Shown: positions 1 through 64,000 of the stretch, piece after piece
Numbering within the stretch: position 1 is the first letter of the stretch
Layout of the letters: each line of letters begins with the position of its first letter
DNA from: Candidatus Poribacteria bacterium
Lineage (GTDB): Bacteria > Poribacteria > WGA-4E > WGA-3G
DNA length: 64,000 nucleotides
Reading direction: 5' to 3'
NCBI GenBank assembly: GCA_965198235.1
Contig: OZ240248.1
Coordinates: 2,208,001-2,272,000 of the forward strand
Notes under the pieces: generated by a model
The model's database searches: none
What the model was told of the DNA's origin: nothing
The model's input: the letters and a program-made list of their open reading frames with translations, nothing else
Made by a program: the position numbers and the translations under genes

Positions 1-2
1 TC

Positions 3-2966
3 GCAGATCTGAACGGTTACGTCAAAGATACTGCCATAGATGCGCTTAATCGTATAGGGGAACCTGCCGTTGCTCCGCTACTTGAGGTGTTGGACACTGG
101 TGCGCGAAACCTCATTCCCGATGAGGACACCGGCTTTGCGACAGAATACCAGTACATCGCAAGTGCTTATATTGATAGTTTGTGGATGAAAAAATATAGG
201 ATCGGAACCTTATCAGCCGCAATCCAAGCACTCGGGTTGCTCAAATCGGGAAATGGGGTAGAGACGCTTATAGACGAGTTGGCAAACGAGGAGTTGCAAG
301 ATGAAGCGTTGGCGGCACTTGTTGAGATGCGCGGCGTTGCTGTGCTACCGATGATTGACGCGCTCAAAAACGGTACAGATAAAATTCGGGTGAAGGTCGC
401 AGATGCGCTTGGACAAATCGGGGACCGGCGCGCAATCGCTCCACTCATTGAAGCATTAGACAGCGATCCATACAAAGAGGTAAAGGCGCTCGCGGCGGTC
501 GGGCTTGGTAATATGCAGGCACGCGGCGAGAATAATAGGGCAGTCATCGCGCTCACGGACGCGCTCTCCTATGACGATACTACCGCGACAAATGCGGCAG
601 AGGCACTCGGAAAAATCGGTGTATCCACAGAAGATGCCGTTCAAGAGTTGATTATCATCGCGATGGAAAAACAGATGCGCGAGACCTTACGCATTGCGGC
701 TCTTACGGCACTCTGGCGACTCAAACCTGAAGCAGCAACACAACCGATGCTACTTCTGATGTTCAGTGACGAGACCAGTCCTGTCATACGTGCGAATGCT
801 GTCAAGGCGTTGAGTCGAATCAAAGCCCCTGAAACTGTCCCTGTATTACTCTGGGTTCTTTCCACACAATTTGACGAAATTTCAGATTTTCAACGCCACA
901 TGAAGCGGACGTACAAAACGCTGGATACGCTCCGAACACAGGTTGACTCCTTTCAGATTCAATGGACTGCTGACTATCCGCGCGCAAACTATCGGACATG
1001 GGGTGAACTCAAACCGATTCCGAGTCTTGTTCGGAGTGAAGTCGCTCGAGCACTGGGTATCATCAAGGAGGACACTGTCGTAGAGCCTCTGGCAAACGCA
1101 CTTCGGGACGATGGGCGCGCAACCGTGCGACAAAGTGCAGCGTGGGCATTCGGTGAAGTCAAGGGTGATGACGCAATCCCGCCGCTGGTTACTGCGTTGA
1201 AAAAGGATAAACAGGGTGCCGTCCGACAGGAAGCAGCAATCGCGCTCGGGAAAATAAAAGGGCAGAAGGTTGTCGCACCGCTGATAGATGTGCTGAAAAA
1301 CGATAAGTATGAAACGACACGCTTCCAAGCAGCAAAGGCACTCCTGGAGATTCAAGCAGGGGATAAAGGGCTTGTTGATATTATCAAGAAGGGCTTAGGG
1401 AGTTTTGATGATGGATACGAGGTCCAATCCGTGCAGGATCAGGCCATCGCCGCATTAATCAAAGATGGAAACATCCCAACAGCCGAATTTGCTCTTGATG
1501 CCCTTAAATCTGCGGATGATGAATGGGTACGATGGGCACTTGTTCATGTGATCGGAGCGACTGGGAAAAAAGTTGCCGTTGATGCAATGTTCGAAGAACT
1601 GAAACACCCGAGTTATGTCGTCCGCAGACGCGCAGCGGAGTCACTCGGTGGTTTCAAAGAGCGTCGGGTTGTTGAACCGTTGATCGTTGTTCTCGAAAAC
1701 ATGGATGAGATGAAGTCCATTCGCGCGGCGGCGGCAGTCTCGCTTGGTGCGCTTAAAGATGAACGTGCCTCCGCACCGCTGCTAACTGCGCTCTCCGATG
1801 AAAATGCCGAAGTCCGATTGCAAGCCGCTGCCGCCTTGGGGAACCTCAAGGATGTAAAAGCGATTCCGCAACTGAGTGAGATTGTTGAAAATCCCTTAGA
1901 GTCGGATACTGTCCGCGATGCTGCCGTAGCAGCACTCGGCAATATTGGTAATAAAGCAGCTGAAGCCGTGCTGATTCGCGCTTTAGATGTTCGAGTCGGA
2001 AATATCTCAGAGAACGCTATTGTTGCTTTGGGCAAACTTGAAAGCGAAACAGCGATTCCCGAGTTAATCGCTATCTTGGAAGACAAGCAAATAGCATTGG
2101 ATGCGAGTACGGATGCGTTGGCTAAGGTTTCTTCCCGAACAAAAGCCGCAACAGCACTTGGTGAGATTGGAGGCACACGCGCCGCTGAAGCGATTGCGAA
2201 ACGACTCGTTGACGATACCGAATATATCGTCGCACTTGAGGATGCCGTAAACAGAAAAGCCATCGGCGCAGATGATCTGAAGCGGAACTGGAGTTGGGAA
2301 GTCTTCGTTAACGCCGCTAAAAAACTCGACTTACCGGCGTTCGTTGCACCAAAAATGGCAGCACGTGCGGAGGATGAATGGGAAAATCACCAAGTCAGAA
2401 ATGCTGCAATGGTTGCTTTAGGCAGGTGCGATACAGATGACATCACTTTGGACATCTCACAACTCAAACAACGATTAGCGGACCCGGATGTGGACACCCG
2501 AAAAGCGACAGCACTTAGCATTGGGCTAGCCGGAATTAGCGAACTCATACCAGAACTCGTTCAGATGATGGAAGGTGAAAACGAAATTGAGAAGGATGTC
2601 CGCCGAGCGGCAACACAGGGACTTGGTGAATTGGCTGATGAAACAACGACCGACGCGCTTATCGCGGTGATGAACAACGATGAAAACCACGTCGAGATTC
2701 GTCGCGATGCCTCACTCGCATTGGGCGAAATCGGGACGGACAAGGCGGTAACGGCGTTGGTGGAAAAACTAACAGCACTCCATGAAGCCCAAATTACGAG
2801 AGGGTTGCGTATTGATATTGTCAAGGCACTTGGCGAAGCCAAAAATGGGAACGCAATGTCAGTGCTTGAATTGGTTCTCCAGGATCAGGACGCAGAGATT
2901 CACTTCCAAGCAGCGGCGGCACTCTTTGAAATTACAGGCGAAGGCTACGGCTATAATCGATTATAG
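3..2966 (+). CDS. Large HEAT/PBS-lyase repeat protein (5'-partial)
   Basis: The frame is open from position 3 (ADLNGYVKDTAIDALNRIGEPAV...), so the gene starts upstream of the window. Many 'VRxxAAxALGxIGDxxAVxxLxxxL' HEAT_2-type repeats. Confidence 0.9.
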   Translation, partial: ADLNGYVKDTAIDALNRIGEPAVAPLLEVLDTGARNLIPDEDTGFATEYQYIASAYIDSLWMKKYRIGTLSAAIQALGLLKSGNGVETLIDELANEELQDEALAALVEMRGVAVLPMIDALKNGTDKIRVKVADALGQIGDRRAIAPLIEALDSDPYKEVKALAAVGLGNMQARGENNRAVIALTDALSYDDTTATNAAEALGKIGVSTEDAVQELIIIAMEKQMRETLRIAALTALWRLKPEAATQPMLLLMFSDETSPVIRANAVKALSRIKAPETVPVLLWVLSTQFDEISDFQRHMKRTYKTLDTLRTQVDSFQIQWTADYPRANYRTWGELKPIPSLVRSEVARALGIIKEDTVVEPLANALRDDGRATVRQSAAWAFGEVKGDDAIPPLVTALKKDKQGAVRQEAAIALGKIKGQKVVAPLIDVLKNDKYETTRFQAAKALLEIQAGDKGLVDIIKKGLGSFDDGYEVQSVQDQAIAALIKDGNIPTAEFALDALKSADDEWVRWALVHVIGATGKKVAVDAMFEELKHPSYVVRRRAAESLGGFKERRVVEPLIVVLENMDEMKSIRAAAAVSLGALKDERASAPLLTALSDENAEVRLQAAAALGNLKDVKAIPQLSEIVENPLESDTVRDAAVAALGNIGNKAAEAVLIRALDVRVGNISENAIVALGKLESETAIPELIAILEDKQIALDASTDALAKVSSRTKAATALGEIGGTRAAEAIAKRLVDDTEYIVALEDAVNRKAIGADDLKRNWSWEVFVNAAKKLDLPAFVAPKMAARAEDEWENHQVRNAAMVALGRCDTDDITLDISQLKQRLADPDVDTRKATALSIGLAGISELIPELVQMMEGENEIEKDVRRAATQGLGELADETTTDALIAVMNNDENHVEIRRDASLALGEIGTDKAVTALVEKLTALHEAQITRGLRIDIVKALGEAKNGNAMSVLELVLQDQDAEIHFQAAAALFEITGEGYGYNRL

Positions 2967-2988
2967 GACAAAAGTAAAGGAGATTTTT

Positions 2989-3312
2989 ATGGCTTTCTTT
3001 GAACTACGACAGTACAGAACAAAACCCGGTCAACGTGAGAATTGGGTGAAATACATGGAGGAAACGATCCTCCCGTTCCAGATTTCTAAAGGGATGGTTG
3101 TGATTGGCAGTTTTATCGGTGAAGAAGAGGACGATCTTTACGTCTGGATTCGCCGTTTTGAGAGCGAAGCACAGCGAGAGCAACTCTACGCAGCGGTTTA
3201 TGAAGATGACCGGTGGGTAAATGAAATCTCACCACGCGTCGGCGAACTGATTGACAGAGAACAAATCGTTGTCACACGACTTGAACCCACTTCACGCTCT
3301 GCACACCAATAG
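2989..3312 (+). CDS. NIPSNAP family protein
   Basis: AAGGAG RBS then ATG at 2989. 107 aa: MAFFELRQYRTKPGQRE...VIGSF...YVWIRRF, a typical NIPSNAP pattern. Confidence 0.85.
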   Translation: MAFFELRQYRTKPGQRENWVKYMEETILPFQISKGMVVIGSFIGEEEDDLYVWIRRFESEAQREQLYAAVYEDDRWVNEISPRVGELIDREQIVVTRLEPTSRSAHQ

Positions 3313-3367
3313 TAGCATAAACTGTTAGTTTGTGCATCCTTTAAAAGTCCATAACGGAGGTGTCTTA

Positions 3368-4114
3368 ATGAGCCCCGAAGAAAAATATCTGTTCGACCTG
3401 TGGGGGTATGTGAATATCGAGAACGTCTTAGCAACAGACGAACTCGCGGAGCTCAATACCCTCATTGATGCACAAGATTACCCAGATCCGGTAGATGATG
3501 AGATCTATTCACAGAGGTTCGGGGGATTCTTGAATTGGGAAAACGGCGCATTCCGCAAACTCCTCAACCATCCGCACATCATGCCGTTTTTAGCAGAGAC
3601 CGTCGGTCCCAAATTTCGCCTGGATCATGTTTACGGCATCTTGATGATAGAAGGCAACCCGGGTGGGACGCTTCACGGAGGCGGCACACCTTATGACCCA
3701 GCGCAGTACTACGTCTTCCGAAACGATCGGATGTACAACGGCTTAACCGTTGTGTCGTGGGCTTTAACGGATATGCTTCCAGAACACGGAGGCTTCTGTT
3801 GTATCCCCGGTAGCCATAAGAGCAACTATCCCTGTCCCGCGGAGTTCCGACCGGTAAACGACAACAAGGTTTGTATGGCACCGGTGCATCAGAAAGCGGG
3901 GGATGTCGTCATCTTCACAGAGGCGATGACGCACGGAACCCTCCCGTGGACTGCCTCGCACGAACGACGCTCAATTCTGTTCAAGTATTCACCCGGACAT
4001 GCCTCGTGGGGACAAGGCAGGCACGACGATGAGCTTCGCAATCTGATGTCAGACGATGACCAGAAGTTGATGCTGGAGCCGCCTTACGTCGCAAATCGGA
4101 AACCAGTGGTTTAG
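3368..4114 (+). CDS. PhyH-family Fe(II)/2-oxoglutarate enzyme (HxG variant)
   Basis: GGAGG RBS at 3356-3360. Motifs 'GGFCCIPGSHK', 'AGDVVIFTEAMTHG', 'RRS'. First iron motif reads LHGG rather than HxD. Confidence 0.85.
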   Translation: MSPEEKYLFDLWGYVNIENVLATDELAELNTLIDAQDYPDPVDDEIYSQRFGGFLNWENGAFRKLLNHPHIMPFLAETVGPKFRLDHVYGILMIEGNPGGTLHGGGTPYDPAQYYVFRNDRMYNGLTVVSWALTDMLPEHGGFCCIPGSHKSNYPCPAEFRPVNDNKVCMAPVHQKAGDVVIFTEAMTHGTLPWTASHERRSILFKYSPGHASWGQGRHDDELRNLMSDDDQKLMLEPPYVANRKPVV

Positions 4115-4154
4115 GGGTGCTGCCCTGTGGAGGTTTTAAACCCCGAATGACCTG

Positions 4155-5300
4155 CTACCAGTCTGCGACGCTGCCATCGGTATCGTAATAAAATTCGCCG
4201 CCGAGCTCTTCTGGATAGGTATCAAGTATCTGCTCCGCTTCCTTTTTATCAATTTCAAAACCGAGTCCCGGCTTTGTTGGCAACGCAATGTGGCCATCTG
4301 TGACTTGCCACTCCTCAGTCAATAACCCTGCCCCCAGACCGTCATCGATCTGTTCCTGAATTAGGAAATTCGGGACAACGGCATCAACATGAAGGGAGGC
4401 GGAAAAGGCAACGGGTCCAATCGCACAATGCGGGGCGATGTGCATATAGTAGACCTCCGCCATGTTCGCAATCTTTTTCAGTTCAGTAATGCCACCAGTG
4501 TGCGAGGTATCGGGCTGTAGGTAAGCGACCGCCTGTTTTTCAAACACCTCTCGGAAGCCCCAGCGGGTAAGCAAGCGTTCCCCAGTCGCGATTGGAAACG
4601 GCACATGGTCGGACACCTGTTTGAGTGCGTCAACATTTTCTTGTGGGATAGGTTCCTCAACAAACATTGGACGCATCCCTTTAAGTTCGTGACAGATCTC
4701 AATTGCAAGGGCAGGGGTCATCTTACCGTGAAAATCGAAGGCGAGTTCGACATCGGGTCCCACCCATTCACGCATAAGGTAGGCACGCTCCACAAATTCA
4801 TCAATCATCGCAGGAGGTTCATGCCCACGCCATTTGCCGCCAGGACCGCTCTTAAACGCTTTGTAGCCACCTTTTTCTTGTAAAAATTCAAGGCGTTCTT
4901 TGGCAGATGCTTTTCCTTCATCTGTCAAACTTCCGATGCCCCAGTGTGCATAAACGCGGATGCGATCGCGCACAGCACCACCCAATAATTCGTAGGCAGG
5001 CACACCGTAGGACTTCCCAGCGATGTCCCACAACGCCTGATCAATACCGGACAAAGCAGACATGAGAATATTTCCACCTCGAAAAAAGGCGGAGCGGTAG
5101 ACATGTTGCCAGTGGTGTTCAATACGGAGCGGGTCTTTGCCAATGAAATAATCGGCAAGTTCTTCGACAGCCGCCCAGGTACTCTTGGGTTTACCTTCAA
5201 GCGTAGTTTCTCCCCATCCGACGATACCGGTATCCGTTGTAATTTTCACGAGACGCATCCGGCGACGTGGGTAGAATTGTTCAATCGTAGCAATTTTCAT
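4155..5300 (-). CDS. dgoD: Galactonate dehydratase (mandelate racemase/enolase superfamily)
   Basis: 'LVKITTDTGIVGWGETTLEG', 'SALSGIDQALWDIAGK', 'FDFHGK', 'FVEEP', 'ATGERL', 'IAPHCAIGP'. Start trimmed to MKIATIE. Confidence 0.8.
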   Translation of the reverse strand: MKIATIEQFYPRRRMRLVKITTDTGIVGWGETTLEGKPKSTWAAVEELADYFIGKDPLRIEHHWQHVYRSAFFRGGNILMSALSGIDQALWDIAGKSYGVPAYELLGGAVRDRIRVYAHWGIGSLTDEGKASAKERLEFLQEKGGYKAFKSGPGGKWRGHEPPAMIDEFVERAYLMREWVGPDVELAFDFHGKMTPALAIEICHELKGMRPMFVEEPIPQENVDALKQVSDHVPFPIATGERLLTRWGFREVFEKQAVAYLQPDTSHTGGITELKKIANMAEVYYMHIAPHCAIGPVAFSASLHVDAVVPNFLIQEQIDDGLGAGLLTEEWQVTDGHIALPTKPGLGFEIDKKEAEQILDTYPEELGGEFYYDTDGSVADW

Positions 5301-5385
5301 TTTTTTAACTATGGCCTCCTGGGTTAAAGAAACGCCCAAGCAAAAACCCCTCCATTTCATTTCGGGCAGGTTTCTGGTTAATTCA
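5301..5385 (-). repeat. Dispersed structured repeat, subfamily B (copy 1)
   Basis: Reverse complement AAACCTGCCCGAAATGAAATGGAGGGGTTTTTGCTTGGGCGTTTCTTTAACCCAGGAGGCCATAGTTAAAAAAA closely matches 11763-11844(+). Confidence 0.8.
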
Positions 5386-5454
5386 AGACTGGGTTGATAC
5401 TGTTTGCGGTAAAACTGAACCGCAAGGAAAATTAAAAATTAGTTACAAAGAACA

Positions 5455-5569
5455 GTAGCCCGTAATGAAATGGAGGGCGAATATACGGGGTGGCACTTCA
5501 AACCCCAAACCTGCCTGACCGAACCGCAAGGAAAATTAGAAATACGAACCGCAAGGAAAATTAGAAATA
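5455..5569 (+). repeat. Dispersed GTAG-hairpin repeat, subfamily A, with duplicated 25-bp tail
   Basis: GTAGCCCGTAATGAAATGGAGGGC...CCTGACCGAACCGCAAGGAAAATTAGAAATA. The tail occurs twice (5520-5544, 5545-5569), with a third copy at 5417-5438. Homologous to 20033-20122. Confidence 0.85.
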
Positions 5570-6915
5570 TGACTTCACAACCCAATGTTCTTTTTATGAT
5601 TGCTGACGACCATCGGTGGGATGCCATCAGTGGCATGGGAGACCCAACAGTAAAGACACCGACGTTGGATTCGCTCATGGCGCGGGGAACTACCTTCCAC
5701 CAAACACATATCATGGGATCCCTCGTCGGGGCAGTCTGTGTGCCAAGTCGAGCTGCTGTCCTTACCAGCGCAAATCTTTTCCGTAGCGGTGGAAACCAGA
5801 TTAACCGAGATTTGGCAGTTTGGCCACAGGTAATGCGCGAGGCGGGGTATCACACATTTTTTAGTGGCAAATGGCACAACGATCGACAAACGTTTACCGA
5901 TAGTTTCGATGACGGTGCTAAGATCTTCTTTGGTGGAATGAGCGATCAATATAAAGTACCAGTTTTCGATTTCGATGCAACAGGAAAATACCCAAGTGAT
6001 GCCAAGTACATTGGAGAAAAGTTTTCTACAGAACTGTTTACAGACGCCGCTGTGCAATTTATAGAAAACTATGGCGAAACGGATCCATTTTTCCTTTACC
6101 TCTCATTTACTTCACCTCACGATCCGAGAACAGCACCGGGAGAATACGCGACGATGTATCCGCCAGAGGATATACCCGTCCCCGAAAACTTCGTCCCGGA
6201 ACATCCATTCGACAACGGCGAAATGCGTATCCGAGACGAAGTATTGGCACCCTTCCCACGCACCCCTGAAATCGTTCAACAACACATCGCCGACTATTAC
6301 GGGATGATTACGCACATGGATACCGAAATGGGGCGCGCGCTAAACGCATTGGAAGCCACCGGGCATCTCGAAAATACAATTATCATCTATACAGCGGATC
6401 ACGGGCTTGCTGTCGGACAGCACGGACTGTTGGGAAAACAGAATCTCTATAACCACAGCATCCGCGTGCCTTCCATATTCGCCGGACCGGGGATCCCCAT
6501 AGGAGAAACAGTTGATGCGTTAACCTATCTGTATGATGTGTTTCCCACTGTCTGCGATCTCACCGATGTCGCCTGCCCGGATACGACTGAAGGGTGCAGT
6601 TTAGTGCCATTGATGAATGGGCGTGTAGATCGGGTGCGCGCGACAGTCTTCGCAGCGTATAGAGATATTCACCGTACCATCAGTGATGGACGGTGGAAAT
6701 TGATTCGTTACTATGTCTCCGAGGAGACGGGTGCCGGCACGGATTGCGTCCAACTTTTCGATTTAGAGCAGGATCCTTGGGAGACGACAAACCTTGTTGC
6801 CAATGATATGAAAAGTCCTGAGCATGCCGACCGTATCCGCTCACTCGCTGCGGATATGAAAATGTGGCAAACCGAGACGAACGATTTCATGAAAGATATA
6901 CCGGTATTGCTGTAG
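5569..6915 (+). CDS. Formylglycine-dependent sulfatase
   Basis: 'PNVLFMIADD', CxPxR motif 'CVPSR', 'GKWH', 'YTADHG', 'GKQNLY'. Start trimmed to MTSQPNV. Confidence 0.92.
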   Translation: MTSQPNVLFMIADDHRWDAISGMGDPTVKTPTLDSLMARGTTFHQTHIMGSLVGAVCVPSRAAVLTSANLFRSGGNQINRDLAVWPQVMREAGYHTFFSGKWHNDRQTFTDSFDDGAKIFFGGMSDQYKVPVFDFDATGKYPSDAKYIGEKFSTELFTDAAVQFIENYGETDPFFLYLSFTSPHDPRTAPGEYATMYPPEDIPVPENFVPEHPFDNGEMRIRDEVLAPFPRTPEIVQQHIADYYGMITHMDTEMGRALNALEATGHLENTIIIYTADHGLAVGQHGLLGKQNLYNHSIRVPSIFAGPGIPIGETVDALTYLYDVFPTVCDLTDVACPDTTEGCSLVPLMNGRVDRVRATVFAAYRDIHRTISDGRWKLIRYYVSEETGAGTDCVQLFDLEQDPWETTNLVANDMKSPEHADRIRSLAADMKMWQTETNDFMKDIPVLL

Positions 6916-6924
6916 CGGGAATAT

Positions 6925-6957
6925 AGGGACGGGTCACCGTGCCCGTCCCTTTTTTTC
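6925..6957 (+). terminator. Rho-independent terminator
   Basis: AGGGACGGG-loop-CCCGTCCCT followed by a T run, between convergent genes. Confidence 0.8.
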
Positions 6958-8103
6958 TTAGTTGGGTATTCCATTTCCGATAACAACCAATCGTGCCGCC
7001 TGCTCCGCTGTGTCAGCGATCAACCGCGATGCCTCTGTAACGGCATTTTCAAGAGACATCGGCTCTTGTACAATGCCTAACATTGCATCAATACCGGCAT
7101 CATAAACGGCTTCAGCCCCTTCAGCGATACCGCCAGCAATCGCAATAACTGGGATGCCGTGTGCTTTTGCGACCTTCGCAACACCGACAGGTGTTTTCCC
7201 AAACACCGTCTGAAAGTCCAGTTGCCCCTCACCGGTGAAAACGACGGCAGCACCTTTTACCCGTTCCTTGAGATTAACGGCATCAATCATAATATCAACA
7301 CCGAGCCGCAATTCGGCATTGAGGAACGCCATCAATCCTGCTCCTAATCCACCAGCTGCACCTGCGCCGGGAATATCATTAAAGGATTTTCCGAGGGTAT
7401 GCGTCAAAATCTTGTCAAAATGTGCGAGATGCCCATCTAACGTTTCGATCATTTCAAGGGTTGCCCCCTTCTGCGGTCCATAGACGTGTGATGCCCCGTC
7501 TGGTCCGGTCAAAGGGTTGTTAACATCACAGGCAACAACGGTTTCGGTTTCGGCAATAGCAGGATGTAAGCCGGTTGCATCTATTGACGTTAATTGTCCA
7601 AGATTCCCACCACCACGTTGAATCTGTTTTCCGTTCGTATCCAGCAATCGGACACCGAGTGCCTCCGCCATTCCAGCACCGCCATCGTTTGTCGCACTCC
7701 CACCGATACCGATAATCAAGCGTCGGCACCCCGTTTCCAGAGCGGCGTGAATAAGTTGTCCAGTCCCATAGGTGGTGGTCCGAAGTGGATTCCGTTCGTG
7801 CGGTTCGACGAGTGTGAGACCGGAGGCGGATGCCATCTCAATAACGGCGGTCTCTCCGTCGGAGAGGATACCGAATTGTGCATCGACCTCGTTTTCGAGT
7901 GGGGCAAGCACACGGCGCGTTTGGAGGTGTCCACCGGTAGCATCAACAAGCGATTGCACTGTTCCCTCGCCACCGTCTGCCATCGGTATTTTCTCAATGA
8001 CAGCATCGGGAAACACGCGGCGGAGTCCCTGCTCAATCGCCCTTGCAGCTTCGAGAGCACTGACACTCCCTTTAAATGAGTCGGGTGCAACTACAATTTT
8101 CAT
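6958..8103 (-). CDS. glxK: Glycerate kinase (class I)
   Basis: 'MKIVVAPDSFKGS', 'PMADGGEGT', 'GIGGSATNDGGAG', 'GAGAAGGLG', 'TGEGQLDFQT'. Confidence 0.93.
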   Translation of the reverse strand: MKIVVAPDSFKGSVSALEAARAIEQGLRRVFPDAVIEKIPMADGGEGTVQSLVDATGGHLQTRRVLAPLENEVDAQFGILSDGETAVIEMASASGLTLVEPHERNPLRTTTYGTGQLIHAALETGCRRLIIGIGGSATNDGGAGMAEALGVRLLDTNGKQIQRGGGNLGQLTSIDATGLHPAIAETETVVACDVNNPLTGPDGASHVYGPQKGATLEMIETLDGHLAHFDKILTHTLGKSFNDIPGAGAAGGLGAGLMAFLNAELRLGVDIMIDAVNLKERVKGAAVVFTGEGQLDFQTVFGKTPVGVAKVAKAHGIPVIAIAGGIAEGAEAVYDAGIDAMLGIVQEPMSLENAVTEASRLIADTAEQAARLVVIGNGIPN

Positions 8104-8110
8104 AGTTGAT

Positions 8111-8139
8111 AATTTACCATAAGTCCCGCGAATTGTCAA
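8111..8139 (-). promoter_or_regulatory. Sigma70-type promoter (leaderless candidate)
   Basis: TTGACA-17 nt-TAAATT, with only 7 nt before the ATG and no SD sequence. Confidence 0.6.
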
Positions 8140-8173
8140 GTTCAGACAGCGCTATGGCAGAGCGATTCTATTC

Positions 8174-8202
8174 TCCTGTAGGAGGGATCTCCGAATCCCG
8201 AC
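8174..8202 (+). repeat. GTAG-class REP-like palindrome
   Basis: TCCTGTAGGAGGGATCTCCGAATCCCGA. Identical inverted copy at 17563-17590 and a variant at 32115-32138. Confidence 0.75.
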
Positions 8203-8212
8203 TTTTTCTAAC

Positions 8213-8241
8213 TTGATCTTTTTATGAGACACGGCTATAAT
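8213..8241 (+). promoter_or_regulatory. Sigma70-type promoter
   Basis: TTGATC-17 nt-TATAAT upstream of the AGGAGG RBS. Confidence 0.6.
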
Positions 8242-8264
8242 AAAATTACTAAAAGGAGGAGCAC

Positions 8265-9032
8265 ATGGACTGGCAATTGGAAGCAACTGTCTCTGATGAG
8301 CAGGTCGAATTTTACAAAGAAAACGGATATCTTATATTTGGACGCATCTTCACAAAAGCGGAGTTGGATACACTTCGAGATTATGTGGACGAGATGATTG
8401 AGAATTTGCCAGAGGGCAGACGTCCTGAACAGATGGATGTCCCACATTTTGAGCACCCATTTTTGTTTAAGTACCTAACGCATCCGCGGGTATTGAAGGT
8501 GATAGAACGGTTTATCGGACCGGATATTGCGCTCTGGTCGAGCCACTTTATTAGTAAACGCGAACACGATGGCATGGCAGTCCCGTGGCATCAAGACGGT
8601 GTATACTGGGGCAAGTCTCTTGAGCCGATGCATGTTATCACGATGTGGCTAGCGGTAGATGAATCGAAAGTTGAAAACGGTTGTATGCGTGTCATTGCTG
8701 GAAGTCATAACCAGCGAGACCGCCGCTATGAAGAGGTAGATCGGAAAAATAACCTTTTCGGCAGTGAAGTCATTGACGCTGACTTGGACGCCTCAAAGGT
8801 TGTCAACTTGGAACTGGAGGTCGGCGATTGCCATTTTCACGATGCGTGGACGATCCATAACTCCAGTCCGAACGTCTCACAGAAACGACGGTGTGGTTAC
8901 ACAATGCGCTACATGCCGGCAAATGTCCGCTACCCGGGTGCAGAATGGAGGCGCGCACATCATATCTATCTGCTGCAAGGTGAAGACAGGACAGATGGTT
9001 TTAACACCTACGCGCCTGTACCGGAATTCTAA
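8265..9032 (+). CDS. PhyH-family Fe(II)/2OG dioxygenase
   Basis: 'PWHQD', 'ENGCMRVIAGSH', 'FHDAWTIHNS', 'RR'. Confidence 0.92.
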   Translation: MDWQLEATVSDEQVEFYKENGYLIFGRIFTKAELDTLRDYVDEMIENLPEGRRPEQMDVPHFEHPFLFKYLTHPRVLKVIERFIGPDIALWSSHFISKREHDGMAVPWHQDGVYWGKSLEPMHVITMWLAVDESKVENGCMRVIAGSHNQRDRRYEEVDRKNNLFGSEVIDADLDASKVVNLELEVGDCHFHDAWTIHNSSPNVSQKRRCGYTMRYMPANVRYPGAEWRRAHHIYLLQGEDRTDGFNTYAPVPEF

Positions 9033-9079
9033 AGATTGCAGGGTCCCTTAAGCACACAGAAAAACGAAAAGGAGGAGTT

Positions 9080-9940
9080 ATGCGTCCCTATTTCGATGTC
9101 CATTGTCACATCGGTATGACGGTATCACGCGCGCCGACTATAGGTCAGAGCGTCGGACGATGTCTCGCCCGGATGGCTTCCGCAGGTGTTATCGGTGCGA
9201 TTCCCTGCCCAACGGGTGGTAGTCCGCAGGCACGTGGTGTATTGGACACGCGCGCACAACACGAGACGATTGCCAACGCATGTAAGCTCTATCCAGAACG
9301 CTTTCCGATTGGACTTGGGATCGCGGAAGTCCGACACGAACAAGCGGGTGCTGACGAATTAGACAGAGCCATGCAGGAAGATGGTTTGGTTGGATTTATG
9401 TGTCATCCTGGATTGTCTGGACATTCACTCGGTGGTGAGCTATACGCGTTCCTTGAAGTCGTAGCGATGCACAACGGATTATGTCTGCTACATCAGGCAG
9501 GTTCCACCCAAAATATTGCTGCTTACGCGCAGCGATTTCCGTCGATAACGTTTATTATCGGGCATGTTTCAATGAATAAAGCCGGACATCTCGATGCAAT
9601 TGCGCAGTGTGGAAAATGCGAGAATATCTGGTTCGATGTAGCACAGAAGCCGGAAGGGGCAGATACGGGTTGGGACCTTGTACACCTCGTCAATAATCTC
9701 GGGAGCGACAGGATTATGTTCGGGAGCGACCTGCCGTATTACAATTTTCGTCTGGTGCAGGCGCAGATTGAATCCGCAGGACTTGATGATGAAACAAAGG
9801 AACGGATTGCCTACCGGAACTCGGCGCGGTTGGTTCAGCAATTCCGGGTAGACTGGATACCGACGTTGACCCCAATAACGCCCCCACAAGTTTACTCTGA
9901 GGCTGAGATGTGGGATGCGAATGGGGCAAGGCTGCGCTAA
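9080..9940 (+). CDS. Amidohydrolase_2 family metal-dependent hydrolase
   Basis: 'FDVHCH', 'IIGHV', 'DRIMFGSDLPY'. AGGAGG RBS. Confidence 0.85.
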   Translation: MRPYFDVHCHIGMTVSRAPTIGQSVGRCLARMASAGVIGAIPCPTGGSPQARGVLDTRAQHETIANACKLYPERFPIGLGIAEVRHEQAGADELDRAMQEDGLVGFMCHPGLSGHSLGGELYAFLEVVAMHNGLCLLHQAGSTQNIAAYAQRFPSITFIIGHVSMNKAGHLDAIAQCGKCENIWFDVAQKPEGADTGWDLVHLVNNLGSDRIMFGSDLPYYNFRLVQAQIESAGLDDETKERIAYRNSARLVQQFRVDWIPTLTPITPPQVYSEAEMWDANGARLR

Positions 9941-9975
9941 CCAGTAGAAGCGATCTCCCAATCGCGACGCAATGG

Positions 9976-10842
9976 TTACTTGACAATTTCGACTGCACGA
10001 ATCCGACGGTGGAGCACGAAAAGGCAAAGGACTATCAGGGCAATCTGGACGAGGAGTGCCCACGCCCAATGCACGGCGTACTCGTGTGAACCCGCAAATA
10101 GGGCTGTGCCGAGAATGTCGTAGTGTGCCCAAATGGAAACTAAAGCCATTTTACTGGTGCGGGTAATCGATTTGAGTACCTCGTAGATAACAGGCGAACC
10201 GAACCACACGGCGCAGAAACCGATGATGGCATAGCGAGGATTTGAGGTGAGAGATGAGAACAATAACATCAATAGACTGGAAGAGAACGTGATAAGCACC
10301 GAGTAGGCAACGATCGAAAGAGGGATCCAATAGTTCTCTTTCAGAAAAGGGGTATCGGTCAGCAGCGCATGTTCAAGAAATAGCAACAGTCCCGGAACCA
10401 ATGTGAGACAACCGATCAAGATACCGATGACAGCAAATTTCCCGATCAGGTAGTCTATCCATGAAAGAGGTTTGGAGAGATAGAGTGAGAGCGCGTTGTT
10501 CTTTAGGTCAGTGGCGATTAATCCAGATCCCCCGAAAATAGCAATCAGCGCGATGAGAAATGAGGAAGGGGGACCTGTGCCGGGGTTTCGGAATAGAAAT
10601 TTCTGAAAGAATTCGTTGTCAATATCAAACGGAAACTCCACTCCCGCCACCTGGTTAAGGATGTAAATAAGGATTGCGTGAACCAAGATGTAGATTGCGG
10701 GGGGAATAGCAACAATCAATCGGACAATTTTGCGTTGTGTCAGCAGTTTTAACTCTGCTTTTGTGATAATCCACCACCGTGTATGAGGGCGGGGGTTCAG
10801 TGTGCCTTCCCAATGTCGGTAGTCTTGTGTGTGAATGGGCAT
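9976..10842 (-). CDS. ABC-2 type transporter permease
   Basis: About 6 TM segments and 'IATDLKNNALSLYLSKPLSWIDYLIGK', an ABC-2 permease signature. Confidence 0.85.
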   Translation of the reverse strand: MPIHTQDYRHWEGTLNPRPHTRWWIITKAELKLLTQRKIVRLIVAIPPAIYILVHAILIYILNQVAGVEFPFDIDNEFFQKFLFRNPGTGPPSSFLIALIAIFGGSGLIATDLKNNALSLYLSKPLSWIDYLIGKFAVIGILIGCLTLVPGLLLFLEHALLTDTPFLKENYWIPLSIVAYSVLITFSSSLLMLLFSSLTSNPRYAIIGFCAVWFGSPVIYEVLKSITRTSKMALVSIWAHYDILGTALFAGSHEYAVHWAWALLVQIALIVLCLFVLHRRIRAVEIVK

Positions 10843-10926
10843 ATTTCTTAATTCAGTCTCGCTATTTGTATGATTCTGAAGAACAACAGTGATAAGGCTA
10901 CGCGTTTAAAATATTAAGCCAAAACG

Positions 10927-11015
10927 CTAGTCCGTAATGAAATGGAGGACGGCTTTAGAGCGAGGAAAATCAAGTTCCCAACCCACGTCATTTAACCGCA
11001 AGGCATAATTAAAAA
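10927..11015 (+). repeat. Dispersed hairpin repeat, subfamily A variant
   Basis: CTAGTCCGTAATGAAATGGAGGAC...AACCGCAAGGCATAATTAAAAA. Confidence 0.75.
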
Positions 11016-11021
11016 GCTGTC

Positions 11022-11540
11022 TTAATGCTTATAGATGGCGGTTCTCTCTAAGGTATCCGAGAAGGGCCCCTGTTTTTCAGTCTGAATTTCAACGGTGATG
11101 ACACCTAAAGGCGTGTCGCGTTCCGGATCTTCGTCGATGAAGGCACGCGGGATTTCCGCAGTCATGAGCCGATCCAGTCTATTAAGTTCTTGCGACCAAC
11201 GGAGGTCGATGAGCCGTCCATCGTAGACTTTCTTATGTTGCTTCCCGTTACGCATGGAATAAACCTTGACATTGGTGGTGAAATCCGCTTCAGAAACAGT
11301 GCTCACGCCGATACTTGGACTGAGGATGCTCTGATTCCATATCAACGGTATGCCGTTTCTATCAACCAGATAAATCCGTAGATCAATCCTATCAACGCGT
11401 GAGTCCGAGTGGATCTGGATGCCCTCAAAATTCTGAATTACCCCGCTCCCACACGAAAGCGTAACAAGAACGCAGATGCCGACGAGCACGACTCTCCGAC
11501 TCTTTAATATAAGCTTGCGGGGCAAATTAAAACGAAACAC
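11022..11540 (-). CDS. Hypothetical lipoprotein
   Basis: GAGGAGG RBS. Hydrophobic stretch ending 'TLSC'. No recognised domain. Confidence 0.7.
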   Translation of the reverse strand: MFRFNLPRKLILKSRRVVLVGICVLVTLSCGSGVIQNFEGIQIHSDSRVDRIDLRIYLVDRNGIPLIWNQSILSPSIGVSTVSEADFTTNVKVYSMRNGKQHKKVYDGRLIDLRWSQELNRLDRLMTAEIPRAFIDEDPERDTPLGVITVEIQTEKQGPFSDTLERTAIYKH

Positions 11541-11650
11541 ATCAATCCTCCTCTATTGGGTTTTTAAGGGCAGCTTGCAGGCTTCCCATAGAAGTCCGTT
11601 TCAATTCATTATAGCGTTTTAAGAGGCGGATGTCAATCTAAAATCCCGTC

Positions 11651-11678
11651 TTGCATCTTTTCTCAAAAGTGATATAAT
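11651..11678 (+). promoter_or_regulatory. Sigma70-type promoter
   Basis: TTGCAT-16 nt-TATAAT with an extended TG. Confidence 0.5.
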
Positions 11679-11762
11679 GATACTCATGATACCCACTTCT
11701 GGGACCGAGTGCGTGGATACTTTAAAAAGAGAGAAACGTACAAACTCTCAAAGACATCTAAG

Positions 11763-11844
11763 CTTAATCGGAAACCTGCCCGTAACGAAGTGGAGGGGTT
11801 TTTGCTTGGGTGTTGCTTTAGTCCAGGGTCCATAGTTAAAAAAA
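11763..11844 (+). repeat. Dispersed structured repeat, subfamily B (copy 2)
   Basis: AAACCTGCCCGTAACGAAGTGGAGGGGTTTTTGCTTGGGTGTTGCTTTAGTCCAGGGTCCATAGTTAAAAAAA, lying in the 5' leader of the ADH gene. Confidence 0.8.
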
Positions 11845-11863
11845 CAAATTTCGGAGGAACCCC

Positions 11864-12946
11864 ATGAAAGCCGCAGTATTATATGAAACTGACACACACT
11901 TAAAGATTGAGGAGTTCGACTTACCGCGTCCAAGCGCGAATCAGGTACGAGTGCGATTGGTCGCCAGTGGCGTTTGCCACTCCGATTGGCACGTCGTTAA
12001 GGGCGATTGGCCCTTCGTCAGGTTACCTGTCATCCTTGGACATGAAGGGGCTGGAATCATTGAAGAGATCGGAAGCGATGTGACGCAAGTCCAGGTCGGT
12101 GACCATGTTATCCTTTCATGGAAACGGAACTGTGGATACTGCGAAATGTGCCAGAAAGGGTATCCGAATTTGTGTGCGCTTCCTTCCGACGGTTCAGGCA
12201 GACCAGCTATAAAATCAAGTGGACGTGAGATCGACCAGATGTCGGGATTAGGAACATTCGGCACTGAGACGCTCGTTCCACAAGACGCGGTTGTTCCCAT
12301 TGATAAGGACATGCCGTTCGCACAAGCCGCGCTGATTGGGTGTGGCGTGATGACAGGGGTCGGTGCGGCTATCAATACAGCAGAAGTTTCACCCGGCAGT
12401 TCAGTCGCTGTCTTTGGATGCGGTGGGGTTGGACTCAATTGCATACAAGGTGCCGCGCTTTCTGGTGGTGAGCCTATTATTGCCGTTGATGTACTGGACA
12501 ACAAACTTGAACTCGGCAAACAGTTTGGTGCGACGCACATGGTTAACGCCTCCGAGGTAGACCCCGTAGAACGAATTAAGGAGATTACCGATGGACGTGG
12601 TGTCCACTATGCATTTGAGGCAATCGGGTTGATCGGTGAAACCTTCCGACAAGCGATCCTCTGCACGCGGAGTAGAGGTGTGACGGTGTTTGTCGGGCAT
12701 GCCCCGGAGAATACCTCCGTCGAATTCGATGCACGGATGCTGATGCCAGAGAAGATGGTTATCGGTTCGATGTACGGCACTGCGCGTCCGCATGTAGATT
12801 TCCCGCGTTTGGTTTCGCTCTATAAAGCCGGGCAACTTAAGCTGGACGAACTCGTCACGCGCACCTATCCCTTGGAAGGGATAAATGAGGCATTTGAGGC
12901 TTTGGCAAGAGGCGAAGTCGCACGGAGCGTCCTTGATTTAACTTAA
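11864..12946 (+). CDS. Zn-dependent alcohol dehydrogenase (class III/FDH-like MDR)
   Basis: 'GVCHSD', 'GHEGAG', structural Zn motif 'CGYCEMC...C', 'GCGVMTG', 'GCGGVG'. Confidence 0.92.
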   Translation: MKAAVLYETDTHLKIEEFDLPRPSANQVRVRLVASGVCHSDWHVVKGDWPFVRLPVILGHEGAGIIEEIGSDVTQVQVGDHVILSWKRNCGYCEMCQKGYPNLCALPSDGSGRPAIKSSGREIDQMSGLGTFGTETLVPQDAVVPIDKDMPFAQAALIGCGVMTGVGAAINTAEVSPGSSVAVFGCGGVGLNCIQGAALSGGEPIIAVDVLDNKLELGKQFGATHMVNASEVDPVERIKEITDGRGVHYAFEAIGLIGETFRQAILCTRSRGVTVFVGHAPENTSVEFDARMLMPEKMVIGSMYGTARPHVDFPRLVSLYKAGQLKLDELVTRTYPLEGINEAFEALARGEVARSVLDLT

Positions 12947-12970
12947 TAAAATGGGGTGGAGGCCGGAAAA

Positions 12971-13789
12971 CTATTCGAGGATACGTTCCATACGCTCGCG
13001 AATCCACGCTTTGTGTTCAGGATGTGTGTGAATATAGAAGGTACCGTTCTGGATGGCGTTATAGACCTGCTCTGCCACTTCCGAAGGCGACATGCCCGCC
13101 TCCATCTCGGCGCGGGTGTTCCGTGAACCGCCGATAGTTAGTTCATGCGGTTGCGTCTTCTCCGTCGGGTTTCGCCATGCGTCCGGGCGGTTTCGGGCGG
13201 AGTCCAGAATCCCCGTGCGAACCCAGCCGGGACACAGCACATGCACCTGAATATTAGCCCCTTTCTGTGCCAATTCATCGGCGAGGGTTTCGGAAAGCAC
13301 GACGACACCGTGTTTGCTCACCTTATAGATGCCTTCGCCACTGCCTCCTACCAAGCCCAAGATGGAAGCAGTGTTCACAATATGACACTCGTCCCCTTGT
13401 GCGAGCATGCGCGGAACAAACGCGCGGATGCCGTGAATCACACCCCACAGGTTAACGCCCAACACCCATTCCCAGTCGGCGAGGGGGTGCTCCCAGACAG
13501 GTCGGCTACAAACAACGCCGGCGTTGTTACAGAGGATATGCACCGCGCCAAAAGCATCTAACGTCTGCTGGGCAAGGTTTTCGACCTCTGTTGCGTTTGA
13601 GACATCCGTTCTGACGGTGAGAACCGTTGCCCCTTTGGCACTTAAGTCCGCTTCAAGTCCAACTAACGGCTCATCTTCAACGTCAGCGAGAACGACTTTC
13701 ATACCTTCCGCTGCAAACCGTTCTGCCAATCCTCGTCCGATACCGCTCGCTGCACCAGTGATAACAGCAACATTTTGCATGACGTTCAA
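12971..13789 (-). CDS. SDR family oxidoreductase
   Basis: 'TGAASGIG', 'NNAGV', 'YKVSK'. ATGA overlap with the upstream DUF169 gene. Confidence 0.92.
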   Translation of the reverse strand: MNVMQNVAVITGAASGIGRGLAERFAAEGMKVVLADVEDEPLVGLEADLSAKGATVLTVRTDVSNATEVENLAQQTLDAFGAVHILCNNAGVVCSRPVWEHPLADWEWVLGVNLWGVIHGIRAFVPRMLAQGDECHIVNTASILGLVGGSGEGIYKVSKHGVVVLSETLADELAQKGANIQVHVLCPGWVRTGILDSARNRPDAWRNPTEKTQPHELTIGGSRNTRAEMEAGMSPSEVAEQVYNAIQNGTFYIHTHPEHKAWIRERMERILE

Positions 13790-14484
13790 ATCTCCGCCTG
13801 GCGTTGCTGATGATACTCCTCTAACGCCCGATTTGCATTCACAATCGTCTCTAACTTTTCGCCGAGCGCGTCGATGTGTTCACCGGGGAAAGCGAAGTAG
13901 AAGTCATCGTCGGAGAGTGATGTATAGACGCGGTTGCCGATACACCCCAAGCTGCTTACACTTCGTCCGCCTTGTATCACAGCAGGAATGACTGCACACG
14001 TTGGTCGTCCCATGACACCCCCTTCTGTTGAAAAGTCGGTGCCGACTCCAGCAGCGGTTGCGGCTTCTGCCAAGAGCATCATCTGTCTTGGCGTGCCAGA
14101 GATGATGACGACATCGGGAGTGCCTATCGCACCTGCTAAAGGCGCGTAGACTGCACTTTGGAAAGGGGTTTCCTGTCTTGGGATACCCGGAACTTCTTCC
14201 ATAGCGATGTAGCCGAGTTCGCCCATCAATCCGAGTGTATTTTCAAGTTCCTCGGCTTGCGCGGGTGGAAGTTCAACGTTATGGGTGTAGCACCCTATCG
14301 GGCAGTTGTAATGGTCGGAGGCTTCGGTGTAGAAGGTTTTGCCTTCCGCTGCACGTCGCCAATAGGTGCAACCGGAAGCTTCAACCTTTTCCACACCGGA
14401 AACACCATCCGGTTGTGTGTCATGAAACGTTACAGCAACAGGGGCGGTTTCCAAATTGAGCAATTGTTGAATCCGTTCTGACAT
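13786..14484 (-). CDS. DUF169-like Cys-rich protein
   Basis: 'PVAVTF', 'SGCTYW', 'NCPIG', 'PDVVI', 'RPTCA', 'SLGCIGNR' pattern. AAGGAG RBS. Confidence 0.75.
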   Translation of the reverse strand: MSERIQQLLNLETAPVAVTFHDTQPDGVSGVEKVEASGCTYWRRAAEGKTFYTEASDHYNCPIGCYTHNVELPPAQAEELENTLGLMGELGYIAMEEVPGIPRQETPFQSAVYAPLAGAIGTPDVVIISGTPRQMMLLAEAATAAGVGTDFSTEGGVMGRPTCAVIPAVIQGGRSVSSLGCIGNRVYTSLSDDDFYFAFPGEHIDALGEKLETIVNANRALEEYHQQRQAEI

Positions 14485-14616
14485 ATTTTCTCCTTTATAG
14501 CCAAAGTCGGTTTTTGGCAGGGGAGGGGCGGGAGAAGTTCCCAGAGTTAAAAAGTTGCTAAAAACCTATCTGAAACCCAATTGGACTGTCCGACCAATCG
14601 GAGCAAAACCCGATAG

Positions 14617-16026
14617 TTAAAAGGATTGAATTGGGGCAAACTGCCCATCCGTAGGTTCCGCTCAGCAGAACCATGCTTCGGTGAGTCGTGGCGCGGGTAG
14701 ATGTGCTTCTCTTTTCTGTATTGGTGGAGAATGCCCTTGCCTGTCGGCAGCAAGGGTCCATATCCGATAAAAGGTCTTCAACGCGTCAACACCGGCTCGC
14801 GCATCGGTTTCGACGAGGGCATTGACCGTTTTATGGAGTTCATCCATTCGTGCATCGGGGTGCGCCCACGTGTAACTGAAGGAGGCTTCGTCAAGTGTGA
14901 GTGAAAGTTGTTTCGTTTCGGGACGATTGAGTAGATATGAACCCGGTGGAATTAGCAATCGAACGGCATATTGCACCGGATCCACGTGATAGATGAGGCG
15001 ATACTTATCAACAAACTGGAGGATTTCGAGATAGTCATCTAAGGTCGTCCACGGCGTAAACGGCACCCATGTCGGACGTAACGCGATTCCAGCTCCGTGA
15101 ACGATGTCAATTGCTTCCTCTACATCGGCACGCGTGTGATGCTTCTCCAAAATCGTCAGCACCTGTTTATTCAGTGTTTCGACGGCAGAGATGACGAACC
15201 GACATCCGAGTTGCGCGAATTCTGGAAAATGTGCTCTATTTTTCAGAATGTGCTCAATCTTGGTTGTAAGGTCAAAAGTGAGTGTCGGGAAGGTTTCGTG
15301 CATTGCGCGAAGGATACGGAGTCCATGCGTCGGACCGTTGAGAAAATCTGGGTCGCCAAAGGTGATATGTGTCGCACCTTCCACGACCTGTTCCTGTATT
15401 TCGGCGAGTACGGTGTCGCGTTGCACAGCGAAAAACTTGCCGTTATAGACCGGAGGAATAGGGCAGTGCATGCAGAGATGCTTGCACCCGTGTGTTGTCT
15501 CGGTATAACCGACGGTTCGCACCTCATCCTTGTCCTCAAATTGGGCATAGGTTTCCAGCGGTGGTAGTGCCGCAATGTGAAAATCGGATTCCTCTGCTTC
15601 AGACTGTCCTTCCTCTGCAAGGGATTCCACCAGCGTGACGAGTTGCGTTGACGCTGTGCCACTGATGCAATAATCAACACCGTGTGAAAGCAGATAGTCG
15701 GCGTTGAGCGTTGCGTAAAGACCATACATGCATATTTTGTAAGGTGTCCCTTGCTTAAGTTGACGGATGCGTTCAAGGAGATGAACCCCCAGCCGCAAAG
15801 CGGTGTGCATCGGGACGGATATACCGATGAAGCGTGCGCGCTCAACCTTTTCAACATCCAACGGTTCGACAGCAATATCAATTGCATCGGAAGCGAATCC
15901 CGCCGTTTCAAGAGCGCGAAGTGGACGGGTAAGTCCGATCGGTCGGTGCCCGAGTTCATAGCACGAGATTAAGAGGACAGCACCGGGATCATGTATCGCT
16001 GAGGCGATCTGCGTTTCCGTTTTCAT
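14617..16026 (-). CDS. CUAEP-tail radical SAM (seleno)protein, with TGA at 14664-14662 read as Sec
   Basis: CxxxCxxC 'GCKHLCMHCP' and an N-terminal B12-binding-like domain. Read-through gives ...EAWFC-U-AEPTDGQFAPIQSF-TAA. Confidence 0.85.
14623..14650 (-). promoter_or_regulatory. Candidate bacterial SECIS element
   Basis: GGAT-GGGCA-GTT-TGCCC...ATCC hairpin starting about 11-15 nt after the in-frame UGA, with a G-U apical loop. Confidence 0.55.
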
Positions 16027-16033
16027 ACTAAAT

Positions 16034-16062
16034 AGGATAGCACGTCATCAGAGAATTGGCAA
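16034..16062 (-). promoter_or_regulatory. Sigma70-type promoter (leaderless candidate)
   Basis: TTGCCA-17 nt-TATCCT with an extended TG, 7 nt before the ATG, no SD. Confidence 0.55.
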
Positions 16063-16107
16063 CACAATCTTTGGTTGATTTTGAAGTCAAGGTGCTTACA
16101 AGCACAC

Positions 16108-17481
16108 CTACTTCGCAAGTCTCTGAAGAATGTTATGCGTGATGCGTTCAACGATAGCATCGCCACCCGCCAAGCCGTGCGACCAATCGGTTGTGGCGGC
16201 GGTAAAGACAGTCCCACCTTTTGTGTAGATACCCATCGTTGCGGCACCGGTTCTCCCTCTTTCCCAACGTTCATACCATGCACAGTCATCAGGATGCCAA
16301 CGGACAGGAGCCGTTGCGAGGATCGTGAAACCTTCAGGCGTACCGTCGCGATAGGTCGGGACCGGCAGACCGTCTTCAAGGGTCCACTCGCATCCGTCGC
16401 ATTCGTAACCGACAATGGTATTTTCGCCACCAAAGGTATCATCTCGCGAGAGATTTGTTCCTTCAAACACCCAGTGCTCCGGATGATGGGCGGTATATTC
16501 CCCAGGACCGTCCATAAACTGTCCATGGCTCAAATGATAACCCCCTTGCAGAAAGCCTACACCGGTCAACTGGTTCTCGGGACGGTCTACCAGATAGTGG
16601 CTCCACAGCGTACTGAGGGTACTGTGGTCATCGGTCTTATAAACCGGATCCTGGTTATAGGTTTGCTTCCAGCAGACGAGAGCCCTACCGTCATCTTCAG
16701 AGCGGACCTGCCAACAAACCGAATTCCCACTGAAGAAGGCGGCGTTTCCGCCGTTGGCAATAAATGCCTCAAGATTATCGCGCATCGGAGCGGACCAGTA
16801 TTCATCATGTCCGACGCTCAAGACGAGTTTGTAATGCTCCAACATTTCAGGGTGGAATTCCAAATCGGAGTTCGCAGCGTAATCAAGCGTGTACCCGTTC
16901 TGTTCCGCCCAGACGATAAAGGGCAGTTCCCAGTTACTGCAGATACCACGGGTGGGTCGATCGAACGAGACACGGTTTCCCTGTATCTTACTTGCCCCGT
17001 GATACCCGTAAAGACTGAAGCCACCCCAGTTGTTATAGGCGTTATAAGTGTTAGTAGAGAGTTGGAGTAGGATAGGCGTATTCGCCCCCGGTTTCGCAGG
17101 ACGGACAATAAAGAAGAGCGTGCTTTCAGCCGTGCGGTGATTTCTATAGACCTGGGCACCACCGCCATCGGTCGCACGGAGTGTGCCTTCATAATACCCG
17201 CTTTGCCACGTTTCAGGCACTTCGAGCGTAAAGGTGGGAGACCATCCACATCCCTGCGATGATGCATCTGCGGGAATGGGTTGCGCTTCACCCGGAAGTT
17301 CGGTCTGACTCCAGACGACCTCGCGCGTTGCACCGATGCGAGTAATCTCAAGCGAGTAGTTTTCTGCACTCGTTGAGAGGTGGAACGCGATTTCTTCACC
17401 GGGAGCATAGCTGAGTTGGTGGGTGTATCCGTCAATATACAGCGGTCTGATTTGGTTCTCGGTTTGCGTTAAATTTGCCAT
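16108..17481 (-). CDS. N,N-dimethylformamidase beta-subunit-like (DUF6605) protein
   Basis: 'TNTYNAYNNWGGFSLY', 'VSFDRP', 'SVGHDEYWS', 'FFSGN', 'VGYECDG', 'VFTAATTDW'. AGGAGG RBS before MANLTQ. Confidence 0.8.
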   Translation of the reverse strand: MANLTQTENQIRPLYIDGYTHQLSYAPGEEIAFHLSTSAENYSLEITRIGATREVVWSQTELPGEAQPIPADASSQGCGWSPTFTLEVPETWQSGYYEGTLRATDGGGAQVYRNHRTAESTLFFIVRPAKPGANTPILLQLSTNTYNAYNNWGGFSLYGYHGASKIQGNRVSFDRPTRGICSNWELPFIVWAEQNGYTLDYAANSDLEFHPEMLEHYKLVLSVGHDEYWSAPMRDNLEAFIANGGNAAFFSGNSVCWQVRSEDDGRALVCWKQTYNQDPVYKTDDHSTLSTLWSHYLVDRPENQLTGVGFLQGGYHLSHGQFMDGPGEYTAHHPEHWVFEGTNLSRDDTFGGENTIVGYECDGCEWTLEDGLPVPTYRDGTPEGFTILATAPVRWHPDDCAWYERWERGRTGAATMGIYTKGGTVFTAATTDWSHGLAGGDAIVERITHNILQRLAK

Positions 17482-17562
17482 TATACGTCCTCCTTTGATG
17501 TGTAGCGTAGCATTTTCTGGACGAAATGTCAACTTCTCAAGGCTATTTCTGAGAGCAAGGAA

Positions 17563-17590
17563 TCGGGATTCGGAGATCCCTCCTACAGGA
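17563..17590 (-). repeat. GTAG-class REP-like palindrome
   Basis: Exact reverse complement of 8174-8201. Confidence 0.75.
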
Positions 17591-17632
17591 ATCGTCAGGG
17601 GTCAGCAGTCGGCAAGAATCGCGAGCATGGGG

Positions 17633-17760
17633 GAAATCCGCAGGGAAACACCCTATCAAAAACCCCAGGCAATACGCAGAAATCCGCAGAAATCCACAGA
17701 AACACCCTATCAAAAACCCCTATCAAAAACCCCAAGCAAAAACACCCCAAGCAAACACAC
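17633..17760. repeat. Cluster of short direct repeats
   Basis: GAAACACCCTATCAAAAACCCC x2 plus a partial copy, (CA)GAAATCC x3, CCCCAAGCAAA x2. Confidence 0.75.
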
Positions 17761-17919
17761 TCGCTCCTCCAATAGGATAGCAGTTAGGGGTCGGAATTCG
17801 GAGATCTCTTCTGCCTAATAATTCTGTTCTTTTGACTTTCTTTGTCAGATGTGCTATTATCTTTATAACCTTTTGCTTTTTGTTAACGTGAGCTCGATAA
17901 TAAAAATTCAAGTGTGACC

Positions 17920-18033
17920 GTAGGTTGGGTTGAGCGGTGAATCAAAAAAATCTCCAGTCTATCAGCAAAATACTGATTTTCAAGAACACGTTCATCGAAA
18001 TAGACATAGCGAAATCCAACAAGCCAACCCTAC
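17920..18033. repeat. REP doublet (REPIN-like)
   Basis: GTAGGTTGGGTTGAGCG ... GCGAAATCCAAC ... CCAACCCTAC, with inverted GTAG/CTAC ends. Confidence 0.55.
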
Positions 18034-18134
18034 CCGTCTGAGAATGTGTCGGGTTTCCAACTACATGCTTAGGTCGAGTTTACGTTTGTTACCTTAATTT
18101 TCAAAATTGTTCAAACTTTGGAATTGAGTAAAAA

Positions 18135-18992
18135 ATGAATATCAATCAGAAACAGGCAACTCCGCTATCACCTGAACAGATGGATCAGTGGGAAAACGAC
18201 GGATATTTGCTACTGAAAAACGTTGTTCCAGAATCTGCCATCAACGGTGTACGGGACAGTTTTGCCGGCATCGTGGATGGTATAATTCGTGAGTTGAAAG
18301 CGGACGGAATTATCGAAGATGAAGGGACAGACCTCCCTTTTGAAACGCGGTTTGCGCATATCGCTGGCGAGCATGCCAACCGATTTGGTCGTTCTTGGCG
18401 TAACCAAGTTGCGACACCTGAGGTTTTTGATTTGCACCACGCGCCTCTCCTCGTGGACGCAATCGGTCAACTCACAGGCACAGATGTCATCGGACATCCC
18501 GTTTTCAATGCCCGCCCCAAACTCCCCGGTCAGCAATTGACAGTCGTCCCATGGCATCAAGACAGCGGTTATTTCGGCACGGTAAGTGAGACTTCGCTCA
18601 TCCCGACTGCATGGATACCGTTGGTGCCGGTAGATGAGGCCAACGGTTGTTTGCAAGTGGTTGCAGGTTCACATCGATTAGGCGTGGTCGATCATCGGAC
18701 GGAAGAACGGGAGGGGAAGTTTCTTGAGGTAATGGATGAGCTTATCGAGAATTCTCGTGTCGTGACATGCCCAATGGAATTAGGGGATGCTTTGGTATTC
18801 CACAATTTGACGTTCCACCGATCGCTACCGCATACCACGAGCGAGGTCGTCCGTTGGGCGATTGACATCCGGTATCTCCGGGACGGCGACCATCCGGGCA
18901 CTATTTATTGGAAAGATCCGGATTTCAAGTGGGTCATCTGTAGTAAAACGCAACCTGTGACACCCGTTACACAATGGCTTGAAATGTGGTAG
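18135..18992 (+). CDS. PhyH-family Fe(II)/2OG dioxygenase
   Basis: 'PWHQD', 'NGCLQVVAGSH', 'FHNLTFHRS'. Confidence 0.92.
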   Translation: MNINQKQATPLSPEQMDQWENDGYLLLKNVVPESAINGVRDSFAGIVDGIIRELKADGIIEDEGTDLPFETRFAHIAGEHANRFGRSWRNQVATPEVFDLHHAPLLVDAIGQLTGTDVIGHPVFNARPKLPGQQLTVVPWHQDSGYFGTVSETSLIPTAWIPLVPVDEANGCLQVVAGSHRLGVVDHRTEEREGKFLEVMDELIENSRVVTCPMELGDALVFHNLTFHRSLPHTTSEVVRWAIDIRYLRDGDHPGTIYWKDPDFKWVICSKTQPVTPVTQWLEMW

Positions 18993-19005
18993 TGGACAGA
19001 AGTAT

Positions 19006-20016
19006 ATGAAACGTGTACCTTTTCAAACTTTACAAGGCGAATTTTATCGTGCGCTTGCAGCAATTGGATTTAGCGACGAGCGAGGGATGCTATGTGCACG
19101 GCTATTTGCCGAAAATCAACGCGATGGTGTATATTCGCATGGACTCAATCGTTTCTCTGGATTCGTTGCTGGACTGGAGAACAAACAGATCGATTTCCGG
19201 GCGCAGCCAGAGAAAATTGAAGGTTTCGGTGCGTTAGAACGCTGGGATGGCAAGATGGGGGTAGGGCTTGTCAACGCGCATTTCTGTATGCAACGGGCAA
19301 TGGAACTTGCGGAAGTACACGGCATCGGGTGCGTTGGACTTTCAAACACGAACCACTGGATGCGTGGCGGTGCCTACGCTCTACAAGCCGCGGAAGCCGG
19401 ATACATCGGGATATGTTGGACGAATACAACTCGACTTATGCCACCGTGGGGTTCTGCGGAAAAAAAGATCGGGAACAATCCGATGGCGATTGGCATTCCG
19501 AGAGAAGACGGACACATTCTCCTGGATATGGCGATGAGCCAATACTCAAACGGGAAATTGGAAGTGCTGCAGCTGCAAGGGAAGCAATTGCCGTTACCGG
19601 GTGGGTACGACACCAACGGAGAACTAACGGTTGAACCGGGGGAGATTCTTGATTCTGCAAGGGCACTTCCCATCGGCTATTGGAAAGGGTCGGGCTTGGC
19701 ACTGGTGCTCGACACAATGGCATCCGTTATTTCCGGTGGACAAGCTACACACGAAATCGGAAAGCAGGGCTCGGAATACGCCGTTTCTCAGGTGTATATT
19801 GCTATTAACGCTACCGGAATGATGGGACAAGCGGCGTTGGACGAAACGGTCGCAGCGATTGTTGACGACTTCCGGACGGCTGTCCCTTTAGACGAAAATG
19901 AGCGCGTGAGGTATCCGGGGGAAGGTATGCTGCGGACACGGCAGGAAAGTCTTGAAAAAGGGGTCCTTGTGGATGAGGTACAGTGGCAGGCGTTAGTAGA
20001 GATGACCGTCACTTAA
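19006..20016 (+). CDS. yiaK: 3-dehydro-L-gulonate 2-dehydrogenase / 2,3-diketo-L-gulonate reductase (Ldh_2 family)
   Basis: 'DGVYSHGLNRF', 'NTNHWMRGG', 'ICWTNT', 'MPPWG', 'DMAMSQYS', 'PIGYWKGSGL'. Confidence 0.88.
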   Translation: MKRVPFQTLQGEFYRALAAIGFSDERGMLCARLFAENQRDGVYSHGLNRFSGFVAGLENKQIDFRAQPEKIEGFGALERWDGKMGVGLVNAHFCMQRAMELAEVHGIGCVGLSNTNHWMRGGAYALQAAEAGYIGICWTNTTRLMPPWGSAEKKIGNNPMAIGIPREDGHILLDMAMSQYSNGKLEVLQLQGKQLPLPGGYDTNGELTVEPGEILDSARALPIGYWKGSGLALVLDTMASVISGGQATHEIGKQGSEYAVSQVYIAINATGMMGQAALDETVAAIVDDFRTAVPLDENERVRYPGEGMLRTRQESLEKGVLVDEVQWQALVEMTVT

Positions 20017-20032
20017 AGTTAGTCCCAGGTGC

Positions 20033-20122
20033 GTAGCTTGGAACGAAGTGGAAAGCGGATATACGTAAAGGAACATTCAAACACAAACCTACCTGACCGA
20101 ACCGCAAGGAAAATTAAAAAAA
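20033..20122 (+). repeat. Dispersed GTAG-hairpin repeat, subfamily A
   Basis: GTAGCTTGGAACGAAGTGGAAAGC...CCTGACCGAACCGCAAGGAAAATTAAAAA, homologous to 5455-5544. Confidence 0.85.
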
Positions 20123-20132
20123 TATTTTTGGC

Positions 20133-20160
20133 TTGCACTCTTTTTGTATCGGCGTATAAT
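20133..20160 (+). promoter_or_regulatory. Sigma70-type promoter
   Basis: TTGCAC-16 nt-TATAAT. Confidence 0.5.
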
Positions 20161-20230
20161 ACATCTTAATACGAAATCTGCAAACTATACCCTAAGCAAC
20201 CACGCATAAACTGAATTTGGGAGATAACTC

Positions 20231-21355
20231 ATGACATTACGGGCGGGGATTGTCGGTTGTGGCGGAATTAGCCGGAGCCACGCGGGCGCGCACGCGAACT
20301 TGGAAGGGATTGATCTCGTCGCGATGTGCGACATCAATCGCGATGCGCTCAACAACCGTGCCGACGAATACGGTGTCTCAAACCGATATACCGATTACGA
20401 AGAGATGTTCGCACGCGAGAAACTCGATATCGTGAGTGTGTGTACACACGCACCGTTACACGCTCCGATAGCAATTGCTGCCGCAAAAGCAGGCATCCAC
20501 GTTTTATGTGAGAAGCCGTTATCTGTTGATTTGGAAACAGCGGATCAAATGTTCACAGCGTGTCGTGAGGCAGGTGTGCACTTGGCGGTCAGTCATCAGT
20601 TCCGATTTACACCACTCTTTCGGCACGCGAAATCTCTGGTCGATGCGGGTAAAATCGGTGAACTCCGTTCAATTCGAGAAGTCGGCAAAGGACGTGAAGC
20701 GGGATTCGAGTTGATGGAAATGGGTGTACACTATTTTGACGAGATGGATTTCTTCTTAGACGGCATCTCTTGGATTCAGGCACATATCACATATCAGGGG
20801 CACGATGTGACAGAGAGCGACATTATGCACAGCAGTGAGTTGTGCAAAACCGACCGGCGCGACAATGGCATCGTCGCGGGAGATACGATGCTCGTGCATA
20901 TCGGCGGTGGGAACAGTGCCTACGGCATTATGGAACTTTACTGTCGCGAACCCAGACACGGTTGGATGATGGGACCGCATCTGCTCGGTTCAGAGGGGCA
21001 ATTGATGGTAAAACCGCACCCAGACACCGGTATAGATGAAATGTGGTACTGTCCCTTTGATGTCTCTTTTGCGGCACATACACCCGCATGGGAACAGATA
21101 GAACTTGACGCATCAGCGTTTCTAATCTCTGGTAAAGCGTGGCAGTCGCGCCACACTATCTGGAGTGCGAAAAATATACGAGATGCAATTCTTAACGAAA
21201 ACCAACCAGAGCTCGGTGGACGCAACGCGCTTACATCCCTTGAGTGTGTCAGTGCAACCTACGTCTCCCATTTCAGTGGGCAAAAGGTGCAACTGCCGTT
21301 AGAGGAGCGGAGTCATCCGCTTGTGAAACGTCTTAACAGAGGAGCAAATAACTGA
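20231..21355 (+). CDS. Gfo/Idh/MocA family oxidoreductase
   Basis: 'GIVGCGGI', 'HVLCEKP'. Confidence 0.9.
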   Translation: MTLRAGIVGCGGISRSHAGAHANLEGIDLVAMCDINRDALNNRADEYGVSNRYTDYEEMFAREKLDIVSVCTHAPLHAPIAIAAAKAGIHVLCEKPLSVDLETADQMFTACREAGVHLAVSHQFRFTPLFRHAKSLVDAGKIGELRSIREVGKGREAGFELMEMGVHYFDEMDFFLDGISWIQAHITYQGHDVTESDIMHSSELCKTDRRDNGIVAGDTMLVHIGGGNSAYGIMELYCREPRHGWMMGPHLLGSEGQLMVKPHPDTGIDEMWYCPFDVSFAAHTPAWEQIELDASAFLISGKAWQSRHTIWSAKNIRDAILNENQPELGGRNALTSLECVSATYVSHFSGQKVQLPLEERSHPLVKRLNRGANN

Positions 21356-22204
21356 ATGAAACTTGCATTCTTTAATGATTACCAACTCGGTGTAATAACA
21401 GAAGATGGGATCGTTGACATCAGCGGTGCACTCAGTAGCGTTTCGTATCGGACACCGCAAGAACTGATACGAACGGTGATTGAGGACTTTGATAATCTGC
21501 GTCCGACAATAGAGGGCGCGGTTGAAAACGGCACTGCCATCGCTTTGGACAGCGTCAGCTTTAAAGCACCGGTCCCGCGTCCCGGACAACTCGTCTGCCT
21601 TGCAGGCAATTACATTGAACCGGATAGTCCGTCGCGAGAGGATTTCAATGCCTTTCTGAAGTCGCCGACCGGTATCATTGCCACGAAGGGGAGGGTGGAA
21701 CTTCCAGAAGCGGACGTGACCGTGTTTCACTTTGAACCGGAATTAGCGATTGTGATTGGTAAAACGGCGAAGCATCTATCCGAAGATAACGCCTTAGACT
21801 GTGTCTTTGGTTACACGCAATTTATTGATGTTTCTGCGCGGGGATTGCCTGGCGGTTTCTTCTTAGGAAAAAGTTGGCACACGTTTGCACCGATGGGTCC
21901 AGCGATCGTTACTGCTGACGAAGTGGGTGACGGGAACGCACTCGGCGTGCAACTCTGGATTAACGACGGTCTCCAGCACGATTTCTCTACAAATTCCATG
22001 GCACGCTTTATCCCCGAATTGCTCGCAGAGGTGACCAATGTGGTAACGCTTGAACCGGGCGATGTTGTATCGACGGGGACGCACCATGAGGCACTCACCG
22101 CTATTGGAGACGGAGACACGGTAAAATTATCAGTAGAAAGTTTCGGTCCAGAGTTAAGCGTTAGCGTGAGCGACCCATTAAAGCGGACGACTTGGCGCGG
22201 TTAG
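21356..22204 (+). CDS. Fumarylacetoacetate hydrolase family protein
   Basis: 'HFEPELAIVIG', 'DVSAR', 'GKSWHTFAPMGP', 'LEPGDVVSTGT'. Directly abuts the upstream stop codon. Confidence 0.9.
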   Translation: MKLAFFNDYQLGVITEDGIVDISGALSSVSYRTPQELIRTVIEDFDNLRPTIEGAVENGTAIALDSVSFKAPVPRPGQLVCLAGNYIEPDSPSREDFNAFLKSPTGIIATKGRVELPEADVTVFHFEPELAIVIGKTAKHLSEDNALDCVFGYTQFIDVSARGLPGGFFLGKSWHTFAPMGPAIVTADEVGDGNALGVQLWINDGLQHDFSTNSMARFIPELLAEVTNVVTLEPGDVVSTGTHHEALTAIGDGDTVKLSVESFGPELSVSVSDPLKRTTWRG

Positions 22205-22250
22205 GATATTTGTAGCTCAGGTTTTTGTTCGCGATCTGTGCAAAAAAGTG

Positions 22251-22280
22251 TTGACAACTGTTTCAATTTATGTGTATAAT
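22251..22280 (+). promoter_or_regulatory. Consensus sigma70 promoter
   Basis: TTGACA-18 nt-TATAAT with an extended TG. Confidence 0.75.
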
Positions 22281-22429
22281 AGTTCAAGGCGTAATTTAGA
22301 GACTTCCCTCTAATCCACGAAATTCTTCTTTTAATAGCAAGTTTTGGCTTGCGAACTGTGCCACTTTTAACAGTAAGATTTGGAACGGTCCGGAATGAGA
22401 ACCTTTCTGACCATAAGGAGACTGAATTA

Positions 22430-23356
22430 ATGAAAAAACCCAGAAACATAGCCGTGCTCGCTGTCCTCACGATTGTCTGCGCGTGGATGGCAGGATGTGC
22501 TGGCTGTAATCCAGAACCGTTACCCAGCGGAATGGGTCCTACAGAGGGACCTGAAACCGGCGGGACGACTGTCCAGATTACTGGCGAAAAATTTGATATG
22601 AAAAACGGCGTAACCGTGACGTTCGGTGGGAAAAATGCGCAAAGTGTAACTGTCCCAAGTGAAATGCAAATCACGGCAGTGACTCCCGGCGGCATGGCGG
22701 GAGAATCTGTGTCCGTCGTCGTTACGAATAAAGGAAAACCTGAAGTACCGGTCACGCTTTCACAGAAATTTACTTACACCGACGCGACCCCGCCGACAGT
22801 GACAATGAATGAACCTGTAGATGGCACAGTCATCTCTGAGTACGAGGATTCGCTGAATGTAATGAATAGTCTATCGGTTTCGTTCAGTGAACCGATTGAC
22901 AGCAATAGCGTCTCTGTGGATGTGGCAGTCACGAAAACGGAAGATTCAATGAGTGAACCGATGAACGGAATGCTGTCAGGTACAGTGAGCGGAAGCGGCG
23001 ATTCGGTGACGTTTACATCCGATATGCCGATGCGCGCAGGACGTATGTACACCGTGACTGTCTCCGGTGCCACCGATATGGCAGGCAATGCCCTCGCAAG
23101 TTCACACAGTTTCAGTTTCAGCATCACCAATCCTGAGGTACTTTACAAGTACCATGTGCGGGAAGAGGATATTCAGGAAGAAAATGGCGAAGCGGCACTC
23201 AAGCGAATCGCCGCGCGTCCTGAGATTTTCGATGATGCAGAGATGTGGAAGCGATTAGTTGCCGCGAATCAGGACGATTATATCTTTGATCGGAGCAAAC
23301 TGAGTGTGGGACAACTGTTATTGATTCCACGTGGCCGTGCTTGGGGCGATAAATAG
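22430..23356 (+). CDS. Lipoprotein with IPT/TIG, Ig-like (Big_5) and LysM-like domains
   Basis: Lipobox-like 'MAGC'. TIG 'PTEGPETGGTTVQITGEKF'. 'DATPPTV...FSEPID...ATDMAGNAL'. C-terminal 'YHVRE...LSVGQLLLIP'. Confidence 0.8.
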   Translation: MKKPRNIAVLAVLTIVCAWMAGCAGCNPEPLPSGMGPTEGPETGGTTVQITGEKFDMKNGVTVTFGGKNAQSVTVPSEMQITAVTPGGMAGESVSVVVTNKGKPEVPVTLSQKFTYTDATPPTVTMNEPVDGTVISEYEDSLNVMNSLSVSFSEPIDSNSVSVDVAVTKTEDSMSEPMNGMLSGTVSGSGDSVTFTSDMPMRAGRMYTVTVSGATDMAGNALASSHSFSFSITNPEVLYKYHVREEDIQEENGEAALKRIAARPEIFDDAEMWKRLVAANQDDYIFDRSKLSVGQLLLIPRGRAWGDK

Positions 23357-23379
23357 GCAAGAATTCATAACGAAGATCG

Positions 23380-23410
23380 AAAAGCCGTGTACCCGCTACA
23401 CGGCTTTTTT
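23380..23410 (+). terminator. Rho-independent terminator
   Basis: AAAAGCCGTGTA-CCCGC-TACACGGCTTTT followed by further T. Confidence 0.85.
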
Positions 23411-23430
23411 GTTTATCAACAGAGGAAATC

Positions 23431-25191
23431 ATGTTTGGTCCGCAAAGAAATTTTGAGAATCGTATCGTCGAATACCGAAGCAATGTAGTGGGTATCAAGC
23501 ATCTTCACCGATTAAATCCACCGCTTACGAACCTATCGCGACCGCAGCCGAATCAACCGATTGGCATTTACGTGACAACGTCTGGTGGTGTCGCCTACGA
23601 TTCGGTTCGCTGTTGGGTGGATGCAGATGATGAGGAATCTACGTTTGAACTCGTGTCGAGTGGTTCGGTATGGGACGCACTTGAATGGCGATATGTGCAC
23701 CACTGGCAGGGACAGATCCCACCACAACCGAACGGCACGACAGTGCGTTACCGGATCGGCGGGCGCGTTACCGGTTCAAATAGATGGATTTTTGCGGATA
23801 ACCAAGCGCGGGTGTTATCCGAATCAACCGAATTCGCCATCTCTATTGACGACTACGACGTGCCGAAGTGGGTCCGCGATGCCGTTATCTATCACATCTT
23901 CCTGGATCGATTCTATCCAGGGGACGGTGTGCCGTGGAAGAAACCGACAAACCTCTCTGGGTTTTTCGGTGGAACGCTCCGCGGGGCAATTCAAAAGCTT
24001 GACTACATTCAATCACTTGGATGCAATGCAGTGTGGCTCTCCCCTCTCTTTGCAAGCCCGTCTCACCACGGCTACGATGGGACAGATTATTACACCGTTG
24101 AACCTCGATTCGGCACAAACGCGGAACTGATAGAGCTCATCGAAAAGGCGCATCAGCGTGGTATGCGGATTATTCTCGATTTTGTTGCCAACCACTGGTC
24201 CAACCAGCATCCAACGTTTCAAGCGGCGCAACATGACCCAGACAGCGAGTATCGAGCGTGGTACACATGGCAGCGCTGGCCCGATGAATACACAAGTTTC
24301 TTCGGTGTAAAGGGGATGCCACAGCTGAACTTAAAACACAAACCGACGAGCGATTATTTGTTAAGGTGTGTACAGCATTGGCTGCGTAAAGGTGTTGATG
24401 GCTACCGACTTGACTATGCTCCGGGTCCGCCACGGACCTTCTGGGCAGATTTCCGCCAAGCATGTAAAGCCGTGAACCCTGACGCTCTTCTGTTTGGGGA
24501 GGTCGTAAGTCATTCGGAAGTGATCGCGTCCTATATTCCACATTTTGATGGATGCCTTGATTTTCTACTTGCAGATGCGCTCCGGCGAACCTTTGTCCTT
24601 GAAACTTCGACACCGCTGGAATTTGAAGCGTTTTTAGCAGCGCATGAAATGTACTTCCCAAAGGATTTCTCGCTTCCAGCATTTCTGGATAACCACGATA
24701 TGACCCGAATTCTCTATTTGGCGGGAGAGGATAAGGCGAAAGTCAGGTTGGCGGCGTTGGTGCTGTTCACACTCTCCGCACCACCTGTGATTTACAACGG
24801 AACTGAGGTGGGAGTTTCACAAAGAAACCCACTTGGGCGTTTCGAGGAGGCGCGATTACCGATGCCGTGGGGGGATGAAGCAGACGAAAGCTTGTTGGAC
24901 TATTTCCGACGTTTGGGAGCGTTACGGAAGCAGTTTTCGGTGCTTGCTTCTGGTAGACGAAAAGTTGTTCATCTGAACCTTCAAAAGAGGACTTATGCAT
25001 ATCTGCGCACTTCAAAAACGGATTCTATCCTAATCGCATTGAATACGAGTCGACGTTCTCAAACAATCGATGTTCCGATTTCGTCGTTTCAAACTTCTGT
25101 GGGAGACCTACTCAATGGAAACCGGGTGACAGTATCAGGGGATTCCGTAAGCGTTTCACTTCCAGCACAAAGTGGAGCGTTTATCGCCTGA
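23431..25191 (+). CDS. GH13 alpha-amylase family (neopullulanase/cyclomaltodextrinase-like)
   Basis: 'IYHIFLDRF', 'HGYD', 'DFVANH', catalytic 'GYRLD', 'FGE', 'FLDNHD'. Confidence 0.9.
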   Translation: MFGPQRNFENRIVEYRSNVVGIKHLHRLNPPLTNLSRPQPNQPIGIYVTTSGGVAYDSVRCWVDADDEESTFELVSSGSVWDALEWRYVHHWQGQIPPQPNGTTVRYRIGGRVTGSNRWIFADNQARVLSESTEFAISIDDYDVPKWVRDAVIYHIFLDRFYPGDGVPWKKPTNLSGFFGGTLRGAIQKLDYIQSLGCNAVWLSPLFASPSHHGYDGTDYYTVEPRFGTNAELIELIEKAHQRGMRIILDFVANHWSNQHPTFQAAQHDPDSEYRAWYTWQRWPDEYTSFFGVKGMPQLNLKHKPTSDYLLRCVQHWLRKGVDGYRLDYAPGPPRTFWADFRQACKAVNPDALLFGEVVSHSEVIASYIPHFDGCLDFLLADALRRTFVLETSTPLEFEAFLAAHEMYFPKDFSLPAFLDNHDMTRILYLAGEDKAKVRLAALVLFTLSAPPVIYNGTEVGVSQRNPLGRFEEARLPMPWGDEADESLLDYFRRLGALRKQFSVLASGRRKVVHLNLQKRTYAYLRTSKTDSILIALNTSRRSQTIDVPISSFQTSVGDLLNGNRVTVSGDSVSVSLPAQSGAFIA

Positions 25192-25275
25192 GATGTAGAG
25201 TAAAAAAGAAGAAGGGAACCGACAACCATGGAATGTTGTTCTCGATTCCCTTCTTATAGGTGTTATGAGATGTGA

Positions 25276-26087
25276 CTATTGAACATCCCCGCCATTGGCA
25301 TCGGCACCGTTCGTGCCACCGTTAGCATCAGCACCATTGTCATCGGCACCATTGCCAGTATCAGCATCACCGGCATCAGCATCACCGGTTCCGGCATCGC
25401 CAGTATCACCGGCATCAGTGTCGGGCATATCTGGCATATCTGGTGTTTCACCAGTATCGGCATCGGGCATATCTGGCATATCTGGTTCTTTATCCATGGA
25501 TAGTGATACGAAGACGCTGTCATTATCGGCTTTGGCGTGGCAGCCGTGGCAACCCATGCTCTTCTCTAAGCTGCCGCCACCGACCATCATGTACTCGTCC
25601 GATTCAGATGCCCGGGCATACTTAACATACATCCAACCATTGTGGTCGGCGTACATCGGATCGTCGGTTTTCGTCATCAGTGCTTTCTTCTGGACAAAGG
25701 TGTTGGCATCATCCATAATTGTCTTGACGATCATGGTCCCGGCGGGATAAGCTGTGCCTTCCATGTTCGCCATGGCACCGATATCATTGATATAGGCGGT
25801 GCGAGTTCCTTCGCCGTGTGCGGCACCGGTTCCCCCAGGGTTCATGGCAGCAGCAGCTTCTGCTACGGTCATCGTCGGTGCTGGAAGTTCAACGCTCGCC
25901 CAAGACATGTACATTGTCGAGTCCATCATATCCGTCATCATTTTCATCATATCGTCAGCAGCCATCATGCCATCGGTAGCCATCATGTCATCGGCGACAG
26001 GTGCCAACATTTTCTGTCCTCTTTCACAGGATACGAAGGCGACAGAAGCGATTAGATCGCAATCAAGGCTATCTGAACTTTTAACAT
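25276..26087 (-). pseudogene. Cytochrome P460-like c-type heme lipoprotein, frameshifted in the signal peptide
   Basis: AGGAG RBS and ATG at 26087 give MLKVQIALIAI* (TAA at 26054-26052). Adding one base restores ...ILIASVAFVSC, matching the paralog at 26787. 'YPAGTMIVK', 'NGWMY', 'CHGCH'; acidic repeat tail. Confidence 0.7.
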
Positions 26088-26334
26088 TATTAAAACTCCT
26101 TATTCTGTTAGAGTGAAGATCGAAGAAGAGTTGTAGGCTTTTAAGCGACAAAACCCATCCACTTCATTGTGGTACTCTTCGAGATCACATGCTACATAAC
26201 TTCACTTTAAATGATACAATATTTCCGCTTTAATTTTCAAGAGAAATACAACGTAGAGGATCGCTGTTCGGAGATTGACCCTACCGTAATGTAAGTTTTA
26301 TATAAAGATTTGGTCCTTGTGGATTGGAGAACAA

Positions 26335-26378
26335 AAAGGAATCAATAACTACAAAATGCGGTTACTAATTCCTTTTTA
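26335..26378 (-). terminator. Probable terminator hairpin
   Basis: AAAAAGGAAT...ATTCCTTTTT imperfect inverted repeat downstream of the Met-rich gene. Confidence 0.5.
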
Positions 26379-26400
26379 GAGATGTTATGAAATGGAACTA

Positions 26401-26787
26401 TTAGGCATCGCCATTCATGTCTTCTTCCATCATGTCTTCTTCCATCATGTCTTCTTCCATCATGTCGTCGTCCATCATGCCGTCGTCCATCATGTCTTCT
26501 TCCATCATGTCTTCTTCCATCATGTCGTCGTCCATCATGCCGTCGTCCATCATGTCGTCGTCCATCATGCCGTCGTCCATCATGTCGTCGTCCATCATGC
26601 CGTCGTCCATCATGTCGTCGTCCATCATGCCATCATCTGTCATCATGCCGTCGTCCATCATTTCCGAGCCGCTGCCGTCCATCATGTCATCCGTAACCGG
26701 TGTCATGATCTGCTGAGCTCTCTCGCAAGATACAAAGGCAAAACAACAAACCAAAATGGCGATTAAAATCATCTGAAACTTTAGCAT
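26401..26787 (-). CDS. Met/Asp/Glu-rich repeat lipoprotein
   Basis: AAGGAG RBS, signal peptide ending 'FVSC', then about 16 MM(D/E)(D/E)(D/G) units. Confidence 0.85.
   Translation of the reverse strand: MLKFQMILIAILVCCFAFVSCERAQQIMTPVTDDMMDGSGSEMMDDGMMTDDGMMDDDMMDDGMMDDDMMDDGMMDDDMMDDGMMDDDMMEEDMMEEDMMDDGMMDDDMMEEDMMEEDMMEEDMNGDA
26416..26661 (-). repeat. 15-bp coding tandem repeat
   Basis: CATCATG(T/C)C(G/T)TC(G/T)TC units on the + strand, about 16 copies. Confidence 0.95.
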
Positions 26788-27018
26788 TGTTAGTGCTCCT
26801 TATTTTTTATTCCAAAGTAGGAAGTTAAGAAGAGCCACATATCTCTTGGTAAGGTTTTAAAGCGATAAAGCCTGTTTACTTTAGCGCGGGACTCTCCAAA
26901 TCCATTAGTATAACCTAAGTTACTATCTAAGCGAAACAACTTAATCAATCATATTAAATCGCTTCATATCAGCCTTACAGATTAACATAATTGATTTTAA
27001 ATGCGCTAACACGTTTCA

Positions 27019-27046
27019 ATTATACATTACCCGACTTAGAAGTCAA
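27019..27046 (-). promoter_or_regulatory. Sigma70-type promoter of the Met-rich gene
   Basis: TTGACT-16 nt-TATAAT, about 230 nt upstream of the ATG at 26787. Confidence 0.5.
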
Positions 27047-27316
27047 GTTAAATCTATAGTAAAGGATGCCAAATTCGCTTGAAAAAATACAACTTACCTA
27101 AGTTTCGCTCTACATCAAAATCACCAGAAGTTGTAAGCACAGATTTCCTTAGGACTTTAAGGTAAAAGCATCCACTGATTTTCAAGCAAATTACCTTTGA
27201 ACATCTGTAATTCTTTAGGTGGCGATTTGGGTTACCATATAATTTTAGGAAATAATAGCATATCTTCATTTAATTTTCAGCAAAAAATGCAGAAGCGCGC
27301 TATATGGAAATTGCCT

Positions 27317-28959
27317 CTATGGGTTGGTTTTTAGAATTTCTGAGCGAATTCTCAGAATATAGGGGTGTTTAGGGGCTTGGGCAAAAGCAGTTCCAATTTC
27401 ACGGCGTGCATCGGGAATGCGGTTGAGACGGTAATAGACGAAAGCAAGTGTGGCACGATGTATCGGTTGATTGTCGCTTTTAACGGCGATCTCGGCAAGG
27501 GTAAGTGCCTCGGTAAGTGCTCTGTTTTCCGTGGCAAGTAGGGATGCTAATGCCTCTTTCGGAAATGGAACATCTGGCGCGAGTTGAATGGCTCGACGGA
27601 AATCGGTTTCTGCCATGCTGGATTCATTCTGTTTTTGGTAAATCTTTCCACGCCACAAATACCCTGGTGCCCATGTCGGTTCGTGTTGTATCCCCATTGT
27701 AAGCGCGTTTGCGGAAGCTTGTAAGTCTCCCGCTCTCTCGTGCAAGTTTGCGAGTTGAACGTAGGTATCCATAAAATCCGGTTCATGTTGGATAAGCGCG
27801 AGATAATGTGAAACCGCTGCCGTTTGGTTTCCGAGTTTGGCTTCTATCATACCGAGATGCAGAAGTGCCTGACGTGAATTATGCTCTATTGTGAGCACCC
27901 GTTGATACGATTGCTTTGCGTCTGCTAATTTTCCGAGTTGCATCTGAACATAGGCGCAGTCTTTCAACACAGGAATAAAAGTTTCATCTGCTTCAAATGC
28001 CTTTTGTAAGGGTGTTAAAGCATTCTGTGGCTGTCCTTTTTCAATGAACCAATGTGCTTGACGGCGGTAGCGTTCCGCCAGCGTGCGGCGATAACGCGCT
28101 TCGGCAACTTCGGCTTCTCCCTTGTTCCCTATATTACGGAGAACATCTGCGAGTGATTTGTGGAAAATAGGTTCGTCTGGGGCATGTCGGATGCACGTTC
28201 ATAGAAGCGTTGGGCGATGGCGAGTTGACCACGCCTTGCCCTAACCTCACCGCGTCCGAAAGCGGCACTTGCGAGCGTCCCGTCTTGGGTGAGTGCTTCC
28301 CGGAATACGGCATCTGCTTCGTCGATGCGGTCGAGTTTGAGAAGAACGTGTCCAAGGTTATTGTAGGCAGCGATCGTCTCTGGATGTAGTTGCACGGCGA
28401 CGATATAGTATCTGCGTGCCTGCTCTAAGTTTCCACGCTCGGTTTCAATCTGTCCCAAAGCGACATACCACGCCACTGGGGCATCTTCGCCTGCACCTTT
28501 GACGGCTTTTTGGAACCACGTGTCTGCTTCGTCAAGTTGTTTATTGCGATGATATACAGCAGCGAGTTTGGCTTGCACCGTAACCTGTAGGCGATATCTT
28601 GTAATATTGCCTTGGGGTTGTGTTGTGAGGAGTTGCAAGGCACGTTGGAAAGCAGTAATAGCGGTGGGATAGTCCTTCAGTTTTGCGGCGGCATCTCCCT
28701 CACCGATGTAGACAATCGGGAATTCGGGTGCCTTTTTGGCGAGGGCTTGATATAAACGGAGTGCCTCGTGCCACTCCTCCGCTTGAAACGCATGCTGTGC
28801 ATCTTTCAACTGCTTCTGGAACGCTTTCGGATAGTCCGTTATATCGTCTCCAGATGCCAACGCAGCGAGTATAAACAGAAGCGGGACGATGACAAAATAT
28901 CCCCATCCCACCCTGTTCTGTCTACCTGTAGCACGTCTTCGGAGCTGATTATACCGCAT
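27317..28959 (-). pseudogene. Exported TPR-repeat protein split by a 1-nt frameshift near 28191
   Basis: Adding one base at GCATCC joins the two TPR ORFs through an open frame: ...ERAIRHAPDEPIFHKSLADVL...ETFIPVLKDCAY. Confidence 0.8.
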
Positions 28960-28963
28960 CCGT

Positions 28964-29938
28964 TTACTTCACCTCGCTCTCCTCTTGTGCAAGTTCATCA
29001 TCTAAAATATGCCAAGTTTCCTCTGCTTTCCGTTTGGTTAACCATGCTTCAAACTGTTCGTTTGCCAATTCCTGCCGAATCCGCTCTGTGATCTCCTCAT
29101 TGACTTTTTTATACGTTTTTGGGTACGCCGAATTATTCCGGATGCGTTCGACGATCTGGTATCCATTTGAAACGCGGAGCGGCGTGCTCCGTTCAGAAAC
29201 TTGTAATTCAGTTACAATAGCCCCCAAGAGTGTGTCTACTTCAAGCGTTGGGACCTCGAACCTGAGTTCTAACTGTGTTTCATAAGTGTCACGTACTGCC
29301 TGAAATGTTTCACCTTGCTGTAAACGTTCATTGAGTTTTTGCACCAGTGCCTCGGCAGTTTGCTTTTCTGCGGCGGATCCATTCTTTGGCATGATAATGA
29401 GTAATGATTTGAAGGTGACTGTGGGTGGCACAATAAACTCGGTGCTGTTTGCATCGTAATACGACTTGGCTAACCTCGCGACCTTTTCGCTGTTGATGGC
29501 GTTGAAAAATATGCGGCGGAAGAATTCATCGTAAATTAACTGGTCGTAGACCCGTGCTTCTATTGCCTCTTTTTCCAATTGGGATTGCTGCAAAACGCTT
29601 TGGAACGCTGTCTCCGAAGTATATTTGGCAGAAATTTCTGTTATCTTTGCGGCTACCTGTGAATCACGCTCGGTTACGACAATACCGAGTCGTTCAGCTT
29701 CTTGTAAGCCGAATTTGCGGTTGATAATGGTATTGAGTGCCGCGCGTTTCTCGGCGACGGTCGGTGGCATACCGGTGCGTGTCCCCAAGAAGACTGTAGC
29801 GATACGAAATTCATCTTCGAGTTCGCTGCGTGTGATAGCATCTTCGTTAACGACCGCGATGATAGAATCAATAAGCGTTTGGGCGGACGCGTTACCACCG
29901 ATACAGAATAGGATCAGAAAGGTAATGTAGCGAATCAT
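28964..29938 (-). CDS. SurA/PrsA-like periplasmic chaperone (peptidyl-prolyl isomerase-like)
   Basis: Signal peptide, 'IDSIIAVVNEDAITRSEL' (SurA_N), degenerate parvulin region. Confidence 0.75.
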   Translation of the reverse strand: MIRYITFLILFCIGGNASAQTLIDSIIAVVNEDAITRSELEDEFRIATVFLGTRTGMPPTVAEKRAALNTIINRKFGLQEAERLGIVVTERDSQVAAKITEISAKYTSETAFQSVLQQSQLEKEAIEARVYDQLIYDEFFRRIFFNAINSEKVARLAKSYYDANSTEFIVPPTVTFKSLLIIMPKNGSAAEKQTAEALVQKLNERLQQGETFQAVRDTYETQLELRFEVPTLEVDTLLGAIVTELQVSERSTPLRVSNGYQIVERIRNNSAYPKTYKKVNEEITERIRQELANEQFEAWLTKRKAEETWHILDDELAQEESEVK

Positions 29939-29939
29939 A

Positions 29940-31112
29940 TTACTGCGGATTCCTCGGCGTTAGCCACTCCTCTTCAATGTGCAAACCGAGTCCGGGACCG
30001 TCATTTGGAGAGATGTAGCTATCCGTTGGGAGAGACTCACCTTCAAATAGTTTCGTTTCCTCTAACGGGACACCGGGTGCGGTGCCGAGGTAGTATTCTA
30101 CCCAAGGCGTGTTCGGCATAGCAGCGGAAAGATGGAGTCCGGATTGCCGGAGTCCGCCGCCATGGAAAATTACAGTGAGTCCGGCGGCATCTGCGAGGTG
30201 GCAAATTTTGACGCATTCGGTTATCCCACCTACCCAGAAGGTATCGGGTTGCAGAATATCCAAGCACCGTTTTTCGATAATCTGTTGAAATGGGAAACGG
30301 GTGTAGTGGTGTTCGCCACTTGCTAAACTTACCCAATCGACAGCCTCTCTAACTTTTACTAAGCCGTCAATATCTTCTGGAATGAGAAACTCCTCAATCC
30401 ACTTGAGGCGATACGGACGGAGACGGTGTGCTAAGCGGATGGTGTAATCGACATCGAAAGCCATGTAGCAATCGAGCATAATTTCAACGTCGTCACCGAC
30501 CGTCTCTCTGGTTTTCGCCACCAGTTTCTCGTTTTCTTTCAAGCCCCATTCGCCGTCAACAGGACCATAGGGACACGCCAATTTCACCGCTTTGAATCCG
30601 AGTTCCAACTGCCAATCGGTATCGTTGCCTGTGGCGTAAGCAAACATCTTTTCACGCAACGGTCCGCCAAGCAGTTCATAGACGGGTTGGTTCTTAATTT
30701 TCCCGTTCAGATCCCACAGGGCGATGTCGACGCCGCTCATCGCGCAACTGGTTAAGCCTTGTGAACCGTAAGGTTTGGACATACGAAACATCATATCCCA
30801 AATCTTCTCAACGGCGAAGCAATTTTCACCGATCAGCATCGGTGCGAAGTGTTCATCAATAATCGCGGCGACGGGTGTGCCGAAAGAAGTTTCCCCTATG
30901 CCCCAAGTGCCGTCTTCAGCGGTAACTTTGACGTAGACCTGATCCCACGTCTTCGGCATCCAACTGGAACGGTGGCGTTTATATTGTGGATAGCGCGACA
31001 TCGGGTTCGCAACTTCAGCATGGGCACTCCACGGCTCACGGCGGGGTTCCGTGCGTTTGATGTCGCGTTGTGGCACATTGATTCGGACTGTCTGTATGTC
31101 TTTGATTTTCAT
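29940..31112 (-). CDS. rhmD: L-rhamnonate dehydratase-like enolase-superfamily enzyme
   Basis: 'VANPMSRYP', 'AYATG', 'KLACPYGP', 'MLDCYM', 'WIEE', 'SGEH', 'LQPD'. Confidence 0.75.
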   Translation of the reverse strand: MKIKDIQTVRINVPQRDIKRTEPRREPWSAHAEVANPMSRYPQYKRHRSSWMPKTWDQVYVKVTAEDGTWGIGETSFGTPVAAIIDEHFAPMLIGENCFAVEKIWDMMFRMSKPYGSQGLTSCAMSGVDIALWDLNGKIKNQPVYELLGGPLREKMFAYATGNDTDWQLELGFKAVKLACPYGPVDGEWGLKENEKLVAKTRETVGDDVEIMLDCYMAFDVDYTIRLAHRLRPYRLKWIEEFLIPEDIDGLVKVREAVDWVSLASGEHHYTRFPFQQIIEKRCLDILQPDTFWVGGITECVKICHLADAAGLTVIFHGGGLRQSGLHLSAAMPNTPWVEYYLGTAPGVPLEETKLFEGESLPTDSYISPNDGPGLGLHIEEEWLTPRNPQ

Positions 31113-31302
31113 CGTCTCGCTCCGTTCAAGGTTTGTCGCATGATACCACAATTCGGTGTTTAATTCAAGGAGTTTTGGGAACAATCTCGTTCATTTCACT
31201 TTCAGTGTTTTGTTTGACATCTGCTCGCCGAATATGTTATTATTACCCTTAATTGACAGACATTATGGAGAAGAAAAATGGCGCAAGAACTGAATCTCGG
31301 CT

Positions 31303-31998
31303 TTATTCCGTCAGTTCTATCAAGCCACAACCGATTTTGGCACCGCCTCCCGGTTGGATTGGGGGTGTCCTCATCTGCGTGTTGGCATGGGAGTGCGGCG
31401 GTGTCCCCGGTGGGTGGAAATGCGGTTGGACCGTTTCCATGTTCATGTCCATCTGCGTGTTCATGTGTTGCGCGTGCGGGTTGGTTAGGAAGGTGTCACC
31501 CGTTTCGTGAACCATAATCAGTTTGCCGAGGATGTCGGTGTTTGGATCTCCACCGAGAGACCAGAACGGTGTCTTAAATTCCAGAATACCCGTGCCATCC
31601 TCGCTGACCGAGATGTTGCCGACTTCGCCTACGCCAATAGGAAGTGTATTGAGTGTCGCTTGGACGACAGGTATACCCGGTGTACCGATTGGAACCTCCA
31701 TCGGATGCCAATGTGGTCCTATGTCGATGCAACTGCTACCGGTATGGAGGTGCATAGCGTGTAGACCCGGTGTCGCGTTCTGGATCTCAATTATGACGTG
31801 AATCCCTTCGTTTACTTCGGTGAAAGTGGCAGTGCCAGTTAGACCGCTTCCGTCCATTTCAGAGATAGTGGCGACTGCTACTTTGTCAACAGGTTCCACA
31901 GTGATCATCTGTGTTGGAATCTTTTCACAACCCACTATAAGACATATCGCCATAATAAGGGTTATTAACACTACGTAGGCGTAGGACCTGATATTCAT
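31303..31998 (-). CDS. Cu/Zn superoxide dismutase-family lipoprotein (atypical)
   Basis: 'IVGC' lipobox, 'PGLHAMHLH', 'GPHWHP', 'VGNI', 'IMVHETGD', 'GAKIGCGLI'. Confidence 0.8.
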   Translation of the reverse strand: MNIRSYAYVVLITLIMAICLIVGCEKIPTQMITVEPVDKVAVATISEMDGSGLTGTATFTEVNEGIHVIIEIQNATPGLHAMHLHTGSSCIDIGPHWHPMEVPIGTPGIPVVQATLNTLPIGVGEVGNISVSEDGTGILEFKTPFWSLGGDPNTDILGKLIMVHETGDTFLTNPHAQHMNTQMDMNMETVQPHFHPPGTPPHSHANTQMRTPPIQPGGGAKIGCGLIELTE

Positions 31999-32114
31999 GA
32001 AATATCCTTGTTTAGAACTGTTTAATTGCGGCTTTTGACATGAAAAGTACTATATCACACCTCAATGTCAAGGGCAATGAAAACCCATTATTCAATCGGA
32101 CATTTAATTCTCTC

Positions 32115-32138
32115 GTAGGACGGATATCCGAATCCCGA
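32115..32138 (+). repeat. GTAG-class REP-like palindrome
   Basis: GTAGGACGGATATCCGAATCCCGA, a variant of 8178-8201. Confidence 0.65.
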
Positions 32139-32255
32139 TACCTCGCGCCCCTCCGAAACAGACAACTAATAACCAAACGCCCCTAATTAGTGCTTGACAT
32201 TCTGCCTTATATTGATACAATAGAGGCATACTATCCAGAACATGGAGGGAATGAG

Positions 32256-33101
32256 ATGGGATATAAATTAGATCCGAATGCAATGTATCGGATGCCGACA
32301 CATTTTGGACCGAGGACGGGACCGAGATACGGACCCGATGGCAGAAAATTCGAGTGTAAAGATAACCCGAAATCAACGTCAGTTTCAGTGAGTTTCCTGA
32401 CAAACAGCGAGCAACTTGAGGCTTTTCTACCGCCAGGCTTCTCGCTTAACGGCGAACCCGTTGTATCCGTGTCCGGAGGCTATATGAAGGAAATTGAATG
32501 GCTCGCAGGGCGCGGCTACAATACTCTTGGCGTTAGTTTCCCAGTGGTTTTCAACGGTGAAGTGGACCAGGCGACGGGTTCTCTGTTGACGGTGCTGTGG
32601 GAAAACCTGACGGATCCGATTTTGACAGGACGCGAGGAATTAGGCTTCTCTAAAATCTATTGCAAACTTCCAGACCCGATAACTTTTAACGGCGAAACAC
32701 ACTGCACCGCCAGTTGGCTCGGTTTTAAGTTCATGGACATGCGCGTGAACGCGACAGAACAAGTCCCGATACAAACCGCGTCCGCCCCGCCGCAGACGAG
32801 TGGTGAACAACCGCTCACCGGTACATTACATTATAAATACATGCCGAGAACGGGTGTATGGGGCACCGCTGATATTGCCTACGCTGTGCTGACGCCAGCG
32901 AGAACACCAAATCGGGTCGTGCAGGAGCAGTGGCGCGGCGAGGGAACAGTGGAATTCCACAAAGCGCGTTGGGAAGACCTACCGACGCAGTACAACATTG
33001 TCAACGCCTTCCACGAATTGGAAGTCAAGGAGTGGCGTGGTGCATCTATCGTCAAAGCTGTCGGTGGAAAAGACCTGAGCGATCAACGCATCTTGCGTTA
33101 A
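32256..33101 (+). CDS. Acetoacetate decarboxylase-like (ADC superfamily) protein
   Basis: 'WLAGRGYN', 'VLWENLTDPILTGREELGFSKIY'. GGAGG RBS. TTGACA/TACAAT promoter at 32194-32221. Confidence 0.8.
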   Translation: MGYKLDPNAMYRMPTHFGPRTGPRYGPDGRKFECKDNPKSTSVSVSFLTNSEQLEAFLPPGFSLNGEPVVSVSGGYMKEIEWLAGRGYNTLGVSFPVVFNGEVDQATGSLLTVLWENLTDPILTGREELGFSKIYCKLPDPITFNGETHCTASWLGFKFMDMRVNATEQVPIQTASAPPQTSGEQPLTGTLHYKYMPRTGVWGTADIAYAVLTPARTPNRVVQEQWRGEGTVEFHKARWEDLPTQYNIVNAFHELEVKEWRGASIVKAVGGKDLSDQRILR

Positions 33102-33104
33102 TTT

Positions 33105-33941
33105 TTAGTCCATTACTGAGCCGCCTGCGACGGTGATGGAAACCCCTGTTAGGTAGGCGGCTTCGTCTGAAGCGAGGAAAGCAGCCATCTTGGCAACATC
33201 TGTTCCCTCGGCGAGGCGTCCGAAAGGAACACCTGCCTTGGATTGGCGTGCGTATTCCGAAAGTTGTTCATCAGCAGAGAGGTTATCGGGCATTAGCACA
33301 GATGCAAGATGCCCGACACGCTCTGTGTCCACAAGTCCAGGACAAATAGCGTTGACATTAACTTGATAAGGTGCGAGTTCGTGGGCAAGTGATTGCGTGA
33401 AACCGATCACGGCGAATTTTGAGGCACTATATGCGGCAAAGCGCGCCGATCCTCGTTTTCCAGTAACAGATGAAATATTAATGATTTTGCCTCCCGTTCT
33501 CTGCGCGATGAGATGACGTGCCACTGCTTGAGAACAGAGGAACACGCCTTTCACGTTAACCCGTTGCACCCTATCCCAATCTTCTTCAGCCAGATCGACA
33601 ACCGGCACACGATCCTTGCCCGCTATTGTTCCGGCGTTGTTGACGAGGATGTCGATTTTGCCGAAATGTGCGACGGTTTCATCTACCATCTCGCGAACTT
33701 GTCCTGCATCTGAAACGTCCGCAACGACGCTGATGGCGCGTTGTCCCATCGCCTCAATTTCACGAACAACATCGGGTAGACCTTGCCAATCCGGTTGATC
33801 TGCGGCGTAAGGATGCTCGGTAATGTCGTTGACGGCGACATCGGCACCTTCTTTCGCCAAGCGGGTCGCAATGGCACGTCCGATGCCGTTTTTGCCGCCT
33901 GCCCCTGTTACTAAGGCGACTTTTCCATTTAAGTTGTACAT
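33105..33941 (-). CDS. SDR family oxidoreductase
   Basis: 'TGAGGKNGIG', 'NNAG', 'YSASK'. Confidence 0.92.
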   Translation of the reverse strand: MYNLNGKVALVTGAGGKNGIGRAIATRLAKEGADVAVNDITEHPYAADQPDWQGLPDVVREIEAMGQRAISVVADVSDAGQVREMVDETVAHFGKIDILVNNAGTIAGKDRVPVVDLAEEDWDRVQRVNVKGVFLCSQAVARHLIAQRTGGKIINISSVTGKRGSARFAAYSASKFAVIGFTQSLAHELAPYQVNVNAICPGLVDTERVGHLASVLMPDNLSADEQLSEYARQSKAGVPFGRLAEGTDVAKMAAFLASDEAAYLTGVSITVAGGSVMD

Positions 33942-33995
33942 TGGGATATAACTCCTTTAACTAACCTGTGTCGTTTAATGTGGCTTTGCGGTGCC

Positions 33996-35924
33996 TTAAG
34001 GCGACCAGAGTACGTACGTCGGGATATTAAACAGTGTGCCGAGCAGTGCCCAAAGCCCTACGAACACATAATCACCCATTACTAATCCTAAAAAGAACGG
34101 GATCGCGCGTTGATGTGCCCGTAAACCAAAAACCGTGAGGATGACGAACTTCACCAACCAGCCGAGGAAAACCGAGAACCAGAAATCCGCAAGTCCGCCC
34201 CACGTCGCGGCTGTCATCACATATCCAATCGGATGGAAGGGCCACCAGATAAATTTGTGCCGTAGGAAGTAGAGAATCCACGTCATCACTGCCCCAATCC
34301 CCATAGATTGCGTCCCACCCCAATCGGGACCGGTAGGGTTGTTAATCCACCGTTGTAAGCGTCTCCCGAAGACCTCGTTGCCGATACCGACGACATACCC
34401 GTGCACCGCCAGTGCGCCTGTGTCATAGAGCAGATAGAGAAACGCCCAAAACGATGCAAGCGTCCCTATAATGATCGCGAACATCATCACCCAGACGAGT
34501 CTTCTGCTGTTAATACCGGCACGTTCGGCGAGTTTGAATCCCTCTAATTGGTTCGGCATCGGATGGGAAACGTTAAGCCGATTCAGCCAGTAGTAGAATG
34601 AGATAATTGTGAGGTTACTGGTGCCGACAAACCGCGGACCGAAGGTCACTGCCATGAGCCGTGCTGGATCCAGTGCGAGGATCTCGTGTGATGGCGGACC
34701 GAATTCGGCGCGCACCCGTGTTACACCGAGTGCCATCAAGGTGAAAATAACGATGAAGCCGAGTACACCGCCCAAGTTCATCCCCGCCTGTACCGAAAAT
34801 AGGGTGAGTCCGATGCATCCGAAAATTAATCCGAGGACAGCAGCCCGGTACGGCATCGGTTCATTTGAATCGTCAAACGCTCGCTTGTTTGTGAAGCAAT
34901 TCACCACGACATCTCGGAGATGATGCCGAGTTCCCCACAACGCAAGAACGCCGACGGCAAGCCATGCACCGCCCGATCGTTCCGCAAAATAGAGTTCACC
35001 TTCGCCTAACATCCCGACGCGGATAATCCGTTCCGCTTTGCCAAACAGATAGAAAAACCACGCCGACATCGAAATATCCAACGGCACGAAGAAAGTCAAG
35101 CCTATGATAAAAGGATAGGCAGATAGCGACACCCATCCGACAGCGTTCCACGGTTTGTCCGTGAAAAGATGCGTGATTGAGTAGTAGTTGAGTTGGATAG
35201 AAGGGACCTGGGGAAATAGATAACTTAATCCTGCGAGAAGTTCAATAAATGCGGCGACCGAAAAGCCTATCCACATCGTGCCGTTTTTGTAGAAACTTTT
35301 TCGTCCCTGCGCCATCTGAAGGGGTAACTGGATTATCGGATAGGCTAACTTTTCACGCTCTGTCCACTGGACGCGGATAATGGTGTTGAGACATATTAGC
35401 GTGAACCAGAGCAGTGCGACGAATCCTGTCCACACCAAAATCGGCACTGCCCAGCCGCGCAGATGCTTTGCGAGGTAAAAGGTCGAATCGCCTTCAAAGT
35501 AGTCATCTAAGGCACTGTTCTCAGGAACGAACCATGTCGGAATGTAACGCCAGAACAGGTCCGCCCACTCGTTTTCTGGAGTCGCGAACCGGAATGGATG
35601 GGCGAGTGTACCGATTAGGAACGTCATCATGGAATGGCCGCCGATTGTCGATACCATGACCACCATAATATAGATAACAAGGAGTTCCTGTGCGGTCAGT
35701 GCGTTGCGGGGGGCAAGTCTTTTCCAAACGAGGTTGAAACCGATGACGGCAAAAAGGGTAAAAATTGCATTGAAGAAGAGTGAAACGAAGTTGAGAAGGA
35801 ACTGCGGCTGGATCATCTCCGCCGCGTAGGCGAGCCAGTAGGCGTTCCCGATAACGAGGAGTGTACCAATCAGGAGTGCGCGGAGCGTAATTCCAGATGT
35901 AAAAGAGGCGTGAGGTTTTGGCAT
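33996..35924 (-). CDS. Large polytopic membrane protein (DUF6785/DUF6784-like, possibly OPT-related)
   Basis: 642 aa with many TM helices. 'QWTEREKLAYPI', 'RVRAEFG', 'WWPFHPIGY'. Confidence 0.7.
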   Translation of the reverse strand: MPKPHASFTSGITLRALLIGTLLVIGNAYWLAYAAEMIQPQFLLNFVSLFFNAIFTLFAVIGFNLVWKRLAPRNALTAQELLVIYIMVVMVSTIGGHSMMTFLIGTLAHPFRFATPENEWADLFWRYIPTWFVPENSALDDYFEGDSTFYLAKHLRGWAVPILVWTGFVALLWFTLICLNTIIRVQWTEREKLAYPIIQLPLQMAQGRKSFYKNGTMWIGFSVAAFIELLAGLSYLFPQVPSIQLNYYSITHLFTDKPWNAVGWVSLSAYPFIIGLTFFVPLDISMSAWFFYLFGKAERIIRVGMLGEGELYFAERSGGAWLAVGVLALWGTRHHLRDVVVNCFTNKRAFDDSNEPMPYRAAVLGLIFGCIGLTLFSVQAGMNLGGVLGFIVIFTLMALGVTRVRAEFGPPSHEILALDPARLMAVTFGPRFVGTSNLTIISFYYWLNRLNVSHPMPNQLEGFKLAERAGINSRRLVWVMMFAIIIGTLASFWAFLYLLYDTGALAVHGYVVGIGNEVFGRRLQRWINNPTGPDWGGTQSMGIGAVMTWILYFLRHKFIWWPFHPIGYVMTAATWGGLADFWFSVFLGWLVKFVILTVFGLRAHQRAIPFFLGLVMGDYVFVGLWALLGTLFNIPTYVLWSP

Positions 35925-35971
35925 TTTTAGATAGCGGTCGGCTTTCAGCGTTCAGCAGTCGGTGGAGATAG

Positions 35972-36514
35972 TTATCGGTGCTTCGTCGGGTCGATGGCGA
36001 CTTCATAGATGTAATCATTTCCGTTCTTGAGTAGCACCCATTCGGTGTTGTCTTTAGATGCGGCAGCGGATAGGTCCTTGCCATTTGCACCGAGTGTCCA
36101 TTGAACGAGGCTATCTCGGACCATTCCATTGTCGAAATCAAACATGAATTCGACGCTATCATCTTCCCACCACCTGGCATTGTCCGGATTGACATCTTGG
36201 AGTTTATCGTCGGTAATTTCAACAGCGAAATAGATGCGAGTTGAGTCTTGTGCACTCCACGCGACACTCCCCTGCCCCGTAAAATCACTGGCTTTAGGGA
36301 CACCGTCACCGACATCTTTCAGTTCATCAAAGGCAACGGTTTCGGCGCGTTGCCATTCGCCGAGATTGCCGTCTACTTTGAGGTTCGTGATTTGTTTAGC
36401 GACGTACTGTTTATCACGTTTTGCAACCGCTGTGAGGTGTGTTACGAAGAATACCAGCGTGACAGCTGTTATCAGTCTGACTGCGACCTTAAAAGACTTC
36501 ATAAACTTTTTCAT
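35972..36514 (-). CDS. Exported CBM9/DOMON-like sugar-binding protein, probably C-terminally truncated
   Basis: Signal peptide, 'KVDGNLGEW', 'IYFAVEITDD', 'WWEDDSVEF'. Ends 6 residues after 'YEVAI'. Confidence 0.65.
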   Translation of the reverse strand: MKKFMKSFKVAVRLITAVTLVFFVTHLTAVAKRDKQYVAKQITNLKVDGNLGEWQRAETVAFDELKDVGDGVPKASDFTGQGSVAWSAQDSTRIYFAVEITDDKLQDVNPDNARWWEDDSVEFMFDFDNGMVRDSLVQWTLGANGKDLSAAASKDNTEWVLLKNGNDYIYEVAIDPTKHR

Positions 36515-37884
36515 TCGAGAATTCCTTCGTTTTTCAACGTCTGAATCAGTTGATCCTGTGTGCTATTCCTCTTCATCAATTTGCACGCGCCACACAATAA
36601 CTGAAGGTTATCAGGAGGATCGGCACCTCCTTTGGATTTCGCTACAATATGGTCAACTGTCATACTATGAAATGGGAATAACGTTTGACAGCCATTGCAT
36701 CTGCCTTCCTGAAGTCCAAATAGCGTATGCTTGCAGGTTCGACCCTGCTGGTAAAGTTTAGGATTACCTTTTCGGTGGATAACCTTCTTGATAATCCCGT
36801 GCTGTTCAAGACGTAGTTTGACCAGTTTGAAAGATTTAGGGCTTAAATCAATACCGATCCAGCGACGTTGTAGTCGTTCTGCGGCAATACATGTGGTAGC
36901 ACACCCGCAGAAAGGGTCGAGCACCATGTCACCCGGATCACTACTTGCACGAATAATTCGCTCTAACAAAGCGATCGGTTTCTGTGTGGGATACCCAATA
37001 CGCTCTTTATTTCGTGCGGTTAAGTTGGGAATATCTACCCAGATGTTGTTTAGCGTTTTGCCTTTCTGTTCGTCAAGATATCGTTTGTATCGAGGAACGT
37101 TTCCGGGTCGCGTTTGCACAACACGTCCGGCTTCAATCTCCTTTAACATCCGCGATTCCGCCCATCGCCATGTTCTGATGATTCCCATCACCTCATAGGT
37201 GAGGTGAGAATCGGGGTCTTGGGTCTGAGCGGTTATAGAGGTATGCGATACGAGTCGTCCGGTGCCGGGTTCAACATAATAATATTGACGTTTGGTTTTC
37301 TCGTCGAGATCCTCCATGTCATAGGGGATCGTGACGGCATCAGGATTCCAGACGAAATCGTTGCTTTTTGAATACCGGAGGATGAGATCGGAATCTCGCG
37401 CCAGCCCTTTTTTGAGATTCCCTTTGCTGGTTACAGCTCTTTGCCAAACGATCTCATTCCTAAAATTATCTCTCCCGAAAATGCCATCCATCATCATTTT
37501 GAGATAGTGACTTGCGTTGTCATCGCAATGGAGATAGATGGTTCCTGTCGGTTTCAGGATTCGATACATCTCCAGCATCCTGATACCCATCATAATCAGA
37601 TAGGCTTTCATGGACTTCCCGTGAGTGAATTCAGCGGTACTGATGGCGTGATAAAGGTCGGGTGCTTTCTCTGCCAGTTCACCGTGCCACGTGCTATCTA
37701 AATCGTTTGGTGTCCAGGAATCTTTGAATGCTGCGCCTGCTGCCTCGCTCTCTGTCGGTGCTTCAAAGGTTCGATTGGAGTTGAAAGGTGGGTCCAGATA
37801 GATCAAATCAATGGTATCAGCGTCAAGACCGCGAAGCACATACAGATTGTCACCTTCAAAGATGGTTCGGTTTTCGACATTCAT
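36511..37884 (-). CDS. Beta-class N6A/N4C DNA methyltransferase fused to a C-terminal HNH domain
   Basis: 'IYLDPPF' precedes 'YPTQKP' and 'VLDPFCGCAT'. C-terminus 'CNGC...VDHIVAKSKGG...NLQLLCGAC'. Confidence 0.9.
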   Translation of the reverse strand: MNVENRTIFEGDNLYVLRGLDADTIDLIYLDPPFNSNRTFEAPTESEAAGAAFKDSWTPNDLDSTWHGELAEKAPDLYHAISTAEFTHGKSMKAYLIMMGIRMLEMYRILKPTGTIYLHCDDNASHYLKMMMDGIFGRDNFRNEIVWQRAVTSKGNLKKGLARDSDLILRYSKSNDFVWNPDAVTIPYDMEDLDEKTKRQYYYVEPGTGRLVSHTSITAQTQDPDSHLTYEVMGIIRTWRWAESRMLKEIEAGRVVQTRPGNVPRYKRYLDEQKGKTLNNIWVDIPNLTARNKERIGYPTQKPIALLERIIRASSDPGDMVLDPFCGCATTCIAAERLQRRWIGIDLSPKSFKLVKLRLEQHGIIKKVIHRKGNPKLYQQGRTCKHTLFGLQEGRCNGCQTLFPFHSMTVDHIVAKSKGGADPPDNLQLLCGACKLMKRNSTQDQLIQTLKNEGILE

Positions 37885-37902
37885 TTTACTGCCTTAATGT
37901 GT

Positions 37903-37928
37903 GTAGGCACGCTTGGAGGCGTGCCTAC
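37903..37928. repeat. Perfect GTAG palindrome (REP-like or terminator)
   Basis: GTAGGCACGC-TTGGAG-GCGTGCCTAC. Confidence 0.7.
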
Positions 37929-37943
37929 GAAGAGCGTAGCGTC

Positions 37944-38375
37944 TTATCGACGTGCTTTGAGAGTTCCCCACGTCACGGCAAGTTTGCCGTTGGGATCCAC
38001 TGCGAGTCCCGTGTCAGACTTGAAGTTCTGATTGACTTCGGCTTCTTCAAGAACTCTGTCGTAGACGCTGAATTCGTCGATGATACCGGTAAACACACCG
38101 AATTCACCATCGGCTCTACCATCTAAACCGATAAACATGAAATTGTCCCACTCATCCTCAGGGAATTGGGCGAGATTCAGGACTCCCTCGTTTGTCTCTT
38201 TGCCATCAACGAAGTATTGGACGACACTATCCTCTGGGATGCCTATGACAGCAATGTGGTGCCACTTGTTGTCGTCAATATTGTTTCCCACATCTTCGAC
38301 GTTGCCTACCCAACCAGTGTCAAGATTAAGGACACCATTGCGAACCCACAAGGTTTTGGGACCCTTTTGCAGCAT
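37944..38375 (-). CDS. LamG-like protein, N-terminally deleted, with C-terminal TWG tag
   Basis: AAGGAG RBS. 'DNKWHHIAV', 'FTGIIDEFSVYDRVL', tail 'LAVDPNGKLAVTWGTLK'. No signal peptide. Confidence 0.7.
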   Translation of the reverse strand: MLQKGPKTLWVRNGVLNLDTGWVGNVEDVGNNIDDNKWHHIAVIGIPEDSVVQYFVDGKETNEGVLNLAQFPEDEWDNFMFIGLDGRADGEFGVFTGIIDEFSVYDRVLEEAEVNQNFKSDTGLAVDPNGKLAVTWGTLKARR

Positions 38376-38721
38376 AATTAAATCTCCTTTGATTTGTTTG
38401 TATATGGGAAACATGCAAGCGAGGCACTAAATAGGGAATGCCTTTTATCCCTGAAAAATCTTCCTAAGAATTAAGAATGCTCCGCCAACCACAATGATGA
38501 ACAGAGCAACAGAAAATAGGAAGGCGAAAATTGCTTGCAAAATTTGGAAGAGAATCAGGATACATGCAATAAAAATGACGATCCCGAAAATGACGAGTAA
38601 AATTGTTCCCATACGTTAATGTGATATGTGGATATGGATCCACGTGTTGCAGCTTTCTTGTAGACACGCTTAAATGAAGATTGAAAAATAAATTGGGTAA
38701 TTGACGGGCGATGAGGGATCT

Positions 38722-38753
38722 CCCTACTACACACGAGGCTGTTCGTAGTAGGG
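38722..38753. repeat. Inverted REP-like pair
   Basis: CCCTACTAC...GTAGTAGGG. Same head as 61951-61974. Confidence 0.55.
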
Positions 38754-38861
38754 CTGTCTATAGCACGTTCGGAAGTTACCCAATTAAATCCTAAACTTCA
38801 TAAAAGTGCGCCCAGTTGCTGCCCTTCATAATTAACCCCGTGTCTTTGAGGAGGGGTTGTT

Positions 38862-39632
38862 TTAGTAGCGCGCTTTGAGTGCGCCCCAAACGGTTGGAAG
38901 TTTACCAGTTGCTTGAACAGCAAGTACCTCATCCGGTGTGCACTCGTCAGCCGTCTCGCAAATAGCCCAATTGTCAAATGAGACAATGGTCAATGCGGGG
39001 GCACCTCTACTTGAACCACCGTTGAGTCCAACTTGTCCGCTCTCAGGTCTGACATTCCCGAAATCGAGTTTACTGTCAAGAAGCCAGTCTTTGGGTTCAT
39101 CTTTGCCATCTTCCCAGATTTTACCGGTAAACCCCTTATCAGATATTTCGGCTTTCATCCAGTACCATTTACCGAGTTCTATCTCACCAAAGGGAGGTTT
39201 GGTATCGTTCTGTTTCCAAGCGAGATGGTCATTGAGGAATTCCATGTTGGTGAGGAAATGATGGATCAGAAAAGCGTAACCGGAGGCATCTCCCGGATCA
39301 AGACGAAATCCGATTCCACACCGTGCAAGGTCGTGATCTCCCCAATCATCGACGCGAATCATTACCAATCCGGTATGCGGTTCTGGAAAACCGCCGTCGA
39401 GAACAAGATAGGTGTGATCGCCGGGGGTTTCATGGGTTTGACTGATAACGCCACCTTTTTCTACCCAATCGCCCTCATGGTTTTTGAATTCATAATCTCC
39501 ACTAATTTTTCCATCTTCAAAATCGTCGAGGTATAAAACCTCGTCGAAGCCAGTGGAAGTCCATGCAAAAATAGCAGTGCACACCAGTATGGAGAGGAGA
39601 GATTTGTGGGTTGATAGACTCTTAACAATGTA
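38862..39632 (-). CDS. Exported beta-sandwich (ConA-like) protein with C-terminal TWG-type tag
   Basis: AGGAGG RBS, signal peptide, 'YLDDFEDG', tail 'LAVQATGKLPTVWGALK'. Confidence 0.75.
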   Translation of the reverse strand, partial: YIVKSLSTHKSLLSILVCTAIFAWTSTGFDEVLYLDDFEDGKISGDYEFKNHEGDWVEKGGVISQTHETPGDHTYLVLDGGFPEPHTGLVMIRVDDWGDHDLARCGIGFRLDPGDASGYAFLIHHFLTNMEFLNDHLAWKQNDTKPPFGEIELGKWYWMKAEISDKGFTGKIWEDGKDEPKDWLLDSKLDFGNVRPESGQVGLNGGSSRGAPALTIVSFDNWAICETADECTPDEVLAVQATGKLPTVWGALKARY

Positions 39633-39654
39633 CATTGGAACAACCTCCTTCAAA

Positions 39655-39763
39655 TTTTTAATTTTACCTTGCGGAGGAACGACGGGATTTGTGCTTTGAC
39701 GGTTTTCGTGTTCGAGTTGAAGAAACGCCCAAGCAAAAACCCCTCCATTTCATTACGGGCTAC
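39655..39763 (-). repeat. Dispersed GTAG-hairpin repeat (mosaic copy)
   Basis: Reverse complement GTAGCCCGTAATGAAATGGAGGGGTTTTTGCTTGGGCG...ACTCGAACACGAAAACCGTCAAAG...CTCCGCAAGGTAAAATTAAAAA. Confidence 0.85.
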
Positions 39764-39848
39764 GGGTTTTTTACGATACTAACTAATTCTTTGTTGAATT
39801 AATTTGATGTTGGGTGAAGAAGTCGCCTCCGTGCACAGTTTGATGTCC

Positions 39849-40637
39849 CTATGGGGTTGCGCGACGTTTGCCACCATCCATATAAAGCGCACTCCCAAAC
39901 ATATAGGAGCAGGCTTCAGAGGCTAAGAACGTTACGACATTCGCGACCTCTTCCGGTTCCGCAATACGACCCGCAGGGAGTTCTTGCCCGAGTTCCTGCA
40001 ACAACGCTTCGACATCGCGTCCTTCACGCTCGGCTCTCACACTTTGCTGCGTGCGTGCTCGACCAGTATTTGTCAATCCCGGACAAACAGTATTTACCAA
40101 AATGCCGTCACCTGCAACAGCATCGGAGAGTGCGCGTGTGATGTTAAGAATCGTGATGTTGGCAGCCCCTGTTGGTATGTTGCCACGAGTGGGACTTGTA
40201 CCGGCTGAACCTGCGATGTTGACGATTCGTCCCCACTGATTTTCCTTCATGTACGGAATAACCAATTGAGACATCCGAAGGTAACTGTAGGTTTTCAATA
40301 AAAGTGCTTCATCAATCAGTTTCGGCGACAGTTCCAAAATATCTGCATTTCGAGCGGCACCGACATTGTTGACGAGGATATCGACACCGCCGAAACGATC
40401 CACTGTCTCCTGCACCACCTTCTCACAATTCGCTTGTATATTTAAGTCGGCTGTAATAGCGTGTGCTTTGGTGCCAGTCTGTTCAAGTTCCGTGAGCACT
40501 CGATTTAAAACGTCTTGTGTTCGGGCAGCAATGCAGACGTGAACGCCTTCTTGTGCAAGGGCAAGTGCACACTGCCTACCAATACCTCGGCTACCGCCGG
40601 TAACGATTGCGCGTTTTCCGCTCAGTCCTAAATCCAC
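39849..40637 (-). CDS. SDR family oxidoreductase
   Basis: 'TGGSRGIG', 'NNVG'. Atypical active site 'TGAAN'. Confidence 0.88.
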   Translation of the reverse strand: MDLGLSGKRAIVTGGSRGIGRQCALALAQEGVHVCIAARTQDVLNRVLTELEQTGTKAHAITADLNIQANCEKVVQETVDRFGGVDILVNNVGAARNADILELSPKLIDEALLLKTYSYLRMSQLVIPYMKENQWGRIVNIAGSAGTSPTRGNIPTGAANITILNITRALSDAVAGDGILVNTVCPGLTNTGRARTQQSVRAEREGRDVEALLQELGQELPAGRIAEPEEVANVVTFLASEACSYMFGSALYMDGGKRRATP

Positions 40638-40688
40638 GTATCGTGTGTCCTTTACGCTGTTTCTGGTTTCTTAATGGGGTGCGGGAAT

Positions 40689-41396
40689 CTACTGTGGTGC
40701 TTTCAACCTTCCCCATGTGATGGTAAGTTTGTCACGTGATTCGACGGCGAGGCTTGAACCACCTTTATCAAAGACCTCCACATCGTCGATGAGCGTTTCT
40801 GACTTCCACTCGCGGATGCCGAAACCGCCTTTTGGATACGGGACTTTACCGTATTCAGCAATCTGTTTGCCATCGAGTGAGACTGTTAGTTTTTTGTCCA
40901 CCACAGTGACCGACAGTTCATGCCACTCGTCGAGTTCAATATTAATGTCCGCCTTAGCGACGATCGGCCAACCGCCACCCCGTTCAAAGACATTGAGGAT
41001 GTTCTCTCGTGGATCCCCACAACACAACCGTTTTCTTGCCGGTTCGACGAGCATATATTCGGTTGCCAACTGCGCCCGCACAATCAAACCGATTGCGGCA
41101 AATTCCGCTGTTTCACCAACAATGTTGAATTTTGCCCGCATTGTGTAGTCTGTTAGATCTTCGAACCCTTCAAGGAAGAGGACATCGGCGTTGGTTTGAT
41201 CGTTCCTTGTGTCAAAAATGAGGACGGTGTTGTTCGGATTGCCCGGATCTTTCTCAATTTTTATCGCTGGCACGTCGGGCCATGTAATCTCGGCATTTCC
41301 CTCGAAATCATCAAAAAACAGTGTTTCCGCCATTGCGTTTCCAAACAGCAGAAGAATGACCCAAAAACTAACAACACACAGTTTTCGAATTCTCAT
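40689..41396 (-). CDS. Exported DUF1080/ConA-like protein with C-terminal TWG tag
   Basis: Signal peptide 'AMA', 'FFDDFE', 'WHELSV', 'GGFGIR', tail 'LAVESRDKLTITWGRLK'. Confidence 0.78.
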   Translation of the reverse strand: MRIRKLCVVSFWVILLLFGNAMAETLFFDDFEGNAEITWPDVPAIKIEKDPGNPNNTVLIFDTRNDQTNADVLFLEGFEDLTDYTMRAKFNIVGETAEFAAIGLIVRAQLATEYMLVEPARKRLCCGDPRENILNVFERGGGWPIVAKADINIELDEWHELSVTVVDKKLTVSLDGKQIAEYGKVPYPKGGFGIREWKSETLIDDVEVFDKGGSSLAVESRDKLTITWGRLKAPQ

Positions 41397-41501
41397 TTTG
41401 AGATTCTCCTTCAGGATATAACTAAGGAGGAGATGCCCACCTCAGTTTGGCCGACATCTCATTTTCAACGTACTATGTATAGCGCACGTTTCGAGGCGTA
41501 T

Positions 41502-42344
41502 CTATTGGGAGGATTTGAGGGACCCCCAGGTTGTCGCTATTTTTCCAGCGGCATCAACAGCTAACGCGCCTTCAATGCCTTCACCGAGTTTTGCGACATC
41601 ATCATCAGAGAGCACCGTGTCGAAGACAACAACTTCGTCAATGATACCGTTCCACTGGCAGCGTTTGCCACAGCCCGGGTCCGCACCGATATAGGCCTCT
41701 TCGGGAGATGCCCACGGTGGTCCTTTTGCATCTTCGGAGTTCTGTAGTTTGCCGTTAACGTAGACATGGAGTTGGGATCCATCCCATGTGCCGACGAGGT
41801 GCACCCATTCTTTGGAGGGGAGTTCATCACCGAGGACTTCAAGTTTTCCACCGCCGTTGGCAACTCGGATGTGGAATGCTGCCTGCGTGCTATTTTGTCC
41901 GTTTTCATGTGCCCCTGTTCCGAGTAAAAACTGCGACCAGGTTGAACATCCAAGCCCTTTCCATATCACACATTTGCCGGTCGGGTCCTCTGCTGCATAG
42001 ACCCAAGAATGGATTGAAAAACCTTTAGAATCTTTGAAATCCAAGGCGGCTAACGTTTTATCTTCACCCTTAGTGCCGAGTTTGACCCAAGTGTCTGCAC
42101 CGTTAAATTCTAACCCGCCGCCGAATTTGCCTTTCGCCCATTTCAGGTCGCCAACAAATTCACCGTCGGTGTCGTTACCGGAAAGATCTTTTACAACTTT
42201 ACCTTTACCTTCTTCAAAGGTCCACATCCCCGCAATGTCTCCTTCATCAAACGCCGCGTAGCTTACGCTTATCATCGCGAAGCTGAGGGTTATGACAACA
42301 ATTGCAGTGAATGTGTAATTCAGATAGCGTTTTGCCAAAAGCAT
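41502..42344 (-). CDS. LamG-like jellyroll protein with C-terminal TWG tag
   Basis: 'WTFEEGKG', 'GKFGGGLEFNG', 'WVHLVGTWDG', 'GIIDEV', tail 'LAVDAAGKIATTWGSLK'. Confidence 0.88.
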   Translation of the reverse strand: MLLAKRYLNYTFTAIVVITLSFAMISVSYAAFDEGDIAGMWTFEEGKGKVVKDLSGNDTDGEFVGDLKWAKGKFGGGLEFNGADTWVKLGTKGEDKTLAALDFKDSKGFSIHSWVYAAEDPTGKCVIWKGLGCSTWSQFLLGTGAHENGQNSTQAAFHIRVANGGGKLEVLGDELPSKEWVHLVGTWDGSQLHVYVNGKLQNSEDAKGPPWASPEEAYIGADPGCGKRCQWNGIIDEVVVFDTVLSDDDVAKLGEGIEGALAVDAAGKIATTWGSLKSSQ

Positions 42345-42388
42345 ATTTATTTTCCTTTTGAGAACGCGATTCGGTGATCGCTTCTCCC

Positions 42389-43147
42389 TTACTTTTTCAG
42401 ACTACCCCATGTGACAGCCAACTTCTGTTTTGTGTCTACGGCGAGAGTCGTCTCGAAACCGTCATTCATAACCGCTTGTACGTCATCTTCGTCGAGGAAA
42501 GTGTTGAAGATGATGAACTCGTCTAACTGCCCTTCCCATTGTCGGCTTTGGTTCCAGTCGCCAATTCGGGCAGGATCGAGTACACCCGGGTTTCCACCCC
42601 AATCGTTTTCGATATCGAGTTCACCGTTGACGAAAAAGCGGATTTTCTTTTCCTTCGCGCTGTAGGCGGTTGCGATGTGGACCCATTTATCCATCTGATC
42701 GCCTGCTAACATATAGTTCGCAAAAGTGTCGTTCCCGCCAGGGTTACTGTGAATGGAGAACTCGACTTTATTATTCGGGTGCATCTGGTAATGGATGTCC
42801 CCGGCTTTCCAACCGTTGACGTTGAAGAAAACACGCCATGCTCCCTCTCGTCCAGTGGATTTGACCCAATGTGCGAAGGTAATTTCTTCAAATTCGCCGA
42901 TCCGTTTCGGGATTTCGACCCAGTCGCTTGCACCGTCGAGTTCGATCGCGTCACCGAATTTCCCACCGACAAAGTTTCCACCTTTGACCTCGCCATCAAA
43001 TCCGTTCCCGGACATATCTTCGGCATCGCCCTCAAACAGCCATGCTGCCGCGATCATATCTTCGGTGATTTCTGCGGAGCTGAGCGGACTGCTACCCAAT
43101 ATGAGCAGGACGCTGAGGGTAACTGTGATAATTCTTGGATTTAACAA
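42389..43147 (-). CDS. LamG-like jellyroll protein with C-terminal TWG tag
   Basis: GGAGG RBS with TTG start. 'GKFGDAIELDG', 'WVHIA', 'GQLDEF', tail 'LAVDTKQKLAVTWGSLK'. Confidence 0.88.
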   Translation of the reverse strand: MLNPRIITVTLSVLLILGSSPLSSAEITEDMIAAAWLFEGDAEDMSGNGFDGEVKGGNFVGGKFGDAIELDGASDWVEIPKRIGEFEEITFAHWVKSTGREGAWRVFFNVNGWKAGDIHYQMHPNNKVEFSIHSNPGGNDTFANYMLAGDQMDKWVHIATAYSAKEKKIRFFVNGELDIENDWGGNPGVLDPARIGDWNQSRQWEGQLDEFIIFNTFLDEDDVQAVMNDGFETTLAVDTKQKLAVTWGSLKK

Positions 43148-43298
43148 AAAAACCTCCTATGTGTTGCCAGAAGAACCGATATACCTAAGACATTCCCGAT
43201 TCTTCTGAGGCATTTCTTACTCTGTGTATACTTTAATTATAGCATGAAAAATGTGGAAATACAACCTCTTTTTAAGACTGAAAATCTTAGCGGAAGGA

Positions 43299-44150
43299 TT
43301 AAACGAATCTGTCCTTGTGTGGACTGGCTTCCCATTGCGCATGCCACGCTTGCCATGACGTAGGACACTGCCTGCTTTCACGCTCGCGAGCTGGGCAGGC
43401 AATCGCTTCGTGCCAAAGTCCGTTTAGCGAGGTGCCGGTGCGACTGAACCGAAAATCTGTCGACCAGCGGATGATGTCGCTGTGATTAACTAACGATCGA
43501 TGGAAGACCAGATTGTTAAAGACAAGTAAGTCACCTTTCTTCATCTCTAAGGTATCGATGTCGGTATCAGATGAGGTGGGAGGAAGAAGAGGGACGGCAA
43601 ACGTCTCGCCGGGCACGCGGTGATAGGTTTGTAAGCCTGACTTGTGGCTTCCCGGTAGGAATTGTAAGGGACCGTTCTCCAGTTTGACATCTACTAACGG
43701 CATCCATACGGTAAGGTGGGTATCCGTTTCGGTGTTCGGCATATACGCGCTGTCTTGATGCCAAGGGAGCGTCGTCAGTTTTTCGTTTGGAAGTTTCGGA
43801 CGCACCCAAAAGTCGCCGTTGAATTGAATATCACTTCCGATAAGGGATTCCAAGATGTCTAACACCTTCGGATGGATTATCAGATTAAAGAGTGCTTCGC
43901 TGAAGACAAGCGTATGCCAGCCAAAGACCTCGTTTTCTCTGCCACACGCTTTTAAAACTGCATGCCAACGGCGTTCAAAAGACAGCTCTTCATAGGTATC
44001 CGAGATGACCCCTTCTTTATAGAGTTCAGTGGCACGCGTATCGACGACTTCAGAGACAACAGCAATTAGCGAGGCAAGGTCTGGTTCAGACAGTGCTGAT
44101 TGGACAACAAGGTAGCCCTGTTCCGTAAATTTTTCAGAATTCGTTTCCAT
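43299..44150 (-). CDS. PhyH-family Fe(II)/2OG dioxygenase
   Basis: 'PWHQD', 'NGPLQFLPGSH', 'FNNLVFHRS'. Paralog of 18135-18992. Confidence 0.92.
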   Translation of the reverse strand: METNSEKFTEQGYLVVQSALSEPDLASLIAVVSEVVDTRATELYKEGVISDTYEELSFERRWHAVLKACGRENEVFGWHTLVFSEALFNLIIHPKVLDILESLIGSDIQFNGDFWVRPKLPNEKLTTLPWHQDSAYMPNTETDTHLTVWMPLVDVKLENGPLQFLPGSHKSGLQTYHRVPGETFAVPLLPPTSSDTDIDTLEMKKGDLLVFNNLVFHRSLVNHSDIIRWSTDFRFSRTGTSLNGLWHEAIACPARERESRQCPTSWQAWHAQWEASPHKDRFV

Positions 44151-44155
44151 CGTTT

Positions 44156-44884
44156 TTAATAAAGTGTTTTTAGTGCTCCCCAGGTAGTTGTTAGTTTTCG
44201 TCCCGGTTTCACAGGAAGTGGGTCCATGGAGTCCTCAACAGAGATGGCTTCATCCCAGAATGCTACCTCGTCGACAGCACCACCAAAATGGTTCTGACCG
44301 TTACGACTGCCGATAGTAAATGGTAGTCCTTCGGTGATATGGACGGCATTGGCACCGGGCATTTCGCCTTCTAATTTTCCGTCAACGTAAGCCTTCACGG
44401 ACTTGCCGTCGTATGAACCGAAGATGTGATACCATTTTCCAATTTCAAGGGCGACATTGCCGACACAACAGACGAGATTGTTTCCGGGACCGGTGGAAAC
44501 TTCAAAGGAGAGTGTCCCGTCAGGTTCAATGAAGAAGCCGTAACTCCAGTTGAGGTGAATACCCTTCTCAGCAACCGCGACCCATGAACCGAGTTTTAGC
44601 GGCTGAATCCATGCCGCCATAGACAATGCTTCAAGTTCAGAAATTGCTGGCGCGTCGGGGATATCGACGTAGTCAGTGCTGCCGTTGAACTCTAACGCTT
44701 CACCGAACTTTCCGGCTACTACCTTCGGATTCCCGTGTATATTGCCGTCGTGACCGTTTCCAGTTAGGTCATCCACGCCGTCTGCTTTGTCAAATGACCA
44801 GTAGGCTACCAATTCGGCATTTGCTGTGAGATGGACGATGCCAAACAGGAGAAAGGTTAGACACACAATTTTTGCAAGCGACAC
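44156..44884 (-). CDS. LamG-like jellyroll protein with C-terminal TWG tag
   Basis: GGAGG RBS with GTG start. 'LVAYWSFD', 'GKFGEALEFNG', 'WYHIFGSYDG', tail 'LPVKPGRKLTTTWGALK'. Confidence 0.88.
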   Translation of the reverse strand: MSLAKIVCLTFLLFGIVHLTANAELVAYWSFDKADGVDDLTGNGHDGNIHGNPKVVAGKFGEALEFNGSTDYVDIPDAPAISELEALSMAAWIQPLKLGSWVAVAEKGIHLNWSYGFFIEPDGTLSFEVSTGPGNNLVCCVGNVALEIGKWYHIFGSYDGKSVKAYVDGKLEGEMPGANAVHITEGLPFTIGSRNGQNHFGGAVDEVAFWDEAISVEDSMDPLPVKPGRKLTTTWGALKTLY

Positions 44885-45005
44885 GGTTATACCTCCGTTT
44901 AAGCGAGTGTATGGCGAGGTCAGGGACCTCGCCATAGAATAGGACATTTGAATATGCGTTTACAAGCTGCGTCGCGGCGGAGTGCGAAGAAAAATAAAGG
45001 GTCCT

Positions 45006-46043
45006 CTATAGTTTGGCTCTCAGTTTATCCATTAGCCCATCTGGTGGATCGAAGGGGAGTTCAATCACTTCGTTTGTTATCCCGCTATAGTAAATTCCCA
45101 GTAGCAGGTTGAACTCGGCGAGCGATTGCTCAAGATGCGTGGGATGTACCTTGCTCTCGTCGTCCAGCCAATCAAAGACTGCCTCAGTAAGATTGCCTTG
45201 TGCGACGACATCCTGTTCTCCGTAGCTAAGTGGACCGCCCTCATAGCCGTTCTCCGGTGTTGAGCGTTCCCAACTACTAAATCGCCAATGCACGAAGCCT
45301 TTCGTTCCAATCACAAAGACGCGTTTATGGAAAAAGACGACGGGATCGTCAGAGGCAGTCGGTGCGATGGCTGTCCCGAACGCAACAGAGATATGAAGCC
45401 CGTTCTCGTACTGAACGCGCGCACTCGCATATTGCGGAGAGGGTTGCGCTGAATCCAAGTGTTCGGCACCAGAGATTTGTCCGAGGACTCGCACCGGACG
45501 CGAGTTGTCAATATAGGAGGAAACGAGTTGCAATACATGCGGGCCCTGATCAACGGGTGTGCTCCGTGCGCTCGCATCAATGAATTTGATCTCCCCGATG
45601 CGACCTTTTGCAACATCCTGCTTCAATTCCAGATTCTGTGGGTGGAAGTTGAGTTGCGTGTTGACGACGAATTTCGTTTCCGTTTCCTTGGAAAGTCCTG
45701 ATATTTGTTTCCAGTCCTCGCTTTCAACAGCGATCGGTTTCTCGACAATCGCCGCTGGCACACCGGCATCCGATGCTTGTTTCATCAACGGATAGCGAAT
45801 ACGCTCATTGCTACCCCGCAGCACGGGTGCTGTGACGATGTGGAGAACATCGGGTTTCTCTTTTTCAAGCATCTCGTCCAAGTCGGTGTAGCGTGAAGAG
45901 ATACCGAAGTCGTCTCCGAATTTGTTAAGTAATTCTGTGTTCATATCACAGATTGCGGCGAGTTTGCCATTTTTAACGAAGCGATAGGCATCTGCATGCG
46001 CGCGTGCGCGACCCCCGCAGCCTAACATCGCTGTTTTATACAT
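45006..46043 (-). CDS. Gfo/Idh/MocA oxidoreductase, tandem paralog 4
   Basis: 'MYKTAMLGCGGRA', 'IVEKP'. Confidence 0.9.
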   Translation of the reverse strand: MYKTAMLGCGGRARAHADAYRFVKNGKLAAICDMNTELLNKFGDDFGISSRYTDLDEMLEKEKPDVLHIVTAPVLRGSNERIRYPLMKQASDAGVPAAIVEKPIAVESEDWKQISGLSKETETKFVVNTQLNFHPQNLELKQDVAKGRIGEIKFIDASARSTPVDQGPHVLQLVSSYIDNSRPVRVLGQISGAEHLDSAQPSPQYASARVQYENGLHISVAFGTAIAPTASDDPVVFFHKRVFVIGTKGFVHWRFSSWERSTPENGYEGGPLSYGEQDVVAQGNLTEAVFDWLDDESKVHPTHLEQSLAEFNLLLGIYYSGITNEVIELPFDPPDGLMDKLRAKL

Positions 46044-46128
46044 AGAAAGGTCTCCTTTAAATCAATAATATTTCTAACACCAAGCTAAAATAGATGGATG
46101 CTAATCGGAGAAAGTATAAGTTGACTTT

Positions 46129-47172
46129 TTATAGTTTTTCTCGGAGTACATCAATCAATCCATCGGGCGGTTCAAACGGGAGTTCAATAATCTGGTTCGT
46201 TACCCCGCTGTAGTAGATGCCGAGGAGGAGATTGAATTCCGCGAGAGATTGCTTGAGATGCGTCGGATGCACATTGTTCTCATCATCAAGCCAATCGAAA
46301 ACAGCCTCTGTAAGATTCCCCTGTGCCACGACATCCTGCTCTCCATAGTCAAGCGGACCACTCTCGTAACCACCGTCTGGTGTTGAGCGTTCCCAACTGC
46401 TAAACCGCCAGTGCACGAAACCTTTCGTACCGACGACAAAGACGCGTTTGTGGGTGTGATTACCCGCATCCGGATCTTTAGGCACTCGCTGCCCTACACC
46501 TGTCCCGAAGGCAAGAGAGACGTGAAGACCATTTTCATATAAAGCCTGAGCAGCAGCATGCATAGGGGAAGGCTGAGTGGAGTCTAAATCCTGAGCCCCA
46601 GAAACCTGTCCGAGCACCCGCGCAGGACGTGAGTTGTCGATGTAGGAAGAGACGAGTTGCAACACGTGGGGTGCTTGGTCGACGGGAGTGCTCCGGGCAC
46701 TGGCATCAATAAACTTGATTTCACCTATTCTACCCTCTGAGACATCCCGTTTCAATTCCAAGTTTTGGGGGTGGAAGTTGAGTTGTGTGTTAACGACGAA
46801 CTTGGTCTTTGTCTCTTCTGCTAATCCTGCAAGCTGCTTCCAGTCCTCGCTCTCAACGGCAATCGGTTTTTCGACGATCGCCGCAGGCACACCGGCATCC
46901 GATGCTTGTTTCATCAGTGAGTACCGAATCCGTTCATTGGTGCCGCGTAACACCGGTGCCGTAACGATATGGAGGACATCGGGTTTTTCTTGTTCAAGCA
47001 TCTCGTCTAAGTCAGTGTATCGTGAAGAGATACCGAAGTCGTCTCCGAAACTGGTGAGCAGTTCTTCGTTCATATCACAGATTGCGGCGAGTTTGCCATT
47101 TTTGATGAAGCGATAGGCATCTGCATGTGCACGGGCACGTCCACCGCATCCTAACATCGCAGTTTTATACAT
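46129..47172 (-). CDS. Gfo/Idh/MocA oxidoreductase, tandem paralog 3
   Basis: 'MYKTAMLGCGGRA', 'IVEKP'; highly similar to its neighbours. Confidence 0.9.
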   Translation of the reverse strand: MYKTAMLGCGGRARAHADAYRFIKNGKLAAICDMNEELLTSFGDDFGISSRYTDLDEMLEQEKPDVLHIVTAPVLRGTNERIRYSLMKQASDAGVPAAIVEKPIAVESEDWKQLAGLAEETKTKFVVNTQLNFHPQNLELKRDVSEGRIGEIKFIDASARSTPVDQAPHVLQLVSSYIDNSRPARVLGQVSGAQDLDSTQPSPMHAAAQALYENGLHVSLAFGTGVGQRVPKDPDAGNHTHKRVFVVGTKGFVHWRFSSWERSTPDGGYESGPLDYGEQDVVAQGNLTEAVFDWLDDENNVHPTHLKQSLAEFNLLLGIYYSGVTNQIIELPFEPPDGLIDVLREKL

Positions 47173-47215
47173 GGAAAATTCTCCTCTAAACGTTCCGTAT
47201 GAATTCGGATTGGGT

Positions 47216-48253
47216 TTACAATTCTTTCCTGAGTGAGTCCATTAATCCGTCAGGCGGTTCAAACGGTAGATCAATAATCTCGTTTGTTATCCCGCTATAG
47301 TAAATCCCTAAAAGTAGGTTGAACTCCGCGAGAGATTGCTTGAGATGCGTCGGATGGACGTTGTTCTCATCGTCAAGCCAGTCAAAGACAGCCTCAGTGA
47401 GGTTTCCTTGTGCAGCAGTATCCTGTTCTCCATAGTTGAGAGGTCCCCCTTCGTAGCCGCTTTCCGGTGTTGTCCGCTCCCAACTACTGAATCGCCAATG
47501 CACAAAACCTTTCGTGCCGACGACAAAAACACGTTTATGTGCAACAGTACTCTCACTGTCCGATGCCAACGTCCCCATGCCAGTGCCAAACGCAACAGAA
47601 ACGTGGAGGCCGTTCTCGTACAAAACATGCCCGGCAGCATGCATCGGAGACGGTTGTGCTGAATCTAACTGTTCGGCGCCAGAGATTTGTCCAAGCACAC
47701 GGGTCGGACGCGAGTTATCGATGTAGGATGACACCAACTGTAGCACATGTGGTGCTTGGTCGACCGGCGTGCTGCGTGCGCTGGCATCAATAAACTTAAT
47801 CTCACCAATACGACCTGCCGCTACATCCGCTTTTAATTCAAGATTCTGTGGATGGAAGTTAAGTTGTGTATTGACGACAAATTTCGTTTGTGTCTCTTCC
47901 GCCAAACCTGCGATCTGCTTCCAGTCCTCGCTTTCAACAGCAATTGGCTTTTCAACGATCGCCGCAGGCACACCGTGGTCGGATGTCTGTTTCATCAACG
48001 GGTACCGGATGCGCTCACTGGTGCCGCGTAACACCGGTGCCGTAACAATGTGGAGGACATCGGGTTTCTCTTTTTCAAGCATCTCATCAAGATCGGTGTA
48101 GCGTGAAGAGATACCGAAATCGTCTCCAAAACTGTTGAGTAGTTCTTCGTTCATATCACAGATCGCAGCGAGTTTACCACCTTTGACAAAACGGTAAGCA
48201 CTTGCATGTGCACGGGCACGACCCCCGCAGCCTAACACCGCTGTTTTATACAT
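47216..48253 (-). CDS. Gfo/Idh/MocA oxidoreductase, tandem paralog 2
   Basis: Start trimmed to MYKTAVLG by alignment with the paralogs and the RBS. Confidence 0.9.
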   Translation of the reverse strand: MYKTAVLGCGGRARAHASAYRFVKGGKLAAICDMNEELLNSFGDDFGISSRYTDLDEMLEKEKPDVLHIVTAPVLRGTSERIRYPLMKQTSDHGVPAAIVEKPIAVESEDWKQIAGLAEETQTKFVVNTQLNFHPQNLELKADVAAGRIGEIKFIDASARSTPVDQAPHVLQLVSSYIDNSRPTRVLGQISGAEQLDSAQPSPMHAAGHVLYENGLHVSVAFGTGMGTLASDSESTVAHKRVFVVGTKGFVHWRFSSWERTTPESGYEGGPLNYGEQDTAAQGNLTEAVFDWLDDENNVHPTHLKQSLAEFNLLLGIYYSGITNEIIDLPFEPPDGLMDSLRKEL

Positions 48254-48359
48254 GAGGTTGTCTCCTCTAATATTAACAATAGCACGCCAACGGCGCACCA
48301 GAACGTAGGGCGGAACGAAAGTACGGAGATCTCACCCCACAACACAGATTCATTTCAAA

Positions 48360-49406
48360 TTACAACTTCTCTCGGAGCATGTCCATCAGCCCATCGGGCG
48401 GTTCAAACGGGAGCTCGATAATCTCATTTGTTATCCCGCTGTAGTACATCCCTAAGATGAGGTTAAACTCAACGAGCGATTGCTTGAGATGCGTCGGATG
48501 CACAGTGTTCTCATCGTCTAACCAATCAAAAACTGCTTCGGTGAAGTTAGCCTGTGCGACGACATCTTGCTCTCCATAGTTAAGCGGACCGCTCTCATAG
48601 CCACCCTCCAAGGTTGTGCGTTCCCAACTGTTGAACCGCCAATGCACGAAGCCCTTCGTTCCAGCAACAAAAACACGTTTGTGTCCGTAGATACCCGGGT
48701 CATCGGATGCCTTTTGTGCCATCTCTGTTCCAAATGCGAGAGAAACATGGAGACCGTTCTCATACAAAGCATGCCCGACAGCATGCGTCGGAGACGGATG
48801 CCCCCCAGGAGCAAAATTTAAATTCTCGCTTCCAGAGATTTGCCCAAGAATCCGCACCGGACGCAAGTTGTCGATGTAGGAGGACACCAACTGTAGCACA
48901 TGTCCTCCCTGCTCGGCGGTTCTGCTGCGCGCACTGGCATCAATGAACCTAATCTCGCCGATCCGTCCTTCCACGACATCTTTTTTTAACTCCAGATTTT
49001 TCGGATGGAAGTCGAGTTGTGTATTGACGACGAATTTCGTTTTCGTCTCTTCCGCTAACCCCGCAATCTGTTTCCAATCTTCGCTTTCAATGGCAACCGG
49101 TTTCTCAACAATTGCCGCTGGCACACCGTGGTCGGATGCCTGTTTCATCAACGGGTAACGGATACGTTTGTTGCTACTCGGAACCACAGGGCTTGTGACG
49201 ATGTGAAGAACATCAGGTTTCTCTTTTTCAAGCATCTCATCCAAGTCGGTGTAGCGTGAAGAGATACCGAAGTCATCCCCGAATGTGTTGAGTCGTTCTT
49301 CGTTCATATCGCAGATTGCGGCGAGTTTCCCGCGTTTGACGAAGCGATACGCATCTGCGTGCCCACGGGCGCGACCCCCGCACCCTAACATCGCTGTTTT
49401 ATACAT
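48360..49406 (-). CDS. Gfo/Idh/MocA oxidoreductase, tandem paralog 1
   Basis: Start trimmed to MYKTAMLG. Most divergent of the four copies. Confidence 0.9.
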   Translation of the reverse strand: MYKTAMLGCGGRARGHADAYRFVKRGKLAAICDMNEERLNTFGDDFGISSRYTDLDEMLEKEKPDVLHIVTSPVVPSSNKRIRYPLMKQASDHGVPAAIVEKPVAIESEDWKQIAGLAEETKTKFVVNTQLDFHPKNLELKKDVVEGRIGEIRFIDASARSRTAEQGGHVLQLVSSYIDNLRPVRILGQISGSENLNFAPGGHPSPTHAVGHALYENGLHVSLAFGTEMAQKASDDPGIYGHKRVFVAGTKGFVHWRFNSWERTTLEGGYESGPLNYGEQDVVAQANFTEAVFDWLDDENTVHPTHLKQSLVEFNLILGMYYSGITNEIIELPFEPPDGLMDMLREKL

Positions 49407-49520
49407 CGGAATGTCTCCTATTGGAGGTATCATCTATCATCAGTTTTGCCATTAGATTATCAGAGAGATATGTTTTTGTCAAACCTTATTAAATTCTTGA
49501 ACCTCGTCAGGAAAAACAAT

Positions 49521-49549
49521 TTGACCTCTGCCCTAAAATATGCTAACAT
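49521..49549 (+). promoter_or_regulatory. Sigma70-type promoter of the STAND locus
   Basis: TTGACC-17 nt-TAACAT with an extended TG. Confidence 0.45.
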
Positions 49550-49644
49550 ATTGCTATGAAACACTGTTGATGTACTAAACTAATTTTGAGAAGATATATC
49601 TATTCTATTGTTCAACCTGCTGCCGCCATCAAAGGGAAATTCCA

Positions 49645-52600
49645 ATGAAAAAAGTGTTATCAGACTACATAAAAACAAAGGAAGACTTCGATCGATTCTG
49701 CAACCTATTCCTGAAAAAAGAGGTGTCTCCCTTCGTTAAAGTGTACGACGCGCCAGGTCGCGATGGCGGAATTGATGCAGACTACACCGGAGTTTATAAG
49801 AAAAGGGACGGCACCTGGATCTTCCAATACAAATTTTTTGACCCAACAATAGATAAGGGACGTGCCCGTAGCCAACTCATTTCCCAAATGAAAGGTGGCA
49901 AACGTAAAAAGGGTGAACTCGACAAAGCCGATGCCTTGCAGTGTGATCACTACGTTCTCATGACCAGTACCTTACTTACTGCTGGTAACAAGCGTAAAAT
50001 TGAGGACCTTAAAAACGAGAAAGAATATACGTTTTCGTTAATCTGTTGGGATGCAGAAGACCTCATCGCGATGACTGATGAGTTTCCTTACCTCTTAAAT
50101 TCATTCCGAGATCCCTATCTACCCGTATTTCTTCCTTGGCAGGACATGTTCCGAGATCAAACTACGGGTAAACATCAATTGTTAAGATACGACTATGAAA
50201 CCTTCGGACGCGAGGATGAGATACGTCAATTTCAAACCTTTGTTCGAGACCCAGACAAAAGACTACTCATGGTATACGGTAGCGGTGGCATAGGAAAAAC
50301 CAAGCTCGCTATTGAGTTTGCAAAAACAGTTGAACAAGAGCACACAGATTATGAGCCTCTCTTTGTTCAGATGGCTGGAGACAGTTTTGAAAGTGCTCTT
50401 GCAGATATTCCTCCCAATCGGAACTACGTCTTTTTTATAGACGATGCACATGACTTGATTGACCACCTTGGGGGCATCAACATAATTCTGAACAGTTCTG
50501 GATACAGCGAATCCAAAGCAGTGATCATAACGCGGAAGCCGTTTAAAGCGTCTTTGGAGGGTTGCTTCCTAACCGCCTTACCGGATGATGCGGTTGATGA
50601 ACTTGAAATCCGAAAACTTTCTCTGGAGGAAACGAAGGAATTCATCCGCACGTACACGCGTATACCCGACGGTTCGCTTTTAACAGGGTTAGCACAGATT
50701 GGACGAGATACGCCGCTGATTGCTGCTATGGTGATAGATTCTCTCAATAAAGGACTCGATTTGAGGGATTTAACAACAAAGGATAAATTGGTTGAACTTA
50801 CGTTTGAATCCTATCTAAATGATATCTTCAGCAAACATCTGCCAAGATCCGACAAGCGGCACCGAAAATTGCTGGACTGGCTTAGCGGGATTGCATCCAT
50901 TGACACAGAAGACAACCGAATACGCGATAAATTGGCTGAAATCTTAAAAGTGGAGCCTTATGAGATAGAGCAATACCGCGATGATCTGAGAGCATACGGC
51001 TTGCTTCTTCAGTTTGGGCGAAAACAGCGTGTCTTTCCCGATGTGCTCAGTGATTATATTTTACGGAAAGCGTGCTTTCTCTCCGATGGGAGACCGTCTT
51101 CTTTCCACAAAAGTCTGTTGGATGATTTTTTGCCTCTTCTCCCCATCAAAGTAATCATCAATCTTGCTCGCGTGGAAAACATCACTGGTGAAAAAAATCT
51201 TCTTGATGAACATGTTGATTCTCTGAAAACCCGAGTAGAGGAAGGTGATAATGTTGTTCGCGAGCATATCTTGGAGCAGATGGAAGGCATCAGTTATTTT
51301 CGTCCAGATGATGCAACTGAAATTTTCAATATTATCTTCGATAACCCTAAAGAAGATTATGTGAGGCACTATAGGGGATGGACATCCATACGAACCCATC
51401 AAGATTTGATAAAGAAGGTTGCCAAAGAAGTACAGAAAACAGTCAATACGCTCTCTGGATTTACGAAGACCCTAAAAATAGTCCGCAAACTCCTGCTGAT
51501 GGGTGATTTGGAGCTTCCAAATCACGATTCGCCGCAAGAGTTGTTGAAAAGGATGGCAGGTTTCCAAACGAGCAAACCCAGCGTGTTTCAAACGAGGGTG
51601 ATTGAATCGTTTGAGGTATGGGAAAAGGAAGATGAACCTGAACTAAGTTTGGCTCTACTCAACGCTCTTGACTCACTTCTCGTGTTGGATTTCAGTGAAA
51701 CTTTCAGTGAAGGCAGTTCTTTGAAGTTTGATTGGCACCATTTAAATTATACACCTGAATTGAGTCAACTCAGAGCGAAGGCGATTAACCTAATTGAGCA
51801 TTGCCTGAGAACATCTCAACATAGTACCGTCAAAGCAGAAGCGATAGGCTCTATTAGTCGAGCGATAAATCCTTTGGAAAGCTCATTTCGGCAGGGAATT
51901 GCAGAAGAGGAACAAGCTCTCTTACAAGAGGATCAGACGCGACTCTTCAACATATTAGCTGATCAAATGTTAAAAGAATCCGATTTTACTGTTCTTAATG
52001 CAATAGATCGGTGTCTTCATGGATATACAGAAAACACATATTTAGGCGGTTTTCCGAAAGAGAAGGCAGCGGAATTACTTGCTAAATTTCACGAACATGA
52101 AAATTATGAAAGGTACCACTTCTATCGTCAATTTACTGGGAAATTCCGAGACTGGGAAGCGAGTGAGAGTACTGAACAAACTCAGGCGTTCTTGGAAAGT
52201 TATATCAAGAAATACACATCTACACAACTCTCATGTCTAATGCAAGAATGTATAGAAGTTGCTGAACAAGGGAAAGAGTACCGAAGTACCAGAGATGGGA
52301 TCTGGTCAGAAAAAGGGTGGAATCCTGGAAGTGCGACATCGCTGCTTCACTCTATCGGTAAAATTGACCCTTCCTACGGGGTTGATTTACTGTATTGCAT
52401 TGTTGCTTGGCAAACAGATGAATCGCATTGTGCTTCAGGTTTACTCAATGGCATTCGCTGTTCTGACAAGGATAAAGCCCTTGAAGCAACCCGCCGTCTT
52501 CTAAATCAGGATACCATCTTTGCCAAACACATCGTCGCAAGAAGTTATTCTTGGAGAAGCAAAACTGACCAAGATTTTGGCAAAGAAGATCTGTCCATTT

Positions 52601-53565
52601 TGGATCAATTGTCTAAAACGCCAGATTCGCAATTGCCTCTGTATATAGCCGAAAGTCTTCCGAATTTCTATGTTGTGGATGCGAATACTGTCCTTGAAAT
52701 TTTGGTAAGACTGTCAAGTGATGAATCACCTATGGTTACGAGGCAAATCATCCACGCTCTCACCGGTAAAGAACTTAAATTCTCACCACAAAACCACTTG
52801 GAAAAATACAAGAAAGTGATGCGTAATTGTGTTCGTTTAGAACGCATTGATCATGATGCTGAACGAATTCTACACACTATCTTCAGGCATGAACCGATCT
52901 GGGTTATCAAATTTTTTGAGGAGCGAATTGCTTACAAAGAGAATGAATCTAACCGCTACAATTCAATTTCGGATCGACCATCTGAGTTGTTTAAGTTTGA
53001 CGCGGTCCCCCATCGGCCATACTATCTATTTGAGGGTGTGGATTGGAATAATCAAAACGTGCTTGGAGCCTTGAAACGTGTGAGGGATTGGGTTCTTCAT
53101 ACCTCAAACCTCTTGAGATTTGAGGCACCCAACTTGCTTACATCTATGCTCAGTGAAACGCGTAGCAGTAAAGTCAAAATTAATCCGGCAATGAGGAAAC
53201 TCCTTGGGGAATGGATAGACTCAAAAGATTTAGAACTGATGAGAGAGGCTGCTTATCTGATGAGGGGATTCGACCCAGACACCGTCTTTTATTCCCTTGC
53301 GGAATTGCTTGTCATAAAAAGCAAGGGCGACAAACAAGTGCAAGGTGGAATCATCGCTGCACTTTCCTCGGGGGTTTACTCGAGAAGCTTCGGTGAGCCT
53401 GCACCGCATCTTGTGAAACGTATCAAAGACCTCGAAGCGTTACGGGATAGAACACAATCGCTGATTTTTAAACAATTCGCCGAAGATCTCATAGAAATGA
53501 CAGAACAAGATATTGAAATACAAGCACAAGAAGATGAAGAGTTTCTTGAAGGGGAAGAATGGTAA
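49645..53565 (+). CDS. Restriction-endonuclease-like (Mrr-type) nuclease-STAND NTPase with long helical C-terminus; putative anti-phage protein
   Basis: N-terminal 'FDRFC...GRDGGIDA...IFQYKF'. Walker A 'GSGGIGKT', Walker B 'FFIDDAH', 'GRDTPL', 'FPDVLSDY'. Confidence 0.8.
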   Translation: MKKVLSDYIKTKEDFDRFCNLFLKKEVSPFVKVYDAPGRDGGIDADYTGVYKKRDGTWIFQYKFFDPTIDKGRARSQLISQMKGGKRKKGELDKADALQCDHYVLMTSTLLTAGNKRKIEDLKNEKEYTFSLICWDAEDLIAMTDEFPYLLNSFRDPYLPVFLPWQDMFRDQTTGKHQLLRYDYETFGREDEIRQFQTFVRDPDKRLLMVYGSGGIGKTKLAIEFAKTVEQEHTDYEPLFVQMAGDSFESALADIPPNRNYVFFIDDAHDLIDHLGGINIILNSSGYSESKAVIITRKPFKASLEGCFLTALPDDAVDELEIRKLSLEETKEFIRTYTRIPDGSLLTGLAQIGRDTPLIAAMVIDSLNKGLDLRDLTTKDKLVELTFESYLNDIFSKHLPRSDKRHRKLLDWLSGIASIDTEDNRIRDKLAEILKVEPYEIEQYRDDLRAYGLLLQFGRKQRVFPDVLSDYILRKACFLSDGRPSSFHKSLLDDFLPLLPIKVIINLARVENITGEKNLLDEHVDSLKTRVEEGDNVVREHILEQMEGISYFRPDDATEIFNIIFDNPKEDYVRHYRGWTSIRTHQDLIKKVAKEVQKTVNTLSGFTKTLKIVRKLLLMGDLELPNHDSPQELLKRMAGFQTSKPSVFQTRVIESFEVWEKEDEPELSLALLNALDSLLVLDFSETFSEGSSLKFDWHHLNYTPELSQLRAKAINLIEHCLRTSQHSTVKAEAIGSISRAINPLESSFRQGIAEEEQALLQEDQTRLFNILADQMLKESDFTVLNAIDRCLHGYTENTYLGGFPKEKAAELLAKFHEHENYERYHFYRQFTGKFRDWEASESTEQTQAFLESYIKKYTSTQLSCLMQECIEVAEQGKEYRSTRDGIWSEKGWNPGSATSLLHSIGKIDPSYGVDLLYCIVAWQTDESHCASGLLNGIRCSDKDKALEATRRLLNQDTIFAKHIVARSYSWRSKTDQDFGKEDLSILDQLSKTPDSQLPLYIAESLPNFYVVDANTVLEILVRLSSDESPMVTRQIIHALTGKELKFSPQNHLEKYKKVMRNCVRLERIDHDAERILHTIFRHEPIWVIKFFEERIAYKENESNRYNSISDRPSELFKFDAVPHRPYYLFEGVDWNNQNVLGALKRVRDWVLHTSNLLRFEAPNLLTSMLSETRSSKVKINPAMRKLLGEWIDSKDLELMREAAYLMRGFDPDTVFYSLAELLVIKSKGDKQVQGGIIAALSSGVYSRSFGEPAPHLVKRIKDLEALRDRTQSLIFKQFAEDLIEMTEQDIEIQAQEDEEFLEGEEW

Positions 53566-54371
53566 ATTTAACGCACGAAGCCAGTCTCCTTCAAAAAATT
53601 GAGGATCTAGCTACAAACCGAAAAATCCAAATCACCGTAGGGTTAACTGCTCAAGATGCCGAAACTAAAATTCAAAAGTTGATTCCAACAACCCATCAAC
53701 GACTCAACGCGGCAAGGTTTTATCTGGATTTGATGGGGAGTGTGGACTATACCCCCTATATTATGAGCAGATTCTCTCTATCCACAGAGCAAAAACCGTT
53801 AATTGACTTTTCGGATAACGACCTCCATGTTCAAATTAACCTGTTAAACCCTGACACTTTTCCGTTGGTTGTTTTTATCGTTCTGCACGGTTTCTTTTCC
53901 AATATCGTTAGCTCCGACGATTGTGTGGCAAAAGTCATCAACATCGTTTACGGTCTACTTAAAAATGATCGTAACGGTTCCAAAATACGTCAAGAGTTAG
54001 AAAACAAAATACCAAATGGTCTTCTGACCCGGCATTTACGCAATTTTCATCTGGTGAGCCGGAGTGGAAATTCGGACCAAATAGGTTTTTCTTTTAGTAT
54101 CGCGAAGCAAATCAGGAATCAATTGACACATGATCACATAAACGATTTGGTAGATTTTCCAACTATTTTTGATCTCTCAGGGCCCTTGGAGGGTTCAACC
54201 TTCAAGCTACATTTCAATCCTGAATTTTTCCCCGCCAATATCTCTCGTGGAAACACTGAACTAATTACCTTTTGCAACAGCGTATTTAAAGAAACAGTAG
54301 GTTTCGTAGATGAGTGCTATAGGCTAATTCTCGGCAAACTCCAGCATAGTGGTGTTCTCCCGGTTTTATGA
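53559..54371 (+). CDS. Putative HEPN-domain protein
   Basis: Overlaps the STAND stop (ATGGTAA). Helical protein with an R-N-x3-H motif 'RNQLTH'. Confidence 0.55.
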   Translation: MVNLTHEASLLQKIEDLATNRKIQITVGLTAQDAETKIQKLIPTTHQRLNAARFYLDLMGSVDYTPYIMSRFSLSTEQKPLIDFSDNDLHVQINLLNPDTFPLVVFIVLHGFFSNIVSSDDCVAKVINIVYGLLKNDRNGSKIRQELENKIPNGLLTRHLRNFHLVSRSGNSDQIGFSFSIAKQIRNQLTHDHINDLVDFPTIFDLSGPLEGSTFKLHFNPEFFPANISRGNTELITFCNSVFKETVGFVDECYRLILGKLQHSGVLPVL

Positions 54372-54394
54372 TTCTCCGATTTCCGTAATCGCTG

Positions 54395-55435
54395 TTAAGA
54401 GGCGATGTAAACTTTTTCACCACTCTGTGCACTGTCGTAGAATGCGTCCAAGATTTGCATAAAGGTATATGCATCGGGTGCTGCGACATCTGGTGCGACC
54501 TCGCCTGCTATCGCCATAGCGAAGTGGTTGAGTTCATAGTAGAAGACGTGGACCTCTTCAGGGAGTTCACCGTGGTCGATTTCGAGTGGTTCCTCAACGG
54601 TTTCTCGGACGAATTCGCCATCTTTAAATCGTGCTATGCCACCGTTCGTGATTGCGCCGATGGTGCCGTAAAGTTCAACGACGCTGGCGGAGTCGGAGTG
54701 GCTCATCCGGGAACAATCGATCTGGATGGTTTTTCCGCCTTCACATCCGAGTATGCCGGTGAAATAGTCCTCTGCCGGTCCCTCCGGTCCATCGTACTGG
54801 GGGTAAAGTACGTGCTTAGCGGCAAACGCCCACTCCGGTTTCGGACACCCCATCCACCACCAAGTAAGGTTGAGTTCGTGCGAATAGTGTTGCCCTAACG
54901 AACCGCCCTTCTGCCCGTAGACGTGTAGCCATCGACTGTTGATATCGAGTTGTGGAATGAAGTTGTATTTCCCGAAGACGCGAGCGTGATACAGATCTCC
55001 GATCGCCCCGTTTAGGACAGCGCGCCGAATCTTTCGGTTGTTCGGAAAGTGGCGCATAAAGTAGCAGAATTGCAGTGTTTTCCCGGCTTGTTGTGCGGCT
55101 GCTTCCATCTCTAAGATTTCGGGTGCGCGGATTGCGTGCGGTTTTTGCACTAAGACGTGCTTACCAGCACTGAACGTATCCAGAACTTGTTGTAGTCTGC
55201 CATCTGGGGAAGTCGCGAGATAGACGGCTTCAACGTCAGGGTTGTCAAGGAGTTCCCGATAGTCGGCATAGCGGTGTGGTACTGCATTGTCATCACCCGC
55301 CTGTTCTCGACGGACTGGGTCGCGTTCTGCGATTGCAATAACGTTCAGTCGCGAGGTGGCATTAGCGGCGTTGATCGCTTGACAGCCTGCCCATCCACAG
55401 CCAACGACTCCAAGTTGAATGAATTGGTTCGTCAT
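54395..55435 (-). CDS. Gfo/Idh/MocA family oxidoreductase
   Basis: 'GVVGCGWAG', 'GKHVLVQKP'. Confidence 0.9.
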   Translation of the reverse strand: MTNQFIQLGVVGCGWAGCQAINAANATSRLNVIAIAERDPVRREQAGDDNAVPHRYADYRELLDNPDVEAVYLATSPDGRLQQVLDTFSAGKHVLVQKPHAIRAPEILEMEAAAQQAGKTLQFCYFMRHFPNNRKIRRAVLNGAIGDLYHARVFGKYNFIPQLDINSRWLHVYGQKGGSLGQHYSHELNLTWWWMGCPKPEWAFAAKHVLYPQYDGPEGPAEDYFTGILGCEGGKTIQIDCSRMSHSDSASVVELYGTIGAITNGGIARFKDGEFVRETVEEPLEIDHGELPEEVHVFYYELNHFAMAIAGEVAPDVAAPDAYTFMQILDAFYDSAQSGEKVYIAS

Positions 55436-55486
55436 AAGGTGTTGCCTCCGATACTTCTCTGGAAACGTACGAGAGAGACATCGTGC

Positions 55487-56278
55487 CTAAAAGAGTTGTG
55501 ATAACTCTAAAATACTATCAAGCACCCATGTCGGTTTCGCAACGGGGTTTTCCAAATGATTGGGTTTAAATTTCCCAGTCCTAACGAGGATACTTCGCAT
55601 CTGCATTCTTTCCGCCCCAACTATGTCGGTGGTAATATCATCACCTACCACAATTACGTCCTTTGGAGCGAGTTGAAGATTATTGAGCACAGTTTTGAAG
55701 AACGTCTCACTCGGCTTTCCCATGATTGTCGCTGTTTTGCCCGCAGCAGCCTCCAGCAGCGTCACGAACGCGCCGCAATCCAAGAGTATCCCTTCAGGAG
55801 AGAACCAATAGAGCGATTTCTGGAGCGCGATCAATTCCGCTCCATCCATCAACAGGCGGAAAGCGTGATTTAAAGCGTGAAAGTCAAAGCCTTCACCGTA
55901 GTCCCCAACAATGACAAAGTCGGGGGCATCGTCGTCTGTAGGTATCTCCTTGAAAAATGCTTTGACGGCATCATCGACCATAAAATGGCAACTTACCTCA
56001 GGCTGTGAGCGTAAGTAGAGGAGACACGCGTAAGTCGCATTAAAAATTTCATCTTCGTAGATGTCAAATCCCAATTCTTGCATCTGCGCGTGAAGCATCT
56101 TTGGGGTTTTGGCAGTCGTGTTTGTCAGAAATCGGAGTTGATATTTCTCCTGACGCAAGTAGTTGACGACTTCGATTGCTCTGGGGCAAGGTTTGCCCTT
56201 AAAATAGAGCGTCCCATCCAAGTCAATCAAAAAAGCCTTCGGAGGCGTTGCGTTCAGCTGCTGCGTTGTATCTGTCAT
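55487..56278 (-). CDS. HAD-IIA hydrolase (LHPP/HDHD2-like)
   Basis: 'DLDGTL', 'LTNTT', 'GKPS', 'VGDDITTDI', 'RTGKF'. Confidence 0.9.
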   Translation of the reverse strand: MTDTTQQLNATPPKAFLIDLDGTLYFKGKPCPRAIEVVNYLRQEKYQLRFLTNTTAKTPKMLHAQMQELGFDIYEDEIFNATYACLLYLRSQPEVSCHFMVDDAVKAFFKEIPTDDDAPDFVIVGDYGEGFDFHALNHAFRLLMDGAELIALQKSLYWFSPEGILLDCGAFVTLLEAAAGKTATIMGKPSETFFKTVLNNLQLAPKDVIVVGDDITTDIVGAERMQMRSILVRTGKFKPNHLENPVAKPTWVLDSILELSQLF

Positions 56279-56281
56279 GTG

Positions 56282-57475
56282 TTACGGTTCGATAACTTTA
56301 TAGTGTTCCACTTGCCCGCCGCTGATTGTTTGGATTGTGAGGCTTTTAACAGGATGACGGTTTTCATCGTAATGCGAAATGGTTGTCGCACCTTTGTAAC
56401 CGCTGACTGCAGCGAATGCGTCGCGGACCGCATCCCGGTCAAGTGAACCCGCTTTTTCTATTGCGCGTGCCAAGAGTCGCATCGCATCGTAACCCGACGC
56501 GGCGACACCATCCGGTGGACTCTCAAACAGTGCCGTGTAACCTTTCACAAATTCTTGAACATCCGCATCCTGTGTTGCCACAGAGAAATTGGTCGGGTAA
56601 TAACTACTATCCAACGCAGTATTATCGTCTAAGATGCTGAGAAATCGTTCTCTGTCATCCCACGCACTACCACCGATAAAGGTCGCTGTGATGCCGAATT
56701 GACGTGCTTCACTAATTAAGAGTGGGACCTCTGGCTGATGGCCGGGACAGAAGATAACGTCTGGTGTCGCGTCATGAATTTCTGAGAGTAGCGTGGTAAA
56801 GGAGGTATCGCCTGCAGAATAGGCACCACTGTGAACGATTTGACCACCGATTTCCTGAAAAGCTGCTTCAAACGCTTCGACGAGATCGATGGAATAGACA
56901 TCGCCCTCTTCGTAAATTGTCGCTGCCGTTTTGGCATCAAGCTCGTCAGGATTCATCGCGAAACTTGCCATCACTTTCCCTTGAAAAGGGTTTGGCACCG
57001 TGATTAGGAAGATATAATCTCCGATTTCTGGTACATTTGATCCGCTTGCACCAGGAAGCATGAGCCGCTGTGTCTGCTGCGCAATCGGACCGACCTCAAC
57101 AGACATAGTAGAACGAACGGGACCTAAGAGCGCAAAGACGTTCTCCATATCAATTAGTTCTTTCGCGGCATTCACACTTGCTTCCGGTGTTGGAAGTGTG
57201 CCCGCCACGGGTTGATTATCTCGAGTGATAAACACTACCTGCCTGCCAAGCACCCCTCCATTTTCATTAATTTGGACACGAGCGGTCTCAGCACCTTGAC
57301 TAAAGGTAGTGTAACTGTGTGACGGCTGAATTACGCCGATTTTTAATGTCGCTTCGGTTGGAGCGGTGGTCGCGTCGGGCTGAACTACTTGGTTGATACG
57401 GTCGCACCCTAATAGGTAAATACTTAGAATAGCAGATAGAATAACCGAAGTTAAAATGAAAATTCTCGCGCGCAT
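56282..57475 (-). CDS. Branched-chain amino-acid-type ABC substrate-binding lipoprotein
   Basis: AAGGAG RBS, 'LLGC', 'INENGGVLGR', 'GYDAM', 'YKGAT'. Confidence 0.85.
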   Translation of the reverse strand: MRARIFILTSVILSAILSIYLLGCDRINQVVQPDATTAPTEATLKIGVIQPSHSYTTFSQGAETARVQINENGGVLGRQVVFITRDNQPVAGTLPTPEASVNAAKELIDMENVFALLGPVRSTMSVEVGPIAQQTQRLMLPGASGSNVPEIGDYIFLITVPNPFQGKVMASFAMNPDELDAKTAATIYEEGDVYSIDLVEAFEAAFQEIGGQIVHSGAYSAGDTSFTTLLSEIHDATPDVIFCPGHQPEVPLLISEARQFGITATFIGGSAWDDRERFLSILDDNTALDSSYYPTNFSVATQDADVQEFVKGYTALFESPPDGVAASGYDAMRLLARAIEKAGSLDRDAVRDAFAAVSGYKGATTISHYDENRHPVKSLTIQTISGGQVEHYKVIEP

Positions 57476-57625
57476 AATGTAGTGTTCTCCTTTTGGCAAA
57501 AAATAGAAAATGTTTGAAAAATATTTAGATTTGTGGTAACCTCTTATCCAACAAAAACAATAACAGACTCCACCGATTTTGTCAAGTTTAGAAACATATC
57601 CTTTTAAGAGCGTAAACAAAAGCGC

Positions 57626-57714
57626 GTAGCCTGCAACAACGGCGCAGGCGACTCGAACGCGAAAACCGTCAAAGTCCAAATTGCCGTTACTGCTCCGCAA
57701 GGAAAAATTAAAAA
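57626..57714 (+). repeat. Dispersed GTAG-hairpin repeat abutting a start codon
   Basis: GTAGCCTGC...GCAGGC ACTCGAACGCGAAAACCGTCAAAG...CTCCGCAAGGAAAAATTAAAAA-ATG. Shares its body with 39655-39720. Confidence 0.8.
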
Positions 57715-58773
57715 ATGGAACTCGGTTTTTTCACAATGCCTTTGCATCCACCCGGCAGTGACACCACCAAGACGCTTGATCATGATATTGAACAGATGGT
57801 GATACTGGACGAGTTGGGTTATAAAGAAGCTTATGTTGGTGAGCATTTCACGTTTACGTGGGAGAATATTCCGTCTCCTGATCTTTTTATTGCTAAAGCG
57901 GCTACGATGACAGAGAACATCATTTTCGGTACGGGAATTACCTGTATGCCGATACACAATCCCGCCGTTATCGCGCATCGTATCGCGCAACTGGATCATC
58001 AAACGCATGGGCGGCTTCACTGGGGGGTTGGTTCAAGTTCCACGCCGAGTGACGCGGAGATGTTTATGGCATCTGGGGATAGGCGGCAGTCGACCCGCGA
58101 AGGAATTGAAGCCGTACTCAAGATTTGGACAGACCCGGAGCCCGGACATTACAAGACCGATTTCTGGGAATTTAAGATCCCCGAGGACCGTCCAAACATT
58201 GTCAGCATTCACATGAAGCCTTATCAGAAGCCGCATCCGCCAATCGCAATGGCGGGATCGTCCGCTAAATCCGACACACTCGTTCTTGCTGGCGAACGGG
58301 GTTGGATTCCGATGAGTATTAACCTTGCACATATCCCGATCATCAAGACGCACTGGGATGCAGTCGAGGAGGGAGCAGAAAAGTCTGGATTATCGCCATC
58401 TCGTTCGACGTGGCGTATTGCCCGCGAGGTCTACGTTGCGGACACCACCGAACAGGCGCGAAAAGAAGCACTTGAAGGCACGCTTGGACGTGATTTTGAG
58501 GACTACTGGTTTAATCTGATGGGCAGCGGTAATTTCAAGCCGAGTCCGGATATTGCCGACTCGGATATGAGTACCGAGCACCTGTTGGACACACTGTGGG
58601 TTGTTGGCAGCCCTGATCATGTTGCCAACCGGTTGCGTGAGATCTATGAGGAAGTCGGTGGCTTTGGCATGCTACTTGCCATGGGGCACGAGTGGGAGCC
58701 GAAGGAACAGTGGTTGAACTCAATGACACTCCTCAAGAATGAGGTGATGCCGCAACTGGCGGATTTGACATAG
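57715..58773 (+). CDS. LLM-class flavin-dependent monooxygenase
   Basis: 'GFFTMPLHP', 'YVGEH', 'LDH', 'PYQKPHPPIA', 'WRIAREVYVADT'. Confidence 0.9.
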   Translation: MELGFFTMPLHPPGSDTTKTLDHDIEQMVILDELGYKEAYVGEHFTFTWENIPSPDLFIAKAATMTENIIFGTGITCMPIHNPAVIAHRIAQLDHQTHGRLHWGVGSSSTPSDAEMFMASGDRRQSTREGIEAVLKIWTDPEPGHYKTDFWEFKIPEDRPNIVSIHMKPYQKPHPPIAMAGSSAKSDTLVLAGERGWIPMSINLAHIPIIKTHWDAVEEGAEKSGLSPSRSTWRIAREVYVADTTEQARKEALEGTLGRDFEDYWFNLMGSGNFKPSPDIADSDMSTEHLLDTLWVVGSPDHVANRLREIYEEVGGFGMLLAMGHEWEPKEQWLNSMTLLKNEVMPQLADLT

Positions 58774-58795
58774 TAGCAGGCACGCTCCGCGTGCC
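58773..58795 (+). repeat. GTAG REP-like hairpin
   Basis: GTAGCA-GGCACGC-TCC-GCGTGCC. Confidence 0.6.
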
Positions 58796-58839
58796 GTTGC
58801 CCTTTTCTACTTGTAGCGGACGAAACCGGGAGACTTCTT

Positions 58840-60081
58840 ATGACTACCCTCATGGCAGGTGCCGCGGAGACTGTGATTACCTCCATAAAGGACAGACCCA
58901 ATGTTTACGCTGAGTTGTATGCGCGTGCATTGGTGCTCGCCGATGGTGAAAAGCAACTCGCTATTGTGACAGCCGACTATGGGCAGTTTTCAATTCAGTA
59001 CAATAAAGTGCTGCTTGAAGCAATCCAGGATGCCACCGGCATACCGCCAGAGCATGTCGTCATTAACTGTAGCCATACGCATAACGCTCCGGGGGTTGAC
59101 GGACGATGGATGAGTGAAGCATCTGAAGCGTGGTTGGCGACGTGTCTTGCTGAATTGGTGAAAGATGCAGTTGGTAAACTTGAACCTGCGACTTTGCGCG
59201 TCGGACGTGCACCCGTTCAAGTTGGTTACAACCGTCGCATAATGAATGATGAGGGCTATATTACCATGGCACCCAATCCTGAAGGTTCTGTTGTGCCGTG
59301 GGTTGACGTGTTAGGGGCTTACGATGCAAATGGGGACATCATCGCAGTGCTGTTCTCACATGCGGCGCACCCGGTGATTGTCCACTGGTCGAGCGAGGAG
59401 ATAGGTGCTGATTTCCCCGGCTATGCCGTTGAACATCTGCGCAATTTCTTGGAGTTGAAGCCGGAAAGCATCTTACTCTTTGCGCAAGGCTGCGCCGCAG
59501 ACATCAACGGGTATCCGTTGCGAGGTGGTTTCAGTGCTTGCGATGTCGCTGGATTCACACTCGCGTTTGCGACACATCAAGCGTTGAAAACTTCGAAAGA
59601 GGTTCCTGCTGCACCCCTTAAAGCGTATTCGGAACTTGTCAATTTGCCGTTCCGAGATCCGCCATCAGTTACCGAATGCGAGCAGTTAATCAAAGAATTT
59701 CCTGACGATGAACGCTATGTCGCCTTATTAGAAGTTGCTAAGAGCGGCGAAAAGCGTGCCTTGCCTTTTCCAATAAGCGCATTTGCGGTCGGCGATGCGC
59801 TCTGTTTCTTGTCTGTATCTCATGAACTTTTCTCGGAGTACCAACTCTTTGTTGATGAAACGTCGCCGTTCGCGCATACATTCGTCTTTGGCTATACGAA
59901 CGGCAGTGAGGTCTATATTGCGACCAGAGCAGCTTACGAGTTGGGGCTGAAGGCAGGTTATGAGGCAGGACCCCGGAACCATGCCCTCAGTGGTCCCTAT
60001 CGGTTAGCACTGTTGCCCGCAGTCGAAGAACAGATTCATGAGGAGATAACGAATCTGCTCGGAAAACTAAAAGAATTATAG
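58840..60081 (+). CDS. Neutral/alkaline ceramidase N-terminal-domain-like hydrolase
   Basis: 'LYARALVL', 'SHTHNAP', 'NRR', 'AAHP', 'ADFPG', 'QGCAADIN', 'GYE'. Confidence 0.75.
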   Translation: MTTLMAGAAETVITSIKDRPNVYAELYARALVLADGEKQLAIVTADYGQFSIQYNKVLLEAIQDATGIPPEHVVINCSHTHNAPGVDGRWMSEASEAWLATCLAELVKDAVGKLEPATLRVGRAPVQVGYNRRIMNDEGYITMAPNPEGSVVPWVDVLGAYDANGDIIAVLFSHAAHPVIVHWSSEEIGADFPGYAVEHLRNFLELKPESILLFAQGCAADINGYPLRGGFSACDVAGFTLAFATHQALKTSKEVPAAPLKAYSELVNLPFRDPPSVTECEQLIKEFPDDERYVALLEVAKSGEKRALPFPISAFAVGDALCFLSVSHELFSEYQLFVDETSPFAHTFVFGYTNGSEVYIATRAAYELGLKAGYEAGPRNHALSGPYRLALLPAVEEQIHEEITNLLGKLKEL

Positions 60082-60172
60082 CGAGAAGTAGCTTGCAAGC
60101 CGAGCTCAAGTGGTGAATCATTCAAAGTGCGCGTCTACTTGGGCTCTTGGCGGAATTAAGAGGCATCTTCAA

Positions 60173-60931
60173 TTAAAAGTAGGTTTCTAACTTTGCGAGC
60201 GCGTTTGAGACCCCTTCAATAATTGGTTGTGGGGTTTCCGCTTTCAATCCTAAATAGATAAGCATGATCTCCTCAGTGTAGCCGACACGGTCTATCTCTT
60301 TACAGATGGCGGGAAAATCCATCTCTGGTGCCCAGAACGGTTCACTTCCTGTCCTTGAATCCACACCACAGTTAAAATAGACACTGAACAACCGCTCTGA
60401 CAAGGTGCGCAAAGCGACAACTGGGTCATCTCCACCGCGATGAAAATGGAACGGACTGTAGTACAAGCCGAAGTTTTCGGAGGGGATTGCATTGAAAATT
60501 TGTTGCGTGCGTTCCAAATTGTAAGCCAGACTCCCTTCGTGCGCATAGAGGGCAAGGGTCAAATTGCGAGCCTGTGCTTCTACAGTGACCGTTTTGAGAT
60601 GATCAATGATCGTTTCAACCTCGCGAGCGGTGGCTTCTTCATTTCCGCCGCTCGCTATGCTGACTATTGGGATAGAAAGCCTTTGGGCAGTGTCGAGAAT
60701 TTCGATTAACGCTTCAAGTCCGTCTGGCGCGTCAACCGCCACCGTACTCAACATAGATTTAAAATGGAGTCCGGTTTCCTCTCGGAGTGCAGCGATAGTT
60801 TCGGCTTCTGCATCCGAAAAATGGGTTTGGGCGAGTTCAATAGCAGACACGCCATTTTGGGATAACCCACCTACAAATTCCGTCAACTGGAAAGGAGAGA
60901 ATGGGAGGGTGCTTGCACAATAGGTCTTCAT
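60173..60931 (-). CDS. Xylose isomerase-like TIM-barrel protein (degenerate metal motifs)
   Basis: Overall AP_endonuc_2 layout: 'AIEL', 'LALYAH', 'FGLYYSPFH', 'GY..I'. Confidence 0.65.
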   Translation of the reverse strand: MKTYCASTLPFSPFQLTEFVGGLSQNGVSAIELAQTHFSDAEAETIAALREETGLHFKSMLSTVAVDAPDGLEALIEILDTAQRLSIPIVSIASGGNEEATAREVETIIDHLKTVTVEAQARNLTLALYAHEGSLAYNLERTQQIFNAIPSENFGLYYSPFHFHRGGDDPVVALRTLSERLFSVYFNCGVDSRTGSEPFWAPEMDFPAICKEIDRVGYTEEIMLIYLGLKAETPQPIIEGVSNALAKLETYF

Positions 60932-61069
60932 GAGTCTACTCCAACTGGAATCTAATTATTTTAAGGGTGGTACATAATTGCTCATCGTGGCATCAGGTCA
61001 ATAAACTATGGACTATTGGAAACCTTCAGGCTGTGGTATGTAAAATGTACATAACTGCTACAGGGTTCT

Positions 61070-61102
61070 CTTGCTGATCGCTGACTGCTGATGGCTGACC
61101 GC
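61070..61102. repeat. Heptamer-type intergenic repeat
   Basis: CTGATCG-CTGACTG-CTGATGG-CTGACCG. Related tracts at 35932-35965 and 17594-17615. Confidence 0.6.
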
Positions 61103-61878
61103 TATTTACCCATCGCCTTTAATGCGCTTAGACAGCGTTCGACAGCCTCAAACGGCGGGAAGGCATCACTTTCATATTCAACAATATACCATTTCGTGCC
61201 GCCAGTGGTTTCACAGACCCGGAAAATCTCATGCCACGGCACGCTGTCCTCGCCGATAACGGGGCGGAAACCGGCGTGTCCATCTGCTTCACCCTCTGAT
61301 TGGGTGTAAGGTTTGAGGTGCACTGTGCCGGCGCGGCCTGGGTATCTCTCCAGAATGCCGACGAGATCTGCACCTCCATAGAGCGCGTTGCCCATATCCA
61401 GTTGCATCACAACACCCTCGTTCGTGTTGCCGAAGAAGGTGTCCCACGGTAGTTCGCCATCAAGCGGCGTAAACTCGACGTGGTGGTTGTGATAGCCTGT
61501 CACCATACCGTGTGCGGCGAGTTTATCGGCAACTCCGTTGAAAAAGTCCGCTAATTTCAACCAGTCCGCCCGCGATTGACGAAGTTCCCCTGGAATACCC
61601 GGAACGATGACATAAGGATTTTCCAAGACCTTGTTGAATTCAATTGTTTCATCAAGGGTGTCTTCTTGGACGAGATTGAAGGGTGTGTGCCAACCGCAGC
61701 AGACTAAGCCGAACTCGTCGAGCAAGCCTTTCAACTCTTGTGCGGAATGTTGCGGTGGACCCGCGAATTCAACGCCTTCATATCCCATTTTGGCGACCGC
61801 TTTTATTGTGCCGCGGACATCTTCTGCCAACTCATTTCGGACGGAGAACAGTTCTAAACCGATCGGTACTCTTGCCAT
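61102..61878 (-). CDS. Sugar phosphate isomerase/epimerase (TIM barrel)
   Basis: 'GYEGVEFAG', 'YHNH', 'QLDMG', 'HLK', 'IVEYE'. Confidence 0.88.
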   Translation of the reverse strand: MARVPIGLELFSVRNELAEDVRGTIKAVAKMGYEGVEFAGPPQHSAQELKGLLDEFGLVCCGWHTPFNLVQEDTLDETIEFNKVLENPYVIVPGIPGELRQSRADWLKLADFFNGVADKLAAHGMVTGYHNHHVEFTPLDGELPWDTFFGNTNEGVVMQLDMGNALYGGADLVGILERYPGRAGTVHLKPYTQSEGEADGHAGFRPVIGEDSVPWHEIFRVCETTGGTKWYIVEYESDAFPPFEAVERCLSALKAMGK

Positions 61879-61950
61879 AATTTTCCTTTCTTTTATAGTG
61901 GAATTTATATGTAGTAAAGCCTACAATTATTGATAGACGCTGTAATACTA

Positions 61951-61974
61951 ACGGGCGATAAATCGCCCTACTAC
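61951..61974 (-). repeat. GTAG REP-like palindrome
   Basis: Reverse complement GTAGTAGGGCGATTTATCGCCCGT. Confidence 0.7.
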
Positions 61975-61994
61975 AAACGTTTCTGTCGGTCTTT

Positions 61995-63416
61995 CTATCG
62001 TGTGGTGTAATTGGGCGCGAGCGGACATGTCCGGGAAAGTGCGAGCAGTGCCACTCGTGCCAAGCCATGAATCAGGTACGCTGCTCCCATTTGCGATTCA
62101 TACCAGTCAATCCCGGATGCTCCGTAAGGGAGTGTCTCTGGGAAATAGATGTCCAGCACCATTTCTGATAGTTCAATCCCGCCTTCCAACCACACCGATT
62201 CACCGGTGATGTCGTAGAGATCGGCAAACAACTCAAGGGTAAGACCGGCATCTGATGCCGGAATCTTAAATCCTTCGGTCTGAACGCGATCGACCGGAAA
62301 TTTCTCATCGAGATAGGTATCGCCAATCGCGCGTGCCAACTCCATCAACTTCTCATTCTGGGTCAACCGCCACCCGCCGAGGCATAGCACTCCAGTGCTG
62401 CACGCAGTCCCGGCACCGTAGACACTCCCCCAAGCCGACATACGTTCAGCAACTCGATTCGTTTCACACTCACATAAACTGATGAATTCACGAGTTTCAA
62501 GGTTGTGCGGTGCCGCAAGAAATCCGTCAATGTAAACCAGTGCGTATTGTCGCATCTGGTCTGCCAATTCCGGTAGGAGCGATTCTAACAACGCGCCGGA
62601 TTCAAGTAGACTAATCCCTAACGAGAACGTCTGTGTGGGGGCGTTCATCTCAAAAAACCGTTCTGCTTCCTTCGGTGAGCGGCTTTCAATACGCAAAAGT
62701 CCACGCGCATCCCGTTTCTCCCACCAATAATCGGTATAATTCTGGATCTGTTGATGAATTTCAGAACGTTGATCTTGCGTATACGCGAACGCCAAATCGA
62801 AGATGTAAAAACCTGAATGACGTGGAAAATCGCATGCACGGGCACCGCGATCGAGATGTGCCTTTGTGTCAATGTTCGCATGGCGGATGTATTCAAGTCC
62901 GTCTCCTGCGGTCCAATGATAATCCAACCCGTCGGCGAAACTTTGGATGCAGTCGGGGTTAAATGTATTCAGCTTTTGCCAGAGCCATAGCGGAACTTGG
63001 CGCAGATGGTCGTGGATCGCGGCACCTCCTGCTGGGTTTCGTGAACATCCGACCCGTTCCTCAATGAGCTGCCAAAAGGAGTGTTCGCCCCAAGGGAATA
63101 ACCCCGTTGCCGTATTCGTGCAATTCTGGGCAAAATGCTCCAAGTATCGATCTACGGCTTCAATGTATTCCGGTTTCGATTGGCTCTTGGCGAGTGCATT
63201 CATCGTAGCAAGCAATGGCTCATCGTGAATCAGATTGGAACCGAGATGCGCTCTGTCGCCATCCCGCTGTCCCGGAATCTTGGTCGGTTTCTCCATTAGC
63301 ATATCGCCAGTTTGTGGATGCAAAATTGAGGGAAACAGACCTTTGTACGGTTCGCTACTTTTGATGAGTTGGTCGATAGCATTGCATATTTTCGTTATAA
63401 TTGCTTCTGGGTTCAT
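61995..63416 (-). CDS. Hypothetical protein, probable alpha/alpha-toroid (glycosidase/lyase-like)
   Basis: Long ORF of predicted helices. 'TGLFPWGEH', 'DLYDITGESVWL'. Confidence 0.6.
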   Translation of the reverse strand: MNPEAIITKICNAIDQLIKSSEPYKGLFPSILHPQTGDMLMEKPTKIPGQRDGDRAHLGSNLIHDEPLLATMNALAKSQSKPEYIEAVDRYLEHFAQNCTNTATGLFPWGEHSFWQLIEERVGCSRNPAGGAAIHDHLRQVPLWLWQKLNTFNPDCIQSFADGLDYHWTAGDGLEYIRHANIDTKAHLDRGARACDFPRHSGFYIFDLAFAYTQDQRSEIHQQIQNYTDYWWEKRDARGLLRIESRSPKEAERFFEMNAPTQTFSLGISLLESGALLESLLPELADQMRQYALVYIDGFLAAPHNLETREFISLCECETNRVAERMSAWGSVYGAGTACSTGVLCLGGWRLTQNEKLMELARAIGDTYLDEKFPVDRVQTEGFKIPASDAGLTLELFADLYDITGESVWLEGGIELSEMVLDIYFPETLPYGASGIDWYESQMGAAYLIHGLARVALLALSRTCPLAPNYTTR

Positions 63417-63503
63417 GGCAAATGAGATCTCCGCCTCTGCTGAATGAAAAATATGATGTCATAATACATTAAGAAAATCCAAAGGAATTTCTTAGTGAGT
63501 CCC

Positions 63504-64000
63504 TTAATATTGAATACCCTCCCACATCCGTTTCCGATAGTATTCTACTGTTGCTTTGTTCTGAAGTAAATGGTCGCGACTGCGGGTGCGAGCCATTCCT
63601 TTAAGTATTCGTGCTGTCCTACACATTGTAACCTGCTTATCTCCAAAAGGCGCGGAGCCCTTGTAAAATGTAGAAAGTGAGTTTTTTGTTGCATGAGTGG
63701 GTCGCCATAAGAGACCCTCTGCAAAGATCGGAGCTGCCGCTTTAACGAGGATGGCATGTATTTTCTGATTTGCGATCGCGCGTGCTTGCTCAGTTTCCGC
63801 TGCCATCCGCATTTCAACTGCCTTGAGTAGGGCATCAAGGGTACTAACTCGAATCTCGCAATAGTCAAAGCACCCTGCTGCGGGTCTATCCGCTTGATGA
63901 AGTATCTCTCGAATATGTGGAGGCAGGTCCGCGGGTAGGTATTGTAGAGAAACAGGCGTGAATTTATACTGAGCGGCCACTGCTTCCTTAGATACCAACA
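63504..64000 (-). CDS. Hypothetical protein (probably 5'-partial)
   Basis: ORF runs to the window edge. No recognised motif. Confidence 0.5.
   Translation of the reverse strand, partial: LVSKEAVAAQYKFTPVSLQYLPADLPPHIREILHQADRPAAGCFDYCEIRVSTLDALLKAVEMRMAAETEQARAIANQKIHAILVKAAAPIFAEGLLWRPTHATKNSLSTFYKGSAPFGDKQVTMCRTARILKGMARTRSRDHLLQNKATVEYYRKRMWEGIQY

Follow-up and report, generated by a model that had tools for sequence, protein, structure and literature searches.

The locus and its genes

The window analyzed here is a stretch of 64,000 nucleotides from the genome of a Candidatus Poribacteria bacterium. A gene for a radical SAM (rSAM) protein lies on its reverse strand. As an ordinary open reading frame, the gene spans 14662..16026 (-), begins with an ATG at 16026, and encodes 454 aa that end in ...LTEAWFC, followed by a TGA at 14664-14662. 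Beyond the TGA, the same frame runs on as AEPTDGQFAPIQSF to a TAA at 14619-14617. Three other genes lie on the same strand around the rSAM gene: a gene of the DUF169 family and an SDR oxidoreductase gene downstream, and a DMFA2_C-like gene upstream. The coordinates of these genes and of the features of the rSAM gene are collected in Table 1.

Table 1. Genes and sequence features at the rSAM locus, with the basis of each assignment
Feature	Position	Strand	Basis and details
Radical SAM selenoprotein CDS (predicted)	14617..16026	(-)	469 aa, Sec at residue 455, TAA at 14619-14617; translation with TGA=U
UGA codon, predicted Sec (U455), directly after Cys454	14662..14664	(-)	TGA/TGY codon comparison
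Post-Sec tail AEPTDGQFAPIQSF	14620..14661	(-)	Family motif C[UC]AEPTxxQh
SECIS-type hairpin	14634..14646	(-)	Sequence; alignment A3 of 88 TGA forms; covariation
Radical SAM cluster motif C181-x3-C185-x2-C188 (GCKHLCMHC)	15463..15486	(-)	Invariant in alignments A1 and A2
N-terminal Rossmann-like, B12-binding-like domain, residues 19-131	15634..15972	(-)	Pfam and fold matches
DUF169 gene	13786..14484	(-)	132 nt downstream of the rSAM gene, same strand; Pfam PF02596, 97.9 bits
SDR oxidoreductase gene	12971..13789	(-)	4 nt overlap with the DUF169 stop; Pfam adh_short, 167.5 bits
DMFA2_C-like gene	16108..17532	(-)	Upstream, same strand; Pfam PF20254, 297.3 bits

A promoter and terminator scan of positions 12800-17800 gave counts no higher than those in shuffled sequences and so marks no operon limits. 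The rSAM gene is covered by contigs that stem from four runs of sponge metatranscriptome libraries in a single study. Some of these contigs reach without a difference from the start of DUF169 through the spacer, TAA, and hairpin to the TGA (X3, 14408-14680; X4, 14320-14680). Because such libraries can hold DNA and a contig cannot show a transcript, these contigs are not counted as proof of expression or co-transcription.

The in-frame UGA and its predicted reading as selenocysteine

Does the frame past the TGA carry any meaning? By itself it does not, because the chance that 14 codons stay open after a stop is (61/64)^14, or ~0.5. In other words, the significance of the read-through comes from related sequences, namely the family profile, the tails of homologs, the alternation of codons at the site, and the covariation of a hairpin.

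The read-through protein scores 606.9 bits (E 2.4e-182) against the NCBIfam family NF040546, whose cut-off is 500, and residues 17-464 align on profile positions 1-467 of 468, running through the TGA. The frame past the TGA and the CUAEP tail, both proposed in the sequence-only reading that preceded this analysis, are confirmed, and the score places the protein in a family that is already catalogued. NF040546, the "CUAEP/CCAEP-tail radical SAM (seleno)protein" family, is a previously known selenoprotein family. The protein has its CxxxCxxC motif, its WFC[UC]AEPT tail, and Sec at the Sec/Cys site of the family; nothing that defines the family differs.

The codon at this site alternates among homologs, a check that the sequence-only reading had suggested. 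At 80 loci from at least 12 phyla it is TGA in 57, TGC in 13, and TGT in 6 (TGY in 19 altogether), with 4 unreadable. The motif WFC*AEPTxGQLxxL can be read at 30/30 Poribacteria loci, and each Poribacteria match extending to the profile end contains one TGA. AEP is conserved in the tails of homologs, as had been expected, and A456 and P458 are invariant in the family alignment A2.

The hairpin that had been proposed as GGGCA-GTT-TGCCC is present and is the same element as GGGC-AGUUU-GCCC, in which GGGC (14646-14643) and GCCC (14637-14634) enclose the loop AGUUU (14642-14638). It starts 15 nt past the UGA, and its apical loop starts 20 nt past the UGA. The hairpin covaries: its covariation score among the 88 TGA forms was 0.401 versus 0.196 in shuffles, none of 500 shuffles reached 0.401, and slid controls gave 0.180 or below. 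The base pair at columns 27:35 of alignment A3 occurs as UA (39), CG (23), and GC (13), and that at columns 26:36 as GC (59) and AU (21). At column 35 the encoded residue is D, G, or A and changes together with a Gly-codon wobble base, indicating that the sequence is under constraint from RNA pairing. Folding of the 45 nt that follow the codon is also more stable in TGA forms (mean -13.95, 86 distinct sequences) than in TGY forms (-10.7, 18 sequences; p = 0.016). Only the comparative test of the hairpin is convincing, however. Folded as a single sequence, the 71 nt behind the UGA give a weak result (z = -1.92), with 12/200 shuffles folding equally well. The stem in this Poribacteria copy is short, consisting of 4 G-C pairs, and, compared with other Poribacteria families, it shows a compensatory change. 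No curated Rfam family covers this SECIS; a scan of positions 14450-14800 at E up to 10 returned just a chance snoRNA match of 12.9 bits.

The Sec machinery that the sequence-only reading had asked for (selA, selB, selC, and selD) is present with all four components in the same Poribacteria genome. The scores were 592.5 bits for selA, 348.2 for selB, 359.8 for selD, and 78.1 for tRNA-Sec, all above their cut-offs, and ARAGORN likewise reported a tRNA-SeC with the anticodon tca. An in-frame TGA also lies within selD of this genome.

Taken as a comparison of sequences, these findings make it nearly certain that the gene encodes a genuine selenoprotein of NF040546, in which the UGA at 14664-14662 would be read as Sec with the aid of the conserved hairpin. 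Sec insertion itself is what the codon alternation and the hairpin point to. That the TGA is instead a true stop, with the protein ending at Cys454 and the downstream conservation reflecting RNA or chance, is scarcely credible: although the database annotations of the 120 nearest proteins all end at W[FY]C, these ends come from gene callers and not from experiments, the Cys forms carry on in frame with the same AEPTxxQ motif, the NF040546 profile spans the site, a covarying hairpin sits at the SECIS distance, and the genome has complete Sec machinery and a selD with its own in-frame TGA. The gene would thus be one more member of a catalogued selenoprotein family, from a sponge-symbiont phylum. 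The annotation matters, since the residues lost at the TGA are the conserved Sec and the AEPT motif.

Relationship to other radical SAM enzymes

The protein matches the Pfam Radical_SAM family PF04055 with 42.5 bits. Its AF2 model has a mean pLDDT of 90.6, and the conserved tail motif PRLTExWFC[UC]AEPTxxQ, which is ~16 residues long, is placed with block pLDDT values of 78 to 87. No publication describing the reaction of NF040546 turned up in our literature search, and the part of the preprint by Haft and Gwadz that was available to us (10.1101/2022.07.06.499078) describes its structure and function as not well known.

The closest family with a known reaction is ArsL (NF040542). ArsL is the second-best family match, at 315.7 bits over residues 153-403, which is below its cut-off of 450. 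The two families share the same domain order. When members of the family were aligned with three ArsL-like proteins, the only invariant Cys residues were the CxxxCxxC triad and the vicinal pair, and the CC of the ArsL-like tails aligned on the CC/CU pair of NF040546, that is, on Cys454-Sec455. The parallel with ArsL drawn in the sequence-only reading thus turns out to be real homology, beyond analogy. ArsL cleaves SAM to a 3-amino-3-carboxypropyl species that is joined to As(III) held on its C-terminal CCxxC tail (ArsL preprints). The tail binds As(III) and is required for C-As bond formation, yet it is dispensable for SAM cleavage, and its third Cys completes the coordination of As(III) (ArsL preprints). 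By the account of its authors, no CxxxCxxC enzyme other than ArsL is known to produce the 3-amino-3-carboxypropyl species (ArsL preprint). In the part of the source that we could consult, ArsL is encoded in an ars operon with arsM and arsQ (PMC8552651).

The rSAM protein differs from ArsL in several respects. ArsL has an RCCLKC tail with three As(III)-binding Cys residues, whereas the CUAEP tail provides two ligands and uses Sec. The linker is ~55 residues longer in the rSAM protein. Neither the 15 annotated window ORFs nor the 12 annotated neighbor clusters (77 loci) include an ars gene; what recurs across loci instead is an ATP-grasp ligase, DUF169, and donors of Fe-S.

More distant relatives were found by fold. 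Foldseek returned AprD4 as the best match, followed by OxsB and TsrM, at equal scores (E ~1e-14, query-normalized TM score TMq 0.60-0.62). In a profile search of the PDB, all matches were distant radical SAM enzymes of the B12 and MiaB types (E down to 6.4e-14), with no ArsL structure among them, and the single protein sequence had no PDB match at E up to 0.001. AprD4, OxsB, TsrM, MgmA, CysS, MiaB, and the rSAM protein have the same overall two-domain fold, but identity is 12-16% and none of these enzymes has a Cys-Sec tail.

Genes associated with the rSAM gene

An unlinked ATP-grasp gene that resembles L-amino-acid ligases follows the same phyletic pattern as the rSAM gene, an association that is new here. 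Among 176 Poribacteria genomes, both genes occur in 114, the ligase alone in 5, the rSAM gene alone in 0, and neither in 57, a table that overstates the number of events because related genomes are not independent. The two genes are 0.93 Mb apart in this genome; at 30/80 loci the ATP-grasp gene lies within 8 kb of the rSAM gene. Residue Cys381 of the ligase is Cys in 30/30 loci, and the codon is TGA in 4 genomes. This TGA at the Cys381 position is also new, as are the associations with DUF169 and with Fe-S/iron donors described below. The literature search returned nothing relevant linking ATP-grasp enzymes with selenoproteins, nor ArsL with selenocysteine.

The DUF169 gene is a likely functional partner of the rSAM gene. 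It lies downstream of the rSAM gene at 17/77 loci from four phyla, and within Poribacteria family f1 its phyletic pattern is that of the rSAM gene. In Poribacteria family f2 (11 genomes), the rSAM gene and the ligase are present and DUF169 was not found with the query used; DUF169 is thus not obligatory. Four Cys and three His residues are invariant in the DUF169 protein. Profile searches gave no PDB relative for it, the best Foldseek match had an E of 0.34, the best VIA-align Z was 4.6, and matches in the Atlas were to DUF169 clusters only. Some thin leads to its function come from its contexts in the literature, as far as the available portions of the sources go: one source places DUF169 beside hgcA and merR of Nitrospina, another counts it among YedE-linked genes, and a third has it beside SepRS.

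Genes for Fe-S or iron donors also recur. Nfu is encoded next to the rSAM gene at 11/77 loci and YggX at 14/77. The remaining two genes of Table 1 behave differently. The SDR gene follows DUF169 in 12/13 loci of Poribacteria family f1 and was not found beside the rSAM gene in other phyla (77 loci), and the DMFA2_C-like gene recurs solely in family-f1 loci. Both were considered as general partners and rejected, since their association amounts to synteny within Poribacteria family f1. The DMFA2_C-like gene is probably not part of the system and reflects the synteny of close relatives.

A possible reaction and its alternatives

What reaction might the enzyme catalyze? Our preferred reading, offered tentatively and by analogy, is that it forms a carbon-heteroatom bond much as ArsL does, with the Cys-Sec tail holding the soft atom that is modified. 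The enzyme would be a sister of ArsL whose docked Cys-Sec pair, as the structural model suggests, may position either a soft atom or some small thiophilic substrate above the [4Fe-4S]-SAM center. The bond would then form on the tail-held atom, which may be a chalcogen or a metal(loid). We infer the role of the tail, the mode of SAM cleavage, the substrate, and the order of steps, and a soft-atom substrate is accordingly offered as possible.

The vicinal Cys-Sec pair also looks like a redox-active tail. The tail could act as a redox center that alternates between selenenylsulfide and selenol/thiol and quenches a substrate or product radical through electrons or an H atom, in an otherwise canonical 5'-deoxyadenosyl reaction. 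The GCUG tail of thioredoxin reductase cycles in this way between selenenylsulfide and selenol/thiol. More broadly, a vicinal pair on a C-terminal segment can hand electrons, as in the GCUG of thioredoxin reductase, or a metal ion, as in the CC of MerA, to a buried active site. The chalcogen pair here is likewise vicinal and lies on a C-terminal segment; the Cys precedes the Sec near the C-terminus, Cys can replace Sec, and there are two chalcogen ligands compared with three in ArsL. The structural neighbors AprD4, OxsB, and MiaB are all radical SAM enzymes, with what we take to be 5'-deoxyadenosyl chemistry. However, thioredoxin reductase and MerA have a flavoprotein disulfide reductase fold, whereas the pair in the rSAM protein belongs to a radical SAM barrel and to a longer conserved tail. 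The tail PRLTExWFC[UC]AEPTxxQ is long and is modeled as docked, unlike a minimal flexible arm. Furthermore, in ArsL, the nearest relative with a known reaction, the aligned CC holds the substrate and does not serve a redox role, and the 12 annotated neighbor clusters (77 loci) include no thioredoxin or reductase gene. Overall, a redox role for the tail appears fairly unlikely.

The sequence-only reading had favored a metal(loid) substrate such as arsenic. The enzyme would then act on arsenic or mercury and, like ArsL, yield an organoarsenical, and its Sec would bind the metalloid more tightly. The homology to ArsL with an aligned vicinal pair is in keeping with this idea. So is the company of the rare Cys-Sec dipeptide: the accessible part of preprint 10.1101/2022.07.06.499078 counts NF040546 among the few families with a CU motif, the others reported being HgcA, some MerT, and a MerB-like SAO system. 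At 1/20 Poribacteria loci (L064), an ArsR-type regulator and a heavy-metal P-type ATPase lie nearby. Against it, the rSAM protein showed no homology to HgcA, MerT, or the SAO system, and neither the 15 window ORFs nor the 12 annotated neighbor clusters (77 loci) include mercury or SAO genes. No ars gene occurs among the 15 annotated window ORFs (6958-25191; Pfam, NCBIfam), and the same 12 clusters of recurring neighbors contain no ars, mer, or selenium-metabolism gene. The match to ArsL is below its cut-off, and the third As-binding Cys is absent. With this Cys and the ars neighbors missing, the specific claim of arsenic is unsupported. In addition, the gene is kept in 113-114/176 Poribacteria genomes and occurs in many other phyla, a spread that points to a housekeeping function or a role with a cofactor more than to a sporadic cluster for resistance or antibiotics. 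That the enzyme acts on arsenic or mercury therefore seems improbable.

A cobalamin domain had also been claimed, which would make the enzyme a cobalamin-dependent (class B) radical SAM methyltransferase acting on a soft atom or carbon. An N-terminal Rossmann-like domain is indeed present, weak sequence matches to PhpK-, HpnR-, and MgmA-type families exist, and OxsB, TsrM, MgmA, CysS, and TokK are among the fold matches. But the Pfam B12-binding family PF02310 scores 27.6 bits, under its cut-off of 32.1, and all matches to class-B NCBIfam families are at most 36 bits compared with cut-offs of 250 to 650. The best fold match, AprD4, is presumably cobalamin-free; OxsB and TsrM, which match with equal scores, are cobalamin-bound. 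Moreover, the reaction mixtures given in the available text of the ArsL preprint list no cobalamin. The claim of a cobalamin domain is not supported by this evidence, and class-B chemistry is highly doubtful.

A candidate pathway

Returning to ArsL-like bond formation on the tail, gene order and phyletic pattern suggest a pathway that includes the ATP-grasp ligase and DUF169. The product of the rSAM enzyme would be handled by the L-amino-acid-ligase-like ATP-grasp enzyme, whose Cys, replaced by Sec in some genomes, would be essential. DUF169 would act on the product as well, and Nfu, IscU/IscA, or YggX may supply or repair the cluster.

A bolder version of this idea, speculative and unlikely to hold in full, is that the Cys-Sec rSAM enzyme, the Cys/Sec ATP-grasp ligase, and DUF169 constitute an undescribed, widespread pathway. 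The rSAM enzyme would be the second CxxxCxxC enzyme, next to ArsL, to move the 3-amino-3-carboxypropyl group of SAM onto a tail-held soft atom (S, Se, As, or a metal-bound ligand), creating a new non-proteinogenic amino acid that the ligase would join to a partner. Such a pathway would extend over Poribacteria, Planctomycetota, Acidobacteriota, Nitrospirota, Chloroflexota, Methylomirabilota, and others. If this is true, its end product would be a small thiol-/selenol-type or organometalloid metabolite, or a cofactor.

The partner set, consisting of the ATP-grasp ligase (itself a Cys/Sec protein), DUF169, and the Fe-S donors, offers a handle on function through co-expression. A Cys form of the rSAM enzyme occurs in a cultured organism, Thermogemmatispora carboxidivorans PM5. 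Together with the kinship to ArsL and the partner set, this cultured Cys form makes the product of the enzyme and the reason for its use of selenium directly testable.

Conservation past the TGA of the radical SAM gene

The sequence-only reading proposed that the radical SAM (rSAM) gene hides a selenoprotein, in which the TGA ending the open reading frame encodes selenocysteine (Sec, residue 455). Position 16026 is the start, because the stretch from there to the conserved N-terminus contains no further ATG, GTG or TTG. An open run of 14 codons past the TGA is expected by chance about half the time, and a single-sequence fold of the 71 nt after the UGA has a z of -1.92, equalled by 12 of 200 shuffles. 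Such single-sequence features are without significance alone, and the case is built on comparison with related sequences.

Translated with U at the TGA, the protein reaches 606.9 bits (E 2.4e-182) against NF040546, the NCBIfam family "CUAEP/CCAEP-tail radical SAM (seleno)protein", whose curated cut-off is 500 bits; the proposed assignment to this family is sound. Residues 17-464 align to positions 1-467 of the 468 in the profile. In other words, the alignment passes through the TGA. Pfam Radical_SAM scores 42.5 bits. The family and its selenoprotein membership are already curated. Where it treats this family, a preprint by Haft and Gwadz (10.1101/2022.07.06.499078) describes it as one of few with a Cys-Sec motif and calls its structure and function not well known; a literature search on "CUAEP" returned no other relevant paper.

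Matches at E up to 1e-50 were found in 114 of 176 Poribacteria genomes (113 over the NF040546 cut-off), and every match reaching the profile end in these genomes carries exactly one TGA. The tail WFC*AEPTxGQLxxL, with AEPT after the TGA, is present in 30/30 fetched Poribacteria loci. The nearest 120 proteins in a large protein collection all end at W[FY]C, indicating truncation at the TGA by gene callers. A set of 150 representatives at 50% identity comprises 46 proteins with CC[AS]EP, 38 that stop at W[FY]C, 7 W[FY]CCAxP variants, 4 ArsL-like proteins (ending ...KRCC[LI][KR]C) and 55 that are fragmentary or of another kind. Sec and Cys codons alternate at the site: 80 loci from at least 12 phyla have TGA (57), TGC (13) or TGT (6), with 4 unreadable in truncated loci, proportions that are not representative because one of two search patterns demanded Cys-Cys and the ranking favoured Sec-form relatives.

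The genome of the window (5.17 Mb, 2 contigs), whose nearest database proteins bear the name Candidatus Poribacteria, encodes selA, selB, selD and tRNA-Sec, all over their cut-offs, and ARAGORN calls the same tRNA as tRNA-SeC with anticodon tca. The tRNA-Sec gene follows immediately after selB and shares its strand (contig 1, 3673008-3675162; loci L004 and L015). Judging from the in-frame TGA of selD, SelD of this genome is probably itself a selenoprotein.

Features of the rSAM locus and related genes of the same genome (G000)
Feature	Position	Strand	Remarks
rSAM ORF	ATG 16026 to TGA 14664-14662	minus	454 aa, ends ...PRLTEAWFC
rSAM frame past TGA	to TAA 14619-14617	minus	AEPTDGQFAPIQSF; same reading frame
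Hairpin	GGGC 14646-14643, loop AGUUU 14642-14638, GCCC 14637-14634	minus	starts 15 nt past UGA
DUF169 gene	13786-14484	same as rSAM	132 nt downstream of rSAM
SDR gene	12971-13789		downstream of rSAM; overlaps DUF169 stop
DMFA2_C-like gene	16108-17532		upstream of rSAM
selA	window's genome		592.5 bits, cut-off 267.9
selB	window's genome		348.2 bits, cut-off 242.25
selD	G000 contig 1, 3115227-3116150 (L012)		359.8 bits, cut-off 125; one in-frame TGA
tRNA-Sec	window's genome		78.1 bits, cut-off 47
ATP-grasp ortholog	G000 contig 1, 3152710-3154200 (L153:5711-7204)		0.93 Mb from rSAM

A covarying SECIS hairpin

The SECIS-like hairpin noticed after the UGA is present, and it covaries across TGA forms of the gene. 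In an alignment of 88 TGA forms (87 distinct, 60 nt around the codon), it occupies columns 22-28 and 34-40 with a loop AGUUN, and 79.5% of its cells are paired versus 68.0% in shuffles. The covariation score is 0.401 versus 0.196 in shuffles and was reached by none of 500 shuffles; sliding the partner columns by 1-3 as a control gave at most 0.180. At pair 27:35, 39 sequences have U-A, 23 have C-G and 13 have G-C; at pair 26:36, 59 have G-C and 21 have A-U. Column 27 falls on the wobble position of a Gly codon and column 35 on the second position of a codon further on, where the amino acid (Asp, Gly or Ala) shifts to preserve the pair. On the alignment, a residue change in step with the pair marks a constraint at the RNA level. 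The window's own stem is short, with four G-C pairs, and differs by compensatory change from the GGUC/GACC stem of other Poribacteria families. Rfam holds no family matching the element.

The 45 nt past the codon fold better in TGA forms (mean -13.95 kcal/mol, 86 distinct) than in TGY (Cys) forms (-10.7, 18; Mann-Whitney p = 0.016). The hairpin is kept in at least one Cys form, that of the cultured Thermogemmatispora carboxidivorans PM5 (L125, NZ_JNIM01000001.1), where TGT is followed by GGGACC-AGUUC-GGUCUC. The retained hairpin beside a Cys codon suggests a recent Sec-to-Cys change. The rSAM gene of this strain is adjoined by an ATP-grasp gene and an Fmt-like gene.

The NF040546 alignment through the TGA, the conservation past it, the covarying hairpin and the Sec machinery together show the hidden-selenoprotein observation to be correct. 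From these comparisons, we regard the assignment of rSAM to NF040546, as a predicted Sec-containing member, as settled and the annotated 454-residue product as a truncation. The same evidence contradicts a true stop at the TGA, which is extremely improbable.

Relation of the tail to ArsL

The second-best NCBIfam family for rSAM is NF040542 (ArsL, "rSAM_RCCLKC"), the arsinothricin biosynthesis protein. The score of 315.7 bits is below the cut-off of 450, so rSAM is not an ArsL. When 25 NF040546 members were aligned with three ArsL-like proteins, the only invariant Cys were the cluster-motif residues C181, C185 and C188 and the vicinal pair C454/C455, where the window's protein has Sec at 455. 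The ArsL-like tail (...KRCC[LI]KC) places its CC on this pair in the alignment, and the parallel with ArsL drawn earlier is sound. However, the ArsL-like proteins lack the ~55-residue linker of the NF040546 family, which in turn lacks the third Cys of ArsL. As described in two accounts of ArsL (10.1101/2024.02.01.577332; 10.64898/2026.04.29.721666), the enzyme splits SAM, with methylthioadenosine and a 3-amino-3-carboxypropyl species as products. As(III) is held by the tail of the enzyme, apparently via all three Cys; this tail is required for C-As bond formation but dispensable for SAM cleavage; no cobalamin is listed in the reaction mixtures as described there.

An AlphaFold2 model of rSAM from the 25-sequence alignment has a mean pLDDT of 90.6 and a pTM of 0.90, with pLDDT below 50 only at residues 4-12 and 141-151. 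The last four ten-residue blocks have pLDDT values of 78, 87, 85 and 83; in other words, the tail is modelled as placed and not disordered. The best PDB fold match is AprD4 (E 1.1e-14, query-normalised TM score 0.62), with OxsB, TsrM, MgmA, CysS, MiaB and TokK among the further top matches. Sequence and profile searches of the PDB with rSAM found no ArsL structure.

A conserved set of probable partners

Neighbours up to four genes away on each side of rSAM were clustered for 77 of the 80 loci, the remaining 3 being too truncated. The clusters include an ATP-grasp protein with an L-amino-acid-ligase C-terminal domain (19/77 loci), DUF169 (17/77, including Planctomycetota, Vicinamibacterales and Nitrospira), the Fe(2+)-trafficking protein YggX (14/77, mostly Chloroflexota), an Fmt-like formyltransferase on the opposite strand (12/77), Nfu (11/77) and SDR (9/77, Poribacteria only). 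Typical orders are ATP-grasp-rSAM-Nfu, rSAM-DUF169-ATP-grasp, rSAM-Nfu-ATP-grasp, rSAM-Nfu-DUF169 and YggX-rSAM. By tblastn, an ATP-grasp gene lies within 8 kb of rSAM in 30/80 loci. The 12 clusters that were named or annotated include no ars, mer or methyltransferase gene.

Among 20 Poribacteria loci examined, DUF169 and SDR lie downstream of rSAM in 12 of the 13 that belong to family f1, and in three of the 12 a WD40 gene intervenes. In genus g6 loci L055, L059, L071 and L076-L079, one or two large WD40-repeat genes separate rSAM from DUF169-SDR. The two f2 loci have IscU and IscA downstream, and in the two g15 loci rSAM is immediately preceded by an Nfu/IscA-type gene. The invariant residues of DUF169 include four Cys and three His; profile and structure searches found no recognisable solved fold for it. 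At L095:2351-3076 (Vicinamibacterales), DUF169 between Nfu and ATP-grasp looks split into two neighbouring ORFs (133 and 107 aa), which may reflect a frameshift or sequencing error.

The unlinked ATP-grasp ortholog (ligase) of the window's genome is 42-57% identical to rSAM-neighbouring copies elsewhere. Across the 176 Poribacteria genomes, it occurs in the same 10 of 31 genera as rSAM: g1 (rSAM 50/64, ligase 54/64), g6 (24/40, 25/40) and, with both genes in every genome, g8 (10/10), g13 (4/4), g15 (20/20) and g7, g9, g11, g12 and g14 (1/1 each); the other 21 genera have neither. Both genes are present in 114 genomes, the ligase only in 5, rSAM only in 0 and neither in 57, counts that overstate events since related genomes are not independent. 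The five ligase-only genomes (G114, G117, G120, G125, G107) are all multi-contig (30 to 880 contigs), three are just 78-83% complete, and in G120 the DUF169 gene borders a contig end. Within the genus of the window's genome, rSAM, DUF169 and ligase are jointly absent from ten genomes, three of them single-contig (G155, G156, G160).

A close DUF169 ortholog follows the rSAM pattern within f1 (52/64 and 25/40), and the pattern holds in G099 and G105, where DUF169 is ~1 Mb from rSAM. The close-ortholog query found no DUF169 in f2, and f3 has only a distant, unlinked copy (31-36% identity). In 5/5 further genomes whose rSAM locus had no ligase (four Chloroflexia, one Manganitrophus), the ligase was elsewhere in the genome. 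That unlinked genes are lost together in two genera nevertheless speaks for a common function.

In four Poribacteria genomes (G148, G175, G136, G144; L154-L157), the ligase gene carries an in-frame TGA that coincides in the alignment with Cys381 of the window genome's copy, within ARTIGGL[C/U]ARTLRFG, and the frame stays open for 116 more conserved residues. This position is Cys in 30/30 rSAM-adjacent ligases of other phyla (27 TGC, 3 TGT). The TGA-bearing ligase probably represents an ATP-grasp enzyme whose selenoprotein form has gone unrecognised. No NCBIfam model reached its cut-off on the ligase, and a literature search for "ATP-grasp" with "selenoprotein" found nothing relevant.

What reaction might rSAM catalyze?

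We tentatively favour, at somewhat below even chances, an ArsL-like reaction in which the Cys454-Sec455 pair would hold a soft atom and a SAM-derived alkyl group would be joined to it; the ATP-grasp ligase and DUF169 would then take over the product. Of the relatives whose reaction is known, the closest holds its substrate atom by the aligned vicinal pair, and the rSAM tail lies in a long conserved, apparently docked motif. Furthermore, Sec and Cys alternate in both rSAM and ligase, as for residues doing chemistry, and among the neighbours Fe-S or iron donors recur most often. The covarying SECIS, the homology of the tail to that of ArsL and the conserved partner set are added here, and the partner set makes the reaction testable.

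The main rival, a redox tail like that of thioredoxin reductase, appears rather unlikely. The sequence-only reading had named arsenic as a substrate. This is unsupported and improbable, because ArsL's third Cys is missing and no ars gene is among the 12 annotated neighbour clusters of the 77 loci. A cobalamin-dependent methylase is without support and highly improbable: the modelled N-terminal domain is B12-domain-like in fold, but Pfam B12-binding scores 27.6 bits, under its 32.1 cut-off, so that the proposed cobalamin domain is unsupported and cobalamin binding cannot be claimed.

Surroundings and transcription

Contigs from sponge metatranscriptome libraries (four runs, one study) cover the rSAM-DUF169 stretch. 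Two of them (14408-14680 and 14320-14680, 0 differences) span the DUF169 start, spacer, TAA, hairpin and TGA, a weak hint of transcription, as such libraries can hold DNA. Two PhyH-type dioxygenase genes (8265-9032 and 18135-18992) flank the region, and ORFs from 18979 to 22204 include Ldh_2, GFO/IDH/MocA and FAA-hydrolase genes; these surroundings are partly syntenic in close relatives and unrelated to rSAM in other phyla. An IS605 OrfB/TnpB-like gene with a Cas12f1-like TNB domain (L153:3297-4508) lies ~1.2 kb upstream of the ATP-grasp gene in the window's genome; a single ORF of 332 aa separates the two.

Follow-up and report, generated by a model that had tools for sequence, protein, structure and literature searches.

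The window analysed here is a 64-kb stretch of DNA from a Candidatus Poribacteria sponge symbiont, and it holds an inserted two-gene cassette in which a predicted STAND gene (product P0001) is followed by a putative HEPN gene (product P0002), both on the plus strand (Table 1). A preliminary description of this DNA had reported open reading frames of 1306 and 270 amino acids overlapping by 7 nt, and we recovered them with identical coordinates, the overlap reading ATGGTAA; the motifs it had named (GRDGGIDA, IFQYKF, Walker A, Walker B and RNQLTH) were each found where it had placed them. Four Gfo/Idh/MocA genes lie upstream of the pair (45006-49433) and one downstream, all on the minus strand, and the pair is indeed the sole plus-strand unit among them. 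The AT-richness noticed by eye also has a measurable basis, with a GC content of 0.41-0.44 at the locus versus 0.48-0.53 in both flanks.

Table 1. Coordinates of the cassette, its predicted domains and motifs, and its borders within the 64-kb window.
Feature	Position	Strand	Basis or remark
GFO_d (Gfo/Idh/MocA gene)	48360..49433	-	Left border of insertion site; Pfam GFO_IDH_MocA 3.7e-17
Cassette-specific upstream region	49491..49644	+	Left junction from comparison of filled and empty sites
Promoter-like site	49521-49549	+	TTGACC-17-TAACAT with TG
P0001, predicted nuclease-STAND-HEAT protein, 1306 aa	49645..53565	+	ORF
Predicted Mrr-like PD-(D/E)xK domain of P0001	49645..50199	+	Residues 1 to ~160-185; catalytic D40, D44, Q61-x-K63
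GRDGGIDA motif	49756-49779	+	Nuclease domain
IFQYKF motif	49819-49836	+	Nuclease domain
Predicted STAND NTPase module of P0001	50182..51321	+	Walker A, Walker B, GxP-like
Walker A GSGGIGKT	50278-50301	+	STAND module
Walker B FFIDDAH	50431-50451	+	STAND module
GxP-like GRDTPLIAA	50701-50727	+	STAND module
Helical HEAT-like C-terminus of P0001, presumed sensor, ~745 aa	51322..53562	+	HEAT_2, PF13646
7-nt overlap ATGGTAA	53559..53565	+	STAND stop/HEPN start; sequence
P0002, predicted divergent Cthe_2314-like HEPN protein, 270 aa	53559..54371	+	ORF
R-x4-H motif RNQLTH	54114-54131	+	P0002
GFO_e (Gfo/Idh/MocA gene)	54395..55435	-	Right border of insertion site; convergent with HEPN gene; Pfam

In related genomes that do not carry the pair, the insertion site is cleanly empty in 5/5 cases, with GFO_d abutting GFO_e. 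The cassette ends carry no terminal repeats, integrase or tRNA (the repeats present are short and chance-like), and promoter-like and terminator-like sites near the cassette are not commoner than in shuffled sequences. In two RNA libraries of one study, contigs start at 49574 and 49578, which is no more than a weak hint, and one RNA-library contig spans the gene junction (52807-54574) with 0 differences; as assemblies, such contigs are proof of neither transcription nor strand. The RNA contigs of run X3 leave a gap over approximately 51200-52600, which carries no interpretation.

Structural modelling makes the N-terminus of P0001 a predicted Mrr-like PD-(D/E)xK nuclease domain, which gives a fold to the D...D...QxK nuclease proposed in the preliminary description. 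The residues concerned (D40, D44, Q61 and K63) are invariant in 9/9 orthologues, at identities down to 51%. The AF2 model of the domain (pLDDT 67.6) has an alpha-beta-beta-beta-alpha-beta core, and its closest structural match is the N-terminal effector domain of Avs4, both in Foldseek (8dgf_B, E 5e-4, with MspJI second at 9.4e-4) and in VIA (Avs4 residues 1-184, Z 9.6, rmsd 4.0, 137 aligned), where LlaBIII (Z 9.2), AF1548 (8.5) and AspBHI (8.4) are the runners-up. Mrr_cat accounts for 19 of the 30 named ESM Atlas matches of the domain (score 0.94), which we take as a lead only. Pfam Mrr_cat (PF04471) has no match in P0001 at E up to 1, and a profile search of the PDB with this domain returned nothing. 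The PADLOC model PDC-S73 matches the P0001 N-terminus at 3e-11, with only positions 12-107 of its 752 aligned to the first ~100 residues and both the rest of P0001 and the partner gene unmatched; the literature searched contains no mention of this candidate.

The phylum contains 34 full-length orthologues of P0001 (identity 59-80%), and P0001 attains no Pfam gathering cut-off. Matches below cut-off in the middle of the protein are to AAA_16 (7.8e-7), ATPase_2, nSTAND3, nSTAND6 and NB-ARC. Paralogues at 20-22% identity align across residues 156-1295 with E down to 7e-24, and two of the three that were scanned exceed the NB-ARC cut-off of 23.5 bits (29.4 and 29.5), the third reaching 19.4. Residues G214-T219, D266, D267, P357 and L358 are invariant, the GxP-like P357 and L358 even in paralogues of 20% identity. 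The best PDB sequence match of P0001 is the NB-ARC protein 9h2l, at the level of the P-loop only. Judged by its sequence, the middle of P0001 is a STAND NTPase: Walker A, Walker B and a GxP-like motif are present, two of the three scanned paralogues pass the NB-ARC cut-off, and the GxP-like pair is invariant.

The remainder of P0001, its presumed sensor, varies more than any other region, with an identity per 50 amino acids of 0.54-0.71 versus 0.76-0.82 at the N-terminus. HEAT_2 matches residues 985-1039 at 26.1 bits, below its cut-off of 27.7, and PF13646 is a precomputed annotation of P0001 and many orthologues. In an orthologue of 64% identity, the PADLOC model OloA (adaptin-like) matches residues 901-1167 (3.6e-8). 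At E up to 1, the PADLOC matches of P0001 are PDC-S73, mad8, two Aga models and STAND_TPR; none of the named Avs family models is among them, and PADLOC v2 includes models for Avs1-5. On plasmids, P0001 is matched only by distant STANDs at 22-27% identity, and there is no homologue of P0002. One such distant STAND, on an Aulosira plasmid, lacks the nuclease domain and is not followed by a small gene.

As for the second gene, P0002 itself matches no Pfam (PF18730 included), NCBIfam or PADLOC model. Two relatives, P0153 (37.2 bits) and P0142 (28.6 bits; E 9.5e-14 against P0002), exceed the PF18730 cut-off of 27.1. Aligned by hhalign with Cthe_2314-like proteins, the P0002 family gives 97% probability and E 1e-10 over 226 columns, and RNQLTH falls onto their IRNRTTH; the likeness covers the full-length profile, the Rx4H motif and the size. 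R186 and H191 are invariant in 32/32 homologues. In a set of 11 that includes relatives at 21-27% identity, N187 and H191 never vary and R186 shows a conservation of at least 90%, and the four residues R186, N187, H191 and D192 are (nearly) invariant down to 21% identity. The AF2 model of P0002 is all-alpha (pLDDT 82.8). Its best VIA match is a HEPN protein (4nqf_B, Z 8.8, inside the noise range of helical bundles), and HEPN entries take ranks 1, 3, 10, 15, 16, 35 and 40 of 50 at Z 8.8-6.5, a range common for such bundles. Foldseek returned no match to the model at E up to 0.001, its top rows being generic helical bundles (XaxA, ClyA), and searches of the PDB with the family's sequences and profile gave chance matches only (E above 0.3). 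By profile comparison, and with relatives that pass the Pfam cut-off, we identify P0002 as a divergent Cthe_2314-like HEPN, which narrows the earlier label of HEPN-like; its intact R-N-x3-H-D site makes it a predicted metal-independent RNase. The invariance of D40/D44/Q61/K63 and of R186/H191, together with purifying selection on both genes (dN/dS 0.14-0.22), indicates that the motifs are more than chance.

The linkage of the two genes, which had been proposed as a check, recurs elsewhere. The small gene is present in 35 of 176 Candidatus Poribacteria genomes and in 17 of 64 in the genus, so that the pair is patchy (~35 genomes). In 34 of its 35 places it stands immediately 3' of the STAND gene, and at least 28 further pairs have coordinates that repeat the 7-nt overlap. 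Four genera share this arrangement, which occurs in no fewer than three genomic contexts. Neither a stand-alone form of P0002 (homologue searches) nor a fused one (none among longer proteins, which is weak evidence) was found. Given this geometry, it is highly improbable that the two genes are mere neighbours with no functional link. A 266-aa protein shares only residues 1-75 with P0002, and we considered whether these mark a docking domain that other effectors carry as a fusion. This was rejected: in that ORF, the small gene's 5' part runs on into an IS630-like transposase (HTH_32 6.2e-18, DDE_3 8.4e-22).

An intact small-gene partner accompanies 28 of the 34 full-length STAND genes. In 4 of the 34, the HEPN gene beside an intact STAND gene is disrupted (two split by insertions, two truncated), and the STAND gene is therefore able to persist without its partner. 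This bears on whether P0002 could be a regulator or adaptor, acting as a chaperone, a brake or part of the sensing surface, in which a HEPN-derived scaffold uses its R and H to engage a ligand or RNA but does not cleave it. Non-catalytic HEPN domains do exist, and families with incomplete motifs appear in Table 1 of PMC3710099; conservation of P0002 peaks in its N-terminal ~60 residues rather than in the motif region alone; and the OloA-like adaptin repeats in the STAND orthologue's C-terminus resemble the subunit of Olokun to which a helical partner is bound, according to the available text of bioRxiv 10.1101/2025.07.10.664194. However, the conservation of R186, N187, H191 and D192 is that of a catalytic HEPN signature, and the four STAND genes without an intact partner argue against an indispensable brake, and we regard such a role as unlikely.

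The two genes also differ in how they evolve. The dN is 0.10-0.12 for the STAND gene, 0.24-0.28 for the HEPN gene and 0.02-0.05 for the flanks, with all dN/dS below 0.25, and mosaic recombination has a breakpoint at the STAND/HEPN gene junction. The HEPN gene recombines independently of the STAND gene, and the HEPN half is a diversifying, freely recombining module. Independent evolution of this kind would be expected under direct phage pressure, and it lends something to the view that the Mrr-STAND protein forms a complete Avs by itself and the HEPN an independent second line or toxin, held inactive at rest by STAND binding, which fires only when a phage counter-defence inhibits or destroys the STAND. 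A partner that keeps the HEPN quiet would also fit with an intact small gene lying beside a broken STAND gene only once, in G101, where the STAND gene is frameshifted. Yet that exception exists, and the locus is without an antitoxin-like element; Pfam scans of the pair and its neighbours revealed no NTase domain of the kind found in the minimal nucleotidyltransferase of HEPN-MNT pairs. We hold a back-up of this sort to be rather unlikely, although the observations fit both it and our preferred reading.

The surroundings of the pair vary between genomes. A Pfam scan of the window's own site detected no defence neighbours, only sugar-dehydrogenase-type genes, and other sites adjoin pAgo (1e-146) or type III restriction-modification genes (MTase 6.6e-169, REase 3.1e-156). 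The family is nearly restricted to sponge-associated Poribacteria, with no more than 32 representatives in a set of 1.84 billion proteins and with 10/10 genome-contig loci in Poribacteria or uncultured MAGs. This confinement, and the metabolic locus that hosts the cassette in many genomes, could speak for STAND/HEAT signalling in some other conflict or in symbiosis with the sponge (control of plasmids or transposons, kin discrimination), the nucleases being its outputs. Against this, Avs proteins with proven anti-phage activity have this architecture, and the cassette's presence/absence polymorphism, its low GC and mosaicism, and its pAgo and restriction-modification neighbours elsewhere are what defence genes typically show; a cassette that does not act on phages at all appears quite improbable.

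In bacteria, Avs-type STAND proteins correspond to the NLRs of animals and plants, and those that are well studied mostly have their effector in the same polypeptide. The predicted module order of P0001 is that of Avs4 (Mrr nuclease-STAND-TPR; a portal sensor; PDB 8dgf), but without a match at the sequence level, 8dgf being absent from phmmer and hmmsearch results against the PDB at E up to 1. Moreover, the C-terminus of Avs4 is made of TPRs and that of P0001 is HEAT-like, and Avs4 is a single-gene system whereas the Poribacteria system adds an obligately linked HEPN gene to the STAND gene. A closer parallel in this last respect is Avs2-trypsin-MBL, a two-gene STAND system with a fused and a trans-encoded effector (bioRxiv 10.64898/2026.08.25.746987). 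According to the available text, it likewise joins a STAND with an N-terminal effector to a nuclease from the adjacent gene, the two being activated together; there, the fused protease cleaves and thereby activates the MBL DNase. In P0001 the fused effector is a predicted nuclease and the partner a HEPN, so the protease route described in that text would be unavailable.

For the HEPN itself, Table 1 of the 2013 census enters 'None detected' for both architectures and operons of Cthe_2314-like proteins (Anantharaman et al. 2013, PMC3710099); the family has no operon partner in that source, unlike P0002 with its fixed one, and the literature searched gives no gene context for Cthe_2314. HEPN domains fused to STAND/NACHT NTPases are described as the RNase output of a STAND switch (PMC3710099; 10.1101/2022.07.19.500537). 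In the parts of these sources available to us, such domains act in cis as the sole effector, whereas P0002 is encoded separately and adds to a fused DNase domain. Olokun is similar in pairing an adaptin/HEAT-like protein (OloA) with a helical-domain PD-(D/E)xK nuclease (OloB), but in the available text of bioRxiv 10.1101/2025.07.10.664194 it has no STAND module, and neither P0001 nor P0002 has an OloA/OloB match at E up to 1. The suggestion that this is not a named system agrees with our scans, in which neither protein as a whole is matched by a PADLOC v2 system model, and we found no description of an Mrr-STAND paired with a separate HEPN in the literature searched (main texts, with few subscription journals). 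The STAND clade of P0001 may already be listed in the 2026 STAND census (PMC13581612).

Those parts of the preliminary reading that were open to computational testing were all borne out. The pair is real, and is best regarded as a new two-gene variant of Avs-type systems, rather than a new kind of system, with a role that is probably defensive. Our preferred reading, to which we give a probability of roughly 0.55, is that it forms a compact conflict cassette of the Avs/bacterial-NLR kind, most likely anti-phage, with a DNase and an RNase as co-effectors. By analogy, the C-terminal sensor of P0001 would bind a phage or other invader protein, and ATP-dependent oligomerisation of the STAND would gather the Mrr domains so that DNA is cut. 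P0002, whose gene may be translationally coupled to the STAND gene through the 7-nt overlap, would be a second, trans-encoded co-effector, probably docking via its conserved N-terminal ~60 residues. The same assembly would switch it on, for example by bringing it into the dimer that HEPN RNases require, and cutting of invader or host RNA would then abort the infection. A point against this co-effector arrangement is that the fused nuclease offers no obvious route to activating a second protein. A complex prediction with STAND residues 580-1306 and P0002 scored 0.00 against a mark of 0.32, which is uninformative on binding.

A broader proposal can be put forward tentatively. A distant Cthe_2314-like homologue overlaps by 1 nt with an unrelated SspH-like defence ATPase (1.6e-78), beside a DrmD-like helicase. 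Metagenome contigs searched with P0153 yielded two loci, and those searched with P0142 nothing. It is possible, at less than even odds, that a large defence NTPase with a translationally coupled Cthe_2314-like HEPN constitutes a general, undescribed co-effector module; genes of this small HEPN family follow that of an Mrr-STAND in Poribacteria and, in another bacterium, that of an unrelated SspH-like FtsK/HerA ATPase. In Poribacteria, one sensing event would then fire both DNase and RNase, and the RNase gene would be swapped between strains independently of the sensor, an exchange that presumably serves escape from phage inhibitors or a change of RNA targets.

In conclusion, our results describe a candidate defence cassette of sponge symbionts, whose habitat is poorly represented in current defence catalogues; its practical value is modest pending a phage-protection test. 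A STAND with its own predicted nuclease and a second, trans-encoded one of different chemistry raises the question of how a separate HEPN is switched on without a protease, and the locus offers a natural example of effector-cassette shuffling inside an immune operon. With it, the orphan Cthe_2314-like HEPN family (PF18730) gains a first conserved partner, and, if the general co-effector module is real, this would give a first function and a first gene context to a HEPN family that has been listed since 2013 with neither.

The two genes under study encode a 1306-aa nuclease-STAND-HEAT protein (P0001, from the STAND or large gene) and a 270-aa HEPN-like protein (P0002, from the HEPN or small gene), and by analogy of architecture we predict that the pair works like an Avs. 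Both reading frames and their 7-nt overlap (ATGGTAA) were confirmed, and every motif was found where the preliminary description had placed it. The locus is, as was also claimed, richer in AT than its surroundings (GC 0.41-0.44 inside vs 0.48-0.53 on either side, in 1-kb windows) and bordered by Gfo/Idh/MocA genes, with four in tandem upstream on the minus strand and a fifth downstream; the genes farther out are of the HAD hydrolase, periplasmic-binding-protein and luciferase-like kinds. The four upstream paralogues (45006-49433) are 76-86% identical to one another as proteins, the fifth (54395-55435) is more distant, and the upstream copy number varies among relatives (four in loci L047-L049 and L051, five in L050). 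A 413-aa ORF at 58840-60081, 94% identical in related genomes, had no Pfam match at E values up to 1e-5.

Features of the two-gene locus (window positions)
Feature	Position	Strand	Length
P0001 gene	49645-53565	+	1306 aa
GRDGGIDA motif (P0001)	49756-49779	+	
IFQYKF motif (P0001)	49819-49836	+	
GSGGIGKT, Walker A (P0001)	50278-50301	+	
FFIDDAH, Walker B (P0001)	50431-50451	+	
P0002 gene	53559-54371	+	270 aa
RNQLTH motif (P0002)	54114-54131	+	

The N-terminus of P0001, for which a nuclease had been proposed, can be accepted as a predicted Mrr-type PD-(D/E)xK domain, despite the lack of a match to the Pfam Mrr_cat model, because D40, D44, Q61 and K63 are invariant in nine orthologues (identity down to 51%), the AF2 model of residues 1-185 (pLDDT 67.6, moderate) has an alpha-beta-beta-beta-alpha-beta core, and the structural matches agree. 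In Foldseek, the top match was the Avs4-portal complex (8dgf_B, E 5e-4, probability 1.00), with MspJI and AspBHI next; Avs4 also headed the independent VIA-align search (8dgf_A, chain residues 1-184, Z 9.6, rmsd 4.0, 137 aligned), followed by the Mrr-type domains of LlaBIII (9.2), AF1548 (8.5), AspBHI (8.4) and MspJI (7.6); and an ESM Atlas look-up, which is a lead only, gave Mrr_cat in 19/30 named matches. In PADLOC, the match was confined to the first ~110 residues (candidate model PDC-S73, 3e-11, model positions 12-107 of 752), with a weak match of the N-terminus to the REase of short-pAgo partners as well.

For the rest of P0001, Pfam gave solely sub-threshold STAND/AAA matches (AAA_16 at 7.8e-7, ATPase_2, nSTAND3, nSTAND6, NPHP3_N, NB-ARC) and a HEAT_2 match below threshold at residues 985-1039, and an NCBIfam scan nothing useful. 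The STAND module is instead borne out by paralogues from five genomes of the same order, which align to residues ~156-1295 (22-23% identity, E 1e-17 to 7e-24): the three that were scanned (1306, 1306 and 1370 aa) score 29.4, 29.5 and 19.4 bits for NB-ARC, two of them above the Pfam cut-off of 23.5, and in the joint alignment G214, G215, G217, K218 and T219 of Walker A, D266 and D267 of Walker B and a GxP-like P357-L358 are invariant. In the paralogues at L032, L033 and L034 (genomes G030, G049 and G036; 1306-1370 aa, 20% identical to P0001), the N-terminal domain aligns with the Mrr domain and is without the D...QxK residues; no small gene trails them, and next to them are genes for a DDE transposase or a Schlafen AlbA_2/HATPase_c_4 protein. 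The C-terminal half is the least conserved among orthologues (0.54-0.71 identity per 50 residues vs 0.76-0.82 in the first 300), as would be expected of a sensor. One 64%-identical orthologue, though not P0001 itself, matches the PADLOC OloA model (3.6e-8, residues 901-1167); OloA is described as the adaptin-like Olokun subunit, to which the partner nuclease is bound by its helical N-domain (bioRxiv 10.1101/2025.07.10.664194). A 1206-aa hypothetical protein of the conjugative Aulosira laxa plasmid AP018310.1 (L062, 4659-8279) has the NTPase and C-terminal region in common with P0001 (22% identity, residues 188-1219, E 9e-36); its N-terminus is only short, and no small gene follows it.

P0002 itself had no match in Pfam, NCBIfam or PADLOC. 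Its family comprises 217 proteins in a search of 5.8 billion sequences, all unnamed or 'hypothetical' and, where named, from Candidatus Poribacteria; among 1.84 billion proteins it has just 32 representatives at 50% identity. In 32/32 homologues, R186 and H191 do not vary; with relatives at 21-35% identity included, N187 and H191 are still invariant and R186 is at least 90% conserved; the first ~60 residues and the motif region are conserved, and residues ~60-100, 135-175 and 197-235 variable. PF18730, the Pfam Cthe_2314-like HEPN family, is matched by 4 of 11 aligned members, and the distant relatives P0153 (37.2 bits) and P0142 (28.6 bits; E 9.5e-14 against P0002) both pass its 27.1-bit cut-off. 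When the profile of the 32-sequence alignment was compared with that of three Cthe_2314-like proteins (97% probability, E 1e-10, 226 columns), IRNQLTHD of the P0002 family fell on IRNRTTHRP. With the AF2 model (all-helical, pLDDT 82.8), Foldseek found no significant match, and VIA-align, which ranked the HEPN protein 4nqf_B first (Z 8.8) with six further HEPN entries in its top 50 (2hsb, 7ae2, 8xdj, LsoA 5hy3, 1wol and 1jog), gave scores within the range that any helical bundle reaches. The HEPN-like character claimed for the small protein therefore stands, as a probable Cthe_2314-like HEPN, on profile evidence and the motif, with which its structure is compatible without being decisive.

The taxonomic range of the pair is narrow: where an organism is named, related loci come from Candidatus Poribacteria. 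The small gene was matched in 35/176 genomes of the phylum (17/64 in the same genus, the window's genome apart, 15/40 in a second genus and 1/1 in each of two more) and the large gene, with strong matches (E 0 to 1e-159), in 35, the sole differences between the two sets being two remnants (G098 and G105). Linkage is conserved elsewhere: a small gene in full or nearly full form occurs at 35 places, and at 34 of them it follows immediately on a large-gene match of the same orientation; by their coordinates, at least 28 pairs have the same 7-nt overlap. The one small gene of the 35 with no large-gene match just upstream is a second copy in G101, 1.1 kb past another copy. There (G101:C1:1592257-1599030), a frameshifted STAND gene precedes the intact small gene, and the second copy encodes a 303-aa variant with a ~26-residue insertion, the same variant that partners STAND in G099 and G092 C13. 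Counted from the large gene, of which 34 are full-length and uninterrupted, the partner is intact in 28, cut by a contig end in one, interrupted by one in-frame TAG in one, split by a ~1.2-kb insertion in two and reduced to a 3' remnant in two (G095 and G086); of the two insertions, the one examined turned out to be an IS630-like element. At L041 (5546-10157, genome G171), an IS630-like element (HTH_32 and DDE_3) interrupts the HEPN gene, and an extra 826-aa WD40-repeat gene with partial PADLOC matches (HEAT-ARM_XIII, RT-Protease_XI) lies between the latter and the right-hand Gfo/Idh/MocA gene.

Based on the comparison with five complete or near-complete genomes of the genus without the pair, where the flanking Gfo/Idh/MocA genes are about 70-120 nt apart in 5/5, the cassette extends from about 49491 to 54385, so that ~150 nt upstream of the two genes are part of it. 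Many other genomes, also in two other genera, have a pair at this site; the right-hand Gfo/Idh/MocA gene adjoins the small gene in 12 of 29 loci with 1.5-kb flanks, and one more has the binding-protein gene. Eight loci with 7-kb flanks are divided between the window's site (four) and others (four). Of the latter, one pair has a pAgo gene (PADLOC 1e-146) on one side and a DNA methylase on the other, one is followed directly by a type III methylase (6.6e-169) and restriction enzyme (3.1e-156), one has ORFs that equal this type III pair in size and position, and one adjoins TonB-dependent receptors. At the pAgo locus (L039, 49-2949), the pAgo gene, which runs past the end of the locus on its 5' side, precedes a gene for a DUF6785/DUF6784 protein, and this in turn directly precedes the pair. 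No integrase, tRNA or terminal repeat was found at the cassette ends, and the genes' patchy presence could be explained by exchange through homologous recombination between flanks, which are conserved.

The two genes also differ in their evolution. In comparisons with three orthologous loci that occupy this site, dN, dS and dN/dS are 0.10-0.12, 0.52-0.61 and 0.17-0.20 for the STAND gene, 0.02-0.05, 0.33-0.54 and 0.05-0.15 for the flanking genes, and 0.24-0.28, 1.1-2.1 and 0.14-0.22 for the HEPN gene, so that dS of the STAND gene is close to that of the flanks and dS of the HEPN gene two to three times higher. The STAND gene is a mosaic (sliding nucleotide identity 0.62 to 0.99 per 200 nt), at about 0.8 identity in all six genomes compared. 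Because identity switches sharply at the gene junction, and because two HEPN alleles, the window's (four genomes, 0.78-0.97, at least 0.85 in all but one window) and a different one (two genomes, 0.64-0.77 over most of the gene), are found on these STAND genes, the HEPN gene has its own history, with alleles swapped between STAND backgrounds.

Contigs of one sponge metatranscriptome run are identical to the window, one of which (1768 nt, 0 differences) spans 52807-54574 across the gene junction, and contigs of two runs of that study start at 49574 and 49578, 25-30 nt downstream of a promoter-like site (49521-49549). They hint weakly at co-transcription, since such contigs are blind to strand, ends and DNA carry-over. 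Domain identities, conserved catalytic residues, operon coupling, mobility and diversification are observed in the pair itself; its mode of action can be drawn by analogy with Avs3, Avs4, Avs7 and Avs2-trypsin-MBL, in which case the C-terminal repeats of P0001 would bind the target, the STAND module would oligomerise in an ATP-dependent manner and the Mrr domains would be switched on by proximity in the oligomer. More speculatively, the assembled oligomer could recruit and activate the HEPN protein, resulting in combined DNA and RNA cleavage. We favour this because the coupling geometry implies co-production, because the HEPN catalytic site is strictly conserved and because there was only one case of an intact HEPN gene with no intact STAND gene. 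Alternatively, the HEPN protein may have a back-up or guard role, or a regulatory one. Four intact STAND genes persist with broken partners, which shows that the STAND protein needs no partner in order to be tolerated.

Two-gene Avs systems (Avs2-trypsin-MBL), Mrr-STAND proteins (Avs4, bNACHT25) and STAND-HEPN fusions exist already; unlike in the fusions, the HEPN is here separately encoded. The pair matched no named Avs model among those compared and no PADLOC v2 system. In the main texts of the literature searched, we found no description of an Mrr-STAND protein that is obligately paired with a Cthe_2314-like HEPN from a gene of its own that recombines independently; what appears to be new is this combination. 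The HEPN family also has a second context. On a metagenome contig (L055, 285-12059), the gene for a 282-aa relative of P0153 (PF18730 22.5 bits, below cut-off) starts with a 1-nt overlap on the stop codon of a gene for a 1559-aa FtsK/HerA-type ATPase (Pfam FtsK_SpoIIIE 1.3e-38; PADLOC SspH 1.6e-78), in the order SspG-like gene (3.2e-10), SspH-like ATPase, HEPN relative and DrmD-like SNF2 helicase (2.6e-112); the set may represent a so far undescribed variant, with a HEPN, of the Ssp/Dnd-type restriction modules. For Cthe_2314, Table 1 of a 2013 HEPN census gives 'None detected' under architectures and operons (PMC3710099). Since this ATPase is unrelated to P0001, the Cthe_2314-like HEPN family trails at least two unrelated defence NTPases.
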